Positions 1 to 46,624 of a DNA stretch of 46,624 nucleotides are shown piece by piece. The stretch covers positions 1 to 46,624 of IMG/VR virus record IMGVR_UViG_3300010371_000014, one strand, 5' to 3'. The translations under genes and the position numbers were made by a program. The DNA comes from a virus. Within the stretch, counting starts at the first letter, position 1; the number at the start of each line of letters is the position of its first letter. Below the pieces are notes generated by a model. The model was not told the DNA's origin, did not search any database, and saw only the letters and a program-made list of their open reading frames with translations.

Positions 1-123
1 CGTTGCAAGTACCTGTCTCAGCTGATCCCAGCCTCTTCGAAAGTATCATCAGTTCGTTCTTGCCGAACTATTATCTGCGCGTGCGTAGCGATGGACTCGG
101 GGTCGAAGGTGTCACGAACGTCA
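1..123. repeat. Left copy of an exact 123-bp terminal direct repeat (identical to 46502-46624). Indicates a circular assembly overlap or terminal redundancy, with a unit genome of 46,501 bp.
   Basis: Base-by-base comparison of 1-123 (cgttgcaagtacctgtctcagctg...gtcacgaacgtca) with 46502-46624 shows identity over the whole length to the window end. Confidence 0.95.
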
Positions 124-1370
124 TCGCTGATCCGGGATTCATTCAGAGCGGTGCTGGTGCTGTGCTTCGCACGGCGAACGCCAAGATGGCCGAGCAAGTC
201 AGCGTCAAAGACTTCGGCGCGGTCGGCGATGGTGTGACTGACGATACGTTGGCATTCCAGGAAGCGTACAACTCACTCAGTGCAGTGTTCGGCGGTGAAA
301 TCTTCGTGCCGCCTGGCATCTATAAGATGAATCTGACAATCATCAAGTCAGGGGTAACGTTGCGCGGCGTCGGCGGCATGGGCGGCTTCGGCAAGGCCAC
401 GTGTTTCTCGTACCTCGTGCCGAGCGATACGACGATCCCCGTCCTGACCATCGGGAACGGGACGACCCTGTGCGACGGCTTCAAACTGCGGAACATCTCG
501 ATCCAAGGTCCCGTCGGTGCACACTACGGCATGCGTATTGGCGGAGCGATCAACTGCAGCTACGAGGACTTCTGTATTCAAGGGTTCGATACTTACGGCA
601 TCTACATCACGTCCAGCGCGACGCAGGCGACCGCGTACCAGTTCTTCTCGCATTTTGCGGTCAATACGCGAAACGGCGCGAGCGCGGTCGGGATCGATCT
701 GCTCTACGGCGGGTCGTTCACCGCGGCGATCTACTTCGCCAACGGAGCGGTCCAGACAGGGAACACAGCGCTGGCGGCCATGCGGAACGACGGGTGTGTG
801 ATCCGTCTGGCAAACATGTGGGTGCAGGTCGGCGTCAGCGGTGCCGGCCTGAACAGCAAGAATGTCGGGAAGTTCTACATGAACGGCGTACAGATCGATA
901 GCAATCTGAGCACCGACGTGCTACTGACGATCGATGTCGATACCGTCGTGTCTGATCGCTTTATCGGCAACTTCAACTGCGACGGCGTCATGGCGACGTC
1001 CGGGGGGAACACGGCCGGGTTGACCGGCACCAGCAACTATCTTGCTAATGAACCATTCCTGCTCTATCCGTATATTCAAGGGGCGATGTACTTTACCGAC
1101 TCGTCGCTTGCTCCCCATGCATGGCACAACGTCGCAGATCAGACTGTCGGAATCCAGCGTGCAGGAACACAGCTGCGTTTCACTGGCGACATTCGCTTCA
1201 TGAACACCACGAAACTTGCCTTCTTCGGTGTCGGTCCGCAAGCGCAGATCGCTGCACCTGCTGCACCCAACAACCAAACTGGAGCGTATGTACAGGCTGA
1301 TGTGCAATCCATCGTCACGGCAGTCAATGCGATTCTCGCGCTACTCCATAACTACGGACTGAGCACATGA
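3..1370 (+). CDS. Tailspike / depolymerase, C-terminal 455 codons. This is the continuation of 46126..46624 across the genome junction; the full protein is about 581 aa.
   Basis: The ORF is open at the window edge. Position 3 equals 46504 and is in frame with the ATG at 46126. VSVKDFGAVGDGVTDDTLAFQEAY matches the N-terminal signature of pectate-lyase-3 / right-handed beta-helix tailspikes, and G/N/T-rich beta-helix-like repeats follow. The TGA at 1368-1370 overlaps the next ATG. Confidence 0.8.
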   Translation: MQVPVSADPSLFESIISSFLPNYYLRVRSDGLGVEGVTNVIADPGFIQSGAGAVLRTANAKMAEQVSVKDFGAVGDGVTDDTLAFQEAYNSLSAVFGGEIFVPPGIYKMNLTIIKSGVTLRGVGGMGGFGKATCFSYLVPSDTTIPVLTIGNGTTLCDGFKLRNISIQGPVGAHYGMRIGGAINCSYEDFCIQGFDTYGIYITSSATQATAYQFFSHFAVNTRNGASAVGIDLLYGGSFTAAIYFANGAVQTGNTALAAMRNDGCVIRLANMWVQVGVSGAGLNSKNVGKFYMNGVQIDSNLSTDVLLTIDVDTVVSDRFIGNFNCDGVMATSGGNTAGLTGTSNYLANEPFLLYPYIQGAMYFTDSSLAPHAWHNVADQTVGIQRAGTQLRFTGDIRFMNTTKLAFFGVGPQAQIAAPAAPNNQTGAYVQADVQSIVTAVNAILALLHNYGLST

Positions 1371-1660
1371 TGACCGCCGAACGTCGCCGCTCCAGCCGCG
1401 TGTACGGCTGGCTTGTGACCGCTGGCATGGCCATACTGGGCTACATGGCTGTCAATATGTGGAACTCCAAGGCCAACGTGCTTGACTTGCAGGCACAGGA
1501 TGCACGACAGACGATCAATCTGCAGAACCACATTCAAGCTGAGCAGATGCTGCGACTGGAAGATAGTCTCTGGAAAGAAGATGAACATGCCATGGTGCTT
1601 GAACTGCTGTGTCATCAAATGCCGAAGAGCCGGAGGTGCACTGATGGACGTAACAACTGA
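1367..1660 (+). CDS. Lysis-cassette membrane protein with one N-terminal TM and a coiled-coil-like tail (antiholin, holin partner or spanin-like). Function unresolved.
   Basis: ATGA overlap with the tailspike stop. The basic N-terminus RRRSSR is followed by the hydrophobic stretch VYGWLVTAGMAILGYMAV, then a Q/E/L-rich helix. It lies immediately upstream of the holin and endolysin. Confidence 0.5.
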   Translation: MMTAERRRSSRVYGWLVTAGMAILGYMAVNMWNSKANVLDLQAQDARQTINLQNHIQAEQMLRLEDSLWKEDEHAMVLELLCHQMPKSRRCTDGRNN

Positions 1661-1895
1661 GGAAGTCAAGGTGGTGAAAGCCGCCACGGGATTCCTCGAA
1701 GAAGCACCGGGGATCTGGAGTTCATCGCGCCTGTTGGCCTTTCTGTTCTTCGGTGCGGTGGCCGTGGTCGTCATCGTGGCCTGTGTGATTGCACTCACGA
1801 AGCCCAGCGCCGCCGTGCTCGGCAGCATGGCCGGTATCATCACTGCGCTTGGCGGCTGCGGTGCCATCATCCATAGCAACCGGAACGACACATGA
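1644..1895 (+). CDS. Holin-like protein, 83 aa, two TM segments.
   Basis: I chose the internal ATG at 1644 because GGAGGTG at 1632-1638 precedes it. TM1 is LLAFLFFGAVAVVVIVACVIAL and TM2 is AAVLGSMAGIITALGGCGAII, with a charged C-terminus. The stop overlaps the endolysin ATG (ATGA). Confidence 0.65.
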   Translation: MDVTTEEVKVVKAATGFLEEAPGIWSSSRLLAFLFFGAVAVVVIVACVIALTKPSAAVLGSMAGIITALGGCGAIIHSNRNDT

Positions 1896-2314
1896 TCACC
1901 TGGCGTGTGGATCGGACACAGGTGCAGGCACCGTTCGCTGATGACATCGACCAGGTCCTCAGCGCTGATCTCGCGACATGGGTCATCACGTATGGCATTC
2001 GGACATTCGCTGAGCAAGATGCGTTGTATGCGAAGGGTCGCGATGCGGCGGGCAACGTGATTGATGCAGACGCTGTCGTCACCGAAGCGAAGGGCGGACA
2101 ATCACCGCACAACTTCGGCTTGGCCGTGGACGTCACCCTAGAGAAGGACGGGAAGGATGACTGGGATTACAACACCGACCCGGATTGGCAGCGGCTGTAC
2201 CGTACGATCGATGCACACCCCAGACTCCACTCGGGGATTCACTTTCCCGTGCCCGACGGTGACCACATCGAGGTGGTGCACTGGCGACAGCACATTCCAC
2301 AGGAGACAACATGA
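1892..2314 (+). CDS. Endolysin, peptidase M15 (VanY / L-alanyl-D-glutamate or D-Ala-D-Ala peptidase-like).
   Basis: The zinc-ligand pattern of the M15 family is present: QSPHNFGLAVD (SxHxxGxAxD) and PDGDHIEV (DxxH). The size of 140 aa and the position after the holin also fit. Confidence 0.8.
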   Translation: MITWRVDRTQVQAPFADDIDQVLSADLATWVITYGIRTFAEQDALYAKGRDAAGNVIDADAVVTEAKGGQSPHNFGLAVDVTLEKDGKDDWDYNTDPDWQRLYRTIDAHPRLHSGIHFPVPDGDHIEVVHWRQHIPQETT

Positions 2315-2508
2315 AAGATTGCCTCGCGATGCTCGCGATCACGGCGTGCGTGATCGTTGGTGCATGCTTCATCATGAATAACTACTTCCACAAGAAGTAC
2401 GCGGCGATGGTGTCACAGGGGCACATAGATGTGCTCAACGCTGCAACCGACGTGCAGAAAGCGGCGGCTGATGTCAAAGCGGCGGTCGCTGCGGTGCAGG
2501 GCAAGTGA
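2311..2508 (+). CDS. Small membrane protein in the lysis cassette, 65 aa.
   Basis: ATGA overlap with the endolysin stop. The N-terminal hydrophobic stretch CLAMLAITACVIVGACFIM contains a lipobox-like ITAC, but the sequence stays hydrophobic after the Cys, so a signal-anchor is more likely than a lipoprotein. The tail is Ala/Lys-rich and helical. Confidence 0.45.
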   Translation: MKDCLAMLAITACVIVGACFIMNNYFHKKYAAMVSQGHIDVLNAATDVQKAAADVKAAVAAVQGK

Positions 2509-3035
2509 CGACGGGACAGAAAGCGATTGCCGGTCTCATCGCACTTGGCATCGTGCTTGCAGGGACTGCCGGCGTCAAGTCGCATCTCGAAGCCGACGGT
2601 GCGGTGCAGTACGCGGTGCGCGATGACGTCGCAGTCATGAAAGTGCTTCGGGCGGCTGGGAACGCAATCAGCAGTGTCTACAGGACTGACACACTGCGTC
2701 TGGTGCAGCAGGTCGCCACGCATGACACGATGGTGCAGCATCTCATCGATACGGCCATCGTGGAGCATCACGACACGGTGTCAGTGCCCGTGCAAGTGCT
2801 CGTTGATGATCAGCAGACGATCAAAGCTTGCATGGTCGTGCGTACAGAATGTGAGGCTGGCTGGGCGAACGCGCGCGCACAAGTTGCTGATCTGTCTGCG
2901 CAGCTGCAGAAGGTCAAGCAACTGCAGCCTTCACCGTGGCTGCCGCATCCCGGTCTCGGTGTTGCAGCGGGCATCAATCCGAGCGGGAAGTTCGACGTCG
3001 TGGCCGGATTGACATTTGCCTGGAAGTTCCCCTGA
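2505..3035 (+). CDS. i-spanin-like protein: N-terminal TM, periplasmic coiled coil, aromatic C-terminus.
   Basis: Overlaps the upstream stop. The TM is AIAGLIALGIVLAGTAGV and the coiled-coil-like stretch is ARAQVADLSAQLQKVKQLQ. It ends in GLTFAWKFP and is the last gene of the rightward arm. Confidence 0.45.
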   Translation: MTTGQKAIAGLIALGIVLAGTAGVKSHLEADGAVQYAVRDDVAVMKVLRAAGNAISSVYRTDTLRLVQQVATHDTMVQHLIDTAIVEHHDTVSVPVQVLVDDQQTIKACMVVRTECEAGWANARAQVADLSAQLQKVKQLQPSPWLPHPGLGVAAGINPSGKFDVVAGLTFAWKFP

Positions 3036-3276
3036 CCAAGTAGCGGCGGTTCGGATCGACAGAAAGCTCGGACGGTCGCCACGGCCCTCCGAGCTTTTTG
3101 CTGGCGAGGCGTGCCCCGAGCGCGAAGTAGAATGCCACCGCTGCACGGCTCTGCTGACGATCCAGGGGCAAAGACGCTTGCAAACGGCGAGCTACCTCGC
3201 CTAGCCGGTCTCTGCGGCGTATCGTCACGGTAACACCGCGTTTCGGAATCACGATGAATGGATCGTACAGCGTCAT
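2974..3276 (-). CDS. Small basic protein, possibly a ribbon-helix-helix DNA binder (100 aa). Last gene of the leftward arm.
   Basis: The ATG at 3276-3274 forms an ATGA overlap with the stop of the RuvC-like gene. VTVTIRRRDRLGEVARRLQ...SRAAVAFYFALGARLA fits a beta-strand/helix/helix pattern. The Arg-rich C-terminal 35 aa overlaps the spanin-like gene and contains the 3063-3097 hairpin, so the functional 3' end is doubtful. Confidence 0.35.
   Translation of the reverse strand: MTLYDPFIVIPKRGVTVTIRRRDRLGEVARRLQASLPLDRQQSRAAVAFYFALGARLASKKLGGPWRPSELSVDPNRRYLVRGTSRQMSIRPRRRTSRSD
3063..3097. terminator. Hairpin at the convergence point of the two transcription arms; possible bidirectional terminator.
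   Basis: aaagctcgga (3063-3072) pairs perfectly with tccgagcttt (3088-3097), giving a 10-bp stem and a 15-nt loop. An A-run lies on the 5' side and a T-run (3095-3099) on the 3' side. It sits 28 nt after the plus-strand stop at 3035. Confidence 0.35.
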
Positions 3277-3881
3277 GGCAATCTCCACATGATAGGGGTA
3301 CTGATCAGGTCACGTTCCGAGACCGTGGACATGTCACCGAGCCACGCGACCGGCTCGTACCAGAGCGTCTGGAGGATGTGCTGCTGTGCTTCGCGGATAC
3401 TCGTGAGGTGTTGGAGGAAGACCTGATGCTGCATCATGAAGCTCCCGAGCACGCGCCAGGCCGACAGGCCGTGACTCCAGTTTGCGGCGCGGCCGTGCCG
3501 CCAGTGCTTTTCACGCCATTGCATGATGATCGGCCAGAACGGCATACGCTCCAGATCGTTGGGATTGCCAGTCCCGACCGTGTGGAAGCCCAGTCCATTG
3601 TCCTCGGCGACGTACTGGAGTGCGCCGAGCAGTCGTGGCGCTTTCGGTTCGGCCCAGCGCTGATGTCCAACACCACGTTGTTGGTACTTCTCCACAATGA
3701 GGCCGGTCGGATTGGTCCGCATAATCTCCGTCACCGTTTCGTGCAGTGTGCGTGGCGTGGCATGCACGACTGAGGCAAAGGCGCTGTAGCGCGTGCCGAA
3801 GAGTTCCAACGTTGCGACGCCGCACCAGGCATCGCCGGGATCGACGGCAGTCAGACGGATGGCCGGTGGGTTCTGTCTCAT
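3273..3881 (-). CDS. RuvC-like Holliday-junction resolvase / endonuclease.
   Basis: The N-terminal IRLTAVDPGDAWCGVA resembles the RuvC xIDPG catalytic Asp motif, and IVEKY supplies an acidic residue. It has a 4-nt overlap with the DNA polymerase stop. Assignment is by motif only. Confidence 0.45.
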   Translation of the reverse strand: MRQNPPAIRLTAVDPGDAWCGVATLELFGTRYSAFASVVHATPRTLHETVTEIMRTNPTGLIVEKYQQRGVGHQRWAEPKAPRLLGALQYVAEDNGLGFHTVGTGNPNDLERMPFWPIIMQWREKHWRHGRAANWSHGLSAWRVLGSFMMQHQVFLQHLTSIREAQQHILQTLWYEPVAWLGDMSTVSERDLISTPIMWRLP

Positions 3882-5764
3882 AGTTTGATCTTCACCTTGT
3901 TTTGCCAGTTATCGGAGGCACCGCTCATGTCGGCGATGATGGGCACTTTGTACGACTTCAGATCACGCATGAGGCGCAGCACACGGCGATCGGTGGCTGG
4001 ATCACCTTCGGATTCGTACACGAGCTCGTCGTGAATGATGAGGAGGAGTGCGAGCTCACCGCGATTGAGCTGGCACTCCCGGTAGACATTGACCAACCCT
4101 TCCTTGGCTTTGATGCCTGCGGTGCCCTGCACCTTCGTGTTGAACGCAGCGTACCACCGATCGTCACCCTCGTCGAAGAAGCGATGTCCGCCGAAGGCGT
4201 TCATCATGTAGCCGCGCTTCTCAGCCGCTTTGGCCTCACTGCGAATGATGCCGGTGAGCTTCGGCATGCTCTCGTTGAACCGTGCAATGATGCAGCGGGC
4301 GAGGACACGCCACGGCGTGAGACCAGGCGGGATGGATTCTTTGAATGCGCGACAGCCAGCCCGCGCTTCTTTTTCATCAATGAGATTGATGAGCTGTTCG
4401 GTTACTTTATTCTCACCGCCGCCGAAGAGCTTTGTGAAGTTGATGATCTTGGCAAACTTGCGGTGTTGTGATTCAGGATCGTAGAGCTTACCGAACATTC
4501 GGCTCGCTGCCGACCCATGCGTATCAAAATCCGGATCGTTGATGAATCCCTCGATGAGGCTTCGTTCGTTCGCAAAGTGCGCGGCAAAGCGCATCTCAAC
4601 TTGTGAATAGTCAGCGAACCGAAACACCAGCCCCTTTCGTGGACGGTAGGCACGTCGTACTCCCGAGACGCGGGTCTGCTGTTGAAGGTTTGGATCACTA
4701 CAACTGGAGCGCCCCGTGTTCGCGCCCGTCGACTTGAGTGTGCAGTGAATGAGACCGTTGGGCGTGAGTGCCTCAAGCAGACTATTCGCATACGAGCTCC
4801 ACTGCTTGAAGGTTTCGCGGTATTTCACCAACAGCGGGCCAATGGAGTGACTCAGATTCAATAGGGCGACGGCGTCCGTCTTCGGCCCGCCGTCAAGCCC
4901 CATGTCTTCATAAAGCAACTTCTGTAGCTGCTGCCAACTGTTCCAGTTGATTTCTTTCCCGGCCACCTTGATCAGGCGGGCGCGCTGCTTCTCGAGATCG
5001 AGCTTGAGTTCGTCGCGCCATTGCTCGAGGAAGCGCCGGCTCGTCTTGATGCCGCGTGCCTCCATATCACGGAACGCTAGCAGCACCCACTGCTCACGTT
5101 CGTAGACGCTCAGCAGCGATGGGAATGGCGCTTCCTTCCCATTGTCTGGCTGTGCCCAGTTGCAGATACGTGGGTAGAACTGGCGGTGGAGTTCAAGCGT
5201 GTACCACGGGTCGAGTGCGCTGTACTTCGTGAAGAGTGGTTCATCTTCGGTACCGAGCAGGATCGCCCAGTCACCCTTATCCTTGCCGCCGCGTCGCTTG
5301 ATCGCCTCCATCAACTGTTCTTCGTGACTCCCAGCTTGTCGATCGATGTAGGTCGTGGCGAGCGGCTTGAGACTGTGCGGCGACTTCGTCCGCCAGCCGA
5401 AGGCGTTCGCGCCACGATTGTCAATGACGAAGCTCTCCACGGCGGTGTCATGCACAGGGTACGGAAAGTGCAATCCGAATGTTTCTCGAAGCATGTGCAT
5501 ATCAAACTTGGCGTTGTGGAAGACGAACGTGCGTCGCCGCCTGATCTGATCACGCACATAGCGTGCGGCCTTCGGCACAGCATCACGCAATGCACAGATG
5601 GCCGTGTGCCCTGCCGCCAGGTTGATGGTGCCGACCCGCTCCGTCCGCCAGTTGAGGCCGGACGTTTCGGTATCGAGGGCAAGCACGCTGGAGCCCAGCT
5701 TGGCGAATGCTTCGTCGCATCCGTCAGCGGTGTCCAGGATGATCATCTCCTTGGGCTTCTTCAT
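3878..5764 (-). CDS. Family A DNA polymerase with 3'-5' exonuclease domain (T7 gp5 / PolI-like), 628 aa.
   Basis: Exonuclease motifs: LALDTETSGL, FHNAKFDMHML and YSALDPWYTLEL. Polymerase motifs: A DYSQVEMRFAAH, B RKFAKIINFTKLFGGG, C LIIHDELVYE. I set the start at MKKPKEM (ATG 5764) because it makes an ATGA overlap with the upstream gene. The longer ORF to 5905 is Arg/His-rich and overlaps that gene. Confidence 0.92.
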   Translation of the reverse strand: MKKPKEMIILDTADGCDEAFAKLGSSVLALDTETSGLNWRTERVGTINLAAGHTAICALRDAVPKAARYVRDQIRRRRTFVFHNAKFDMHMLRETFGLHFPYPVHDTAVESFVIDNRGANAFGWRTKSPHSLKPLATTYIDRQAGSHEEQLMEAIKRRGGKDKGDWAILLGTEDEPLFTKYSALDPWYTLELHRQFYPRICNWAQPDNGKEAPFPSLLSVYEREQWVLLAFRDMEARGIKTSRRFLEQWRDELKLDLEKQRARLIKVAGKEINWNSWQQLQKLLYEDMGLDGGPKTDAVALLNLSHSIGPLLVKYRETFKQWSSYANSLLEALTPNGLIHCTLKSTGANTGRSSCSDPNLQQQTRVSGVRRAYRPRKGLVFRFADYSQVEMRFAAHFANERSLIEGFINDPDFDTHGSAASRMFGKLYDPESQHRKFAKIINFTKLFGGGENKVTEQLINLIDEKEARAGCRAFKESIPPGLTPWRVLARCIIARFNESMPKLTGIIRSEAKAAEKRGYMMNAFGGHRFFDEGDDRWYAAFNTKVQGTAGIKAKEGLVNVYRECQLNRGELALLLIIHDELVYESEGDPATDRRVLRLMRDLKSYKVPIIADMSGASDNWQNKVKIKL

Positions 5765-5985
5765 GCGAAGTGCATTTCCTTCTGCTGTACGCGAAGGTTG
5801 ATTTCGTTGATGAGATCGATTGGCAAGTTCAACCACGTGCCGGTGCGGTGCACCTCGCCATCTTCGATCTCTTTGATGTCCTCGACGTTGCGTGCGATGA
5901 TGCACTGACTCGGCATGAGAATCTTCTCTGCCATGTATCTGCGTGCCTGCTCATAGTTGCCGGCGAGGATGATGTGCTTCTTCAT
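5761..5985 (-). CDS. Hypothetical protein, 74 aa.
   Basis: A compact ORF with protein-like composition (MKKHIILAGNYEQARRYMAEK...). It is translationally coupled to the polymerase and lies 2 nt after the upstream gene. Confidence 0.55.
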   Translation of the reverse strand: MKKHIILAGNYEQARRYMAEKILMPSQCIIARNVEDIKEIEDGEVHRTGTWLNLPIDLINEINLRVQQKEMHFA

Positions 5986-5987
5986 GG

Positions 5988-6713
5988 CTAGAACACCCCC
6001 TCGTCGGCATCTTTTGCATACAGGTGCAGTGAGCCGGTGAAGAACGTGAAGTGCCCGACCGGCATGACCAGCAGCTTCGCCAGGTACTCTTGCAAGCGGA
6101 TGGCGAGTGCAACGTCGTACGGGAAGTGTGTCAAGAAGTCGCTAGACCGCATGACGTAGATCAGCTGGAGCGCGCCGTTGCGACGCATGAACTGATAGTG
6201 CAGCGAGCAGGGGATGCGCTTCTTTCCGCCCATGTTGCGCAGGTCCATCGGCCCGCAGAAGATGGGCAGGACGGCCTGTCGCGTATCGGGATGATCATGC
6301 AGCTCGTGAAACACGGCTGCCAGCGCACCTGGCGCTTTGATCGGACCAGTGAAGTCCACTGGCATGTTCATGCGCTCAGAATACGTGTAGGCGAATGCGC
6401 CGTTGTGGATGAACTGCGACCAGACTTCGCGCCGCAGTTCCCACGCCGTGCCGGGATTGACCATGTCCGTGATGCGCTCAGCGAACTCCGCTTCGAGCCA
6501 TGTGCTGCTGAGCTCGAGGCTGTCCAGCAGTCCCTTGGCGTCACTGCCGTCGACGATCGTGAAGCCGTAGGGTGACAGTTCCAGTGTTCGGTAGTCCTGA
6601 TTATCGCGGACATCTTTGTCCTGCATGGTTTGGGGATGTACCATGACCCCCATTTCATGGATGTCGCGACGCACATCTGAGTACATCTCTCGGCAGTTTT
6701 GGTAGATACGCAC
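5988..6713 (-). CDS. Thymidylate-synthase-fold pyrimidine C5 enzyme, predicted deoxycytidylate hydroxymethylase or methylase (T4 gp42-like).
   Basis: The nucleophile motif KRIPCSLHYQF is present. YVMRSSDFLTHFPYDVA aligns with ThyA YQRSCDVFLGLPFNIAS, placing Asp at the Asn177-equivalent position. The C-terminal GSLHLY and DTRQAV (phosphate-binding Arg region) also fit. Confidence 0.65.
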   Translation of the reverse strand: MRIYQNCREMYSDVRRDIHEMGVMVHPQTMQDKDVRDNQDYRTLELSPYGFTIVDGSDAKGLLDSLELSSTWLEAEFAERITDMVNPGTAWELRREVWSQFIHNGAFAYTYSERMNMPVDFTGPIKAPGALAAVFHELHDHPDTRQAVLPIFCGPMDLRNMGGKKRIPCSLHYQFMRRNGALQLIYVMRSSDFLTHFPYDVALAIRLQEYLAKLLVMPVGHFTFFTGSLHLYAKDADEGVF

Positions 6714-6715
6714 GA

Positions 6716-7804
6716 TTAGCTCCGCTTCAGGTGTCTGAGGATTTGAGGGATGAGATAGCGAGGGAAACGCGACGGAACCGCCTTGCCTGTGAAGAGCTGT
6801 AGACGGGCGTGATAGGCTCGGTTGAAGATGCGCTGTCCATTCCAGAGATGGAAGTCATCGGGCCAGTCCATAAGGCGTGCGCGCTCACGTGCCGTAAGAA
6901 CCATACCCGTGAGCGGGTGCTGTAGAGTGCCTCCTGAAATGACGCGAGATTTCCCATCGAGCAAAAGACGTACACGTCCGAGCTTCTTTGTAAGTCGATG
7001 AGTTGTCCGAGTACGGTACGGCCAGCACGCCATTGGATGGAGAGCAAGGTATCGAGCCGCCAGCTCCCCTTGGGTCCGAATGTAGGCAGGCGGGTCATCC
7101 GTTGTAGGGTAGCTTCCCGACGGCAGGTCATCAAGCGCGGCGTGGACGTGCGCCAACGATGGTAGATCTTCAACCATTGGTAGATCACTTATGGCCTCCC
7201 AGACCGTGGCCGGCCCGCTGAGTCGGTGCTTTGGGACTTTGAGCTCGAACTTCTTCCCGGGTTTTCGGATCCCGACCACCCAGAGTCGCTCGCGCCGCTG
7301 CGGAGTCCCATAGTCCCAGTTGACCATGGTGATGTAGGTGAGATGGTACTTGGGAAGCGTAGACTCCCACCAGGCAGGCGTGGCTACCCTCTGGAGAATC
7401 TTCGGCAGATTGTCCAACGCAAACGCCCGAGGACGATATGTATTGACCAGCCCTGCGAAGAGAGGAAGCAACCCCACGCGACTGGCCCGACGTGCAGCCA
7501 GAAAAGCACGCTCCGCAGGGTCTTTGTCAAGCGAATGCGCCACGCCCAAGATACTGTGCGCCCCGCATGGCGGATGTCCCAAGGCAAGATCAGCTTCATA
7601 GAAGTTGTGCTCCAAGTGCACTTCAATGGTTCTGCCTTCATCAAGCTTATAAATGCATGGTGCATTCGGGAAGTTGAGATTCCAGACATCTGGGATCGTG
7701 CGATACGGCGCGCGTGTTTCGATATTGCCAATCACTTGCATACCAGCATCCTGCGCCTCGCGGAGCAGCGTACCGATGCCGGCTAGGATGCCGACGGCTC
7801 GCAC
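6716..7804 (-). CDS. DNA (cytosine-5)-methyltransferase-like protein with divergent catalytic motifs, 362 aa.
   Basis: Motif I ILAGIGTL, motif IV GHPPCGAHS (consensus PCQxFS), motif VI ALDNLP (consensus ENV), motif VIII QRRERLWVVG, motif IX LTARERARLMDWPDDF, motif X GKAVPSRF (consensus GNAVP). The GTG start at 7804-7802 shares one base with the upstream TAG. Confidence 0.75.
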   Translation of the reverse strand: MRAVGILAGIGTLLREAQDAGMQVIGNIETRAPYRTIPDVWNLNFPNAPCIYKLDEGRTIEVHLEHNFYEADLALGHPPCGAHSILGVAHSLDKDPAERAFLAARRASRVGLLPLFAGLVNTYRPRAFALDNLPKILQRVATPAWWESTLPKYHLTYITMVNWDYGTPQRRERLWVVGIRKPGKKFELKVPKHRLSGPATVWEAISDLPMVEDLPSLAHVHAALDDLPSGSYPTTDDPPAYIRTQGELAARYLALHPMACWPYRTRTTHRLTKKLGRVRLLLDGKSRVISGGTLQHPLTGMVLTARERARLMDWPDDFHLWNGQRIFNRAYHARLQLFTGKAVPSRFPRYLIPQILRHLKRS

Positions 7805-8424
7805 TAGTAAGAACTCCGTTGGCGGAACTCGTTCACCTGCGCTTTGCGGAAGTAGTAACTAAACAGATGTTCTTGTGTGTACCCCAGGTCGGCCCACAGG
7901 AGCAGCATGGCGACGTAGGTATCTAGCAGGGCATTGCAGAACCTGTTGACATCTGTCGGGACCTGCGACTCTTTCCACGCCTTGTTCTTGAGGAAGTTCA
8001 TGGCGACGCCGAGCTTGAACGTCACTTGCCAGTACGCATCGCTCGATGCTGAATGCCGGCGGACTGGTGGGAAGTCTTTCGTGGCGACGAGGCACTGATG
8101 CACGCCGACGCCAGCAAAGAGGCACAGCTCCACGAAGAAGTGCATCGCATCAGCGAGTTCTTCGAGTGCGTGGACTTCACCTTCCTCGCGGTGCTTGTGC
8201 TTGAACCATGCTTCGTACGACTCGGTCAGTTCTTCGACCGTGCGCCACGCGAAGTCTTTGAGCACCTTCTGCCCGCTGTGCGTGTGCAGCGAGACCGGCC
8301 AGTCTGGGAGCTTCTCGATATCCCGATATCGGGTCATGAGCTGCTCTTGCTTGAGGAAAATCATGGGCAGCATCTCAGCCCAAGTCTTCGGCGGGGCGGG
8401 GGCGATGGTGTCGTTGACGTTCAT
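7804..8424 (-). CDS. All-alpha NTP pyrophosphohydrolase (dimeric dUTPase / dCTPase-like, MazG superfamily).
   Basis: Acidic helices AWRTVEELTESYEAW and ALEELADAMHFFVEL, then LKNKAWK and the C-terminal KAQVNEFRQRSSY, resemble recalled dimeric dUTPase (dUTPase_2) signatures. I set the start at MNVNDT (ATG 8424) because of the ATGA overlap with the kinase stop. Confidence 0.5.
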   Translation of the reverse strand: MNVNDTIAPAPPKTWAEMLPMIFLKQEQLMTRYRDIEKLPDWPVSLHTHSGQKVLKDFAWRTVEELTESYEAWFKHKHREEGEVHALEELADAMHFFVELCLFAGVGVHQCLVATKDFPPVRRHSASSDAYWQVTFKLGVAMNFLKNKAWKESQVPTDVNRFCNALLDTYVAMLLLWADLGYTQEHLFSYYFRKAQVNEFRQRSSY

Positions 8425-8975
8425 GGGCAGCGGAGGGCAAAAGTGGATTGATTGAGCAGATCGCGGTGCCACGACAACAACTTCTCAACAAGTGCATTGT
8501 GCGGATCACATGTCCAGTCGTATCGAAAGACGAGATAGCCACGAGCGAGTTGCGGGAGGCGGCGACGATACGCCTCGGCGATAAGCAGCGGGTCACGATC
8601 GTAGAGCTGCGTCCGCTTGGCCCATGTGGCACGAATCACTTCATCTGCCGTATCACACCAGATGATGAGCATCGGATATGTCCTGAACAGCGCGTAGAGT
8701 TCGAAGTGTTCAGCGGTCGTCATACGGCAGCCACCTCGGAAGATCGGCCCGTAGATGCATTCACTGAAGAATGTCCGATCACTCACACTGTTGGCGTGTG
8801 CGCGCAGATCTTCGTTGGGCGGCAGCAACGCATCGACGTGCGTTCGGCCGATCGTGCCCTCCATTCCTGGCTTGAACCGTTCGCGCTTTAGCAGTCGGAG
8901 TGATGGATCGCCGGCCAGCAGCTTGTCGATCAGCGTGGACTTCCCAGTATTGTCTGCCCCTTCAACAACGATCAT
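8421..8975 (-). CDS. P-loop deoxynucleoside-monophosphate kinase (thymidylate-kinase-like).
   Basis: The Walker A context MIVVEGADNTGKSTLIDKLL is typical of Tmk/dNMP kinases. The size is about 184 aa. I set the start at ATG 8975 (ATGA overlap with the primase stop). Confidence 0.6.
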   Translation of the reverse strand: MIVVEGADNTGKSTLIDKLLAGDPSLRLLKRERFKPGMEGTIGRTHVDALLPPNEDLRAHANSVSDRTFFSECIYGPIFRGGCRMTTAEHFELYALFRTYPMLIIWCDTADEVIRATWAKRTQLYDRDPLLIAEAYRRRLPQLARGYLVFRYDWTCDPHNALVEKLLSWHRDLLNQSTFALRCP

Positions 8976-11077
8976 GTCGCGAGTTCCTTGAGGGTATTGA
9001 TTCCGCGCCACCCGCGGACCCCATTCCGCTTGGTGGGCGTGAGCTCGGCGCGTTCACTGAGCAAACGACTGAACCACGCCACGGAGATAGGCGTGCGCGT
9101 GCCTCGGGCGCCGAGCCACCAATCATTGAAGGCGCGGAAGAGTTCAGTGGTTGATGCCCAAGCTGCAGGATCCAGTACGCATGATGATGCCACGAACTCG
9201 CCGAGCACATCGTTTTCCTCCTTGTAGACGTTCGTGGCCTTTCGGACGATACTTGGAATCCCTAGTCCGTTGCGTTGCCACTCAAGACAACCAACCGCAA
9301 TCCACTGCAGAATGCCGTTGCGCTCGCTGAGAAGTTTGCCGAGGAGTTTGTCATCCCGACGTGTTCGATCAAAGGTAACAGTGAAGGGGATAAGACGCAA
9401 GCGACGCCAGAAAGCTTCAGATTGCTCCTTGACCACCGGCTTGTGATTCGCTGCCAAGAAGAGCTTATGTTGAGGCTTGAACTCGAAGAGCTCTTCATAC
9501 AGTTTTCGGGCGGTAATGGTATCGCCGCCAGTAAGCTGTTTGAGGATCCGTCCATCAAAAGGACGCTCTCCCGAGGCTTCAGACGCGGTAACAAATCGCG
9601 CGCCACGCATACGCGCCAGGTCGTTCCGTGGGCCATCACCGTGACGCTCCATAAACGTGGAGAAATCTGACTGCTGCGCGTAGTCACCGAGGACCGCACG
9701 AATCGTTTCAAAAAACTTAGACTTGCCATTGCCACCTTGCCCGTAGCAGAAGAAGAGGCATTCTTCACGGACATCGCCGGTTGCCCCGTAGCCGACGATC
9801 CGCTGCAAATACGCTTGCAGCTCGCGATCGCCATCAGTGATTTCATGGAGGAACTGTGTCCAGCGCGGCGCTTTGGCCTTCGGATCCCAGTCGACCGGTG
9901 CCAGCTTGGTGATCAAGTCTTCACGCTGATGCTTCTGCAACTTGCCGGTCTTCAGGTTCAGTGTGCCGTTGTTTACGTTCAAAAGCCACGGGTCAGCGTC
10001 AAACGCATCGGCCGTCAGCGCCACCTCTGGTTCGGTCGACGCCAGCTCCAGCAACGCCTTGACCCGAGGTGCTGCTTCGGACTTTGCCGCGTGCTTCAGG
10101 AGTCCGTCACGCGCATCCGTATCGGTCAGTGTCGCCGCCTCGCGATAGAGGTCGCGCACCGTCGTCTTTGCCAGCCGCTCAATCGCCCCCGTTGCATCAG
10201 GCACCCAGCGTGGACCATCCCATGCATACCAGATCCGAGAGCGTCGCCCTGTGGCGCAGCGGACATGCTCGTGATGTGCACCGACGAACCGCCGCGCATT
10301 GCCCAGATCAGTGAGATGCTCGGTTAGCGGTGCTGGCTCCTTGAGGCTGATGCTGTTCGCGATCTTGCGTATTTGCTTACTGCTCAGCGGCGGATCACAT
10401 CGGGTTTCGTTTTCTTCTTGTAAGGCCAGGTAGATCGCCTCAGCAGAAGCACCTCGCCGCCGCATACTCCCAGCAAGAGAAGTAAGTAGCTCGTCACGAT
10501 GGCCCTCGCCAATGACCACTGGCAGTGGCGCTGCAGCCATGTGGCGAGGTGCTGCGCCACTGAGCTTTCCATTGAGTGCATGTTGCACCGTGATGGGAAA
10601 CGGCATCAGGTCGCGGCGTCGCAGCCATTTGTACCGTCGTCCGGTGTCGGGATGAATGCTCGGCGGGGCGACCACATAGCCACCATCGCCGAGGACGTCA
10701 AATGACAGTTCTTTGCCGAGCGGCCGAATCATACGACGAATCGTCGTTCCATCGAGCGGGGGAGCAAAGTAGAGATGCCGTCGCTTGCGATTGCGGCTCG
10801 TCGCTTCATAGGTCTCAGGGATCCCAAGCTCCTCGATGAAGCGTCGCCCCGTCGGGCCATCAAGGTCAATGATGATGGGTCCACGAGTCGAACTACAAGC
10901 GATGCCAACGTTTGCGTCGGGATACAATGACCACCAGTGCCGAATCGCTGAGCGTTCGGTTGTGGCATCGACGTGCCCATGCGAGCCAGGGAATGGGTGT
11001 TTGCCTTTCAGCGGAAACACTTTCCATCCCCTGGCCGCATACCGCAGCGCCGATGACAGCAGGTCGGGTGCGGGCAC
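8972..11077 (-). CDS. Bifunctional primase-polymerase / SF3 helicase (Prim-Pol N-terminus plus D5/P4-type NTPase).
   Basis: The N-terminus AARGWKVFPLKGKHPF...VDATTE...ANVGIAC...IIIDLD fits a Prim-Pol domain. The central region is D5_N-like. Walker A is CYGQGGNGKSKF, and a downstream Walker B / arginine-finger region (RFVTASE) follows. Confidence 0.85.
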   Translation of the reverse strand: MPAPDLLSSALRYAARGWKVFPLKGKHPFPGSHGHVDATTERSAIRHWWSLYPDANVGIACSSTRGPIIIDLDGPTGRRFIEELGIPETYEATSRNRKRRHLYFAPPLDGTTIRRMIRPLGKELSFDVLGDGGYVVAPPSIHPDTGRRYKWLRRRDLMPFPITVQHALNGKLSGAAPRHMAAAPLPVVIGEGHRDELLTSLAGSMRRRGASAEAIYLALQEENETRCDPPLSSKQIRKIANSISLKEPAPLTEHLTDLGNARRFVGAHHEHVRCATGRRSRIWYAWDGPRWVPDATGAIERLAKTTVRDLYREAATLTDTDARDGLLKHAAKSEAAPRVKALLELASTEPEVALTADAFDADPWLLNVNNGTLNLKTGKLQKHQREDLITKLAPVDWDPKAKAPRWTQFLHEITDGDRELQAYLQRIVGYGATGDVREECLFFCYGQGGNGKSKFFETIRAVLGDYAQQSDFSTFMERHGDGPRNDLARMRGARFVTASEASGERPFDGRILKQLTGGDTITARKLYEELFEFKPQHKLFLAANHKPVVKEQSEAFWRRLRLIPFTVTFDRTRRDDKLLGKLLSERNGILQWIAVGCLEWQRNGLGIPSIVRKATNVYKEENDVLGEFVASSCVLDPAAWASTTELFRAFNDWWLGARGTRTPISVAWFSRLLSERAELTPTKRNGVRGWRGINTLKELAT

Positions 11078-11083
11078 GTCGGA

Positions 11084-11827
11084 CTACTTCTTCCGGCGCG
11101 CGTTCTTCTTGGCCGGTGCCGCCTTCTTCTTGGCGGGCTTCTTCACCGGCTCATCATCCTCGTCTTCTTCCTCATCCGCTTCATCTTCTTCCTCGTCGTC
11201 ATCATCGTCCGATTCGTCCTCGTCCTCGCTCTCCTCTTCGTCTTCGTCGTCGGACTCGTCATCATCGGCGTCGTCATCATCGTCAGACTCATCTTCATCG
11301 TCTTCCGACTCCTCCTCGTCATCTTCATCTTCTTCGTCGCTTTCGTCATCCGCATCTTCTGTGTCTTCGTCATCGGCATCTTCGTCCTCCTCTGATTCCT
11401 CGTCCTCGTCAGCCGCCGCCCCGAGCGGCAGCCACTGGACGACCTCGTTCTTGTCATTGCCGTTGTACTTCGTCTTGCGGAGCACGACGTCCAGCTCCGT
11501 GCCGGCGATCAGCGTCAGTAGGTCCTGCAGCGTCTTGATCTTCTTGCTGGCCTTGGCGAAGTCGAGCCCGCACGCCTTCAGGAGCTGTGCGATTTTCCAG
11601 CCGACGGACGCGCCGACTGCGTCGAAGAACGTGACGCCTTTGGACTTGCCGTTCGTGATGGTCGCGTGCACGTTCAGATAGTCGCCGTTGCTGCCCGCTT
11701 TGATCGACGTGCCCTTCGCGCTGCCCTTGCTGATCTTCGCCGTGTACCGTCCGCTAGGCGCGACCTTGAACTTCTTGTCCTCGAAGTCTTCCTTGGTCAG
11801 TCCTGCGATCTTGCTGCTCTTCGGCAT
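11084..11827 (-). CDS. SSB-like protein (DUF669-type fold expected) with an 87-residue polyacidic tract and a lysine-rich C-terminal tail.
   Basis: The N-terminal 135 aa (PSGRYTAKISKG...GDYLNVHATITNGKSKGVTFFDAV...WKIAQLLKACGL) resembles the DUF669 proteins that accompany Sak4-type ATPases. Residues 140-226 contain only D, E, S, A and T. The tail is PVKKPAKKKAAPAKKNARRKK. Confidence 0.55.
   Translation of the reverse strand: MPKSSKIAGLTKEDFEDKKFKVAPSGRYTAKISKGSAKGTSIKAGSNGDYLNVHATITNGKSKGVTFFDAVGASVGWKIAQLLKACGLDFAKASKKIKTLQDLLTLIAGTELDVVLRKTKYNGNDKNEVVQWLPLGAAADEDEESEEDEDADDEDTEDADDESDEEDEDDEEESEDDEDESDDDDDADDDESDDEDEEESEDEDESDDDDDEEEDEADEEEDEDDEPVKKPAKKKAAPAKKNARRKK
11150..11410 (-). repeat. 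Low-complexity GAN/GAR codon tract encoding the 87-aa D/E-rich segment.
   Basis: The plus strand reads as runs of tcntc/gtcntc (tcatcatcctcgtcttcttcctcatc...). It generates a spurious poly-Ser ORF on the opposite strand (10836..11681). Confidence 0.9.
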
Positions 11828-11830
11828 GCG

Positions 11831-12583
11831 TTACTTCTCCTTGCGTGATGCGTGGCGGGCAGAGGTTCCTGTTGGACCGGCCACGATACGGTCCAGCAGA
11901 CGAGTGAGAAACGTGGGATCATCGAACGGCACTTCGATCTTGCGCTCCGGGATCCACCAGGCGCGCGTCTTCGCGTACCAGCCGTCGCCGGAGTCGAGAT
12001 GCAAATACCGCTTGTTGTTCTTCCCGATCCGGAGATACATCGTGTGATCGACGAGAAACGGCAGCTGCCCTTTCAGCGCACCTACCATGGACGGGGCCAT
12101 GCGACCCGTTTCGCGGTCTTCACGTTCCCCCATGATGAGGACCTTGTGCACCTTCACCTTCTTGAACTTGCGCAGGTACCGCCGCAGTCGGCTGCCCATG
12201 ATGCCCCATTCACGCTGCTGGACTTCATCAGGGTCGCTGCGCTCATCACGCTCGGCGCGCGCTTCACCAAGCTGATTGAGGAATAGGTCCTGGATGTCAT
12301 CGAAGTGATCGAAGACAATGGACTTGAACTTCTTACCCCAGTCCGCCTTCCCCGCGCCGGAGAAGTTGTTGTACGCGCGATCGAGATCATCCATGCCGGC
12401 GACGTCGATCGCATGAACGTGTTCGAAGCCTGGCCGCCCAGCCACTGACGTCAGCCCTTGGTTGCTGTCCAGAATCATGGGCAGCGGTGCCGTCGCGGCC
12501 AGCGTGGTCTTCCCGCCGCCCGACGGCCCATAGATGCCGATCGTCTGCGGACGGTTCGTGCGTGCTACGAGCAGGGTACTCAT
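11831..12583 (-). CDS. Sak4-like RecA-family ATPase (AAA_24), single-strand annealing / recombination.
   Basis: Walker A IGIYGPSGGGKTTLAA and Walker B-like SIVFDHFDD. The size is 250 aa and it lies between an SSB-like gene and a nuclease, the canonical Sak4 module arrangement. Confidence 0.7.
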   Translation of the reverse strand: MSTLLVARTNRPQTIGIYGPSGGGKTTLAATAPLPMILDSNQGLTSVAGRPGFEHVHAIDVAGMDDLDRAYNNFSGAGKADWGKKFKSIVFDHFDDIQDLFLNQLGEARAERDERSDPDEVQQREWGIMGSRLRRYLRKFKKVKVHKVLIMGEREDRETGRMAPSMVGALKGQLPFLVDHTMYLRIGKNNKRYLHLDSGDGWYAKTRAWWIPERKIEVPFDDPTFLTRLLDRIVAGPTGTSARHASRKEK

Positions 12584-12825
12584 GCGCTTACCGGAGGGGA
12601 TTGCCAGTCCTCAGCAAGAATATCCGTCTGTGATGCGAGCCAGGGCACTCGAGCACCTGGCGTATTCTGCACATCCATTGGATATTCCATGTACAGATAC
12701 GGCAGCGTCATTTTGCTGTTTGCATCCGGTACCTGAAGGCGAACAAGTAGTCCTTTTCCATTCCATCCTGAGCGCTGAATCGCGCTCCCTTCTTTGGCCA
12801 TGGCCAACGCTTGTCCGAAGTTCAC
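12580..12825 (-). CDS. DUF2829 / Tad2-like small protein, 81 aa.
   Basis: MNFGQALAMAKEGSAIQRSGWNGKG at the N-terminus and PWLASQTDILAEDW at the C-terminus match the hallmark blocks of DUF2829 as I recall them. It has 4-nt overlaps on both sides. Confidence 0.7.
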   Translation of the reverse strand: MNFGQALAMAKEGSAIQRSGWNGKGLLVRLQVPDANSKMTLPYLYMEYPMDVQNTPGARVPWLASQTDILAEDWQSPPVSA

Positions 12826-13790
12826 TTCGTGTACTCCTTCCGTACCTGGTACTCATCGTCCAGTACGGTTTTGAGTTCATCCGGTTGTCCACGCAACAGA
12901 CAAGGATTCCGGAAGTCGCAGTCCCAACTGCAATCCTTGGTGGGGTTCGGGTAGACCGCCGCACCGAGCATATCCAGCGCGACACGGCGTGTATCGTCAC
13001 CCCATTGATCGAGCTGCTCGTCCGTGCGCTCTTCCTCGGTGCGTGCGAAGAGATCCGCCGTGACACGCGGGCCAGGGAGTTGCTTGCGCAGGAGGTTCGG
13101 GTACGAGCGACGTGACGACATCTTCGGGTATAGATACCGCAGCGCGAACTGATAGCCGCTGATCTGCTCGGCCTGCTCGAAGACGCCGGTTTCGATGCGC
13201 CCGACGAACTTGTGTTCGTGATGCCCAACGGTCTTCTTGAACTTTGTCGATTCGAAGACCGTGTCGATCTTCACGCGCAGGAGCACGTCCGCGTCCGGCG
13301 TGAGCGGCACCTCAGCCCAGAGCTCGGGGAGCACGTGATCACCGACACCGATGAGCGCATCTTCCCGCTTGGCCCAGCCTGCGTACCCGACCGTCATGGC
13401 GATGACGAGCTCCAGGTCGTCGGTGCTGAGTGACTTCTCATCGGTCACCTTGGCCTGCTTGCGTGCGATCTTCTCCATGGTCTTCTGTGTCCGTTCGATC
13501 AGCGGGAGCGCGTACCATCGCTCGAGAATCTCATGGCCGAACGTGCCGATCGCCAGCGGCAGTGCGCGCTCCAGTCGCTCGAGTCGGCACTGATGCGTCC
13601 AGTGATGGCGCACGCGGCAGCGCTTGAAGTTCTTGATTTCACTGACGCTGACGATGAGCGGATGCTCTTTTGTCGGATGGTATCGGACCGGGCGATCCAG
13701 AACGCCGAACGAAGCATCCTGCGCGGCCAGCGGGTTAGGCTTCGGGATTCGGTGAAGTGAGACGGGTGGTGTAACTGCCGTAGTCTTCAT
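12822..13790 (-). CDS. PD-(D/E)XK exonuclease, Cas4/RecB-like, with Fe-S Cys cluster.
   Basis: SVSEIKNFKRCRVRHHW supplies the N-terminal Cys. KIDTVFE...EHKFV is PD-(D/E)XK-like. The C-terminal CSWDCDFRNPC supplies three Cys, which is the Cas4-type 4-Cys arrangement. Confidence 0.7.
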   Translation of the reverse strand: MKTTAVTPPVSLHRIPKPNPLAAQDASFGVLDRPVRYHPTKEHPLIVSVSEIKNFKRCRVRHHWTHQCRLERLERALPLAIGTFGHEILERWYALPLIERTQKTMEKIARKQAKVTDEKSLSTDDLELVIAMTVGYAGWAKREDALIGVGDHVLPELWAEVPLTPDADVLLRVKIDTVFESTKFKKTVGHHEHKFVGRIETGVFEQAEQISGYQFALRYLYPKMSSRRSYPNLLRKQLPGPRVTADLFARTEEERTDEQLDQWGDDTRRVALDMLGAAVYPNPTKDCSWDCDFRNPCLLRGQPDELKTVLDDEYQVRKEYTK

Positions 13791-15367
13791 GCGAAGAGCT
13801 CCTCGATGTCTTTGTGACTGAAGACGGATTGGAACATGGCGTGTTTCTTCTCGATCTTCTTCTGCAGTCTCACTTCATAGGAGTCCTCCACCACGATAAA
13901 GTAGGAGGTGCACGGGACGGATGTGCCCGTGCCCTCTTCCGGCCGATCGACGCGCCCCTCGGCTTGCTCAAGATCACGGCCATTCCACGGCAGGTCGAGA
14001 AAGCACACGAGGCCGTACTTGCCCAGGTTGAGCGACTCACTGCCGAGCTGGAGCTGGACGATCAGCGCATCATACTTGCCTTTCAAGAAGTTCGCTTTGT
14101 GCTTTTCACGCATCGATTCAGATAAGTCGCCGTAGAGCATCTCGACTTTGAAGTGCCGCTTACTCAGCCATGCTTGGAGGTTATGCCCAGCTTCGGTGAA
14201 CTGTGTGAAGATCACTGTGGGCTTCTGCGTTTCTTCAAGCACATCAAGTACAGCAGGGAACTTGACACTAGCTTCCCTAGCTGCAAGGAGCTTCGGGTCC
14301 ACCAAATACTGGCGCATACGCGTCGTGCGAGCCAGCATGTTGATGATGGGCAGTGGCTTCTCACGTCCACGGAGTTCGGCGAAGAACTCCTTTTTCAATC
14401 GTTCGTAATCCCGCTTTCCATTCGTTGTAAGCGAGACGGTCCGCACGCTCCTGGAGATCTGGGGGAGCCACGGCCGCACCTGCTTTCGCGTCCGCCGCAG
14501 CATGAACGGCGCGAGTTCCCATCGCAGCAGCTTCGGCTGTCGTGCGCCGGTGATCTCAAAACCTCCGAAATGCTTGGGCGTGGCGGCGACATGCATCCCG
14601 AAAAATCGCCAGTAGCTCCCGTAGATATCGGGATAAAGCCATCGCAAGATGGACCATAGTTCGCTCGGGTCGTTGGCGTAGGGGTGGGCAGTCAAGGCCA
14701 GCCGATAGTCAGACTGTAGTTCGAACAGCGTTTTGGCGCGCTTGGTCTTCCGGTTCTGAAAACGATGTGCTTCATCGGCGATGATCACGTCCCACGGTCG
14801 GTGCGTGTAGGCATACGGGACGTTGACGAGTGATTCCCAGTGTCCAATGATCCAGCCGTTTCGTTGCACGCGCGCTTGCTGCTCAGCGAGATTGCCGCGG
14901 ACGACAATCGCATCGTGTGACGTCCAGCGCTTGACCTCGCGTCGCCACTGCGCTTTCGCACTGTTGCGACACAGCACGAGGACACGTTTGTTCGCAAATG
15001 TCTCGGCGAAAAGAATCGCCGGTGCAGTTTTCCCAACGCCGACTTCGTCAGCGAGAAGAAAGCCTTTCCCAGACATTCCGAACATGAAGTTTAGCAACTG
15101 GCGTTGATGCGGCCAAAGATTGGCGGGCATCTCAGCGCCGCTTGTATCGCTCCGAAAGTCTTTGACTCGATCGCGAATGTGCTCAGCGTAGTTCAGCGCA
15201 GCCTTAGCATTTTTATCAAGGAAAACGCCTCGCTTCTCCATGGCCCTAAGAATAGCGGGATTGTACGGCGCTGATCCTTTGCTGGCCGGCTCTGCTCCGA
15301 GCACTTTGGCTGCGGCAAGCATATCCTGCTCACCCCACCAGAGCTTGCCGCCGTGGAGTTCAAGCAC
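13787..15367 (-). CDS. SNF2-family helicase / DNA translocase.
   Basis: Motif I LLADEVGVGKTA, motif II IIADEAHRFQN, and the C-terminal helicase domain LNLGKYGLVCFLDLPWNGRDLEQAEGRVDR. A GTG start at 15367 is assumed; the alternative ATG at 15322 is noted. Confidence 0.85.
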   Translation of the reverse strand: MLELHGGKLWWGEQDMLAAAKVLGAEPASKGSAPYNPAILRAMEKRGVFLDKNAKAALNYAEHIRDRVKDFRSDTSGAEMPANLWPHQRQLLNFMFGMSGKGFLLADEVGVGKTAPAILFAETFANKRVLVLCRNSAKAQWRREVKRWTSHDAIVVRGNLAEQQARVQRNGWIIGHWESLVNVPYAYTHRPWDVIIADEAHRFQNRKTKRAKTLFELQSDYRLALTAHPYANDPSELWSILRWLYPDIYGSYWRFFGMHVAATPKHFGGFEITGARQPKLLRWELAPFMLRRTRKQVRPWLPQISRSVRTVSLTTNGKRDYERLKKEFFAELRGREKPLPIINMLARTTRMRQYLVDPKLLAAREASVKFPAVLDVLEETQKPTVIFTQFTEAGHNLQAWLSKRHFKVEMLYGDLSESMREKHKANFLKGKYDALIVQLQLGSESLNLGKYGLVCFLDLPWNGRDLEQAEGRVDRPEEGTGTSVPCTSYFIVVEDSYEVRLQKKIEKKHAMFQSVFSHKDIEELFA

Positions 15368-15647
15368 CGGCCATCTCCCGCTTCAACTCTTTGATCCGAT
15401 TCTTGACGCTGATGCGTCCCGTCTCAGTCTTCCGCTTTTTCAAGGCGCGCTCTAGACGTCGGAGTTGTTGTTCTGGTGTCTTTACGCTTACATCATTTCC
15501 GCGTCTGGAGCTACGCCTTGACGCCTTCTCCGCAGCGCGTTGTGCGATCCGCTGCGCGACAATGTCTTCACACCGTTCGCCACGCCAGTAGGCACCGCGT
15601 GTCTTATCGAGGATCTTCGTCGGTTGTGTCACGATGCGTCGAATCAT
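15360..15647 (-). CDS. Hypothetical basic protein, 95 aa.
   Basis: The ORF has a Lys/Arg-rich helical C-terminus (QQLRRLERALKKRKTE...IKELKRE) and overlaps the SNF2 start by 8 nt. No clear Shine-Dalgarno sequence. Confidence 0.45.
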   Translation of the reverse strand: MIRRIVTQPTKILDKTRGAYWRGERCEDIVAQRIAQRAAEKASRRSSRRGNDVSVKTPEQQLRRLERALKKRKTETGRISVKNRIKELKREMAGA

Positions 15648-15705
15648 CTGTCGGCCAGATGTGGAGGAGCATGCCTGCGGGTCGGCCCCGCGCTGAACAC
15701 GTACG

Positions 15706-16155
15706 TTACACGGTTGCGCGCACTACTGGAAGCCCTGCTGGTGGAATGACTGAAATGACCGTGATATGCGCCGCCTGGAGTAGGTCAATACCGTCGGTCT
15801 TACGATAGAACTGTCGAAAATACACCTTCCCAATCCCGGTGTTGATGATCGCCTTGGCGCATGATGCGCAGGGCGAGTGCGTGACGAAGAGTACCAGATC
15901 AACATCTGTCGACACGCCACCAGGTGCTTTGAGCATCGCATTGAGTTCCGCATGCACGCAACCGCACGCGCCTACTTCGTCCGTATCGCAGATGTTGGGC
16001 AGTCCAGCGGCATTCCCATTGTAGCCGATAGCCACAGCCTTTGTGAGCGAACTGTTGGTGATCACCGCACCGACGCGCAGCCGTCGGCAGGTCCCGCGCT
16101 GTGCAACGACCTCAGCGATTTCCATCCACATCTCTTCGCGACTAATGCGATACAT
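15706..16155 (-). CDS. dCMP deaminase (ComEB / T4 Cd-like zinc deaminase).
   Basis: The zinc motifs CVHAELNA (HAE) and PCASCAKAI (PCxxC) are present with typical spacing. The size is 149 aa. Confidence 0.85.
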   Translation of the reverse strand: MYRISREEMWMEIAEVVAQRGTCRRLRVGAVITNSSLTKAVAIGYNGNAAGLPNICDTDEVGACGCVHAELNAMLKAPGGVSTDVDLVLFVTHSPCASCAKAIINTGIGKVYFRQFYRKTDGIDLLQAAHITVISVIPPAGLPVVRATV

Positions 16156-16581
16156 TCAGTGGTTCTCCCCTGACGGGTCGGCGAGGAGGGGAGCGGCACC
16201 CGCTGAGAGGTCAGGTGATTCAAACGATTCTTCGCGAGGGCCGACAGCGAGGAGGCCAAGGTTGTCCAGCGTGTTCCGCATTTCCTTCACCGCGAAGGCG
16301 AATCCTGCATCCCATGTTTTCCGCATCACATCCCGTTCCTGCGTGTCACGTTGCCCTGCCGCTCCGCTCTCCCGCTGATGGGCGGCGGATGAGTAATCCA
16401 GCTCGACTGCGCCCGCTTTCACGATGGGATTGAGCGCTGCTTCCACGGAGGCTGTGGCGAACTCGCGGGCAGCAACAGCCGATGAATCTGCGACCCCCAG
16501 CCGCGCGAGATTCCATTTTCGTTGGCATATCTGCTCATCGGTGGCGTCCGCTCGGAGCGGCTGGTCTGGACTCCATGTCAT
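16156..16581 (-). CDS. Hypothetical protein, 141 aa.
   Basis: I set the start at MTWSPDQ (ATG 16581). GAGGAA lies upstream and it makes an ATGA overlap with the lipoprotein stop. The longer 215-aa form is Arg/Gly-rich and overlaps the lipoprotein ORF. Confidence 0.5.
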   Translation of the reverse strand: MTWSPDQPLRADATDEQICQRKWNLARLGVADSSAVAAREFATASVEAALNPIVKAGAVELDYSSAAHQRESGAAGQRDTQERDVMRKTWDAGFAFAVKEMRNTLDNLGLLAVGPREESFESPDLSAGAAPLLADPSGENH

Positions 16582-16808
16582 GGCTTCCTCGGGGGTAGCG
16601 AGTCGAATAGGTGGGTGCATCGGGTTTCCCCGTCCGCCAGCGAGGTGTACGCCACCCGTTGCAGGACGGCGATGGAGTCCGCGTGCGTGGCGGCCATCTG
16701 CATATCGTTCCAGCATCCCTTCCGTGCGTGCCGCACGACCACGGACTCCCCGCACCCGCTCACCAGCACCGCGAGCAGCACGCCCGCGATTCGTGGAGTC
16801 CATGTCAT
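16578..16808 (-). CDS. Small lipoprotein, 76 aa; candidate superinfection-exclusion or envelope-acting early protein.
   Basis: MTWTPRIAGVLLAVLVSGCGE has a basic n-region, a hydrophobic core and the lipobox VSG|C. GAGG lies about 9 nt upstream of the ATG. It is translationally coupled to the downstream gene. Confidence 0.65.
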   Translation of the reverse strand: MTWTPRIAGVLLAVLVSGCGESVVVRHARKGCWNDMQMAATHADSIAVLQRVAYTSLADGETRCTHLFDSLPPRKP

Positions 16809-16818
16809 GAGGGAACCT

Positions 16819-17064
16819 CTAGTTCAGTGATCGTTTGCTCACCGGAATGCCCAGTGGCACTGCATCGCGTGTGGTCGCTTCCAGCTTGTCGAGAACCGCA
16901 TGAATCTCGGCGCAGGTGTGTTCGCGCATTTTCCACCGTGCCGCGAGTGCGACCATCGGTGCAAAGGTATCGGGATCCGCCAGCTCCACATGGTCAGCGG
17001 CATGCGTTTGTGCCAGCGCCAGCGCAATCATCCCCGCTTCGCGTGGTGTGAGGTCGAGGATCAC
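16819..17064 (-). CDS. Hypothetical protein, 81 aa.
   Basis: An ORF in the operon chain with a 4-nt overlap with the upstream gene. Confidence 0.5.
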   Translation of the reverse strand: MILDLTPREAGMIALALAQTHAADHVELADPDTFAPMVALAARWKMREHTCAEIHAVLDKLEATTRDAVPLGIPVSKRSLN

Positions 17065-17279
17065 GGCTTCGCCCCTTCGCCGACACGCCGTGCACCCTTG
17101 CTCATTTCGAAGACTTCGAACTGATCTTCATAGATGAAGAGCTTTCCACGCTCATCAAAATCTGTTGGGCCGAGTTTCCCCGTCAGCATCTTGTCCCGCG
17201 CCTGGATATAGCGGCACTTCAAGCGCTGTGCCACCTGCGTCGGGTAGAGCTTCTTCCGCTTCTCAGGACCTTTTGGCAT
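17061..17279 (-). CDS. Hypothetical protein, 72 aa, possibly HTH DNA-binding.
   Basis: KLYPTQVAQRLKCRYIQARDKMLTGKLG looks like a short helix-turn-helix. The TAATG junction with the upstream gene supports coding. Confidence 0.45.
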   Translation of the reverse strand: MPKGPEKRKKLYPTQVAQRLKCRYIQARDKMLTGKLGPTDFDERGKLFIYEDQFEVFEMSKGARRVGEGAKP

Positions 17280-17710
17280 TAGCTGGGCTCCTTGGCGTCA
17301 CGCTTGCGATGCTCTTGTATCCGACGAAGCTGGTCGAGATGGATCAGCCGCAGATCGCCGACGATGACTTGGTTCTTGTTGAACTCGGGAATGAGCTCGC
17401 CGAGCTTGCCGGCCGTGGCATCGAGATCCTTCCGCAGTCCATTGACGAGCCGCCGTTCAGCGGCAACGGCGTCGAGCACGCCGAGCCAACGACAGATCGC
17501 GAGCTTGACCGTGTTATCCTGGCGCTGACTCCACGCCCGAAAGACGCGGTGACCACGCAGCAGCGGCCACAGCAGATGCAGCACCCACCACGGTGGCGTG
17601 GGCTCCTCAGCTTTCGGGATTTGCTGCATCTCCTCGAGTGTCGACACGGGATCGATCGGCGTCGGCGCTGGCGTGATCACGCCTGCAATCTTGGATTCGT
17701 CTGTCGCCAT
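17279..17710 (-). CDS. Hypothetical protein, 143 aa.
   Basis: An ORF in the operon chain. A Trp-rich hydrophobic segment (PPWWVLHLLWPLL) suggests membrane association. Confidence 0.5.
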   Translation of the reverse strand: MATDESKIAGVITPAPTPIDPVSTLEEMQQIPKAEEPTPPWWVLHLLWPLLRGHRVFRAWSQRQDNTVKLAICRWLGVLDAVAAERRLVNGLRKDLDATAGKLGELIPEFNKNQVIVGDLRLIHLDQLRRIQEHRKRDAKEPS

Positions 17711-17713
17711 GAT

Positions 17714-17938
17714 TTAGTACCGTCCTGGCAGTTTGGTGATGATCTTCCCACCTTCCTTCGCTTCGCGTCCCAACTTCATGATCGCTGTGACCGCGCGCGT
17801 GGCATAGAGCTTGGCCGGACTGACGCCCTTGCCGTCCTTCGCTGCGATTTCCTTCAAAATCGTGTCCATGTCCGGCGTGACGATGGTTTCGACATGTCCA
17901 TCGACCGTGTCACGGATGATGATGCGCACTTCAGCCAT
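17714..17938 (-). CDS. Hypothetical protein, 74 aa.
   Basis: A compact ORF with balanced composition (MAEVRIIIRDTVDGHVETIVTPDMDTILKEI...). Confidence 0.5.
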   Translation of the reverse strand: MAEVRIIIRDTVDGHVETIVTPDMDTILKEIAAKDGKGVSPAKLYATRAVTAIMKLGREAKEGGKIITKLPGRY

Positions 17939-17941
17939 ACG

Positions 17942-18154
17942 CTATCCAGGATAGAGGATGTGGCATCGCGCCACGATATCAGCTTCGATCGCCCGAAGCT
18001 GTGCTTTCAGTCGTTTCCGCTTGACGCTCCGCTGGTGATTGACCCGACTGCGATCGGGGTGGAGCGGCCCGACCTTGCGCAGCACCAGCCCCAACGCCGA
18101 CAGTGTCACGCGATGATGGGCGAGGAGACCGAGCAGCTCAGGATCAGGAGTCAT
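17942..18154 (-). CDS. Hypothetical protein, about 70 aa; start uncertain (ATG 18154 or GTG 18208).
   Basis: The ORF follows a 117-170 bp gap. Neither candidate start has a clear Shine-Dalgarno sequence. Confidence 0.35.
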   Translation of the reverse strand: MTPDPELLGLLAHHRVTLSALGLVLRKVGPLHPDRSRVNHQRSVKRKRLKAQLRAIEADIVARCHILYPG

Positions 18155-18209
18155 AGATTGCGACGGGTGCGAAGTGAAGCGGTACTTGATGACATAAATA
18201 TACAGCACT

Positions 18210-18238
18210 CAGCCCCGCGCTGGAATGGCACGGGGCTG
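18210..18238 (-). promoter_or_regulatory. Hairpin in the largest internal gap of the leftward arm, next to an AT-rich patch. Possible intra-operon terminator/attenuator plus internal promoter.
   Basis: cagccccg (18210-18217) pairs with cggggctg (18231-18238), giving an 8-bp stem and a 13-nt loop. Downstream on the minus strand lies ctgtatatttatgtcat, which is -10-like. There is no convincing -35 or U-tract. Confidence 0.2.
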
Positions 18239-18325
18239 ATGGAGCAGGGCACTTACCGTCGGATCCGATGCTTATGCCCGCGATGCGTCCTGAGCACCTC
18301 GAGACGGAGGGGACGCTGATTGGTG

Positions 18326-19126
18326 CTACGCCGCGAGCTTGCGCTGGAGCTTGCGGACCGAGCGGTTGACGGCCGAGAGCTTGGATGCGCGTCCCGGCTT
18401 GTTCGCCTCGCGCGCGGCGAGGGCGAGCTCGTTGATGTGATCGCGGAGTTCCGCGAGCGCGCTGGACGAGCACTTCTCGGCTTCGAGCTTCGCGATCGTC
18501 GGGTGCTTGACGTTCAGTTCACGGAGCGCCTGCGCCGTGCTGCCCATCGCGCTGTTGGAGCGGGACTCGCTTGCTTCACCCTTCACGGTCGGTGCCTCGG
18601 CCTTCGCGGACGCTGCGGCCTTGGTCTTGGTCTTCGCCATACGGTCCTCCTTGGTGTGAGCCTGCGTGAGTCGGAGCAGTACCTCTTTGAAGTCGGCATT
18701 CTGCTTCGACTTGGGAACGGAACCACCGAACTCCCGAATGATCTGTCGGGCCAGATTGCGATCGGCTGCCTTCATACTAGTGATCCACTGCGGCATTGTC
18801 CAGCCCTGTGATGCCAGCACCTCGCGGAGCCGATCCCAGCCAGTGAGCGGCTCGGTGCGGTCGTAGGGCAGATAGGTCACCACTGCGCCCTTTGCGGGCG
18901 TCCAGACCGTGTTGCGGGCCAGCCAGCCACGGTGCAGGCGTCCGACCACATCGGCGTATTCGACGTAGGGTTCGTTCTTGCACGCTGTCGTGGAGCTGAC
19001 ATTCGACGTTTCCCACTCATCCGGTGGGAGGAGCCGGACGACCGCGCCTGCGCCGAGCGCGAGGGGATGATAGGCGCGATCCTGCGGCACGATGAGCGCA
19101 CTGCGGAGCAACATGTAGTATTTCAT
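18326..19126 (-). CDS. Hypothetical protein, 266 aa, with a Lys/Ala-rich central linker.
   Basis: I set the start at MKYYML (ATG 19126) because it forms an ATGA overlap with the 54-aa upstream ORF. It contains VVTYLPYDRTEPLTGW, a motif shared with that upstream ORF. Confidence 0.5.
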   Translation of the reverse strand: MKYYMLLRSALIVPQDRAYHPLALGAGAVVRLLPPDEWETSNVSSTTACKNEPYVEYADVVGRLHRGWLARNTVWTPAKGAVVTYLPYDRTEPLTGWDRLREVLASQGWTMPQWITSMKAADRNLARQIIREFGGSVPKSKQNADFKEVLLRLTQAHTKEDRMAKTKTKAAASAKAEAPTVKGEASESRSNSAMGSTAQALRELNVKHPTIAKLEAEKCSSSALAELRDHINELALAAREANKPGRASKLSAVNRSVRKLQRKLAA

Positions 19127-19287
19127 TCGACAGGTTCCCAGTAGTAAACGTGCGGTGGCAGGTTGTGGTCGATGATGAAGCACGCGGCCTGTTGTTGATC
19201 TGGGAACGTGAGTGGTTCGTCGCGGTCGTAGGGCAGATAACTCCAGGTCACGACCCACCCGTTGCGATGACGAATGCGATAGCGCAT
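19123..19287 (-). CDS. Hypothetical protein, 54 aa (below the ORF-track cut-off).
   Basis: My manual translation is MRYRIRHRNGWVVTWSYLPYDRDEPLTFPDQQQAACFIIDHNLPPHVYYWEPVE. It has a TAATG junction upstream and an ATGA junction downstream, and it shares a motif and an 18-nt identity with the next gene. Confidence 0.5.
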   Translation of the reverse strand: MRYRIRHRNGWVVTWSYLPYDRDEPLTFPDQQQAACFIIDHNLPPHVYYWEPVE

Positions 19288-19562
19288 TAGCTCACCATGC
19301 CTGCGGCAAGGAAGAGGTGGACGAAGCGGAGTACCGTATCCGGATGGACCTTGGCCCGCTTGCGGAAGCGGTTCATCCGTCGGACGCTGAGATGCCCGCG
19401 GATGAAGCCGACGAGGTTGTGCTGATCATCGTAGACGGCGTAGCAATAGGCCGTGTGGACGTTCCAATGCTCACCGCGTTGCTGCCGCAGCCGCTGTGCG
19501 CGCATGTGCCGACGAGCATCGTCGCGCGCCGCGAGGACAATGTGTGCTTCAGGCATGGTCAC
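19287..19562 (-). CDS. Hypothetical protein, 91 aa.
   Basis: An ORF in the operon chain, coupled on both sides. Confidence 0.45.
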   Translation of the reverse strand: MTMPEAHIVLAARDDARRHMRAQRLRQQRGEHWNVHTAYCYAVYDDQHNLVGFIRGHLSVRRMNRFRKRAKVHPDTVLRFVHLFLAAGMVS

Positions 19563-19783
19563 TTTCCTCCTGGCGTGCTGTACGGTGGGAAGGGGTACTC
19601 ACGTGTGCTGAGCTTGTCCTCGAGCATGCGATAGCGGACGTTCGGCGGTGCGCGGTGCTTCAAGCGCCGCAGCTCAGCGTAGGCGCGTGCCTTGCGGCTA
19701 GAGCTGGGGATGGTGCGCGTGGTGACGCTGCGCCCATCTGCGCCCGTCGTCATCTCGAGAATCCCGTGGCGACGGTTACGCAT
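19559..19783 (-). CDS. Hypothetical protein, 74 aa.
   Basis: An ORF in the operon chain with a 4-nt overlap downstream. Confidence 0.4.
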   Translation of the reverse strand: MRNRRHGILEMTTGADGRSVTTRTIPSSSRKARAYAELRRLKHRAPPNVRYRMLEDKLSTREYPFPPYSTPGGK

Positions 19784-19964
19784 GGATCACCTCGAAGGTG
19801 CAAACTTCCCCTGATCCGTCGACGAGCCCGTTGCTGGGGTCAGCAACAAACTCCGCGGCGTCGGTCAACCCGTCGACGGTCATGATGAAGGTCTCTTCGT
19901 ACGTCCGCGTGATGCGGATGCGCAACATGGACTGCTGCTTGCTCGGACGCTTTTTCGACTTCAT
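19776..19964 (-). CDS. Hypothetical protein, 62 aa.
   Basis: I set the start at MKSKKRPSK (ATG 19964), which is preceded by GGAGGA (plus-strand cctcc at 19971-19975). The longer 127-aa form lacks coding character. Confidence 0.5.
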   Translation of the reverse strand: MKSKKRPSKQQSMLRIRITRTYEETFIMTVDGLTDAAEFVADPSNGLVDGSGEVCTFEVIHA

Positions 19965-20026
19965 GGTGTTCCTCCAGGTGTGTGGTCGGATACCTGCGTG
20001 CAACGGACGGAACGCGGAACGCATCG

Positions 20027-20173
20027 TTACTGCTTCCTCCAGAGCGTGGACGGAATGAACAACGGGAAGACTACGGGTGGTGCAGTGACGGGCAGCGGTC
20101 CAGCGGTCCAGCACAGCGCCAAGAGCTGGAGGACGTGCTCGTACGCGGGGCGGGTGCAAGTGACGGTGATCAT
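20027..20173 (-). CDS. Hypothetical small hydrophobic protein, 48 aa (below the ORF-track cut-off).
   Basis: My manual translation is MITVTCTRPAYEHVLQLLALCWTAGPLPVTAPPVVFPLFIPSTLWRKQ. It has an ATGA overlap with the upstream stop at 20170-20173. Confidence 0.3.
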   Translation of the reverse strand: MITVTCTRPAYEHVLQLLALCWTAGPLPVTAPPVVFPLFIPSTLWRKQ

Positions 20174-20547
20174 GAGTGCCTCGCCGACGGTCCAGTCTTC
20201 ATCATCCGATCCAGCGCGCGTGAGTGCTGTGCACCCGCAGGATTGAAGATGGAGAGCGGGTCATCGCTATCATCGTCCTCCCCGCCGACGAGCGGATCAA
20301 GGAAGTTGCCGATGCGCGGGTCCTCGACGACACCGTCGGTGTACTCGGGATCCACGGCGACGGACTGCCACCGTGCGTGCATCTCCACTGCGGTCAGGCT
20401 GTGCGCCAGCCACGCGCTCCATGCCGCGTAGCGGCCAAAGAGGCTGGGGTAGCGCAGCTTCGGCTCGGCCGCAGCGAGGGTAAGCATCGCCTGACTGTGC
20501 TCGGTGAACGCGGCCTGCGCCTGCCGGAACTTGGGGGAATGTTTCAC
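20170..20547 (-). CDS. Hypothetical protein, 125 aa.
   Basis: An ORF in the operon chain with an acidic patch, GGEDDDSDDP. Confidence 0.5.
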   Translation of the reverse strand: MKHSPKFRQAQAAFTEHSQAMLTLAAAEPKLRYPSLFGRYAAWSAWLAHSLTAVEMHARWQSVAVDPEYTDGVVEDPRIGNFLDPLVGGEDDDSDDPLSIFNPAGAQHSRALDRMMKTGPSARHS

Positions 20548-21332
20548 TTGTGCCTCCTGGCGGCGCGTGCCGCCCGTGTGCGTGTCCGGACGATGGCGTG
20601 CTTGGCGTTGCCGCGGGCGATGAGCGCGGCCTCGCGCTTCGCCTGCTTCGTGCTGACGGCGTCAGCATCCCGCTTGTAGCGCTGCTGCGTGTGGAGCGCG
20701 GCGAGCGTGACGATGACGTCCGCCCGTTCGTTCTCCCGTGCGCGGACGTAGGCGGTGCCGTCCGTATCGGTGAGGCGCAGCGCCGTGCCGAGCGCGGTCG
20801 GGTAGTAGGCCGACGTCCAGCCCGCGCGCTGCGGGGTGTCCGCCGTCTTCACCAGCGCCCGTGCGGTCGTGAGTTCGGTGGTGAGCTTGGCGCGCCCGAC
20901 GGCGTCGTCGGTTTCTCGGAGCCGCGCTTGCAGCTTCGGGATGCTGCGACGACTGTACGCAATGACGTCCGCGCTGACGGTGTGGCGAATGGCATCCGAA
21001 CTGATGCGCGGGACGAGCGCATCGTCCTGCGCCCGTGTGTCCCGTGTCCGAGGTGTGGCGCGTTTGCCGCCGAAGGGGACCGTTTTCCCGCCAGCGCCTT
21101 GCGCACGGAGGGTGCGGAAGTTGTCCTTACCGCCCGCCGCCGTGGTGAGCCGCTTCCGCATGGCCGAGCGGCTGCCGCCGTACTGCTGTACGAGGGCTTT
21201 CAGACTGGTACCCTGACTCCACGCCGCGTAGGCAGGGTCTTCGGCCGCCGCAGGCCGTTTGCGCTCCACGGCGGGGCGCTGCTGCGCCCGCGCCGCGAAG
21301 TCGCGTTTGGTGTAGGTGAGTTTCCCTTTCAC
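20544..21332 (-). CDS. Hypothetical basic protein, 262 aa, possibly an HTH DNA binder.
   Basis: SLKALVQQYGGSRSAMRKRL is HTH-like and the composition is very Arg/Ala-rich. It is coupled on both sides. Confidence 0.45.
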   Translation of the reverse strand: MKGKLTYTKRDFAARAQQRPAVERKRPAAAEDPAYAAWSQGTSLKALVQQYGGSRSAMRKRLTTAAGGKDNFRTLRAQGAGGKTVPFGGKRATPRTRDTRAQDDALVPRISSDAIRHTVSADVIAYSRRSIPKLQARLRETDDAVGRAKLTTELTTARALVKTADTPQRAGWTSAYYPTALGTALRLTDTDGTAYVRARENERADVIVTLAALHTQQRYKRDADAVSTKQAKREAALIARGNAKHAIVRTRTRAARAARRHK

Positions 21333-21565
21333 AATGCCACCGTCATGGTGCTGATGCTGACCGCGTAGATATCCTCGTAGTCCTCGGGGAATGGTTCAGC
21401 ATCCGCGGGGTCTTGCTCGGCGAGCCATTCAGCACGGAGCGCAGTAAGCGCCTCGGCATTGGAGAGGTGCCCTGGGAAGATGTAGGGCTGCGGGCAATCC
21501 ACGCCGTCATCGTAAAGCGTGACGATGACGACCGTCAGCTTCCGCTTGTTGAGTTTCCGTGGCAT
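21329..21565 (-). CDS. Hypothetical acidic protein, 78 aa.
   Basis: An ORF in the operon chain. The sequence is MPRKLNKRKLTVVIVTLYDDGVD...DPADAEPFPEDYEDIY. Confidence 0.5.
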   Translation of the reverse strand: MPRKLNKRKLTVVIVTLYDDGVDCPQPYIFPGHLSNAEALTALRAEWLAEQDPADAEPFPEDYEDIYAVSISTMTVAL

Positions 21566-21567
21566 GT

Positions 21568-21894
21568 TTAGCGCGCCCCCGCCGTCGCCATCGTGACGGG
21601 GATGTCCGCGTGCGCCCTGCGCGCCTTTTTCCCCTGCGTGAGCTTCTTCGCCTGCTTCGCCTTTTTCGGCTTCGGCGCTTCCTCCTCGCCGTCCGCTTCG
21701 TCTTCCTCATCTGCGCCCGTGAAGCCCTCGGCGCGCGTTTCCCAGCCGATGAGGTCCAGGGCTTCGACGTTCGCCTGCGCTTTCGCGAGCTGGGCGTCGG
21801 TCGCTTCCCCTGCGGCGTGAGCGAGGGCGATGAGCAAATACGTGCGGCGGACGCGGCGGGCTTTACGGGACTGCTTGGTACGTGACGGGGTCAT
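21568..21894 (-). CDS. First gene of the leftward arm; hypothetical, 108 aa, with an acidic block followed by a Lys-rich block.
   Basis: I set the start at MTPSRTK (ATG 21894), which is preceded by AGGAGGA (plus-strand tcctcct at 21892-21899 region). The C-terminal half reads ADEEDEADGEEEAPKPKKAKQAKKLTQGKKARR. Confidence 0.55.
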   Translation of the reverse strand: MTPSRTKQSRKARRVRRTYLLIALAHAAGEATDAQLAKAQANVEALDLIGWETRAEGFTGADEEDEADGEEEAPKPKKAKQAKKLTQGKKARRAHADIPVTMATAGAR

Positions 21895-22474
21895 CGGTGT
21901 ATCCTCCTGCTGTAGGTCGGAGCCCGTTGCCGACGGGCGGCGGTGTTGCGGTGATGGACGTAATCTACTATGTGTGTGTTGTACGCGCCATGGGGTATTT
22001 TTCGGGTGCAGCACACCGAGTTACGCGACCGACATCACAAATGTGCTTTTCGGGGAACGGGCGGTCTGTGGCTGGAAACGCAGGTGACGGGAACGTGTGC
22101 TTTTTGACTGGAAACCTGCGCGGTGATTCGCGCGCGTCTATACGAGCGAAACTGGATGCTGTCCACGCCGTAGGAGTAGGGCGCGTTTTTGGCTGGACGG
22201 CATTTCGCGTTTTTCAACACTTTTGCCTATTATACGGACCTTCCGCAGTACAGCTATACCCTGTTGTAGTCGCGGGACTGAGTAAAAACAGTATATAGGG
22301 GAAAGTGTTGTAAAAGCCCGAAATGCCGTCCATGCCGACCACTGAGCAAACTCAGTCCACCGGCCATTTTTCACAACACATGCTGTCCACGGCCGACAAA
22401 CGTGCGTTCATGGCGTGCGTATATGTGTGGCATTGGGCAGCTGTGGGAAGGGCAGGCCTGCTATCTTCCCCGAC
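21895..22474. promoter_or_regulatory. Divergent non-coding control region. Candidate site of early and late promoters, the origin and/or the packaging site.
   Basis: This is the only long gene-free stretch and it lies between the two oppositely oriented arms. Patches are locally AT-richer. Short motifs are duplicated: TGTGCTTTT (22042, 22096), GGGAACG (22053, 22089), CTGGAAAC (22072, 22108), TGCTGTCCACG (22158, 22381) and CGCGTTTTT (22182, 22206). ACTGAGcaaaCTCAGT at 22341-22356 is palindromic. I could not place a convincing sigma70 -35/-10 pair. Confidence 0.4.
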
Positions 22475-22828
22475 ATGCACAAGAAATCCGCGGGAGTCCC
22501 GACTCCCAAAATCAGCAGAACGTCAGACGGCAGACCCGCCTTGAAAAAGCAGAAACATGGCGGGGCGCTGCTGACTGGCGGGCAAACCAAGGCGCAGGGC
22601 GGAAAGGCAGGCAGCGGCCGACTGGCGAACGATGAACTGGCGTGGCTGCGGAAGATTGTGACGGGCCCACGGGCGCGTCGGTCATTGCGCAAGATTATGC
22701 GCGCAGGACGCGATGGCGATAAACTCGCGTTGATCAAGCTGGGGATGGACCGTGTCTTCGGCGCTCCGAATCAGAAAATCGCGAGTACGATTACGCTCGC
22801 GGACTTGCTTGAGGAGGAAGAAACGTGA
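22475..22828 (+). CDS. Putative terminase small subunit, about 117 aa; start uncertain.
   Basis: It is the first plus-strand gene and lies two small ORFs upstream of terL. The N-terminus is basic and Gly/Lys-rich, and KLALIKLGMDRVFGAPNQ resembles a recurrent TerS C-terminal block. The GTG at 22415 is an alternative start. Confidence 0.35.
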   Translation: MHKKSAGVPTPKISRTSDGRPALKKQKHGGALLTGGQTKAQGGKAGSGRLANDELAWLRKIVTGPRARRSLRKIMRAGRDGDKLALIKLGMDRVFGAPNQKIASTITLADLLEEEET

Positions 22829-23040
22829 GGAAGTCCCCTTCCCACACTGCGTCACACGGCGGTAACCACCCTTCCAGCGGAGGGTCACAGGGGGCGGGGG
22901 GAGGGGCGGTGGGGCATGGCGCTCGGCTAGAGACCGACATCCGCCACGCACGACTTGCAGCAGACGTCCTCTGGTTGATGCGTCGAGACCCCCGCCTGCT
23001 CCAGACGGCGGTACCACCCTTTCCCGCAAGCAACCGATGA
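22825..23040 (+). CDS. Hypothetical Gly/His-rich protein, 71 aa.
   Basis: The GTG start overlaps the upstream TGA (GTGA) and the stop overlaps the next ATG (ATGA). Its low-complexity composition lowers confidence. Confidence 0.3.
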   Translation: MRKSPSHTASHGGNHPSSGGSQGAGGGAVGHGARLETDIRHARLAADVLWLMRRDPRLLQTAVPPFPASNR

Positions 23041-23156
23041 AAATGCTGCTGCTCGCTTTCAGCCTCGGGATCGTGATCGCATGCCTCACGCTCGCCATCA
23101 TCGCCCACGGCCTCGTCTGGGCGCTGACCGTTGATGACCCTGAGGATGCCGAGTGA
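23037..23156 (+). CDS. Small single-pass membrane protein, 39 aa (below the ORF-track cut-off).
   Basis: My manual translation is MKMLLLAFSLGIVIACLTLAIIAHGLVWALTVDDPEDAE. It has an ATGA junction upstream and a GTGA junction with the terL start. Confidence 0.4.
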   Translation: MKMLLLAFSLGIVIACLTLAIIAHGLVWALTVDDPEDAE

Positions 23157-24595
23157 ACGCGAAGCAACGCCTCCGGTTCTGGCGGGACGATCCCATCGCC
23201 TTCGTCAAGGACTGTTTCAAGCCGAAAGAGATTGAGGACTGGCAGTGTGAGATCCTCGCGGCCTTCCCCGCCACACAGCGCATCGCGGTCCCGGCCGCCA
23301 AGGGCTGCGGCAAGACCTGCGTCGAAGCGTGGCTCATGTGGAACTTCGTGGCCACGCGCCCCCACGCCAACATCGCCGCGACCTCCATTTCCAGCGATCA
23401 GCTCCAGGACGGCTTGTGGAAGGAGCTCGCCTAGTGGCAGCATAAGAGTCCCTTCTTGCTCAATCAGTTCGAATGGCAGAAGACCCGCGTCGTCCAGAAA
23501 GACTACCCGTCGACCTGGTGGATGTCCGCCCGCAGTTGGGCCAAGAGCGCCGATGCGTCAGCGCAGTCACTCACCCTGGCGGGACTCCACGCCGACTACA
23601 TGATGTTCGTCCTGGATGAGTCGGGCGGCATTCCGCTCCCCATTCTCGCGACCGCCGAAGCCGCCTTGGCCAGCGGCATTGAGTGCAAGCTCTTTCAGGC
23701 CGGCAACACGACGACCCTCGATGGCCCGCTCCATCTCGCCTGCACGACGCACGCCCACCTCTGGAAGACCGTCCACGTCACGGGCGATCCCAATGATCCC
23801 AAGCGCTCCAAGCGGATCGGGATCGAATGGGCCAAGCAGCAGATCGAACTCTTCGGGCGCGAGAACGCCTGGGTCAAGGTCAACGTCTTCGGCGAGTTCC
23901 CGGCGGCGAGCCTCAACGCGCTGCTCGGGGCCGAGGAAGTCCGTGCGGCCATGCGGCGGCAGCTCACACCGGATGACTACAGTTTCGCGCAGAAGCGCCT
24001 CGGGGTCGATGTCGCACGGTTCGGCGACGATCGCACGGTCCTCTTTCCGCGCCAAGGGCTCTGGACGACCTTCCCGACGACGTTGCGCGGCGAGCGGACC
24101 ACGAACATCGCGGCCAAGGTCATCATGGCGCATCGGGACTTCGGCAAGGGACACGAGGTCCTCACCCTCATTGACGACACGGGGCACTGGGGACATGGTG
24201 TCATTGACAACTGTATCGCCGCCGGCATCAACCCCATTGGCGTGCAGTTCCACGCACCCGCCCTCGACAAACGGTACAAGAACCGGCGCGCGGAGATGTG
24301 GCTGCAGATGGCCGAGTGGGTCAAGCGCGGCGGCGCTCTCCCCGATATCCCTGAGCTCATTGGCGAGCTCACGGTCCCCACGTACACCTTTGCCAACGGG
24401 CAGTTCCTGCTCGAGGAGAAGGATCTGATCAAGGAAAAGCTGGGCCGATCCCCCGACTTGGCCGATGCCCTCGCGCTCACCTTTGGGATTCCGGAACTGC
24501 CCACGAGCGAGGGATTTCCCCTCGGCTACGAGGGCGCGGCCCAGGGGGCGGGCATCCGTTCAGAATGGGATCCTTACGATCCGGACCGTTCCTAA
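23153..24595 (+). CDS. terL: Terminase large subunit, interrupted by a single in-frame TAG at 23432-23434. The ORF track shows it as two ORFs, 23153..23434 and 23456..24595, in the same frame.
   Basis: Walker A is AVPAAKGCGKTCV (before the TAG) and Walker B is YMMFVLDESGG (after it). The nuclease domain follows, with LGVDVARFGDDRTV and IDDTGHWGHGV. Both pieces share frame 2 (23153 and 23456 are each 2 mod 3), and the sequence reads through as KELA*WQHKSPFLLNQFEW. Confidence 0.85.
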
Positions 24596-24609
24596 CTACC
24601 TTGCGCTCC

Positions 24610-24822
24610 ATGCCCTCACGCTCCCCCAAGCAGCACCGGCTCATGGAAGCCGTCGCGCACGATCCGGCCTTCGCGAAGAAGGTCGGGATTCCGCAGTCGG
24701 TGGGGAAAGACTTCGCGGCAGCTGATGCCGCCACGACTGCTCCATCACACGCCGAAAAGGTGGCGCACGTGATCAAGCACACCGCCACTCACGGCCAGCT
24801 TCCCTCAGGAGGTCGTCCATGA
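24610..24822 (+). CDS. Small conserved phage protein (DUF3008-like), 70 aa.
   Basis: MPSRSPKQHRLMEAVAHDPAFAKKVGIPQSVGKDF matches my recollection of a widespread short phage family. I set the start at ATG 24610. Confidence 0.5.
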   Translation: MPSRSPKQHRLMEAVAHDPAFAKKVGIPQSVGKDFAAADAATTAPSHAEKVAHVIKHTATHGQLPSGGRP

Positions 24823-25022
24823 AGCACCCCGTTCCGCCCGTCAGCCCGCAGGCCAGCGACACCAAGCACACGAAGTCTGCCGCACCCGCTGGCCACGCCG
24901 CCAACGTCACACGCGCCATCAAGCACGGCGAAACGCACGGCACGATGGGCAATCACGCGACCGGTGAGGATGCCGGCTTCCCGCACATGGGCGAAGCGCA
25001 TCCGCCTGGCGAGTCGTACTAG
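24819..25022 (+). CDS. Hypothetical His-rich protein, 67 aa.
   Basis: ATGA overlap with the upstream stop. It shares the HAxxVxxxIKHxxTHG motif with the preceding ORF and ends in TAG. Confidence 0.45.
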   Translation: MKHPVPPVSPQASDTKHTKSAAPAGHAANVTRAIKHGETHGTMGNHATGEDAGFPHMGEAHPPGESY

Positions 25023-25025
25023 CGC

Positions 25026-25475
25026 GTGCAGTACGCCGTCGAGGATCTCACGCCGCTGCTGCAGCAGGAGCTCACGCCGCTCCTGCACAAGCATTGGCGT
25101 GAGATTGCGCATTTCCAGGACATTCCCCTCAATGTCGACTGGGCGACGTACTACCGTGTCAATGGCGATGGGTGCCTGCGCATCTGCACGGCACGGCACG
25201 AACAGCAGCTGGTGGGCTACGCCGTCTTCTTCATCCGTGCCAATCCCCATTACCAAGATTCGCTCCAAGCCGTGCAGGACGTAATGTTCATGCTGCCGGC
25301 GTACCGTGGACGCGGTGGGGCACTCATCGACTACGCCGAGGCGCAGTTGCGGGCGGATGGCGTGCAGGCGATTTATCAGCACGTCAAGGATGCGTTTGAC
25401 TTCGGGCCGCTCCTCCAGCGGTTGGGCTATGTTCCCGTTGAGCGCGTCTGGGTCAAGCGCCTGGATACCGTCTGA
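25026..25475 (+). CDS. GNAT-family N-acetyltransferase, 149 aa.
   Basis: An acetyl-CoA-binding core pattern is present: VQDVMFMLPAYRGRGGALIDYAEAQLRADG (Q/RxxGxG/A). The length is typical for the family. It has a GTG start. Confidence 0.7.
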   Translation: MQYAVEDLTPLLQQELTPLLHKHWREIAHFQDIPLNVDWATYYRVNGDGCLRICTARHEQQLVGYAVFFIRANPHYQDSLQAVQDVMFMLPAYRGRGGALIDYAEAQLRADGVQAIYQHVKDAFDFGPLLQRLGYVPVERVWVKRLDTV

Positions 25476-25780
25476 TGGCCGCGACTGCCGCCATCATCAG
25501 CGCCGTCACCGCCATCGGTTCGGCGGGCTACAGTGCGGTCAAGAGTAATCAGGTGTCACAGCAGGAGAAGGGTACCCTCAATCAGAATCCGCTCCCGAAG
25601 CCGCCGGACCCCAACGTACAACAGGCCGCAGCGGGCGAGGCGGGCGCGCAGGCGGCAGCACAAGCGCAGCAGATCGCAGGCAAGAAGGCTGGCGGCTACG
25701 CCGGCACGATTCTCACAGGACCCAACAGTACGCTCACTTCCACCACAGGACCACAGCGCAAAACGCTGCTCGGGCTCTAA
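25475..25780 (+). CDS. Hypothetical (probably virion-associated) protein, 101 aa.
   Basis: TGATG junction with the GNAT gene. The N-terminus is hydrophobic, the middle is Q/A-rich, and the C-terminus is GTILTGPNSTL...KTLLGL. Confidence 0.45.
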   Translation: MAATAAIISAVTAIGSAGYSAVKSNQVSQQEKGTLNQNPLPKPPDPNVQQAAAGEAGAQAAAQAQQIAGKKAGGYAGTILTGPNSTLTSTTGPQRKTLLGL

Positions 25781-25783
25781 GCC

Positions 25784-26188
25784 ATGTTGCTCACCGCAGA
25801 CCAGAAGTTGCAGATCGTGCTCGCCGGTGCCAAGACGACGCTCAACGCGCACGGCACCGTCGCCTACGAGGATGTCCCGCTCGGCGCCAACCTCGATCCG
25901 ACGAGTCCCAAGTTCCCGCAGTACGGGACAGCGGACTTCGATACCAATGGCGTCACAGTGGTCGATGTCGTGCCAGCGCCTGCCGCCGGATTCGTCCGCC
26001 GCATTCTGGCGGTGCACCTCAACAACCTGGACACTGGCACGATCACCTTCTCGCTCAATAAGTACAGCCTCTCCCTCGCGGCGTCGCTCGGCGTCTTCTG
26101 GAAGTGGACGGCCGCGACGCTCTACCAGGTGCAGTACGCACGTGAGAGCGGCTGGAAGATGTTCACCAGCGCGGGCGTGACCGAGTAG
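25784..26188 (+). CDS. Hypothetical protein, 134 aa.
   Basis: An ORF between the packaging and portal genes with beta-rich composition. It ends in TAG. Confidence 0.5.
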   Translation: MLLTADQKLQIVLAGAKTTLNAHGTVAYEDVPLGANLDPTSPKFPQYGTADFDTNGVTVVDVVPAPAAGFVRRILAVHLNNLDTGTITFSLNKYSLSLAASLGVFWKWTAATLYQVQYARESGWKMFTSAGVTE

Positions 26189-26192
26189 TCGC

Positions 26193-28115
26193 GTGACCGT
26201 CCCGCTTTCACCTGTTGCGGTTATCGTTGATCCCCCAGGGTCAGATCCGACTCTGGGGGTGCAGCGTGATCGCACGGGAAAGAAAAAGAAGAACGGCACG
26301 AAGGAGCGGCCCACACCGAACCCTGAACGGGTGCGAGCGCAGATCGCGATGGGACAGATGGAAGCGGAGAAAGCCAGCTGGCTGACGCACTGGATGGAGT
26401 TGACCGACTACATCCTGCCGCGCCGCGGACGGTTCAGTACCAGCGATAACAATCGCGGCAATCGTCGCACCAAGCACATCGTCGACATGACGGCGACGTT
26501 TGCCGCGAAGATTCTCTCCTCTGGTATGATGAGCGGGATCAGCTCGCCGGCACGCCCATGGTTCCGGCTCAGCACGGGTGATCAGGATCTCGATAGTCTC
26601 TCGTCCGTCAAGAACTACCTGCAGACGGTCCAGCGGCTGCTGTCCACGGCCTTCTTGCAGTCCAACCTCTACAACGCACTCCCCATCGTCTACTCGGACC
26701 TCGGCGTCTTCGGTACCAGCGCCATGGCCGTGCTGGATGATGATGAACAGATCTTCCGCTTCTATCCGTATCCGATCGGCATGTACATGATCGCGAACGA
26801 TGACAAGATGCGGGTGCGGACCTTTGCCCGACCGTTCCGCATGAGCGTTGAGCAGATCGTCACGCGTTGGGGACGGATGCAGGGCGGCGTGCCAGACTTC
26901 ATGCGAGGCGAGGAGACGAACATCTCCCCGCTCTGTCAGCGGCTCTGGCAGAACAACATGCGGACGCAGTGGGTTGACATCGTGCAGATGGTATATCCCA
27001 ATCTGGCGTACTACACCAATGCCATCGACTCCAAGTACAAGGCATTCAAGTCGATCTACTTCGAGTACGCCGCGCCGACGTACATGCTCCTCGAGGAGAA
27101 AGGCTACGACGAGTTCCCACTCCTCGTGCCTCGCTGGGAAATCGCGGCCGAGGATGTCTACGGCTCGAACTCGCCTGGCATGACGGCGCTGGGTGACATC
27201 AAGCAGCTGCAGTTGATCGAGAAGCGTATCGCCCAAGCCATTGAGAAGCAGGTCAATCCGCCTGTCAAGGGACCGACAGCGATGCGTGCTGCCAAGGTCT
27301 CTACGTTGCCAGGTGACATCACCTACGTGGATGAACCGCAAGGTGCTGGCAAGGGCTTCACGAACGTCTACGAGGTCAAGTTCGATATTCAGCATGCGGA
27401 GGAGAAACAGGAGCAAACCCGATCGCGCATCGAGCGCGCCTTCTTCGCTGATCTGTTCCTCATGTTGACCGAGATGGATCGGAAGGAAGTCACGGCGACG
27501 GAAATCATGGAGCGGAAAGAAGAGAAGCTCTTGGCGCTCGGGCCAGTCCTCGAGCAACTCAATCAGGACTTCTTCAATCCATTGATCCATCGCTGCCTTG
27601 CGATCATGCGGCGGAAGAATCTGCTCTCACCGCCACCGCCCGCGCTAGCCAAGATGAAGGGCTTCCATATTGAGTACATCTCCATCATGGCGCAAGCGCA
27701 GCGCATGGTGGGTATTGCCAATATGGAACGCTTCGTCAGCTTCGCGACGTCGGTCTCGCAAGCTGTCGCCGGTGCAGCTGAGAATCCTGAGGTCTTCGAT
27801 ACGGTGGATATCGACTACCTCATCAACGCCTATGCCGAGTCGGCCGGCATTGACCCGCGCATCATCAAGCCAGAAGAAGCGGTGCAGGCGTTGCGCAAGG
27901 CGCGTGCTGATCAGCAGCAGGCCGCACAGAAATCGCAGCAGATGGAGTCGATGTCCAAGTCGGCGAAGAATCTCAGCGGGGCTGACATGTCAGGTGATTC
28001 AGCGCTCACGCGCATGTTCGGCCGCAAGACAGCTGGACGCACGTTGAGCGGGATGAACCAACCGCCGATCGGTCCACAAGGTGTCCCTGTCCCGGCACAA
28101 GGCCCAACCGCATGA
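26193..28115 (+). CDS. Portal protein (podovirus head-to-tail connector type); start uncertain (GTG 26193 or ATG 26349).
   Basis: About 600-640 aa, located downstream of terL. WLTHWMELTDYILPRRGRF and the later conserved blocks resemble T7 gp8-type portals. The C-terminus is Q/A-rich. Confidence 0.75.
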   Translation: MTVPLSPVAVIVDPPGSDPTLGVQRDRTGKKKKNGTKERPTPNPERVRAQIAMGQMEAEKASWLTHWMELTDYILPRRGRFSTSDNNRGNRRTKHIVDMTATFAAKILSSGMMSGISSPARPWFRLSTGDQDLDSLSSVKNYLQTVQRLLSTAFLQSNLYNALPIVYSDLGVFGTSAMAVLDDDEQIFRFYPYPIGMYMIANDDKMRVRTFARPFRMSVEQIVTRWGRMQGGVPDFMRGEETNISPLCQRLWQNNMRTQWVDIVQMVYPNLAYYTNAIDSKYKAFKSIYFEYAAPTYMLLEEKGYDEFPLLVPRWEIAAEDVYGSNSPGMTALGDIKQLQLIEKRIAQAIEKQVNPPVKGPTAMRAAKVSTLPGDITYVDEPQGAGKGFTNVYEVKFDIQHAEEKQEQTRSRIERAFFADLFLMLTEMDRKEVTATEIMERKEEKLLALGPVLEQLNQDFFNPLIHRCLAIMRRKNLLSPPPPALAKMKGFHIEYISIMAQAQRMVGIANMERFVSFATSVSQAVAGAAENPEVFDTVDIDYLINAYAESAGIDPRIIKPEEAVQALRKARADQQQAAQKSQQMESMSKSAKNLSGADMSGDSALTRMFGRKTAGRTLSGMNQPPIGPQGVPVPAQGPTA

Positions 28116-28450
28116 GCCAGAAAGAACGCGCTCTCGTTCGTCACACCGGCGATAAGCAGTCAGTCGAAAAAGCTGAGAAGCGTGAGCAGGACCTTGCGCG
28201 CATCCTCAACGAAGACATCCTCACACTGCTGGAGTTGCCAGCAGGACGGCGCGTGCTCTGGCGAATCATTGAGCATTGCAAAGTCTTCAACACGATCTGG
28301 GATCCATCATCGCGGATTCACTACAACTCTGGTAAGCAGGACGTTGGACATTTCGTCTTGACATTGATCATGGATGTCAAGCCAGCAGCATTCACCCTCA
28401 TGATGGAAGAACACAACGCCGCAGCCAAGGAGCTTGAGCACGATGCCTAA
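28112..28450 (+). CDS. Small conserved head-module protein (Bbp19-like, from memory), 112 aa.
   Basis: ATGA overlap with the portal stop. PAGRRVLWRIIEHCKVFNTIWDPSSRIHYNSGKQDVGHFVL resembles the small protein that follows the portal in BPP-1-like podoviruses. Confidence 0.45.
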   Translation: MSQKERALVRHTGDKQSVEKAEKREQDLARILNEDILTLLELPAGRRVLWRIIEHCKVFNTIWDPSSRIHYNSGKQDVGHFVLTLIMDVKPAAFTLMMEEHNAAAKELEHDA

Positions 28451-29153
28451 TCCAGTGAAGGACCCCGCCGCCGATCCCTCCAAGGCGGGCGATCCTCCAG
28501 CACCTGATCCGAAGAAGGTTGATCCGCCGGCAGCTGATCCGAAGAAGCCTGAGCCGATGGTGCTGACCGATGAACTGAAGAAGCAGTTGACCGACGCAGC
28601 CATCGCCGACTACCAGAGGGCGAATGGACCGCCGGAGAACTACGAACTGAAGGGGCCGAATGGCACAGAACTTCCCAAGGATTTTGTGGAGCGGACGACG
28701 GCCATTGCGCGCGCGTCGGGGCTGACACAGAAACAGGCGGAGGCTGTCGTGCCGTTCATTCAGCAGGAAGTCGCGGCTCGCATGCAGCAAGTCGCCGACG
28801 ACAACAAGCCTGGTGAAGGTTCAGCATGGAAGGCGCGCGATGCTGAATGGCGGAAGCAAGCGCTGGCCGCGCCGGACGTCAACGGATCGCAGGAAAAGTT
28901 GCTCGCCAAGGCCGAGACCGGTCGTCGCGTGCTGACACATCTGCGAACGGTTGACCCGACGACAGCCGAGTTGGAAAAGTTCCTCGATGAGACGGGGTTC
29001 GGCTCGCATCCCGCCGTCGTCAACTTCATGGCGACTGTCGGCAAGCTGATGAAGGAAGCTGACTTCATCCCGCCGCCGGCACCGCCGGGGAACAAAGATG
29101 GGAAGCGCGTCGAAGATCGTCTCTTTCCCTCAACCGCAAAGAAGGAGTCGTAA
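28443..29153 (+). CDS. Scaffolding protein, 236 aa.
   Basis: It lies between the portal and major capsid genes. AAGGAG at 28427-28432 precedes the ATG at 28443. The N-terminus is Pro/Asp/Lys-rich with repeats (DPxK), followed by long charged helices. Confidence 0.55.
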   Translation: MPNPVKDPAADPSKAGDPPAPDPKKVDPPAADPKKPEPMVLTDELKKQLTDAAIADYQRANGPPENYELKGPNGTELPKDFVERTTAIARASGLTQKQAEAVVPFIQQEVAARMQQVADDNKPGEGSAWKARDAEWRKQALAAPDVNGSQEKLLAKAETGRRVLTHLRTVDPTTAELEKFLDETGFGSHPAVVNFMATVGKLMKEADFIPPPAPPGNKDGKRVEDRLFPSTAKKES

Positions 29154-29157
29154 CATC

Positions 29158-30306
29158 ATGCGAACTGCTCTTCGCACACACGGTCGAACGATCGTGTCGC
29201 TGTGCCTGGCGTTCCTGGCACTGGCCATCACGGGGCCGGTGCTCACCGCGCTGGGCTTGATGCATGCAGTGGCCGTCGGCAGCCCGTCTGTGGCGCTCGG
29301 CGGTGTGGTCGGCGCCAGCGTGCTGACGCTGGTCGACTGGGCCAAGCGTCTGGAACCTGAAGGCGGCGTCACCACGGATATCGTGGAGATGCTCTCCATT
29401 ACCAACGAAGTCCTGCTCGACATGCTCTGGCTCGAGGGCAATCTGCCCACTGGCCATCGCACGACGCTTCGCACCGGTCTGCCGGCGGTCTACTTCCGTC
29501 TGCTCAACCAGGGCGTCCAGCCATCGAAGTCCACCACCGCGCAGATCGACGAAGCGACCGCCAAGCTGGAAGCGTGGTCGGAAGTCGACAAGGCGCTGGC
29601 TGATCTGTCCGGCGACGTCAACGCCTTCCGCTTCTCGGAAGCGCTGGCGTTCATCGAAGCGATGAACCAGCAGATGGCGACCTCGCTGTTCTACGGCAAC
29701 TCGGGCACCGCACCGGAGCAGTTCACCGGCCTGGCGCCACGCTATGCCGCGATCAGCGGCGCGACCAACAAGCAGAACGTGCTTGATGCCGGCGGACGCG
29801 CGAACGTCAACTCGTCCATCTGGCTCGTGCTCTGGGGACGCAATACGTTCCACGGTATCTTCCCCAAGGGCACGCAGGCCGGTCTGCAGCATCACGACCA
29901 CGGTGAGGAAACCGCGGAGACGTCGGCCACCATCGGCGGCACACGTCTGCGTGTGTATCGCGATCAGTTCATCTGGGATGCTGGCGTGTGCCTGCGCGAC
30001 TGGCGCTACGTGGTTCGCATCGCCAACATCGACACCACGAACCTCGTGGCCGAAGCGTCGGCGGCGAACATCATCAAGTTCATGATCAAGGCGCTGCACA
30101 AGGTCCCGACCTTCGGGCTCGGCCGTGCGGTGCTCTACATGAACCGCACGCTCTTCGAATGTCTGGACATCCAGCGCTTTGAGGCAGTGCAGACCGGCGG
30201 GCAGCTGCGGTACGCCGAGGTCGACGGTATCATGACGCCGATGTTTCGTGGAGTTCCGATTCGCCGCAGCGATGCGCTGCTAAACACCGAAGCCACCGTT
30301 TCGTAA
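29158..30306 (+). CDS. Major capsid protein (HK97-fold expected), 382 aa, with an unusual hydrophobic N-terminal extension.
   Basis: GAAGGAG lies 10 nt upstream of the ATG at 29158. The conserved-looking blocks are LEGNLPTGHRTTLRTGLPAVYFRLLNQGVQPSKS and FRFSEALAFIEAMNQQMATSLFYGN. It follows the scaffold gene. Confidence 0.7.
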   Translation: MRTALRTHGRTIVSLCLAFLALAITGPVLTALGLMHAVAVGSPSVALGGVVGASVLTLVDWAKRLEPEGGVTTDIVEMLSITNEVLLDMLWLEGNLPTGHRTTLRTGLPAVYFRLLNQGVQPSKSTTAQIDEATAKLEAWSEVDKALADLSGDVNAFRFSEALAFIEAMNQQMATSLFYGNSGTAPEQFTGLAPRYAAISGATNKQNVLDAGGRANVNSSIWLVLWGRNTFHGIFPKGTQAGLQHHDHGEETAETSATIGGTRLRVYRDQFIWDAGVCLRDWRYVVRIANIDTTNLVAEASAANIIKFMIKALHKVPTFGLGRAVLYMNRTLFECLDIQRFEAVQTGGQLRYAEVDGIMTPMFRGVPIRRSDALLNTEATVS

Positions 30307-30322
30307 CCAGGAGACTACATCC

Positions 30323-30784
30323 ATGCGGGTTGACGCACAGTCCATGCTCTGGAACGCAGCCGCGCTCGCGGCGACGGCTGTTTCCGACAATGCCTACGAC
30401 ACTGGCGCGCAGCCGGTCGCAGGCAGCATCTTCAATGATCTGTCGCGCGGTGAACCGCTCGTCTTCGCGATTGCGGTCATCGTGGCGGCGGATCTCACCA
30501 CCGGCGATGAGACGTACGAGTTCGACATCATCAATGACTCGGCGTCGAATCTCACGACTGCACCGAACACGCTCGCGAAGTATGTGATTCCGGCGGCGAA
30601 CCTCACACTGGGCACGTTGCTTGCACTTCCGATGCCGATCCGCACGGGTACGCCGCAGCGCTATCTGGGGCTGAAGGCGGTGCTCGGCGGCACGACACCC
30701 AGCATCACGGTCACGGCGTGGATCACCAGCATGAACATGATCGACACGTACCGTGCGTTCGCGTCCAAGATCGTCGTTCTCTAA
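30323..30784 (+). CDS. Putative head decoration / cement protein, 153 aa.
   Basis: Immediately after the major capsid gene. Beta-rich sequence with YLGLKAVLGGTTPSITVTAWI, reminiscent of BPP-1-type cement proteins (from memory). Confidence 0.4.
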   Translation: MRVDAQSMLWNAAALAATAVSDNAYDTGAQPVAGSIFNDLSRGEPLVFAIAVIVAADLTTGDETYEFDIINDSASNLTTAPNTLAKYVIPAANLTLGTLLALPMPIRTGTPQRYLGLKAVLGGTTPSITVTAWITSMNMIDTYRAFASKIVVL

Positions 30785-30805
30785 TCTTCAACTGAGGAAC
30801 CAGTC

Positions 30806-31099
30806 ATGAAAGTTCGCGCACTGGCGCACTGCTACGTCGGTGAGACGTACCGCAAGCCAGGTGATGAGTTCGATATGAAGGGACCGATTCCCGACCATGT
30901 CGAACTGGTGGATGCACCGGCACGAAAGCAGAAAGCCAGCTCATCAACCTCACCCGACAGCGATGAGAGCGACGAGTTCGAGGAGGAAGATGAACTCGAA
31001 GAGGAAGAGGAAGAGGCAGAAGGTGAAGAAGAAGAGGCAGACGAAGACAGCGCTGAAGCACCTGCGAAGAAGAAGCGGAAGCGGAAGCGCACGCGGTAG
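30806..31099 (+). CDS. Small protein with an acidic tract followed by a polybasic tail, 97 aa.
   Basis: A globular N-terminal 40 aa is followed by SPDSDESDEFEEEDELEEEEEEAEGEEEEADEDSAE and then APAKKKRKRKRTR. AGGAAC-like RBS region lies upstream. It ends in TAG. Confidence 0.55.
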   Translation: MKVRALAHCYVGETYRKPGDEFDMKGPIPDHVELVDAPARKQKASSSTSPDSDESDEFEEEDELEEEEEEAEGEEEEADEDSAEAPAKKKRKRKRTR

Positions 31100-31106
31100 T
31101 TGATCC

Positions 31107-31142
31107 GAGGGACAGCGTCGTCAGCTCGAGGCGCTGTCCCTC
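31107..31142 (+). promoter_or_regulatory. Stable hairpin after the capsid gene block; possible attenuator or RNA stabiliser. No U-tract.
   Basis: gagggacagcg (31107-31117) pairs perfectly with cgctgtccctc (31132-31142), giving an 11-bp stem and a 14-nt loop. It lies 8 nt after the stop at 31099. Confidence 0.35.
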
Positions 31143-31169
31143 ACCTCCCTTACTATAGCGAGGCAGGAC

Positions 31170-31616
31170 ATGGCTGATACGGTGAAGGTCATCACCATCT
31201 TCGAAGATGACATCAATCTGGTCGTCAAGCTGACAGGCGTCTCTGATGGCACAGGTGAGGCGAACGTCAAGAAGGTGGACATCACGACGGTGATTGTCAA
31301 CGAGTACGGCAAGCAGCCCAGCGGCTTCAATCTCGAACAGCTGCGGTGGGCGATCCAAGGCTACACGAACATCAATCTCATTTTCGACCGCACGGCGACA
31401 CCGGCCACGGTGGCAGTGCTCTGCGCGAGCGGCTACGACGATTATCGTGGCTTGCAGCGCGGCACACGCAACATGCAGCGGCTGGCTGGTCTCGCTGATC
31501 CCAACATGGCAGCTGGTGATGGCAAGGGGTCACTCTTGCTCACGTCGGTCGGTGCGGTTGCCGGCGCGACATACGACATCACCGTGTGGCTGTCCAAGTA
31601 TCAGAACAACTCGTAA
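31170..31616 (+). CDS. Hypothetical structural protein, 148 aa.
   Basis: An ORF with GAGGCAGG upstream, located between the head and tail genes. Confidence 0.5.
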   Translation: MADTVKVITIFEDDINLVVKLTGVSDGTGEANVKKVDITTVIVNEYGKQPSGFNLEQLRWAIQGYTNINLIFDRTATPATVAVLCASGYDDYRGLQRGTRNMQRLAGLADPNMAAGDGKGSLLLTSVGAVAGATYDITVWLSKYQNNS

Positions 31617-31620
31617 AGCA

Positions 31621-32646
31621 ATGCCGTCGACCAAGCGATTGTTCTACAGCAACAACCTGGGGAGCAACGTGCGTTTTGCACGGGCGCTACCAGGATCGTA
31701 TGCTGCGCTCGGTGGTATCAGTAGCTTCACTCGACCCGATGGTGCGACGCCCATCGCTACATCGTTTGACGCCAACGGTGTACTACAAACGATCGCACAG
31801 AATGTGCTGCGCGATGCACATTATATCGGAGGGCGACGCACGATCCTGCTTGAAGAGAGTCGGCTCAATAACTACCTGCACTCTGAGCAGCTCGATAGTG
31901 CTCCGTGGGTAACGAGTAATGCTTCGGTTACTGCCAACGCGGCTGCGGCTCCTGATGGAAATGCGACGGCAGATGCATTGATTGAAGCTGCTACGAACTC
32001 GTCACACAACATTTCGCAGATCATTCTGAACACTGCATGGACCGATAACACGGCGCAATCTTTCTCAGTATTCGTCAAAGCCGGTGCACGCTCATGGGTG
32101 TTGATCAGCGTGCGCAGCAAGGCGGCAGTTTTCAGCTCAGTGTATTTCAACACCACCACTGGCACATTTGGAACAGTCACAGCAAGTTGCACTGCAACCG
32201 CCACACCTATCGGTAATGGATGGTACTGGCTGCGGATCACATTGAACTCATCACAGTCTGGCGCGACGCAGCCCAACTGGTTTCTCGCTTGGACGACAGG
32301 CAATAATACATCGAGTTTTCTTGGTGACGGTGTGAGTGGTGGACTATTCTGGGGAGCTGATGCTGAGCACAATAAGGCGTTCGCCACGAGTTATATTTCA
32401 ACCGCTGCGTTGACTGTGACGCGCGCTGTTGATGCACTCACGCTGGTGGGATCACCGATCGTCGGTACGTTGTTTTACCACTACTGGGATCTGGCCACGT
32501 CGGCCTGGGCAAGTGCTGTCGCAGCCTACGCCGGCAATGCGGCTATCACGCCACCAGTCAATCGTGCGTACGACTGCATTGCAGTGGTGCAAGGCACACG
32601 AACAGCAGCACAGTGCAAGACGATTCTCGGAGGCAGCTTGCCATGA
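31621..32646 (+). CDS. Fibre / carbohydrate-binding (ConA-like lectin-type) protein, 341 aa.
   Basis: I set the start at ATG 31621, 2 nt after the previous stop. The pattern is typical of phage fibre lectin domains: APDGNATADALIE...FSVFVKAG...GNGWYWLRI...LFWGADAEHNKAFATSYIST. GC is visibly lower (about 45-53% in the lines I counted). Confidence 0.5.
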   Translation: MPSTKRLFYSNNLGSNVRFARALPGSYAALGGISSFTRPDGATPIATSFDANGVLQTIAQNVLRDAHYIGGRRTILLEESRLNNYLHSEQLDSAPWVTSNASVTANAAAAPDGNATADALIEAATNSSHNISQIILNTAWTDNTAQSFSVFVKAGARSWVLISVRSKAAVFSSVYFNTTTGTFGTVTASCTATATPIGNGWYWLRITLNSSQSGATQPNWFLAWTTGNNTSSFLGDGVSGGLFWGADAEHNKAFATSYISTAALTVTRAVDALTLVGSPIVGTLFYHYWDLATSAWASAVAAYAGNAAITPPVNRAYDCIAVVQGTRTAAQCKTILGGSLP

Positions 32647-33305
32647 CCGATCCCGGTGGTCCGATTCACATCTTCAACCTCGCGTTGTCACATCTGATGA
32701 TCGGGGTGGAAGTGCAGACATGGAGTGATCCATCGAAAGAAGCGGCGACGCTGCGTCGCTACTACCCGACCGCACGTCGCAAAGTGCTGCGTGACTTCCC
32801 ATGGCCATTTGCCACGAAGATCGTGCCGCTCGCTCTGGTGAGCGGATCGCCAACAGCGCCGGCAAGCACCGAGTACACGTATGCGTATCGTACACCGCAG
32901 GACAATCTCCGTCTTGTGCGGATCTTGAGCGGCTTGCGACAAGACTCTGTTCGGACGCGCGTCGTGTATCGCGAACTGAGCGATGACGAAGGTCCGCTTA
33001 TCTACACTGATTTCCCGCCGCAGCTGGCGCAAACGATTCCGGCGGTGTTGCCGCAGCTGCCGCAGCTCGAGTACATCTGGGATAACAACAATCATGCGAC
33101 GTTCAAGCCAGACTTCGAGCTCGCCTTGTCGTTCTATCTGGCGTTTCTCGCTGCACCTCGGTTGACGAAAGCTGACCCAACGAAACTCGGCGATCGTGCG
33201 TTCACACTGTACACGAAGCAGATTGAAGAGGCGCGCGATAACACCATGAATGAGCAGCAGCCTGATCCGCCGCAGGAATCGTCATTTGTGCAGGTGCGCG
33301 AATGA
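32643..33305 (+). CDS. Tail tubular protein A / adaptor (T7 gp11-like), 220 aa.
   Basis: ATGA overlap with the upstream stop. FNLALSHLMIGVEVQTW...EAATLRRYYPTARRKVLRDFPWPFA resembles the N-terminal block of gp11-type proteins. It lies directly before a gp12-sized gene. Confidence 0.5.
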   Translation: MTDPGGPIHIFNLALSHLMIGVEVQTWSDPSKEAATLRRYYPTARRKVLRDFPWPFATKIVPLALVSGSPTAPASTEYTYAYRTPQDNLRLVRILSGLRQDSVRTRVVYRELSDDEGPLIYTDFPPQLAQTIPAVLPQLPQLEYIWDNNNHATFKPDFELALSFYLAFLAAPRLTKADPTKLGDRAFTLYTKQIEEARDNTMNEQQPDPPQESSFVQVRE

Positions 33306-35917
33306 CGCAGGTGCTGCCAAACAATGCCACGCAGCGGTCACAAGCCGCTGGTGAGTTGTCGCCTGAGATGTACGGGCACACTGATCAGGAGAAATACGAA
33401 TCCGGATTGCGTATCTGTCGCAACACCATTGTCCTCCGACAGGGCGTGACCAGCAATCGTCCCGGTCTGGAGTTTGTTGCCAGTGCCAAGGATCAAGCAA
33501 CAGCAGTGCGATTGTTGAAGTTTGAGTTCAGTAGCAAGGATGCGCTGGTGATGGAGTTCGGCAATCTCTACGTGCGCTTTTACAAGTTCGGTGCTCAGGT
33601 GGTAGCTACAGGTGTCGCGCCGTACAGCACGTTGGTGAACTACGTCCCCGGCGACATGGTCACGCAAGGGTTCGGTCTCGGTGAAGTCACCTACGTCTGC
33701 TTGCAGCCGAGCGGCCCAGCTGATCTGGTGTCGCCGCCATTCCCCGGCTATTGGTATCCGCTCGTTGACGCCATCTACGAAGTTGGTACACCGTACACGA
33801 CGGCTGACCTCGCTGGACTCAACATTGCGCAGTCTGCTGATGCGGTGACGATCGTGCATTCGCTATACCCACCAGCGCAGCTCAAGCGATTCGGCGACAC
33901 CAACTGGCAGTACAGTGTGATTGCTTTTGGACCGTCGATTGCGACTCCCACGGGGATCAATGTCACAGGAACGGTGGATCTGACTGGACATCTCTATCAG
34001 TACGGCGTGACGGCGATCGATGCAGTGACTGGAGAGGAATCGTACGTTGATGCCTCAGGTGAACAGGCACTCAAGGACCCGTCACTCACCGATCCACAAA
34101 CCATTACGTGGACCGCCGTAGCTGGGGCTGGATCGTACAACGTCTATATCGGCATCGATAAGTCAGCACTCTTCTTTCTGAGCGCAGCACCTGGGAATAC
34201 GTTTATCAACGCTGGTGCTGTCACACTCGACAACACGCGCACACCGCCTGTTGATCCGCAAGTGTTCATCGGTGCCGGTAACTACCCGAGTGTGGCAGGA
34301 TTTTATCAGCAGCGGCAGATGTTCGCCAACAGTCTCAATCAGCCCAATCGCATTTGGGGGTCACGGACAGGACGATTCAACAACTTCTCGATCAGTTCAC
34401 CGATTCAAGAAGATGATGCCGTAATCTTCGACCTTGTCTCTAGTACGCTGGATACGGTGCAGCAACTGATCGATCTCGGACGACTGCTCGTCGCCACTGA
34501 CGGTGCAGAGTGGCTGGCCGATGGCGACACACAGAACATTCTCTCGCCAACAGCGATCAACGCACGTGTGGGCAGCTACAATGGCAGCGCACCGCTACGC
34601 ACGCTGAAGGTGGATTTCAATATTCTCTATGTGCAGTCGCTTGGCACGACGATTCGCAAGCTGACGGCGAACATTCTCTATGGCTACTACACATTTGCAG
34701 GTGAGGATCTCACGCTTTTTTCGTCACACCTCTTTGAGGGTTTCCAGGTCAGCGATTGGGACTGGGCACAGCAGCCGAACTACACCGTGTGGGCAGTGCG
34801 TTCAGATGGCACGCTGCTCGGCCTGACGTTCTTGCCAGAGCAGAAGCTGCAAGCGTGGCATCGACACGACACACTCAATGGCGCTTTTGAAAGCGTCGCC
34901 GTCATCCCAGAGAACGGCGTGAACGCCGTCTATCTGGCCGTCCGTCGCACGATCAACGGACAGACTGTACGCTACATTGAACGCATGTCGTCGCGGCTGG
35001 TGCTGGATACCCTGCGTGATCCAAAGTTCATGGATGCCAGTCTCTCATTTGACGGCACGAATCTCACCGGCGATACGCTGACGATCAGTGGTGGCGTGCC
35101 TGATACGCCGGCAGTTCCATTCATTCCCGGCTCAGGGAGTACACCACCGCAGCTCGTGTTGCCGGCGCAGTCGGGATGGGGACAGGGTGTACTGCTCACG
35201 CTGACTTCGAGTGGCGGATTCTTCACGGCGCAGATGGTGGGTGATGCGTTCTTCATCACTGGCCCGACGCTAGGTGAGCTCGTTCGTTTCACGGTAGCCA
35301 CGTATGTGAGCGCCACGGCCGTACAAGGATACGTTGATATCGATGTGCCACTCGATATGCAGAATGTGGCGCTCACCACGTGGGCGCATGCTGTGGCAGC
35401 TGTTGGCGGTTTGCAACATCTTGAGGGACAGCAGGTCGCGATCTACGCAGATGGCGCAGTGGTCGGGAGTCCAAATAATCCTGACTACACCGTGTACACC
35501 GTCACGAACGGGGTTGTGACGCTCGACAAGCCCCGTGCGATCATTTGCGTGGGACTGCCGTATCTGTCGGACGTTGAAACACTTGACATCGATATGCCGC
35601 ATAGTACCTCAGCGAAGTCGCAGCGGATGAACGTCTCGGCCGTCGGACTGCTCGTCAGGGCATCGCGTGGGATTTTCATCGGCGGCCGTGAGCCGGTGAC
35701 GAGCACCACTGATGGTCTTGTGGAGATGAAACTTCGTGACACTGAAGAAATGGGATTGGCACACGGCGAACCCGTCAGTCCGGTCTCTCGGTACATCGAA
35801 CAGTCCATCGAATCCGAATGGAATAGCAATGGTCGTGTTTTTATCCGACAGGTTGATCCGGTGCCACTCACTCTGTTGTCCATCTCAGCACTGGGGAATG
35901 TCCCCACGGGAGCCTAA
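33302..35917 (+). CDS. Tail tubular protein B / nozzle (T7 gp12-like), 871 aa.
   Basis: The size, the position after the gp11-like gene and the beta-rich composition fit. It has an ATGA overlap with the upstream gene. Confidence 0.5.
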   Translation: MTQVLPNNATQRSQAAGELSPEMYGHTDQEKYESGLRICRNTIVLRQGVTSNRPGLEFVASAKDQATAVRLLKFEFSSKDALVMEFGNLYVRFYKFGAQVVATGVAPYSTLVNYVPGDMVTQGFGLGEVTYVCLQPSGPADLVSPPFPGYWYPLVDAIYEVGTPYTTADLAGLNIAQSADAVTIVHSLYPPAQLKRFGDTNWQYSVIAFGPSIATPTGINVTGTVDLTGHLYQYGVTAIDAVTGEESYVDASGEQALKDPSLTDPQTITWTAVAGAGSYNVYIGIDKSALFFLSAAPGNTFINAGAVTLDNTRTPPVDPQVFIGAGNYPSVAGFYQQRQMFANSLNQPNRIWGSRTGRFNNFSISSPIQEDDAVIFDLVSSTLDTVQQLIDLGRLLVATDGAEWLADGDTQNILSPTAINARVGSYNGSAPLRTLKVDFNILYVQSLGTTIRKLTANILYGYYTFAGEDLTLFSSHLFEGFQVSDWDWAQQPNYTVWAVRSDGTLLGLTFLPEQKLQAWHRHDTLNGAFESVAVIPENGVNAVYLAVRRTINGQTVRYIERMSSRLVLDTLRDPKFMDASLSFDGTNLTGDTLTISGGVPDTPAVPFIPGSGSTPPQLVLPAQSGWGQGVLLTLTSSGGFFTAQMVGDAFFITGPTLGELVRFTVATYVSATAVQGYVDIDVPLDMQNVALTTWAHAVAAVGGLQHLEGQQVAIYADGAVVGSPNNPDYTVYTVTNGVVTLDKPRAIICVGLPYLSDVETLDIDMPHSTSAKSQRMNVSAVGLLVRASRGIFIGGREPVTSTTDGLVEMKLRDTEEMGLAHGEPVSPVSRYIEQSIESEWNSNGRVFIRQVDPVPLTLLSISALGNVPTGA

Positions 35918-35920
35918 GCG

Positions 35921-36475
35921 ATGAGCGCCACAGCTTCACTGATGCTCACTGGTGCTCGCGCTACCGATGTGGCGATCGGGCAGTTCAGTCAAGCGACTGC
36001 CGCGAATGCACGCGGGACTTATCAGAAAGCACAGTACGATCGGAATGCCACGATCGCGGCCACCGAGGCAACGCAAGCGATCGCCGAAGGTGACGTTGCA
36101 GCAGGACAGCGTCGTGCGGCAGGACGCGAAGAGCTCGGCGCTGATCGTGCATCGTACGGTGCACAGGGCGTGAGCGTTGATTCAGGAAGCGCCGTTGACG
36201 TGCAAGCGAACACGGCGCGTTTCAGTGCCTTGGATGCCATGACCATTCGGAATAATGCTGCGCGGAAGGCATGGGGCTACAATGTTGAAGCGCAGAACGA
36301 CACAGAGCAGGGGATTCTCGCCAAGCTCGGCGGTGAGAACACGGCTGAGGGGCTCCGGTCGCAAGCAGCTGGCACATTGCTCACCGGTGCATCGGAGATG
36401 TACAGCCTCTACACTGATCAGCGCAAGAAGCAGCCGCTTTCACCGGGGCGGATGACCGGCGGGAGGACACAGTAA
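35921..36475 (+). CDS. Internal virion (ejected core) protein A-like, 184 aa.
   Basis: It lies after the tail tube genes. DRASYGAQGVSVDSGSAVDVQANTARFSALDAMTIRNNAARKAWGY matches a block I recall from small internal core proteins of podoviruses. Confidence 0.4.
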   Translation: MSATASLMLTGARATDVAIGQFSQATAANARGTYQKAQYDRNATIAATEATQAIAEGDVAAGQRRAAGREELGADRASYGAQGVSVDSGSAVDVQANTARFSALDAMTIRNNAARKAWGYNVEAQNDTEQGILAKLGGENTAEGLRSQAAGTLLTGASEMYSLYTDQRKKQPLSPGRMTGGRTQ

Positions 36476-38196
36476 TGCCAATGTCAACCGCGCCGACACC
36501 AAAGGGTCCCAGCGAGGGACTGGCACCTCTGCCTGGTCCGCGCATCTCGACTGACGCACCGATTGAAGCCTTTGGTGGTGGACGTGCTGACCGGACGATC
36601 GACGTCAGTGGCATGCAACGTGCGATGGTTGATCTGTATCAGCGCGAGCATGCGAATGCCACCGAAGTAGCCATCAATGATGCTGACAATCAGCTCCAAG
36701 GGTTGTCGACGAAACTGCTCTACGATCCTGATCAGGGTGCGCTGAATAAGATGGGGAAGGATGCGTTTAGTACGCCGGAGAAGGTGCAAGAGGGCTGGCA
36801 GAAAGGCGTCAGTGATATTGCCGCGTCACTCGGCACACCGGAGCAGCAGGAGCTCTTTCAGCATCGCGCACAGGCGCGCTGGCAGTCGGTCAACGCTGAG
36901 GTGCAGCGCCATGTTGGTGAGCAGAAGAAAGTGTACGAAGCGCAGACCACGCAAGACTTCATCAAGAACCGACAGGACGATGCGCTCCACGCGGTCACAC
37001 CGCAGGGCTTGGACGAACCGAAGGTCGATCAGTCGATCGCCGAGCAGCAGGCAGTCATCGCCGATCACGGCCGTCGCAACGGCTGGTCGGATGAGATGAT
37101 CAAGGCCGAGACGGCCAAGCAAGTGAGCACAACGTATAGTCACGTGATCAACTCACTCTTGGATGGTGAACAGGACATTGCTGCGAAAACATTCTACGAC
37201 AAGCATCAAGACCAGCTCCAAGGCGCTGAAGCCTTGCAGGTGGGCAAGGCGGTCAAAGAAGGATCGTCGCGGGGCGAGTCACAGCAGCAGTTTGATCGCA
37301 TCATGTCAAAGCCGGATATCGATGAACCAGCGGCAGTCAAGGCGGCACGCGACATCGATGATCCGCGTGTCCGTGACTTGACTGAACAGCGCGTGCGACA
37401 GGAGTTCACCGAACGCCGGCAAGCGGCCACGGCGGCACGCGAGCAGAATCTGCAGAACGTGGCCGACTTCATTGATCAGACTGGCGGCAAGAAAGATCCA
37501 CCGCCGTCGATGTGGTCAGGACTGACCGGCGCTGAGCGGGTCGAAGTCGCAAAGTGGCGGCAGCAGAAGATCGACGGTGTGAAGCCCACGACCAACTGGA
37601 CGTACTTCTACGATCAGATGCAGCTGGCGTCCAGCGATGCCGGCCGTGAGCAGTTCCTGCATGAACCACTCCTGGCGCATCGCAGTGAGCTCGCTGATCC
37701 GCAGTTCGAGAAGCTGACGGACTTGCAAGCGAGCCTTCGGAAGGGCGAAGACAAGAGCGACGACCTGGCGGGCTACCGGACATCGACAGGCATCGTGCAC
37801 GATGCACTCACCGCAGCTGGCATCAATCCGAATGCCAAGGCTGGATCTGATGATGCGACCGCCGTCGCGTTGTTCCATAGTGAAGTCGATGCGCAGATTG
37901 AGCAGTTCAAGCAGGATAAGGAACGACCCGCTGGCCCGAAGGACGTACAAGACATCGTGGACAAGTTGATGCTCAAGAGCACGATTCCAGGCAGCGGATT
38001 CAACTTCCTTGGCCACACGTTCAATCAGCGTCGGGGCTCGCTCTTCGAGCAGCAGGTCACGAAACTCAACGAGATTCCGGCTGCTGAGCTTCTACAGATC
38101 AAGGCCGCACTCCGTGCATACAATCGTCCGACGACCGAAGCGAACATCATTAGCACTTATCAACTGGGGCACATGAAGCCACAGGCGAAGCCATGA
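36475..38196 (+). CDS. Internal virion (ejected core) protein B-like, 573 aa.
   Basis: TAATG junction with the upstream gene. The sequence is helical and charged. It sits between the small and giant core proteins, as with T7 gp15. Confidence 0.4.
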   Translation: MPMSTAPTPKGPSEGLAPLPGPRISTDAPIEAFGGGRADRTIDVSGMQRAMVDLYQREHANATEVAINDADNQLQGLSTKLLYDPDQGALNKMGKDAFSTPEKVQEGWQKGVSDIAASLGTPEQQELFQHRAQARWQSVNAEVQRHVGEQKKVYEAQTTQDFIKNRQDDALHAVTPQGLDEPKVDQSIAEQQAVIADHGRRNGWSDEMIKAETAKQVSTTYSHVINSLLDGEQDIAAKTFYDKHQDQLQGAEALQVGKAVKEGSSRGESQQQFDRIMSKPDIDEPAAVKAARDIDDPRVRDLTEQRVRQEFTERRQAATAAREQNLQNVADFIDQTGGKKDPPPSMWSGLTGAERVEVAKWRQQKIDGVKPTTNWTYFYDQMQLASSDAGREQFLHEPLLAHRSELADPQFEKLTDLQASLRKGEDKSDDLAGYRTSTGIVHDALTAAGINPNAKAGSDDATAVALFHSEVDAQIEQFKQDKERPAGPKDVQDIVDKLMLKSTIPGSGFNFLGHTFNQRRGSLFEQQVTKLNEIPAAELLQIKAALRAYNRPTTEANIISTYQLGHMKPQAKP

Positions 38197-41100
38197 CCGG
38201 TCCCGCTGTTCCACTGACCGCACCGCCGAACTACACCGAACTCCTCGGTGAGCAGACGCCGACGGCACCCAAGGACGACAATCCGTACTTGGATGTCCTC
38301 AAACAGCAGACACAACAGAGCGGACAGCAGATCAAGCAGTCGGTCGCCGTGGCCTCGCAGCGCGGCACACCCGAGCGGTGGGCCAAAGTCTTGGAGATGT
38401 CGCAGAAGACCAAGCTGCCAACTGACGTCGTTGATCGCAACTACGACGAACTCACAGCAGCCGATGATCGCAATAGTCTCGATCACAATGATATCGCACA
38501 CGAAACGCCTGCGGTCGGACAATGGTTACACGATCCGGATAACGCGACACTCGGCCGTCGTGAGATTCCAGCACTCCAGTCGATTGAACGCGGTGTCCGA
38601 CAGTTGCAGCCGCCTGACCTCACGCCGGCACATCAGAGTGGGATGCTCTCAGCGCTCGGTGCGAGCGTCAATGATACGCATGCGACCGCGTGGCAGCTCG
38701 GGGCGGTCTTCGGCTTGACGGATCCTGCCACGGCGGCTGGACAGATCGCTGAGGCCAACCGTCGATCCAAGGCGATCGCGGCCAACGCACCAGACTACGC
38801 CAAGGAGTTCCAAGCTGCCATGGCGCAACACGCTGGCGATGTCAATGCGGCATTCCGCAGCTTCACCGATGCTAGCGCGGCGTTGCGTCGGCGTGACATC
38901 TTGAGTGCCCTACAGCAGTACGGCACTGGTGCTGTCAAGACGGTGGGCGAAGCGCTGGATATGGCGGGCGCGGCAGCTACACGCGGACGAGGGCTGACCT
39001 ACTCGCTCCTGCAGGGACTCGGCTCGATGCTCCCAGTCCTCGAGGGGACCACGATAGGCACGGGCACAGGTGCAGCACTTGGTTCAGTGGTCCCCGTGCT
39101 TGGCACAGCAGTTGGCGGTTTCGTTGGCGGTGTCGTTGGCACGTTCGGTGGCATGTTGCCCGTGTCTGTAGGACAAGCGATCAGTGACGAGTTCAAGAAG
39201 CGTGGCATCGATCCGACAGATGAAGTGGCCTTGCAGAAAGCGCTGTCCGATCCTACCCTTATGGCGTCGCTGCGATCGACGGCGTTGAAGAAAGGATTGA
39301 CGGTTGCCGGCGTGACATCGCTCTTTGCAGCATTCGCTGGCGCGGCATCAGCCGCCGCTCGCGGTGCTGGCACGGTTACGCGGGCTGCGGCCGCAGCGAC
39401 TGACGTTGGGGTACAAGCAGCGGGGCAAGGCGTCGCACAGCTCGCAGGGGGCAAGGTAGCAGGCGAGAAAGCCGATCCGGGCGCAGCGTTGAGCACAGCG
39501 ATCAGCATGCTGGGCTTCGGTGTCGCAGAAGGAGCCCTCGGCGCAGGACGGCGTGGCCTCTTCCACGCTGATCCGGTCGAAGCAGCCGAGGAAGTGCACA
39601 AGGCCACTGATGATGCACTGACCTCAGTGAAGAATGCACAGGTGCTGCAGGAAGTCGGGAAGGCGATTGAAGAAGCGCCGACCACAGCGGCAGCTCCCGA
39701 TCGTCTCAAGCAGCTCATCGAGACAGCGTCCGGTGGGAAGGATGCGTCGCACGTCTACTTTCAGGACGAAGCGTGGGACAAATACTGGACCGGTCAGGGC
39801 GCATCGCCTGCCAAGGCGGCGGCTGATATCATGGGGGACGGCGGGAAGGCGTATGATCGTGCGAAGGCCACGGGTGCCCCGCTCGCGATTCCCATGGGCG
39901 ACTACATGGCGAAGGTCGGTCCTGATCCCGAACATTGGGCTGGGTTGCTGCAAGATGCGCGGACTGTCATCGATGGCCCATCGCTGAAAGAAGCGCAAGA
40001 GCATCTCGAGGCGCTGCCGGCCACGATGAGCGCACTCGCCAAGGAAGCGCAGGGTGTCACTGAGGAACCGGCTGGTGAGCCACTGACGATCAAGCAGCAG
40101 GTGGCCGAGCAGCTCCAAGGCGCTGGCATGTCGGCCATGGAAGCGAAGCCAAATGCACAGATTCTCGAATCGGTCTTCAAGACGTTGGGCGAACGGGCTG
40201 GCATTGATCCCAATGAGCTGTATAAGCGGTATGGGCTGACAGTTGATCGTGGCGAGCAATCTGTCGAAGGACAAGGACTAGAACAGCGTGGTCATCAACC
40301 GCGACTGGTATCTGATGATCTCCATCGTCTTGCTATACATCTTGAGGAACTTTCGAGAACTGCGGAAGAAGAACCGAAGGCTTCACAAGAGGCACTGGAA
40401 GACGCTGCCACACTCCGAGACATGGCTAGACTCGTTGAAGGAGGAGCTTCTCGCGAGGATATCAATAAAGAAATGGGAAAACGGGGTATTGATATTGATC
40501 ATCCGCTTTCTGACCTATTGAAGGACCCAGAGAAAGGTGCTCCTATCTTTGTCAAGTGGATGCGCGGTGCTGATATCCTTGGTGCGCAACGATCAACGTT
40601 CAATCAGGGCGGACCGGCCATCCCGCTTCCTGAGGGGATGTACTCCAAGGCCGAGCGCGTCATCAATGAGAAGATGGGCGGCAAAGCGAAACCGAGTGAG
40701 ATTCGGAAGATGCTCACGAACGCTGGTATCAAGGCAGATGAACTAGAGTGGACAGGACTTAGGTCTTTTCTCGACGAGCGCCTGCCTGATGAGGCTGAGT
40801 CAAAAGAAGCTGTGCTCCAGCATCTGCAAGCGCATCGGTTGGATGTTCTCGAAGTGCAGAATGATGCGAAAGGCGGCGCGACATTTGATGAGCATGCTGT
40901 GCAAGAGTATATGGACGAGCGTATGCAAGAAGATGCACGTGCTATGGCAGAAGAAGTCATGGAAGGTGCACGTCTTCGCCCGCATCTACAGATTGTTGAA
41001 GGTGAAAATGGGCTGTGGGAAATACAAGGTCCAAAAGGTGAGAATCTGTACTATGGTGGCAAGAACGAGCCCATTCCAGATTTGGACAATAACACCTACG

Positions 41101-44100
41101 GATCGGTAGCCTCGGCACTCGAAAACTATTTCATAGAGTCGTTTGACGAATCTGAGTACCGTGACATGGCGATGGATGAAGTCGGGATGCCAACCGAGGA
41201 AGGTGAAGGACAGTACGAGAACTATACGATGCCAGGTGGTACGAACTACCGTGAGCAGCTCTTCACGCTGCCGAACATCGGTGGGCGGGGCTTCGCCGAA
41301 GGACATTTCCAAGAACCCAACGTCTTCGCGCATCTGCGGATGAAAGATCGGCTGGATGCCGAGGGACGGAAGATGCTCTTTGCTGAAGAGGTGCAAAGCG
41401 ACTGGCATCAGCAGGGACGTGATCGGGGCTACGATGAAGAAACACCGAAGCAGAAAGAAGAGCGTGATGCAAAGCGTGAGGATCTCCGCCAACAGCGCGA
41501 ACACATCATTGACCAGAAACAGGCTATCACGAACTCAGCTGAGTTCGAACGCCTGACTTCAACAGGTGATCTTTCGTCGATTGAGGAAGAAGATCTCGCA
41601 GTCATGACGAAGAAGATCGAAGCCTTGAACGCTCAGCACAACGAGGTCAACAACCAGCTGAATCGTCTGTCCGATAACTATGGTCGGAAAGTACCAGAAG
41701 CGCCATTCAAGAAGAACTGGCATGAGTTCGTGATGAAGCGGATGCTGCAGTACGCCGTGCAGCATGGCTACGACGCGATTGGCTGGACGAAGGGCGACAC
41801 GCAGAACGATCGGTACTCGCTGGAGAAGACAATCAAGGCAATAAGTGTTCATCACGATTTTGAAGGCAAGTTTGCCATCGAAGCTATGCAGCACGGACAT
41901 GTGTATGATCAGCACATCGGTTCGTACACAGCCGAAGAACTGCCCGGCGTCGTTGGAAAAGAAATGGCGCAGAAGATCATCGACGATAGAGCACTCAAAG
42001 AAACCGGTGCTACAACTTTTCACGGGCTCGAGCTGAAGACCGGCGGCGAAGGGATGCGCGGCTTCTACGATAAGATCCTGCCCGACTACCTGAATAAGCT
42101 CGGCAAGAAATACGGAGCGAAGGTCGAAGAAACGACGACACCAGTTGCCGGATTCAACGAAGTCGACAACGAAGACGAAGCACGTCTCATGGAGCAGGAG
42201 TTCGGTCGCAAAGCGACACGCGAACCTGAGCGACGGGAACCGGTCCACGAGATGGTGATCACACCCGAGCTCCGGGCACAGGTCAAGAACATCGGCTTCG
42301 AGCTCTTTCAGGCGGCGCGCGGGCGCATCACGTTCGGCGACGGACAGCACTTCAACATCAGCTTGCTCGAAGGCGCGGATCGTTCCACTTTTATCCACGA
42401 AACGGGGCATCTCTACACGCAGGTCATGCAGGACTTGGCGAAGGAGACGCCCGCGATCGCACAGGACTACCAAGTCTTGCGTGATTGGGTCGGGGCGCAG
42501 GGTGATGCAGCGTTGAGTCGCGAGCAGCATGAGCAGATCGCACGCGGCTTTGAAGCGTACATCATGGAAGGCAAAGCACCGAGCACGGCGCTGCGCTCGG
42601 CATTCTTCCGCTTCAAGCAGTGGCTCACGCAGATCTACCACGAGCTCAGCGGGCTGGGCGTGCAGCTCACACCGGCGGTCCGCGGCGTTTTCGATCGGCT
42701 CATCGCGAGTGATCAGGAAATAGCCAAGGCCGAGCATGCAGCTGATGTCACACCGCTCTTCGGCGACAATCCGAAAGCGGTCGGCATGAATGACGAGGAC
42801 CAGGCGAAGTACGCCACGGCGGTCGCTGATGCGCATCAAGCGGCCGAGGAGCAGCTGAGCCAGCGCCTCATCAAGGACATGCGGCGCGAAGAGTCGCGGC
42901 AGTGGAAGCAGTGGAGCGGGCCGGTCCGTGAACAGGTGACAAAGGAGGTTGAGGCAAATCCGACCTATCAAGTCCTCGACTACTTGACGAAGGGCGTCAC
43001 ACCGCCCGATCGCGCAGTGCCCGCCGGATTGAAGCTGAGCAAGGCCGCACTCGTCGGTGCCTACGGCAAGGACATTCTCAACGGCCTCCCGCGTGACGCG
43101 ATCACGACGACGGGCGGTGTTCATCCTGATATCGTCGCTGAGCTCTTCGGCTTCCAGTCGGGCCGTGAGATGGTCGATGCCATGCGCGCCGCGCCAGACA
43201 AGGAGGCGCTCATCGCACAGCGCACCAATCAGCAGGTGCAGGCCGAGCACGGCGCACGGATGACGCCCGAGGAGGTCGAGCAGCAAGCGCAAGCCGCTGT
43301 CCGTGGCAACGACAAGCGCGTGCAACTCCTGCGGAAGGAACTCGACATCCTGGCACAGCAGCACATGCCGGCGGTCAAGGGGATGCTCAAGGCGCTGACC
43401 AAAACGGTGCCGCCTGAAGAGGTGATCGCAGAGCAAGCCGCGAAGACCGTTGGCGCACAGACCGTCGGTGACATTCGGCCGTACGACTACGACCTCGCCG
43501 CCAAGCGGAATGCCAAGGCCGCACGTGAAGCGTTCCTGGCGGGCGACGTTGATCAGGCGTTCCAACTGAAGCGGAAAGAGCTGCTGTCCACGGCGCTGTT
43601 CAATGAAGCGACCGCTGCCCGAGCTGAAGTTGAGAAGGCCATCGATGGCTTCACGAAAGTCTTCGGCCGTGACGATACATTGTCGAATCATCGTGACATG
43701 GACTTGGTCAATGCGGCACGCTCTGTCCTGGCACGGGTCGGCCTCGGCCACGCGGATGCACCGCCAGAGGCGCATCTTGAGCAGATGCAGAAGTACGACC
43801 CGGAAACGTATCATGCCGTGCAGGAGCTCCTCGGCGAGTTGCCCACCGCTGACGGTGACTACAAGAGCCTGCCGCTCGATACATTCCGACAAGTGAAGGC
43901 AACAGTCGACGCGCTCTGGTCGCTCTCGCGACGCACGCAGCAGTTTGAAGTCGCTGGCAAGATCATGGATCGCGAGTTCGTCCGTGGCCAGTTGATGGAA
44001 CGCGCGCTCGCCTTGCGCACACCCGAGCAGCTGGCGACGTTCAAGCGCACGCCCGGACAGTGGGATCGTACGAAGCTGCGACTGCTCGGCGGTGAAGCAG

Positions 44101-46124
44101 CCCTGCGGCGCATGGAGTCGTGGGCTGATGCCGCAGATAACCTTGATCCCAATGGCGTCTTCAAGAAGTATCTCTACCAGCCGATCAGCGATGGTGCCAC
44201 GCAGCTCCGCAAAGCGTATGCTAGCACCATGCGTGAGTACGCAGGGTTGGTCAAGACGTTGCACGGCGAAGATCTCCGGCAGAGCGTGCCAGCACCGGAG
44301 TTGACAGACAGTCGCACGAACCAGCCGTTTGAGTTCCGTAGTAAGAAGGAGCTGCTCGGCGCATTGTGGCACACCGGCAACGACAGCAATCTCCGCAAGC
44401 TGCTCCTTGGACGTGGCTGGGGAACGGTCGACGACGAAGGTGTGCTTGATCGGTCCAAGTGGGATGCGTTCGTGCATCGGGCGGAACAGCAGGGGATCAT
44501 TACTCAACAGGACTGGGAGTACGTGCACGGCGTGTGGCAAGTGTTCGAGACGCTGAAACCGGCCGCACAGCGGGCGCACAAAGAAATGTTCGGACACTAC
44601 TTCAACGAAATCACGGCACAGCCGTTCACCACGTCACTCGGCGAGCATCCTGGCGGATACGTCCCGGCGATCGTTGACCGCGCTGAAGTGCCTGAAGGGA
44701 TCGCCGTCAGGCCGGTCGAGGCACTTGACCACGGGTTCATGTTTCCGCAGCGTGCGACGACAGGGCGGAGCTTCACCTACGCGCGCAATGAAGCGTTTAC
44801 GAAGCCACTGATCATGAATCCTGATATGTTCGGTTCACACGTCGATGCTGTCCTGCGCTTCACGCATCTCGAGCCACGTGTGCGCGATGTGCAGCGCGTG
44901 ACACTGGATCGCGGTGTGCGGGCAGCGATCAGTGCCTTCGATCCCGTCGCGAACGAAATGATCCACTCCTTCTTGGATCGCTCGGCACGGCAGATCATTG
45001 AAACGCCAGGCAGCAATAAGTTCGCCGACGGGGTCTGGCGCTTCATGCGCAACAATGCGGCGACGCAAGTGCTGTCTGGCAACGTCGTCACGCCGATCCT
45101 CATGCTCTCGCACTTCTCCGGCGGCATGATCAAGTCGAGCCCAGGCGCCTTTGCCAAGGGGCTCTGGGCGTTCACGCGCAGCCCAAAGGAGTTCGTCGAC
45201 GATATCCACGACGTCTCGGATTTTATGGCGACACGCTCCAACGCGGGGATGATCGAGATCCAGAAGTCGATCGACAACGTGATGCTCACGCCAGGCAAGT
45301 TCAAACAGGCGGGTGACTGGCTGCGAGAGCACGGCACCTTCCTGATGCACGCCGTCCAGCATGTCTCTGACCACGTGACCTGGTCGAGCGTGTACGATAC
45401 GCGCACAGCCGATGGTGCTTCGCACGAGGAGGCGGTACGGGATGCCGATAGCGCCGTCCGGCTCACGCAGGGATCATTTAGTCCCGAAGATCTCTCAAAG
45501 TTCGAAGCCGGCACGCCAATGGTGCGTGCGATGAGCACGTTCTACAGCTTCTTCAATGCCAAGGCGAATCTGATGAAGACAGAGTTTCAAGGCACCGCGC
45601 GGTCGATGGGGCTGCAGGCTGGTGCCGGAAAGCTCTTCTACATCTACGCGCTCGGCTACATGATTCCGTCCGTCATGGCGGGGATCACGCGGCAAGCGGC
45701 GAGCGGCAACAAGTTCAAGCAGGACGATGAAAGCCTCGTGCATGCTGCATTGAAACTCTTCTTTGAAAGTCAACTGGAGATGGGCACGCGAGCAGTGCCA
45801 GGGGCACAAGTCGGACAGGCCGCGTACGACATGTTCGCCAAGAAGGGTGATAGCAGCGACGAGGTCGCCGCTGCACCAGTCATCAAGGAGATTGAAGCGA
45901 TGGTGCGCGTACCGCATGATGTCTATCAAGGCATCCACGATAAACTCACGGCGCGTGCTACGCGCGACATTCTCACGACGCTGGGACTCTTCACACGACT
46001 CCCGCTGACGACTGTCGGGAAGGCACTAGGTTACCACACGGATATCACAGTAGGACACGCACAACCGACGTCAGCGATGGATCAACTGCGGGGACTCTTA
46101 ACCGGCAACGCCGGAGGACGCTAA
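38193..46124 (+). CDS. Giant internal virion / ejected protein, 2643 aa (gp16-position), with Gly-rich membrane segments, an HExxH motif and polyvalent-protein-like central domains.
   Basis: One uninterrupted ORF with an ATGA overlap upstream. The hydrophobic Gly/Ala/Val stretches are GTGTGAALGSVVPVLGTAVGGFVGGVVGTFGGMLPV and VAGVTSLFAAFAGAASAAA. FIHETGHLY has its HETGH at 42396-42410 (aa 1402-1406). Central blocks include QSDWHQQGRDRGY, WHEFVMKRMLQYAVQHGYDAIGWTKGD and GMRGFYDKILPDYLNKLGKKYG. Confidence 0.8.
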   Translation: MTGPAVPLTAPPNYTELLGEQTPTAPKDDNPYLDVLKQQTQQSGQQIKQSVAVASQRGTPERWAKVLEMSQKTKLPTDVVDRNYDELTAADDRNSLDHNDIAHETPAVGQWLHDPDNATLGRREIPALQSIERGVRQLQPPDLTPAHQSGMLSALGASVNDTHATAWQLGAVFGLTDPATAAGQIAEANRRSKAIAANAPDYAKEFQAAMAQHAGDVNAAFRSFTDASAALRRRDILSALQQYGTGAVKTVGEALDMAGAAATRGRGLTYSLLQGLGSMLPVLEGTTIGTGTGAALGSVVPVLGTAVGGFVGGVVGTFGGMLPVSVGQAISDEFKKRGIDPTDEVALQKALSDPTLMASLRSTALKKGLTVAGVTSLFAAFAGAASAAARGAGTVTRAAAAATDVGVQAAGQGVAQLAGGKVAGEKADPGAALSTAISMLGFGVAEGALGAGRRGLFHADPVEAAEEVHKATDDALTSVKNAQVLQEVGKAIEEAPTTAAAPDRLKQLIETASGGKDASHVYFQDEAWDKYWTGQGASPAKAAADIMGDGGKAYDRAKATGAPLAIPMGDYMAKVGPDPEHWAGLLQDARTVIDGPSLKEAQEHLEALPATMSALAKEAQGVTEEPAGEPLTIKQQVAEQLQGAGMSAMEAKPNAQILESVFKTLGERAGIDPNELYKRYGLTVDRGEQSVEGQGLEQRGHQPRLVSDDLHRLAIHLEELSRTAEEEPKASQEALEDAATLRDMARLVEGGASREDINKEMGKRGIDIDHPLSDLLKDPEKGAPIFVKWMRGADILGAQRSTFNQGGPAIPLPEGMYSKAERVINEKMGGKAKPSEIRKMLTNAGIKADELEWTGLRSFLDERLPDEAESKEAVLQHLQAHRLDVLEVQNDAKGGATFDEHAVQEYMDERMQEDARAMAEEVMEGARLRPHLQIVEGENGLWEIQGPKGENLYYGGKNEPIPDLDNNTYGSVASALENYFIESFDESEYRDMAMDEVGMPTEEGEGQYENYTMPGGTNYREQLFTLPNIGGRGFAEGHFQEPNVFAHLRMKDRLDAEGRKMLFAEEVQSDWHQQGRDRGYDEETPKQKEERDAKREDLRQQREHIIDQKQAITNSAEFERLTSTGDLSSIEEEDLAVMTKKIEALNAQHNEVNNQLNRLSDNYGRKVPEAPFKKNWHEFVMKRMLQYAVQHGYDAIGWTKGDTQNDRYSLEKTIKAISVHHDFEGKFAIEAMQHGHVYDQHIGSYTAEELPGVVGKEMAQKIIDDRALKETGATTFHGLELKTGGEGMRGFYDKILPDYLNKLGKKYGAKVEETTTPVAGFNEVDNEDEARLMEQEFGRKATREPERREPVHEMVITPELRAQVKNIGFELFQAARGRITFGDGQHFNISLLEGADRSTFIHETGHLYTQVMQDLAKETPAIAQDYQVLRDWVGAQGDAALSREQHEQIARGFEAYIMEGKAPSTALRSAFFRFKQWLTQIYHELSGLGVQLTPAVRGVFDRLIASDQEIAKAEHAADVTPLFGDNPKAVGMNDEDQAKYATAVADAHQAAEEQLSQRLIKDMRREESRQWKQWSGPVREQVTKEVEANPTYQVLDYLTKGVTPPDRAVPAGLKLSKAALVGAYGKDILNGLPRDAITTTGGVHPDIVAELFGFQSGREMVDAMRAAPDKEALIAQRTNQQVQAEHGARMTPEEVEQQAQAAVRGNDKRVQLLRKELDILAQQHMPAVKGMLKALTKTVPPEEVIAEQAAKTVGAQTVGDIRPYDYDLAAKRNAKAAREAFLAGDVDQAFQLKRKELLSTALFNEATAARAEVEKAIDGFTKVFGRDDTLSNHRDMDLVNAARSVLARVGLGHADAPPEAHLEQMQKYDPETYHAVQELLGELPTADGDYKSLPLDTFRQVKATVDALWSLSRRTQQFEVAGKIMDREFVRGQLMERALALRTPEQLATFKRTPGQWDRTKLRLLGGEAALRRMESWADAADNLDPNGVFKKYLYQPISDGATQLRKAYASTMREYAGLVKTLHGEDLRQSVPAPELTDSRTNQPFEFRSKKELLGALWHTGNDSNLRKLLLGRGWGTVDDEGVLDRSKWDAFVHRAEQQGIITQQDWEYVHGVWQVFETLKPAAQRAHKEMFGHYFNEITAQPFTTSLGEHPGGYVPAIVDRAEVPEGIAVRPVEALDHGFMFPQRATTGRSFTYARNEAFTKPLIMNPDMFGSHVDAVLRFTHLEPRVRDVQRVTLDRGVRAAISAFDPVANEMIHSFLDRSARQIIETPGSNKFADGVWRFMRNNAATQVLSGNVVTPILMLSHFSGGMIKSSPGAFAKGLWAFTRSPKEFVDDIHDVSDFMATRSNAGMIEIQKSIDNVMLTPGKFKQAGDWLREHGTFLMHAVQHVSDHVTWSSVYDTRTADGASHEEAVRDADSAVRLTQGSFSPEDLSKFEAGTPMVRAMSTFYSFFNAKANLMKTEFQGTARSMGLQAGAGKLFYIYALGYMIPSVMAGITRQAASGNKFKQDDESLVHAALKLFFESQLEMGTRAVPGAQVGQAAYDMFAKKGDSSDEVAAAPVIKEIEAMVRVPHDVYQGIHDKLTARATRDILTTLGLFTRLPLTTVGKALGYHTDITVGHAQPTSAMDQLRGLLTGNAGGR

Positions 46125-46125
46125 C

Positions 46126-46624
46126 ATGACGGTGCTTTCCACCAACATCCGGAGTTCGTACGTCGGCCCAGGTGCAGGGCCATTCGCTTTCAGTTTTCGG
46201 CTCATCGCCGGCACTGACCTCGAGGTCACGCTCTTCCAGGCGGCGACGGGAGCCGTGATCCGACTCAACTGGATCACAGATTTCACCTTTGCTGCGAATA
46301 GCATCGGCAATCGGCTGGGTGGGAGCATCACGCTCAACACGGCGCTGGCGGCAGGCGACAAGATCGTGCTGCGTCGCGCACCTGCTACGTTGCAGTTGAC
46401 CGACGTGGCAAATCAGGGCGAGCAGTATCCGAGCACGCTGGAAGCGGCGTTCGACTACGCCATGATGGTGAATCAGCGACAGGACGATGATCTTGGACGG
46501 TCGTTGCAAGTACCTGTCTCAGCTGATCCCAGCCTCTTCGAAAGTATCATCAGTTCGTTCTTGCCGAACTATTATCTGCGCGTGCGTAGCGATGGACTCG
46601 GGGTCGAAGGTGTCACGAACGTCA
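46126..46624 (+). CDS. Tailspike N-terminal part (T7 gp17-like tail-attachment domain). It continues at position 3 of the window.
   Basis: The ATG at 46126 lies 1 nt after the giant gene's TAA. There is no stop before the window end, and the frame matches 3..1370 through the repeat. YVGPGAGPFAFSF...KIVLRRAPATLQLTD...LEAAFDYAMMVNQRQDDDLGRSL fits the N-terminal adaptor domain of podovirus fibres and spikes. Confidence 0.75.
   Translation, partial: MTVLSTNIRSSYVGPGAGPFAFSFRLIAGTDLEVTLFQAATGAVIRLNWITDFTFAANSIGNRLGGSITLNTALAAGDKIVLRRAPATLQLTDVANQGEQYPSTLEAAFDYAMMVNQRQDDDLGRSLQVPVSADPSLFESIISSFLPNYYLRVRSDGLGVEGVTNV
46502..46624. repeat. Right copy of the exact 123-bp terminal direct repeat (identical to 1-123).
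   Basis: See the left copy. Identity runs to the last base of the window. Confidence 0.95.

Follow-up and report, generated by a model that had tools for sequence, protein, structure and literature searches.

Described systems of cytosine modification

The closest described counterparts of the cassette analysed here are ThyA-fold enzymes acting on cytosine nucleotides. Replacement of Asn177 (E. coli ThyA numbering, used for this fold throughout) by Asp is the published dCMP determinant (PMC13326640), and ThyA homologues with Asp177 are enriched in viral contigs with modified cytosine (PMC13326640; PMC8670742). In phage T4, which replaces cytosine by 5-hydroxymethylcytosine, the dCMP-specific gp42 (246 aa) combines Asp177 with Asp143 and a short C-terminus, and the pyrophosphatase gp56, the nucleotide kinase gp1, a dCMP deaminase and glucosyltransferase are encoded in the same genome. 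MilA (PDB 5jnh, 5b6d), the CMP 5-hydroxymethylase of mildiomycin biosynthesis, has Asp177, Asp169, Asp143, Gly173 and an additional domain at its C-terminus (about 320 aa); it serves a bacterial antibiotic pathway, and its substrate is a ribonucleotide. XP12 and PaMx74 encode dCMP methylases (289 and 298 aa, respectively) with Asp177, Asn143 and ThyA-like N- and C-termini; DHFR lies next door, and a 5mC-selective deaminase of the dCMP-deaminase family is encoded in the genome. RB69 gp48 and DLP3 gp80 are 5-hydroxy-dCMP synthases, short Asp177 homologues encoded in a hypermodification cluster, and D169N is diagnostic of such flavin-type enzymes (PMC13326640). In 5mC phages, deaminases encoded beside Asp177 ThyA homologues turn 5mdCTP into dTTP, and deaminases linked to Asp177 enzymes act on both 5hmdC and 5mdC nucleotides (preprint 10.1101/2024.12.05.627091).

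Cytosine can also be altered within DNA. CmoX (PDB 8yf3), a phage DNA cytosine C5-carboxymethyltransferase, and the engineered M.MpeI N374K have the C5-methyltransferase fold and catalytic Cys, with a cationic residue at the position of Asn304 in HhaI, Arg350 in CmoX and N374 in MpeI. Such a residue at the Arg350 position confers the use of carboxy-SAM (Cx-SAM) (PMC12783734; PMC13288465), and engineered Lys/Arg variants still use SAM (PMC13288465).

Gene chain and conservation of the module

The window, i.e. the whole stretch of 46,624 nucleotides that was analysed, comes from an uncultured phage with a 46-kb PolA podovirus-type genome. Its cassette comprises four minus-strand genes within a chain that runs primase, kinase, pyrophosphatase, methyltransferase-like (MTase-like), ThyA-like, 74-aa ORF and PolA. 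The upstream end is a primase-helicase (8972-11077, minus strand), assigned from its 701-aa orthologue in a related podovirus (L005) with the domains Prim-Pol, PriCT_1, D5_N and DUF5906; the downstream end is a family A DNA polymerase (3878-5764, minus strand), assigned by tblastn to phage PolA genes, whose orthologues in related loci carry DNA_pol_A_exo1 and DNA_pol_A domains. All four cassette genes are genuine and coupled in translation. The primase and kinase genes overlap as ATGA at 8972-8975, as do the kinase and pyrophosphatase genes at 8421-8424, and a single nucleotide is shared by the pyrophosphatase and MTase-like genes (7804). The first-pass annotation had described overlaps of 1-4 nt throughout, and its ORFs, coordinates and other junctions stand, except that the MTase-like gene does not overlap the ThyA-like gene, a gap of 2 nt lying between them. 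The 74-aa ORF (5761-5985, minus strand, from the ORF list) follows the ThyA-like gene and precedes PolA; its stop overlaps the probable PolA ATG (5764) as ATGA. It had no match in Pfam or PHROG and was assigned no function; nothing equivalent occupies its position in L005, and a 38-aa ORF lies there in a second relative (L006).

The kinase, pyrophosphatase and ThyA-like trio is a conserved module over about 85 phage loci, in which the neighbourhood of the ThyA-like gene was counted. Pyrophosphatase homologues occur in 78-81 of the 85 loci and the kinase cluster in 45, PolA adjoins the module in 63/85, and 33-35 loci (about 40%) have a deaminase no more than 6 kb from the ThyA-like gene. Four related podoviruses (L005-L008) have the gene order of the window. 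In two further loci, a PRA-PH-type pyrophosphatase replaces the dUTPase_2-type enzyme: L092 keeps the kinase, the MTase-like gene and a ThyA-like gene with Asp177 and Arg143, and L093 is cut by the contig end, with no ThyA-like gene seen there. Because of the conservation of the trio, the T4 gp1/gp56/gp42 logic proposed earlier is reasonable; its kinase component requires the correction given below.

Kinase, pyrophosphatase and deaminase

The kinase (8421-8975, minus strand; 184 aa from the ATG at 8975) has a P-loop (VEGADNTGKST) and a DR motif and matches phrog_761 'thymidylate kinase' (E 3e-12). It shares 40% identity with the N-terminal half of a kinase-UDG fusion in L007 and 23% with the CPAS-15 kinase, and weakly resembles ORF045 of the RB69 hypermodification cluster (E 1e-4). 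Homology to T4 gp1 was rejected, BLASTP showing no similarity (E 35). This TMPK-like enzyme may phosphorylate modified dCMP as an analogue of gp1 rather than a homologue.

The all-alpha NTP pyrophosphatase (7804-8424, minus strand), whose start is fixed by the ATGA that it shares with the end of the kinase gene, matches PF08761 dUTPase_2 (E 6e-8). Its placement in the superfamily of T4 gp56 is borne out by this shared Pfam family (33.6 bits for the window protein and 25.4 bits for gp56, with a cut-off of 22.9) and by a common C-terminal ...RQxxxY motif. It is also 33% identical to the CPAS-15 'dUTPase'. It would convert dCTP (and dUTP) to dNMP, clearing dCTP and supplying dCMP to the ThyA-like enzyme.

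The dCMP deaminase-family protein noted at 15706-16155 (minus strand, same replication operon) is well founded (PF00383, E 4e-20; phrog_174, E 8.5e-46). Its best PDB match is the dCMP deaminase of cyanophage S-TIM5 (4p9c, E 1e-23), and it shares only 26-28% identity with the deaminases of XP12 and PaMx74. It would feed the dTTP branch from dCMP or modified dCMP/dCTP.

The ThyA-like protein

The ThyA-like protein (5988-6713, minus strand; 241 aa) matches PF00303 (E 5e-11) over profile positions 79-216 of 266 only and scores far under the NCBIfam ThyA cut-offs. Its motifs RIPCSLHYQF, YVMRSSDFLTHFPYDVA and GSLHLY align with E. coli ThyA column for column, and the earlier reading of these motifs holds: the nucleophile falls at Cys146, Asn177 is replaced by Asp, and GSLHLY aligns with GSLHVY of T4 gp42 (27% identity over 111 aa). 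Asp169 is retained. A residue table over 119 relatives gave Asp177 in all 119, together with invariant Cys146, Arg166, Ser167, Asp169, Tyr94 and His207. By the Asn177-to-Asp criterion the enzyme is predicted to be cytosine-specific, acting on dCMP, and Asp169 suggests the folate type. An identity as 5-hydroxy-dCMP synthase was rejected, since the D169N of the flavin-type RB69 and DLP3 enzymes is absent and Asp169 is invariant in the family.

Structure comparison, which the first-pass annotation had proposed, points to a hydroxymethylase. The AF2 model (pLDDT 96.2) finds MilA as its best Foldseek match (E 9e-17, TMq 0.78), and MilA is also the best PDB sequence match. The protein ends just past GSLHLY, resembling the short gp42 in this and lacking the ThyA C-terminus, and has no Arg21 loop of the ThyA type. 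The clade is marked by Arg143, Gln127, His173 and Ser147, and its invariant Arg143 is seen in no characterised relative, differing from the Asp143 of both gp42 and MilA. With Gln in place of Arg127, one phosphate ligand is missing. Since residue 143 is Arg, neither acidic nor Asn, the published position-143 product rule is uninformative here. This discriminator and the D169N signature were published after the first-pass annotation had been made.

Judged from these residues and the model, the protein is probably a 5-hydroxymethyl-dCMP synthase, and hydroxymethyl-dCMP is the best guess for its product. Against this, Arg143 is not the acidic residue of known hydroxymethylases, and Gln127 also weakens the case. 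5-Methyl-dCMP is a less likely product, and a comparable minor share is left for something new because of the invariant Arg143 and His173. The caution expressed earlier about the identity of the final base was right.

The MTase-like protein

The MTase-like gene (6716-7804, minus strand; 362 aa) matches PF00145 (E 6e-14), and the Foldseek matches of its AF2 model (pLDDT 90.5) are DNA C5-MTases (3g7u, DNMT1, HhaI, HaeIII). The fold is complete with target-recognition domain, and the catalytic Cys (GHPPCG) and QxRxR are kept. The ENV motif reads DNL and the GN of motif X reads GK, with Lys341 aligned to the Asn of HaeIII GNAV and to CmoX Arg350. Across the 103-member family, the motif X position is K in 86, R in 17 and N in none; the ENV Glu is Asp in 99, and the catalytic Cys is present in all 103. 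No relative above 24% identity was found in 50,697 phage records, and a comparison with 185,579 genomes gave two weak matches only. The clade is virus-only; being missing from bacterial genomes, it is also missing from R-M systems. On these sequence features the protein does not appear to be an ordinary Dcm, and the label 'Dcm-like' given to it at first is misleading. JGI annotation names its relatives site-specific DNA-cytosine methylases.

From the cationic residue, the protein is a candidate carboxymethyl (Cx-SAM) transferase or tailoring enzyme. AsnB-like ligase genes, which are CmoY-like, accompany the MTase-like gene in four related loci (L028, L039, L081, L085). The related MTase-like proteins are roughly 23-26% identical to CmoX by tblastn, with no direct match to the window gene. 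Several points weaken the carboxymethyl reading: HPPC replaces SPPC, Asp stands for the conserved active-site Glu, no CmoA was found in the window or any fetched locus, and engineered Lys/Arg variants still use SAM. The window also differs from the CmoX system in having Lys at the position of CmoX Arg and no CmoY, and its MTase-like gene is linked to a ThyA-like gene, of which the CmoX paper (PMC12783734) makes no mention.

Proposed pathway and alternatives

Most likely, the three-enzyme module swaps DNA cytosine for a C5-modified form. The best overall explanation, held at a probability of about 0.6, is a cytosine-replacement pathway with a second layer that transfers carboxymethyl or methyl groups. 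The pyrophosphatase would hydrolyse dCTP to dCMP, and Cys169 of the ThyA-like protein (the equivalent of ThyA Cys146) would attack C6 of dCMP, a one-carbon unit from methylene-tetrahydrofolate being added at C5; substrate and cofactor type are read from Asp177 and Asp169. The TMPK-like kinase would take the product towards the triphosphate, the adjacent PolA, which must accept it, would incorporate the modified dNTP, and the deaminase would supply the thymidine branch. As a second, post-replicative protection layer, the MTase-like enzyme would transfer carboxymethyl from host-made carboxy-SAM (most likely), failing that methyl from SAM, to cytosines with free C5. No glycosyltransferase was found among the 26 window ORFs with Pfam, as had been noted before, nor were TET/JBP, DHFR or CmoA; ten unassigned ORFs were also compared with PHROGs. 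A C5-MTase-fold gene stands where T4 has glucosyltransferase.

Complete C5 replacement conflicts with the presence of a C5-alkyltransferase, which has no substrate if every cytosine is C5-substituted. The first-pass annotation was silent on this clash. An independent second layer is therefore an uncomfortable reading, given that the MTase-like gene lies beside the ThyA-like gene in at least five divergent lineages, with MTase-like proteins only ~30% identical. The gene may instead encode an ordinary site-specific SAM-dependent 5mC MTase for anti-restriction, placed in the replication operon by chance and without functional link to the ThyA-like enzyme. The complete fold with its target-recognition domain, catalytic Cys and QxRxR, the JGI labels, the missing CmoA and the SAM-dependent methylation by engineered K/R variants (PMC13288465) agree with this. 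It is nevertheless rather unlikely, since motif X Asn is never found and K or R is invariant, the ENV Glu is nearly always Asp, the clade is missing from bacterial genomes, R-M systems and deposited phage genomes, the adjacency persists across divergent lineages, and AsnB-like ligases lie beside the gene in four loci.

Quite improbable is a pathway of the XP12 type, in which the ThyA-like protein methylates dCMP, 5-methyl-dCTP takes the place of dCTP, and part of the 5-methyl-dC nucleotides is turned into thymidine nucleotides by the deaminase. Asn177-to-Asp alone turns ThyA into a dCMP methylase (as cited in PMC13326640 and PMC8670742), position 143 is not acidic, the operon holds a deaminase, and in 5mC phages deaminases next to Asp177 ThyA homologues yield dTTP from 5mdCTP (10.1101/2024.12.05.627091). 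However, the ThyA-like protein does not resemble the methylases of XP12 and PaMx74: it is shorter, with Arg143 for Asn143, and lacks the Arg21 loop and C-terminal tail that both keep. Its closest structure is a hydroxymethylase, and the window deaminase most resembles an ordinary dCMP deaminase from a phage. The DHFR adjacent in both methylase phages was not found in the Pfam/PHROGs scans of the window ORFs; a methylase consumes tetrahydrofolate reducing power.

Very improbable is a joint reading in which virion cytosines are canonical, dCMP is converted to a 5-substituted dCMP and deaminated to dTMP or 5-hydroxymethyl-dUMP for the TMPK-like kinase, the pyrophosphatase is a dUTPase or dTTPase, and the MTase-like enzyme modifies cytosines after replication; it removes the C5 clash and suits the thymidylate-kinase-like kinase, the Pfam family named for dUTPases, the deamination of 5hmdC and 5mdC nucleotides by Asp177-linked enzymes and an MTase-like clade member with no ThyA-like gene nearby (L094), but Asp177 homologues are enriched in cytosine-modified contigs (PMC8670742), a deaminase is near in only about 40% of loci, T4 replaces cytosine yet also has a dCMP deaminase, and no gain over dUMP-specific enzymes is obvious.

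Palindrome counts in the window bear on the cytosine-replacement explanation in both directions. Depletion of the C-containing palindromes GGCGCC (5 observed vs 23 expected) and ACGCGT (2 vs 14) counts against it. Outright or nearly complete loss is confined to two palindromes made of A and T only, AATT (0 observed vs 40 expected) and TTAA (1 vs 8.5), which is circumstantially what would be expected if G:C-containing sites were already protected.

Operon layout and conservation of the module

The four minus-strand genes and the families assigned to them by the first-pass annotation were confirmed with the ORF list, Pfam and PHROGs. On the minus strand, the primase-helicase (8972-11077; ORF list) is followed by a kinase (8421-8975; PHROGs 'thymidylate kinase', E 3e-12), a pyrophosphatase (7804-8424; Pfam dUTPase_2, E 8e-8), a 362-aa C5-MTase-like protein (6716-7804; Pfam DNA_methylase, E 6e-14), a 241-aa ThyA-like protein (5988-6713; Pfam Thymidylat_synt, E 5e-11), a 74-aa ORF (5761-5985; ORF list) and PolA, which starts at about 5764 and ends the chain. 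ATGA overlaps were read at base level at the primase/kinase and kinase/pyrophosphatase junctions, and the coordinates give an ATGA-type overlap at the 74-aa ORF/PolA junction too; the pyrophosphatase and MTase-like genes overlap by 1 nt, and a 2-nt gap lies between the MTase-like and ThyA-like genes. A dCMP deaminase is encoded at 15706-16155 (E 4e-20, profile scan). The 74-aa ORF has no database match and is translationally coupled to PolA; its site between ThyA-like and PolA is empty in the closest relative (L005) and holds a 38-aa ORF in L006, another related podovirus. The phage is uncultured and is represented in ENA and JGI assemblies. Its portal and capsid are T7-type, and megablast of 5500-9500 against 50,697 deposited phage records found no nucleotide relatives.

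The ThyA-like clade comprises 344 database matches, and a pattern scan of IMG/VR yielded 238 loci; 80 loci were retrieved and neighbouring genes were clustered over 85 loci. The pyrophosphatase lies near ThyA-like in 78-81 of these 85, PolA in 63, the kinase cluster in 45 and the dCMP deaminase in 33-35. By tblastn, relatives with 37-41% identity to ThyA-like occur in gut phages and in phages of Clostridium perfringens, with a kinase and a 'dUTPase' upstream. No DNA-modification data for the module-bearing C. perfringens phages were found in the literature.

The first-pass annotation had read the kinase, pyrophosphatase and ThyA-like trio as cytosine replacement in the style of T4 gp1/gp56/gp42. 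The logic of this interpretation stands, but not the homology of the kinase to gp1 (BLASTP E 35, no similarity) nor the label 'Dcm-like' attached to the MTase-like protein. The kinase is TMPK-like and weakly resembles RB69 ORF045, a member of the RB69 cytosine-modification cluster. In three relatives (L007:7071-8084, L006:6900-7907 and L093:2803-3750) the kinase carries at its C-terminus a fused domain of the uracil-DNA-glycosylase superfamily (PF03167). Over their N-terminal half these fusions share 40-45% identity with the window kinase, in which the PF03167 domain is absent.

The pyrophosphatase belongs to the all-alpha dimeric dUTPases (PF08761; cut-off 22.9 bits) with 33.6 bits, and T4 gp56 scores 25.4 bits; a C-terminal motif is common to both. 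PDB sequence searches with the pyrophosphatase and the kinase returned no usable relative. In two viral loci, L092 and L093, a PRA-PH-type pyrophosphatase takes the place of the window type. The former retains the kinase, a ThyA-like protein with Asp177 and Arg143 (E. coli ThyA numbering) and the MTase-like gene, and the latter ends at a contig edge and is uninformative for the ThyA-like gene. The exchange of the pyrophosphatase while the L092 module is kept argues that the module requires an NTP pyrophosphatase activity.

Substrate and product of the ThyA-like enzyme

ThyA-like was aligned with 119 database relatives and with E. coli ThyA, T4 gp42, RB69 gp48 and the enzymes of XP12 and PaMx74. 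In the E. coli ThyA reference, Cys146, Asn177, Leu143, Asp169, Trp80 and Tyr94 fell at their expected indices. Trp80, Arg126 and the catalytic core of ThyA, namely Tyr94, Cys146, Arg166, Ser167, Asp169 and His207, are identical to ThyA and invariant in the clade. Asn177 of ThyA serves uracil recognition, and the C-terminal segment of ThyA closes over the folate. The Asn is absent from position 177, which is Asp in ThyA-like and in 119/119 relatives. The first-pass annotation had noticed this Asp, and independent alignments by phmmer (T4 Td, MilA) and BLASTP (gp42) reproduced the column. The Asn177-to-Asp change marks dCMP specificity (PMC13326640), and cytosine-modified viral contigs are set apart most strongly by residues 177 and 147 (PMC8670742). 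In the clade, Arg127 is further replaced by Gln, Gly173 by His and His147 by Ser.

The Pfam match covers 79-216 of the 266 profile positions, and ThyA-like stops 4 residues further on. The NCBIfam scores are 47 bits against a curated equivalog cut-off of 174.55 and 37 bits against one of 327. Pairwise BLASTP with T4 gp42 gives E 1e-7. For the high-confidence AF2 model (pLDDT 96.2), the closest Foldseek match is MilA, a CMP hydroxymethylase (E 9e-17, TMq 0.78), compared with TMq 0.60-0.74 for ordinary ThyA structures. From these features we conclude that ThyA-like represents a new clade of folate-type C5 enzymes specific for dCMP.

T4 gp42 shares Asp177 and Asp169 with ThyA-like, the combination of a folate-dependent, cytosine-specific enzyme, and at 246 aa is similarly short. 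The Arg21 loop and the C-terminal tail are needed for hydride transfer. Both are kept in the proven methylases of XP12 and PaMx74, which have 289-298 aa and an adjoining DHFR gene; ThyA-like, unlike these, lacks loop and tail, and DHFR was not found among the scanned window ORFs. An acidic residue at position 143, thought to admit or activate water, marks hydroxymethylases (PMC13326640), as in T4 (Asp), RB69 (Glu) and MilA (Asp); E. coli has Leu and XP12/PaMx74 have Asn, whereas 119/119 ThyA-like relatives have Arg.

The product is probably hydroxymethyl, but it may instead be methyl or another group because Arg143 gives no reading under the rule for residue 143. Arg143 lies outside the published methyl, hydroxymethyl and hydroxy rules altogether, which makes the product unpredictable, and the invariant Arg143 and His173 could mean that the nucleotide-level product of the clade is itself new. 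A flavin-dependent 5-hydroxy-dCMP synthase of the RB69 gp48 type, marked by Asp169-to-Asn (PMC13326640), is ruled out by the Asp169 retained in 119/119 relatives; the same column is Asn in RB69 gp48. Canonical conversion of dUMP to dTMP is ruled out by Asp177, the shortened C-terminus and the sub-cut-off scores.

A virus-only C5-methyltransferase-like clade

The MTase-like protein (PF00145) has a full DNA C5-MTase fold, and its Foldseek matches are DNA C5-MTases. The motif IV nucleophile Pro-Cys (GHPPCG) and the motif VIII PQRRER (QxRxR) are present. Dcm-type enzymes have the motif VI Glu (ENV) and the motif X Asn (GN), and both are substituted here, by DNL and GK. The label 'Dcm-like' does not survive these changes and the near-absence of the family from bacterial genomes. 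The ENV Glu is Asp in 99 of 103 full-length family members and the catalytic Cys is invariant. The motif X residue, Lys341, falls in the column of Arg350 in CmoX and of the GNAV Asn in M.HaeIII; 86 of the 103 members have K here, 17 have R and none has N.

The phage protein CmoX, a homologue of C5-MTases, uses carboxy-SAM as donor of a carboxymethyl group, with Arg350 binding the carboxylate; as published, its definition calls for Arg specifically at position 350 (PMC12783734). M.MpeI and M.CviPI gain the use of carboxy-SAM when Lys or Arg is engineered into the corresponding position (PMC13288465). The MTase-like protein shares the cationic type of residue with CmoX but differs in having HPPC for SPPC and Asp for the conserved active-site Glu. 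Neither the window nor 90+ loci gave a tblastn match to CmoA or CmoY of S-B43, and TET/JBP, glycosyltransferase and CmoA were not found among the scanned window ORFs. Carboxy-SAM would need to come from the host, and a host CmoA could act in place of a phage CmoA.

The clade is sharply bounded, with ~110 proteins at >=41% identity followed by a fall to <=33%. The nearest protein in deposited phage genomes shares 24% identity with it, and 185,579 bacterial and archaeal genomes contain two weak matches, from which no host can be inferred. Being nearly absent from these genomes, the family is not part of bacterial R-M systems.

All C5-MTase homologues found near ThyA-like have K or R at the motif X Asn position. 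They include C5-MTase genes downstream of ThyA-like in two loci (L011:7564-9988, L020:6711-7739), which have canonical ENVP and SPxC, yet Lys at motif X. A divergent MTase-like protein of the ENL + Arg type was seen in a temperate element (L094) that has no ThyA-like gene.

Linkage of the two genes and the alternative slot protein

MTase-like adjoins ThyA-like in the related podoviruses L005, L006 (own ORF call), L007 and L008. In four loci from unrelated lineages of low or mid GC (L028, L050, L081, L085) they either adjoin each other or have one small ORF between them. L039 has two MTase-like genes after the pyrophosphatase, and the clustering labelled no ThyA-like ORF there. At least 30 MTase-like matches lie on contigs exactly equal in length to ThyA-like-bearing contigs, which is an indirect form of pairing.

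The slot between pyrophosphatase and ThyA-like holds a 250-aa protein in 55 of the 85 loci, MTase-like in 10 and neither in 20; the two never occur together. Examples of the 250-aa protein are L001:5208-5957 of Clostridium phage CPAS-15 and L048:5207-5989, and L045, L046 and L057 have two copies. It belongs to PHROG 34294 (function unassigned) and has no Pfam match. Its only three invariant residues, Tyr, Cys and Asp, align weakly with ThyA Tyr94, Cys146 and Asp177 (hhalign; low probability of 23%, E 9e-4). The protein may represent a further ThyA-fold enzyme that has diverged strongly. The GenBank label of glycosyltransferase (colanic acid) in CPAS-15 was rejected in view of the missing Pfam match, PHROG 34294 and the ThyA-like residues. 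With this label gone, the argument that a sugar acceptor implies hydroxymethyl was dropped.

Asn-synthase-like ligases of the CmoY family (450-580 aa; PF00733 and a glutamine amidotransferase domain) are encoded in or beside the cassette in eight related loci, but not in the window (L012, L026, L033, L079, L028, L039, L081, L085), four with MTase-like and four without. AsnB-like genes in cassette loci that lack MTase-like hint at further amide-type cytosine hypermodifications.

Probable cytosine replacement and a putative cytosine alkylator in one operon

Pre-replicative cytosine replacement is a main phage route past restriction and CRISPR nucleases, and such systems are also a source of enzymes for epigenetic sequencing. 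If all cytosines were C5-substituted, a C5 alkylator would be left with no substrate. By default we take replacement to be incomplete, with MTase-like protecting residual cytosines in its own target motif. This would give a 46-kb phage two layers of cytosine protection.

Palindrome counts bear on how far protection extends. Over the whole window (1-46624, maximal-order Markov model) AATT occurs 0 times against 40.4 expected (z = -6.4) and TTAA once against 8.5. The closest relative, L005, has AATT 1 against 14.6 and TTAA 0 against 5.7, and no such depletion is seen in L006, L007 or L092. AGTACT (0 against 7.6), GGCGCC (5 against 23) and ACGCGT (2 against 14) are also rarer than expected, and C-containing palindromes are at most partly depleted. 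The AATT/TTAA purge favours global cytosine protection as a circumstantial point. It also suggests that an AATT-specific host restriction enzyme (MluCI/Tsp509I-like) selects on sites beyond the protection given by cytosine modification.

A second reading remains, in which the module would feed thymidine synthesis through the deaminase and the cytosines would stay free. It would leave MTase-like its substrate.

It is improbable, but conceivable, that MTase-like modifies the ThyA-like product already in DNA instead of free cytosine. The conserved slot, the Glu-to-Asp change and the mutual exclusion of MTase-like and the 250-aa protein would all fit this reading, and the same slot is elsewhere filled by a protein that itself looks ThyA-fold-like and never accompanies MTase-like. 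By one route, the hydroxyl of 5-hydroxymethylcytosine would be carboxymethylated by MTase-like from carboxy-SAM, a DNA counterpart of the formation of cmo5U in tRNA by CmoB. By the other, attack of the MTase-like Cys on C6 would drive out the hydroxyl, and a nucleophile that bears a carboxylate and is held by Lys/Arg would be coupled. Asp in place of the ENV Glu would give space for the extra CH2-O. Either chemistry, if true, would create a new hypermodified cytosine.

The window locus defines an uncharacterised, widespread group of ThyA-fold enzymes that are short and specific for dCMP. In genetic linkage with the replacement module stands a virus-only MTase-like clade that naturally bears the Lys/Arg which engineers install to obtain carboxymethyltransferases. 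What is new here is that an uncharacterised ThyA-fold clade beyond the published product rules is combined with a C5-MTase clade that is CmoX-like and confined to viruses; the pair may represent the two layers of protection or a new tailoring of 5-hydroxymethylcytosine.

Other regions of the genome

The ~10 kb at 16156-26314 hold 17 ORFs of 78-384 aa on both strands under a greedy ORF call, which in this GC-rich region may include spurious frames; these ORFs gave no Pfam or PHROG match except a weak match to the terminase large subunit at 23456-24595. Between the primase and an AAA_24 ATPase, 11084-11827 on the minus strand encodes a 247-aa protein whose last ~100 residues are nearly all Asp/Glu, followed by a Lys-rich tail. 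Its position is occupied in relatives by an unannotated ORF of 243-276 aa, and the protein could act as a DNA mimic or be SSB-like. The final 8 kb are spanned by one ORF of 2,643 aa (38193-46124, plus strand), with counterparts of 2,269-3,216 aa carrying an LPD22 domain at the same location in relatives.

Follow-up and report, generated by a model that had tools for sequence, protein, structure and literature searches.

The stretch of DNA analysed here (46,624 nucleotides, called the window below) contains a gene for the large subunit of a phage terminase (TerL) that is interrupted by a single in-frame TAG. The surroundings of this stop, as read from the window, are GAG CTC GCC TAG TGG CAG CAT AAG. 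Upstream lies an open reading frame of 93 aa with a GTG start (23153..23434) and downstream one of 379 aa with a TTG start (23456..24595). The ORF list places both in one frame, and reading through the TAG yields a single colinear protein of 480 aa. An earlier reading of the sequence alone had proposed that the two frames form one TerL, split by an in-frame stop with Walker A before it and Walker B and the nuclease domain after it. This proved correct on all points: the translated read-through product is continuous, and the alignment with the PHROG terminase-large-subunit profile (PHROG 2), which covers residues 28-449, crosses the stop. The elements of the gene are the following.

23153..24595, plus strand: TerL gene, 480 codons with one in-frame TAG inside (read-through translation, PHROG, homologues, fold).
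23294..23317, plus strand: Walker A motif (P-loop) AAKGCGKT, residues 48-55, upstream of the stop (sequence; G53 and K54 invariant).
23432..23434, plus strand: the TAG, codon 94 of TerL; AAG (Lys) in all other assemblies of the phage.
23456..23458, plus strand: TTG, the first in-frame start-type codon past the stop, with AAGAG 7 nt upstream of it (ORF list, sequence context).
23606..23620, plus strand: Walker B motif with the catalytic glutamate, FVLDE, residues 152-156, downstream of the stop (sequence; D155 and E156 invariant).
23960..24487, plus strand: RNase H-like nuclease domain, about residues 270-445 (D286, D341, D435 and D438 invariant; Foldseek).

The assignment as TerL was based on PHROGs, on annotated phage homologues and on a fold search; Pfam gave no matching family, and a profile search of PDB sequences with TerL gave no match. 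AAKGCGKT fits the Walker A pattern of TerLs, [AG]xxxxGK[ST], and MFVLDE (residues 151-156) fits the Walker B pattern hhhhDE. The eight residues marked as invariant in the list are among the invariant columns of an alignment of 120 sequences. The nearest cultured phages are the Xanthomonas CP2-like phages, whose TerLs share 45% identity with that of the window across 99% of the length. For the structure we used the AlphaFold (AF2) model of P0001, an intact protein that is 99% identical to the TerL of the window (mean pLDDT 93.8). This model matched the solved TerL structures of Sf6 gp2, T4 gp17, HK97, D6E and T7 with E values of 2e-18 to 1e-10, and its top 40 Foldseek matches were TerLs, apart from one Avs3-terminase complex. 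Its nuclease domain matched the TerLs of E217, Sf6 and G20c with target-normalised TM-scores of 0.60-0.66 (Foldseek). Residue 94 is placed by the model within helix 81-97, in the core of the ATPase domain. The truncation thus occurs at residue 93 of 480, within the ATPase core, and AAG>TAG is one substitution, as in an amber allele.

The homologue search returned 3465 proteins, of which the best 120 were about 463-504 aa long, with P0110 (812 aa, with an insertion) as the sole exception. P0110 carries Pfam PF05204 and PF14528, which we take to be homing-endonuclease (LAGLIDADG-type) domains; this would suggest an intein-interrupted TerL within the family. Another homologue, P0013, sits on an 863-kb contig, and some relatives of this TerL may therefore be prophages.

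The window itself represents a complete genome of 46,501 bp that closes on itself, because bases 1..123 are identical to 46502-46624 (a terminal overlap) and a contig from a public sequencing run (X1, see below) runs across the end junction. An ENA contig of the same phage measures 46,642 bp, i.e. 46,501 bp plus an overlap of 141 bp; overlaps of these lengths, 123 and 141, suggest the largest k-mer size in a de Bruijn assembly. The GC content is 59%, and about 51 genes, covering about 92% of the genome in the standard code, were predicted with a home-made codon-usage caller, which is rough. The half of the genome coded on the minus strand contains genes for replication (a family-A DNA polymerase (PolA), a prim-pol/D5 helicase, a SNF2 helicase, a PD-(D/E)XK nuclease and an AAA_24 ATPase) and for nucleotide metabolism (a thymidylate-synthase-like protein, a C5 DNA methylase, a dUTPase and a dCMP deaminase). 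The plus-strand half contains TerL and a head module of the BPP-1 type (portal PF12236, Bbp19-like, GP7 capsid, Bbp16-like), as called in near-identical or related contigs. TerL stands upstream of the portal gene (26193-28115), as it does in relatives. A Pfam scan of 30 of the approximately 51 predicted proteins revealed neither an integrase nor a repressor. The gene set looks virulent-type and the genome podophage-like, distantly related to the Xanthomonas CP2-like phages. A defective prophage was rejected in view of the self-closing assembly together with the lack of integrase and repressor among these 30 proteins.

Several other regions of the genome deserve mention. A hydrophobic ORF of 39 aa (23038-23156, plus strand) ends in GTGA, overlapping the start codon of TerL, and a gene of equal size (39 aa) is called at the same position in a more distant relative, L023. 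Just downstream of TerL, 34 bases (24630-24663) have a contig depth of 25-57, as compared with about 9.6 elsewhere, and many contigs branch there; this seems to be a sequence common to several related phages in the same soil samples. A GNAT acetyltransferase gene (25026-25475, plus strand) is inserted between TerL and the portal gene, a position that is kept in L019, an 84%-identical relative. On the minus strand, a region of 9-15-nt periodic repeats encodes a 247-aa, extremely acidic (Asp/Glu-rich) protein at 11084-11827, immediately upstream of the prim-pol/D5 helicase gene. The genes for the thymidylate-synthase-like protein, the C5 cytosine DNA methylase and dUTPase_2 form a cluster, with the dCMP deaminase further on (5988-8472 and 15706-16155, minus strand), a set that hints at modified pyrimidines in the phage DNA. 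Finally, one ORF of 2643 aa (38193-46124, plus strand) takes up 17% of the genome. Its product has an N-terminal LPD22 domain (large polyvalent protein), a weak lysin/tape-measure-like stretch and a strong match to phrog_9880 (unknown function), and may be an internal virion protein that is ejected.

The fragments of 93 and 379 aa are already deposited as gene calls for a JGI/IMG contig of 46,624 bp, so that the TAG belongs to the deposited assembly and does not result from corruption of the window file. We therefore looked at the same phage in other assemblies. The genome was present in only two indexed public runs, X1 and X2, which are soil metagenomes with depths of about 9.7x and 4x, respectively; they were compared as Logan contigs, which drop minority variants. 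The X1 contigs span the whole genome and differ from the window only at positions 20667, 23432 and 25505. At 23432, the first base of the TAG, the contigs of both X1 and X2 have A, as do the ENA contig (L025) and the Logan contig L026, while a JGI contig from another sample (L001) reads AAG at the site of the TAG. Five bases separate the ENA contig from the window in the 21.4 kb compared, among them those at 23432 (A in the ENA contig), 20667 (C) and 25505. Over the parts compared, the four other assemblies (X1, X2, ENA and JGI L001) are more than 99.8% identical to the window. The TerL frame, broken in the window, is uninterrupted in L001, L025, L026 and X2. Likewise, the 90% cluster of P0001 holds both fragments together with the intact 480-aa TerL of the ENA contig (46,642 bp), and an intact TerL is also found among the Logan contigs of SRR6185312; this run is apparently X1, since its 3858-bp Logan contig is the one recorded for X1. 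The change at 23432 is thus a single A-to-T transversion that is private to this one assembly.

Other searches did not recover the T. Three sampled 31-mers spanning the TAG were absent from the contigs of every indexed run, and an exact-pattern search of IMG/VR, in which the variable base of the site was set to N, had no match. A scan of metagenome contigs with a 20-base pattern gave 17 loci, 16 of which were chance matches in unrelated DNA and one a distant TerL relative with AAG. The sequence-only reading had stated that a sense codon at this position would make the stop an assembly artefact. Contigs of X1 and X2, the ENA assembly and JGI contig L001 all have such a codon, but it is AAG (Lys) and none of the codons that had been given as examples (CAG, TGG or TAC).

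The comparison with orthologues that had been called for gave a concordant answer. Of 119 homologues, 106 have Lys opposite the stop and the others Leu, Thr, His, Tyr or Ile, and neither a stop nor a gap occurs at codon 94 in any of the 119. The codon is AAG in L019 as well as in two further relatives, L020 and L021. These alignments show AAG to be the ancestral codon 94, from which one step, a single transversion, accounts for the TAG.

To see what kind of change this is, we listed the differences that are private to one assembly.

Window, 20667 (C>A) and 23432 (A>T).
L001, 23029 (A>T), 23128 (C>G), 23253 (T>A) and 25412 (C>A).
ENA contig L025, 25954 (C>A) and 25974 (C>A).
Position 20667 lies in gene 20544-21332 (minus strand, 262 aa); it is C in X1 and the ENA contig and A in the window, so that codon 222 specifies Glu in the first two and Asp in the window.

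The site at 20667 was not alignable in L019, so that no polarity was assigned to it. All eight private differences (two in the window, four in L001 and two in the ENA contig) are transversions, whereas the other differences between samples (four sites private to X2 and 25505) comprise four transitions and one transversion. The excess of transversions among the private differences gave p = 0.007 in a Fisher test on only 13 differences. The private changes, e.g. I34N and P64Q, look unselected; I34N, in the TerL of L001, affects a residue for which most homologues have V, A or I. This all-transversion spectrum suggests library, damage or sequencing artefacts in a low-coverage consensus. As to how often such a change would create a stop, 3.2% of all possible single-base changes in the genome make a stop inside a gene, which gives a probability of 6-9% that two or three private bases include one or more stops.

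The TerL gene is therefore an ordinary one, and the stop a private single-base change, which is probably a consensus or sequencing error in a low-coverage assembly. An unprogrammed A-to-T change at 23432 would have converted the conserved Lys94 codon AAG to a stop in an ordinary TerL gene. The wrong base would have entered the consensus of an approximately 10x short-read assembly as a sequencing, library-damage or bubble-resolution artefact, and the phage itself would make a normal, full-length TerL. The choice of an artefact over a minority allele is an inference from contigs rather than from raw reads.

Among the explanations put forward by the sequence-only reading, an assembly or sequencing error and a rare defective variant are those that stand, while readthrough or suppression found no support. 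In the case of a defective variant, some of the soil phage DNA would really carry AAG>TAG and the assembler would have taken the minority path; genomes with this null allele would replicate and be unable to package their own DNA, being dead ends or rescued briefly by a co-infecting phage with wild-type TerL. We regard this as possible, though doubtful. De Bruijn assemblers normally discard words seen once, and their path usually needs at least two supporting observations. The T was therefore probably present in at least two reads or mates, which is also what a real minority allele would give. Microdiversity is real in this phage: position 25505 is truly polymorphic for G and A (Val or Ile at codon 11 of gene 25475-25780), both bases occurring in X1 (depth 6 for A and 3 for G) as well as in X2, and several sites differ between X1 and X2. 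Since the window carries at 25505 the allele that is in the minority in X1, it may follow a genuine minor haplotype. Furthermore, 8 of the 9 coding differences among assemblies are non-synonymous, as expected of very young mutations that have not been purged, but also of errors. Against a null allele, the majority base at 23432 is A in X1 and X2 as well as in the ENA assembly and JGI contig L001. The allele would also be lethal. Because the genome looks virulent, with no lysogeny genes among the proteins scanned, a packaging-null allele could not shelter in a lysogen and should stay at a frequency close to that of mutation, far below what is needed to be sampled twice at 10x. The private spectrum, being made of transversions only, also fits damage or error better than replication mutations. 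We consider it very unlikely that the T is real at appreciable frequency, i.e. that there is a TerL-null sub-population, kept by co-infection with the wild type (a packaging 'cheater') or by an amber-suppressor host.

A programmed or tolerated readthrough, in which a host amber-suppressor tRNA or near-cognate decoding would throttle the dosage of TerL, is highly improbable. It is only a formal possibility, given by the in-frame position of the stop. The stop is missing from all 119 aligned homologues and is not conserved among close relatives, the codon being AAG in the four sibling assemblies and in L019-L021; with AAG in its place in genomes that are more than 99.9% identical, a stop found in one assembly is ruled out as a conserved regulatory device. 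No tRNA or tmRNA gene was detected in the window with ARAGORN, a phage suppressor tRNA being a trait of about 40% of TAG-recoded phages. A stretch of 121 nt that spans the stop and the bases following it (23420-23540) did not fold better than shuffled sequences (z = 0.29). The +4 base, following the TAG, is T, and UAG-U is reportedly, from the work of Poole, Brown and Tate (1995) in E. coli, the strongest context for termination at UAG. A suppressor would moreover lengthen the products of the nine other genes that end in TAG.

These nine genes also bear on the idea that TAG now encodes an amino acid, whether through genetic code 15 or a pyrrolysine-type decoding. Its appeal is that TAG-recoded gut phages typically carry an in-frame TAG in TerL (10.1101/2021.08.26.457843). 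In such phages, late genes (structural and lysis genes) contain numerous in-frame TAGs that align with Gln, TAG does not serve as a terminator and suppressor tRNAs occur; their coding density rises by more than 10% (in genomes of 5-100 kb) when TAG is read as sense, and the proposed evolutionary path to recoding starts in low-GC phages (10.1101/2021.08.26.457843). We found none of these features. The whole genome has one in-frame TAG, aligned with Lys rather than Gln, and a GC content of 59%. With TAG as sense, the only fusion supported by homology adds 21 bases to a code 11 density of about 92%, as estimated with the rough gene caller; a rise of more than 10% was thus not reached under code 15. 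The 51 called genes end in TGA (24), TAA (17) or TAG (10, including TerL). The TAGs at 25020-25022, 26186-26188 and 31097-31099 coincide with the C-termini of the L019 orthologues, which end in TAG, TAA and TAG, respectively. The sequence-only reading had taken these three for genuine terminators and the genome as not globally TAG-recoded; both views were borne out, the former by the orthologue ends and the latter by the nine TAG terminators, the density in the standard code and the lack of a tRNA gene. Reassignment is effectively refuted, and we give it almost no credence; pyrrolysine-type decoding is out on the same grounds as code 15.

Four of the nine other TAG-ended genes (at 11084, 16819, 17942 and 25020) precede a gene in the same frame, and we considered whether these could be further read-throughs. 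This was rejected, as four of nine is near the one-third expected by chance, with gaps of 1-5 codons. At 11084, the prim-pol gene that comes after the TAG begins at position 1 of its own Pfam domain, and for the 24819/25026 pair the L019 orthologues are in different frames.

Equally close to impossible, in our view, is a functional two-piece TerL, made of the 93-aa P-loop fragment and the 379-aa fragment started at TTG 23456 and associated non-covalently: the TTG after the stop does have a weak AAGAG 7 nt upstream, but the DNA at 23456..23458 is identical in L001 and is ordinary coding sequence in the intact siblings, so that the TTG is merely a formal restart site that has not been selected for, the break would lie inside a helix of the ATPase fold core according to the model, and no split homologue was found among the best 120 of 3465.

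These observations carry a caution. A lone in-frame stop in an essential phage gene mimics recoding or regulated readthrough, and independent assemblies can expose it as one private base. Until reads show otherwise, the deposited entries of 93 and 379 aa should be regarded as artefacts, and so should any split terminase or alternative code that is deduced from them. If the base were real and frequent, it would represent a natural packaging-defective phage genotype persisting in soil, which would be relevant to phage population biology.

Compared with known systems, the TerL of the window shares with those of the CP2 group, Sf6 gp2, T4 gp17 and HK97 the two-domain architecture (ATPase plus nuclease) and its motifs, the P0001 model matching the structures of Sf6 gp2, T4 gp17 and HK97 with E values of 2e-18 to 1e-13. 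Unlike them, it belongs to a divergent subfamily, with no Pfam family and no sequence-level PDB match, and it stands beside a BPP-1-like head module (portal PF12236, Bbp19, GP7, Bbp16). Code 15 crAss-like and Lak phages resemble it by an in-frame TAG within TerL, a late gene, but have many in-frame TAGs, a gain in density, TAG aligned with Gln, often a suppressor tRNA and, on the proposed path to recoding, a low GC content, none of which is seen here. Amber mutants of phage packaging genes, e.g. T4 gene 17 am and lambda A am, are laboratory-selected and kept on suppressor hosts. Like them, the sequence of the window shows a one-base change from a sense codon to TAG in the large terminase, with a truncation that would allow packaging only with a suppressor tRNA or a helper; in contrast to them, it comes from a single metagenome contig, and nothing points to propagation of the allele. 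The case also resembles that of assembly-fragmented terminase genes in phage genomes from metagenomes, in which TerL is called as two ORFs and is a single gene in relatives. It differs from these in that the break is a substitution, rather than an indel or an intron, and in that the sibling assemblies pin it to the exact base.

Follow-up and report, generated by a model that had tools for sequence, protein, structure and literature searches.

In T7, the genes for tail tube B and a pair of smaller internal proteins precede that for the large internal virion protein gp16 (IVP-D); membrane-active segments are expected in gp16, which carries an N-terminal lytic transglycosylase. Published profile work ties the epsilon15/BPP-1 group of podophages to T7 IVP-D, lists Bbp10 of BPP-1 as an IVP-D homologue (Table 2 of that work), describes the N-terminal lytic transglycosylase as variable among IVP-Ds and reports that IVP-Ds host domains destined for the cytoplasm (Hardies et al., 2016; PMC4819975). 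The N4 virion RNA polymerase gp50 is likewise an IVP-D homologue, in which an HExxH metallopeptidase and then a C-terminal body come after the cytoplasm-destined cargo (PMC4819975; PMC5512222). Polyvalent proteins were described by Iyer et al. (2017; PMC5512222), who proposed that their metallopeptidase domains act by cis-processing and allowed host targets for some of these domains. One giant podophage polyvalent protein, phi24B gp47 (a homologue of VT2-Sakai orf71), has been found in virions by proteomics and proposed to be an ejection protein (preprint 10.64898/2026.04.10.717836). Another giant, PhiXacm4-11 gp35 (2300 aa), has been discussed in the literature as a gp16 analogue with no similarity in the PDB; the class III proteins of that phage were mostly detected in virions, with gp35 not named in the text.

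The window analysed here, a 46,624-nt stretch of viral DNA, places a giant gene in a comparable setting. The portal (26193-28112) and capsid (29098-30303) genes are followed by tail tube A (32613-33302), tail tube B (33302-35914), an IVP-B-like internal virion protein (35921..36475, + strand), a gp15-position internal protein (36475..38196, + strand), the giant gene (38193..46124, + strand, as are all its segments given below) and the start of a tail-spike gene (46126..46624, + strand). The order from tail tube A to the tail spike is identical in BPP-1 and UFJF_PfDIW6, and the portal is 44% identical to portals of epsilon15/phiV10-type phages. The IVP-B-like protein belongs to the same operon, matches phrog_418 (E=1.3e-28) and is related by BLAST to epsilon15 gp14 (E=2e-17) and bbp12. 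The tail-spike gene is a 622-aa ORF from the ATG at 46126 when the window ends are joined; it would run on at window positions 1-1370 if the sequence is circular, and tail-spike PHROGs match 3-1367. The structural operon is that of an epsilon15/BPP-1-type podophage with the giant at the T7 gp16 (IVP-D) position, and the upstream gene order thus bears out the initial annotation, which had placed the gene at the position of the largest internal core protein of T7-like tails. A DNA-level search of a phage collection returned no similar phage.

The gp15-position protein (573 aa) matches phrog_10475 and is homologous to bbp11 and epsilon15 gp15 without their transglycosylase insert. Its PHROG label is 'endolysin', but its BLAST alignment with bbp11 skips bbp11 aa 270-511, and the SLT domain of bbp11 maps to aa 315-433 of that protein; we therefore did not retain it as a transglycosylase. 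A PDB search with this protein gave no match.

The giant gene itself is as first described: the ORF opens with an ATG at 38193, overlapping the stop of the upstream gene as ATGA, encodes 2643 aa, and closes with a stop that ends at 46124, occupying 17.0% of the window. The remark that the protein is about twice the usual size holds against T7 gp16 (1318 aa) and fails against its own family, in which full-length relatives (n=100) span 1955-3208 aa with a median of 2393 and 29 are longer than 2643 aa; within this family its size is ordinary. In the same family, Bbp10 has 2052 aa and UFJF_PfDIW6 gp16 has 2039 aa. Across the family, two constant regions flank a variable slot. The N-terminal constant region runs from LPD22 through Gly-rich hydrophobic helices to a conserved stretch that ends at about aa 700-800, and the C-terminal constant region, about 1270 aa long, opens with the HExxH domain. 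Among the 100 full-length relatives, 1219-1336 aa separate the HExxH domain from the C-terminus, whereas slot length ranges between 29 and 1334 aa. The slot holds ART, PBECR3, JAB, LPD3 and other modules in relatives, and a 570-aa module, here termed AB, in the window. The giant of the window joins five separable conserved units in one polypeptide inside a structural operon. It genuinely belongs to a family of giant ejection-type podophage proteins that is very large and for the most part unannotated.

The conserved C-terminal stretch of about 1080 aa (42873..46121), identified by phrog_9880, tblastn and hmmsearch, is an IVP-D-like body. An unnamed PHROG, phrog_9880, matches aa 1370-2639 (E=0), and tblastn matches of the C-terminal half include BPP-1 Bbp10, Pseudomonas AF, CP2, and Caulobacter and Vibrio podophages. 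The C-terminal 1270 aa are homologous to Bbp10 with E=5e-80 in tblastn and 1150 bits in hmmsearch. Bbp10 and its relatives (Pseudomonas AF, UFJF_PfDIW6 gp16, Xanthomonas CP2 / PhiXacm4-11 gp35, Caulobacter SR18 and OANV1 gp16) occupy the same gene position, are all giants (2039-2986 aa) and are homologous to the window protein over its aa ~1371-2643, HExxH domain included. The N-terminal ~770 aa of Bbp10, by contrast, have no BLAST-level match to the window protein, and no AB-module match was found in Bbp10. Synteny, together with the homology of the C-terminal half to a listed IVP-D homologue (PMC4819975), supports the proposal that the gene encodes an ejection-type protein at the gp16/IVP-D position. 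In our own hhalign comparisons the C-terminal half gave no significant alignment with the families of T7 gp16 (Prob 4.9% over 87 columns) or epsilon15 gp17 (Prob 1.7%), or with VT2 orf71, so the link to T7 gp16 is drawn from synteny and the published analysis. The window giant also differs from T7 gp16 in that no lytic transglycosylase was detected in it, and it has no muralytic Pfam match.

The N-terminal region identifies the giant as a polyvalent protein. An LPD22 domain at aa 50-138 (38340..38606) matches Pfam PF18834 with E=2.2e-10 and 41.1 bits against a cut-off of 28.6, and N-terminal LPD22 is also found in P0001-P0005, P0147, P0179 and P0211. Relatives of the giant carry ART-PolyVal, PBECR3, LPD3 and RadC/JAB, and plasmid homologues are annotated as LPD23 proteins. 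Because LPD22 lies above its gathering threshold and relatives carry these domains, we regard the protein as a genuine polyvalent protein of the ejection type, in agreement with the initial annotation. Its further suggestion of injected effector domains was not supported for the window protein: no domain of known effector biochemistry was found with Pfam or NCBIfam, searches of Pfam, NCBIfam and PHROGs with the whole protein and six pieces matched just LPD22 and phrog_9880, and the HExxH motif belongs to the invariant part of the family. Downstream of LPD22, a Kyte-Doolittle scan and uncharged runs mark Gly/Ala/Val-rich hydrophobic segments at aa 285-327, 368-389 and 431-449 (39045..39539), which are candidate membrane-inserting helices and weakly match hydrophobic parts of tape-measure and tail-lysin proteins in PHROGs. 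Such runs had been described for both terminal thirds; they are present in the N-terminal third, and the C-terminal third has just one clear segment in the hydrophobicity scan, at aa 2481-2499 (45633-45689), within the C-terminal body. A conserved region at aa ~470-800 (39600..40592) completes the N-terminal constant part; it aligns in P0001-P0007 up to aa ~690-770 and is found in 123 of the 145 giant relatives.

The AB module (aa 805-1376; 40605..42320), with parts A (~815-1000) and B (~1005-1376), fills the variable slot. Three sequence blocks that begin QSDWHQ, HGYDAIGW and GMRGFYD, and that had been grouped with the HExxH motif in one central region, are indeed present (QSDWHQQGRDRGY at aa 1068, HGYDAIGWTKGD at aa 1191 and GMRGFYDKILPDYLNKLG at aa 1287), but lie outside the HExxH region, in this separate 570-aa module. 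AB is missing from the closest relatives of the giant (P0001-P0007) and has more than 196 homologues; since 35 of the 145 giant relatives carry it at the same place, an insertion unique to this phage is ruled out. It is present in P0187 and absent from P0001, which are about equally related to the window protein in the constant regions. The alignment of AB has 28 invariant columns, among them E1021, R1049, E1066, D1070, K1173, R1207 and D1293; the many invariant polar residues suggest that AB is probably an enzyme. Its AF2 model has a pLDDT of 85.6. AB matched nothing in Pfam, PDB sequences or PDB folds; its BFVD matches are to uncharacterised or polyvalent phage proteins only; and its sole PHROG match is the central part of phrog_7348, a giant protein that bears the label 'endolysin'. 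A GNAT-like fold was considered and not accepted, the Foldseek matches being recurrent weak fragments only (E=0.2-1). In hhalign, AB gave nothing against orf71, N4 gp50, T7 gp15/gp16, epsilon15 gp13-17, Bbp10 or the T7/epsilon15 IVP-A.

AB also occurs outside the giants. In two cases a stand-alone AB gene comes immediately after a P22-type portal gene, and in a third it comes after a large-terminase gene and an unannotated 857-aa ORF; this position next to the portal gene suggests that AB may be a capsid-packaged module. Other family members have AB joined at its C-terminus to ART-PolyVal, GNAT or ASCH domains. The portal-adjacent position and these fusions recall the carriers of MuF / SPP1 gp7-type, whose toxins share this architecture (PMC5512222). 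Unlike those carriers, however, AB and the stand-alone AB proteins have no match to Pfam Phage_Mu_F or MuF_C, and in the window AB is embedded in an IVP-D rather than encoded alone. As a large, confidently folding and widespread phage domain with no known relative, AB is a reasonable target for biochemical work, and the slot that holds it is a place from which new injected effectors may be harvested or into which engineered cargo may be inserted.

The HExxH domain (aa 1373-1560; 42309..42872) directly follows the slot and is always joined to the C-terminal structural body. All the motifs quoted in the initial annotation are found in the translation, among them FIHETGHLY, which begins at aa 1400, EQIARGFEAYIMEGKAPS at aa 1447 and FFRFKQWL at aa 1471. 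The single HExxH of the giant, H1402-E1403-T-G-H1406 (42396..42410), lies in a predicted helix (aa 1397-1415) and is 100% conserved in 164 sequences, as are E1447 and E1454; the motif is thus strongly conserved and not a chance occurrence. E1447 and E1454 fall in the second, LPD1-like half of the domain (aa ~1445-1507; 42525..42713), together with the invariant P1463 and Y1482. In the AF2 model (pLDDT 85 for the domain, 85-97 over these elements) a beta-hairpin, the HExxH helix and the Glu helix (aa 1443-1459) follow in that order. The domain, which is 43-63% identical across relatives, was recovered in at least 12,000 cluster representatives at E<=1e-3 (6200 at E<=1e-30) and has no Pfam model of its own despite this abundance. 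This scale, and a layout in which the slot gives way directly to the domain some 1270 aa before the C-terminus, are what the present analysis adds to the published IVP-Ds with cytoplasm-destined domains (Hardies et al., 2016), polyvalent proteins with processing metallopeptidases (Iyer et al., 2017) and the virion-borne giant LPD protein of phi24B (2026 preprint).

Outside the family, this domain aligns colinearly in hhalign with the HEWFH-LPD1 unit of VT2-Sakai orf71 and its family (Prob 66%, P=5.5e-5). Pfam LPD1 (PF18796) covers the matching region of orf71 (E=1e-23), while LPD1 matches in members of the HExxH family are sub-threshold (E=0.06-0.19) and the HExxH segment of the window has no Pfam match at E<=10. 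The phi24B gp47 / orf71 proteins (LPD5-LPD1-MuF_C-LPD38; 2806-2811 aa) resemble the window giant in size and in being polyvalent, but have no detectable similarity to it elsewhere, belong to another tail homology group (the F116 group) and differ in their LPD content. Because P0224, a relative of the window protein, carries both HExxH unit types in tandem, the window type and the orf71 type are best seen as paralogous.

Profile and structure searches returned no known peptidase. With Pfam, the best peptidase matches among 17 members were Peptidase_M78 (E=0.11, in one of the 17) and Peptidase_Mx (E=0.19); NCBIfam gave no peptidase match for the giant, PHROGs nothing annotated for the HExxH family, and PDB sequence searches with the whole protein, the HExxH profile and the orf71-type unit no match. 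Foldseek with the confident HExxH model found nothing in the PDB at E<=0.001; its best match was a helical bundle (E=0.27) and its top 50 included no peptidase. The zincin identity raised in the initial annotation thus drew no significant peptidase profile and no solved zincin structure from Pfam, the PDB or Foldseek, and for this reason it is motif conservation and predicted topology from which we regard the domain as a probable zincin.

These same results lend some weight to an alternative in which the fold is not that of a peptidase and HExxH...E binds metal or serves another hydrolytic function, or in which it holds a structural zinc that keeps the packed or ejected form of the protein stable. 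The model shows a two-strand hairpin alone before the HExxH helix, where a canonical zincin has three strands and an N-terminal helix, although a further helix and strand lie directly upstream (aa ~1347-1372) in the separate AB-module model, the junction being split between the two models; and the second half of the domain resembles LPD1, a domain of unknown function. HExxH together with an invariant Glu on a helix further downstream is, however, the signature of gluzincins, and a Glu that is 100% invariant within HExxH is hard to square with a purely structural site. The domain also shares short motifs with the metallopeptidase region of N4 gp50, both around the HExxH (sT.iHE..H) and as ExxAxG[FL]; the two proteins differ in cargo, which is an RNA polymerase in N4, and in the spacing from HExxH to the Glu helix (78 aa against 40 aa here), and hhalign against the gp50 metallopeptidase family gave Prob 2.4%. 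We consider a site outside the zincin fold unlikely. A conserved HExxH in T7 gp16 was also considered and ruled out, its single HERLH being variable among T7-like phages.

As first proposed, the HExxH domain would be a protease injected as an effector against the host, acting in pre-early takeover or anti-defence as one among several polyvalent effectors. The motif is conserved and catalytic-looking, the giant is predicted to enter the cell together with the DNA, and Iyer et al. allow host targets for some metallopeptidase domains (PMC5512222). True effectors vary, however, whereas the HExxH position is invariant and occupied in essentially every family member; a conflict effector would be expected to turn over rapidly, unlike a domain that keeps 43-63% identity across relatives; and the constant attachment to the structural body argues in the same direction. 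Judged by the family alignment, the HExxH domain belongs to what is constant in the protein and is not a variable effector, which favours a role in processing over one in host takeover, and we hold the host-directed reading to be quite improbable.

Known murein peptidases mostly have LAS, M23 or M15 folds and are not HExxH gluzincins. A role as a peptidoglycan metallopeptidase, breaching the murein to make way for the ejection conduit, has been proposed for phi24B gp47 (preprint 10.64898/2026.04.10.717836). It would suit a phage whose gp15-position protein lacks the transglycosylase domain of bbp11 and in which no other virion muralytic domain was detected, but is very improbable here, since the domain has no match to such families in Pfam and is no substitute for a transglycosylase, BPP-1 and UFJF_PfDIW6 carrying it alongside, respectively, the SLT of bbp11 and a gp15 annotated as endolysin.

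The reading we favour, and consider reasonably probable, is that the gene encodes a polyvalent form of the IVP-D (T7 gp16-position) ejection protein, with a gluzincin-like HExxH domain that likely acts in cis and an injected slot module. Inside the capsid, a few copies of the giant would form part of the core that lies above the portal, and they would exit via the tail during infection. Together with both internal proteins encoded upstream, the hydrophobic helices of its N-terminal region may then help to build a trans-envelope conduit, and the slot module would enter the cytoplasm along with the DNA. In the putative metallopeptidase, H1402 and H1406 would be metal ligands and E1403 the catalytic base, with E1447 or E1454 as the candidate third ligand. 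Because the domain is constant and directly C-terminal to the slot, its role would most likely be cis-processing, by which the slot module is released or activated or the giant itself matures; attack on host proteins appears less likely. Because the HExxH domain keeps a fixed position beside a variable slot, cargo release by a protease can be tested directly.

A broader form of the favoured reading is possible, and we put it forward tentatively. The HExxH-LPD1 unit might be a self-processing zincin that marks a universal IVP-D cargo slot in thousands of podophages, with the upstream insert cut free in the infected cell. AB would then be a new and widespread family of injected enzymes, delivered from the slot or from portal-adjacent genes, and in LPD1 the second half of a metallopeptidase would so far have gone unrecognised.

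Two further observations concern the gene itself. A 1012-aa antisense ORF (41559-44597) was set aside as a by-product: it is the codon-aligned reverse frame of the sense gene, and stays free of stops because TTA, CTA and TCA are all missing from the sense gene between codons 1123 and 2148. An identical giant protein is also encoded on a 46,642-bp metagenome contig.

The giant ORF extends on the + strand from the ATG at 38193 to the end of its stop codon at 46124 and encodes 2643 aa (17% of the window), its start codon overlapping the stop of the upstream gene (ATGA). These figures reproduce the initial annotation exactly, the peptides quoted there are all found at or near their assigned residues, and the HExxH at aa 1402-1406 is the only one in the protein. 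A 46,642-bp metagenome contig encodes an identical protein. The 1012-aa antisense ORF inside the gene (41559-44597, - strand, codon-aligned reverse frame) is rejected as a gene and regarded as a by-product of sense-gene codon usage; the absence of TTA, CTA and TCA from the sense gene between codons 1123 and 2148 keeps this frame free of stops.

PHROG matches identify the + strand arm as a podophage structural operon, ordered as portal (phrog_332), protease-like protein, major capsid protein, tail tubular proteins A and B, IVP-B-like internal virion protein (phrog_418), a 573-aa protein at the gp15 position, giant ORF and tail spike. The portal is ~44% identical to epsilon15/phiV10-type portals, and no similar phage was found at the DNA level in the searched collection. 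The same gene order is found in BPP-1 and Pseudomonas phage UFJF_PfDIW6, which have giants of 2052 and 2039 aa, respectively. The BPP-1 giant, Bbp10, is listed as a homologue of the T7 gp16-type internal virion protein IVP-D in the epsilon15 group (Hardies et al. 2016). Profile-profile scores of our giant against the T7 gp16 and epsilon15 gp17 families are not significant; its gp16 homology therefore rests on synteny and published analysis. Described homologues at the same position include OANV1 gp16 (2986 aa) and PhiXacm4-11 gp35 (2300 aa, 'no significant similarity in the PDB'). Another large protein, phi24B gp47 (2811 aa, with LPD5, LPD1, LPD38 and MuF_C), was found in virions, and an ejection role has been proposed for it. 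The proposed class, a polyvalent ejection protein at the gp16 position, proved right, as indicated by operon position, Bbp10 homology and an LPD22 domain.

The gp15-position protein (36475-38196, + strand) is homologous to BPP-1 bbp11, UFJF gp15 and epsilon15 gp15. Its alignment to bbp11 leaves out aa 270-511 of the latter, and with them the SLT transglycosylase domain (aa 315-433). The PHROG label of the gp15-position protein is 'endolysin', yet the whole structural operon of the window yielded no virion-associated muralytic domain.

Local comparisons with database relatives divide the giant into six units. LPD22 (aa 50-138), the only Pfam match of the giant and above gathering score, is followed by a hydrophobic region (aa 285-449), a conserved region up to about aa 700-800, a 570-aa AB module (aa 805-1376; A ~815-1000, B ~1005-1376), the HExxH domain (aa 1373-1560) and a conserved C-terminal body (aa 1561-2643). 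The last two are covered by phrog_9880 and are homologous to Bbp10 and to giants of Pseudomonas AF, CP2, Caulobacter, Vibrio, Limnohabitans and other podophages. Hydrophobic Gly/Ala/Val runs had been described in both terminal thirds; a hydrophobicity scan finds three uncharged, strongly hydrophobic runs in the N-terminal third (aa 285-327, 368-389 and 431-449) and a single one in the C-terminal third (aa 2481-2499).

Searched exhaustively with HMMER, the HExxH domain matches 12,000 or more cluster representatives at E<=1e-3 (6200 at E<=1e-30), and nearly all of the best 145 are giants of 1900-3833 aa. Among 100 full-length relatives (1955-3208 aa, median 2393), 29 exceed 2643 aa, so that the size of this protein, initially considered exceptional, is ordinary for its family. 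In these relatives the HExxH domain lies at a near-constant distance from the C-terminus (1219-1336 aa, median 1274), whereas the stretch separating it from the N-terminal conserved region ranges from 29 to 1334 aa. The family thus combines a constant region at either end with a single variable slot. Slot contents include ART-PolyVal, PBECR3 nuclease, LPD3, RadC/JAB and DUF7178; in 35 of the 145 relatives the slot holds AB directly before the HExxH domain, as in the giant. In one such relative (P0187), AB is 41% identical to the giant's and the constant regions 45-59%; P0001, a relative at similar overall distance from the giant, lacks AB. The HExxH domain, initially viewed as one of the variable effectors, is instead a constant element at the slot boundary.

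The 164 aligned sequences all share H1402, E1403, H1406, E1447, E1454, P1463 and Y1482, a pattern that follows the gluzincin motif logic of polyvalent-protein metallopeptidases (PMC5512222). The AF2 model (pLDDT 85, core above 90) orders the domain as a beta-hairpin, the HExxH helix, a short helix, the E1447/E1454 helix and long helices. No Pfam or NCBIfam peptidase family matches the domain, the best E-values, 0.11 for M78 and 0.19 for Peptidase_Mx, each coming from a single one of 17 family members; no PDB sequence relatives were found and no zincins occur among Foldseek PDB matches to the model. N4-like gp50 metallopeptidase regions have similar short motifs, despite a profile-profile Prob of 2.4%, and the HERLH of T7 gp16 is not conserved. 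The zincin assignment thus stands on its invariant HExxH...E residues and predicted topology and is unproven, each independent test having failed or been weak; the initial observation is confirmed and its interpretation partly supported.

One profile-profile link of the domain is significant: aa ~1445-1507, its second half, match the Pfam-assigned LPD1 segment in VT2-Sakai orf71 (20067-28487 of its locus) and relatives (Prob 66%, P=5.5e-5), with the HEWFH of orf71 colinear with the giant's HExxH. Within the HExxH-LPD1 region of orf71 (aa 1297-1453), Pfam places LPD1 at aa 1374-1453 (E=1e-23), 77 aa past HEWFH, and this stretch holds an E..AR.FE.Y helix resembling that of the giant. One 3208-aa relative (P0224) carries both types in tandem at aa 1698-2120, an orf71-type HEWFH-LPD1 unit followed at once by the family's own HExxH domain. 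These sequence comparisons raise the possibility that LPD1, so far unrecognised as such, forms the Glu-helix half of an HExxH metalloenzyme domain.

The AB module has more than 196 homologues; E, R, D, Q and K are frequent among its 28 invariant columns, and its model is confident (pLDDT 85.6). It is probably an enzyme. It has no match in Pfam, PDB sequences or PDB folds, its BFVD matches are uncharacterised or LPD/ART-PolyVal-labelled proteins of uncultured phages, and among PHROGs it matches only the central part of phrog_7348, a family of giant proteins. Stand-alone AB proteins have either B at the N-terminus, followed by ART-PolyVal, ASCH, GNAT or LPD39, or A and B at the C-terminus. In two of three genomic loci read, the AB gene directly follows a P22-type portal gene and overlaps its stop within a P22-like head module (L152, 10001-12001; L153, 8952-11825); in the third it lies downstream of the large-terminase gene and an 857-aa ORF lacking annotation. 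MuF-type carriers of injected effectors classically lie next to the portal gene too; no MuF profile matches AB. AB or the HExxH domain also occurs in very large plasmid proteins that carry an LPD23 annotation.

Internal virion proteins are reported to host cytoplasm-destined domains, among them the N4 virion RNA polymerase and the H66 methylase (Hardies et al. 2016). Iyer et al. (2017) defined the polyvalent proteins and proposed their processing by the metallopeptidase domains that they carry. We propose that the giant would be packed in the capsid core and then ejected, its hydrophobic helices and the two upstream internal proteins forming part of an envelope-spanning conduit through which the slot module and HExxH domain would reach the cytoplasm. 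The HExxH domain would act as a metallopeptidase in cis, freeing or activating the slot module, a role favoured over a host-directed one because the domain is constant and located at the slot boundary. HExxH-LPD1 and AB are two conserved, under-described units that merit experimental follow-up.

The 622-aa tail-spike ORF (+ strand, 46126-46624 joined to 1-1370) starts at an ATG two bases past the giant's stop, preceded by a GGAGGA motif, exits the window end and resumes in the same frame at the start of the window; this continuity suggests that the window is a complete, circularly permuted genome. Upstream of the portal, the scan revealed no full-length TerL ORF; the gene may be split, divergent or assigned a wrong start. 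A 379-aa TTG-start ORF (23456-24595) gives the sole large-terminase match, a weak one to the C-terminal part of phrog_2 (E=2e-13). The left arm (3878-15367) is read from the - strand and has genes for DNA polymerase A, a DNA methyltransferase (6716-7804), a primase/helicase and a helicase; none of the window ORFs scanned matched a phage RNA polymerase.
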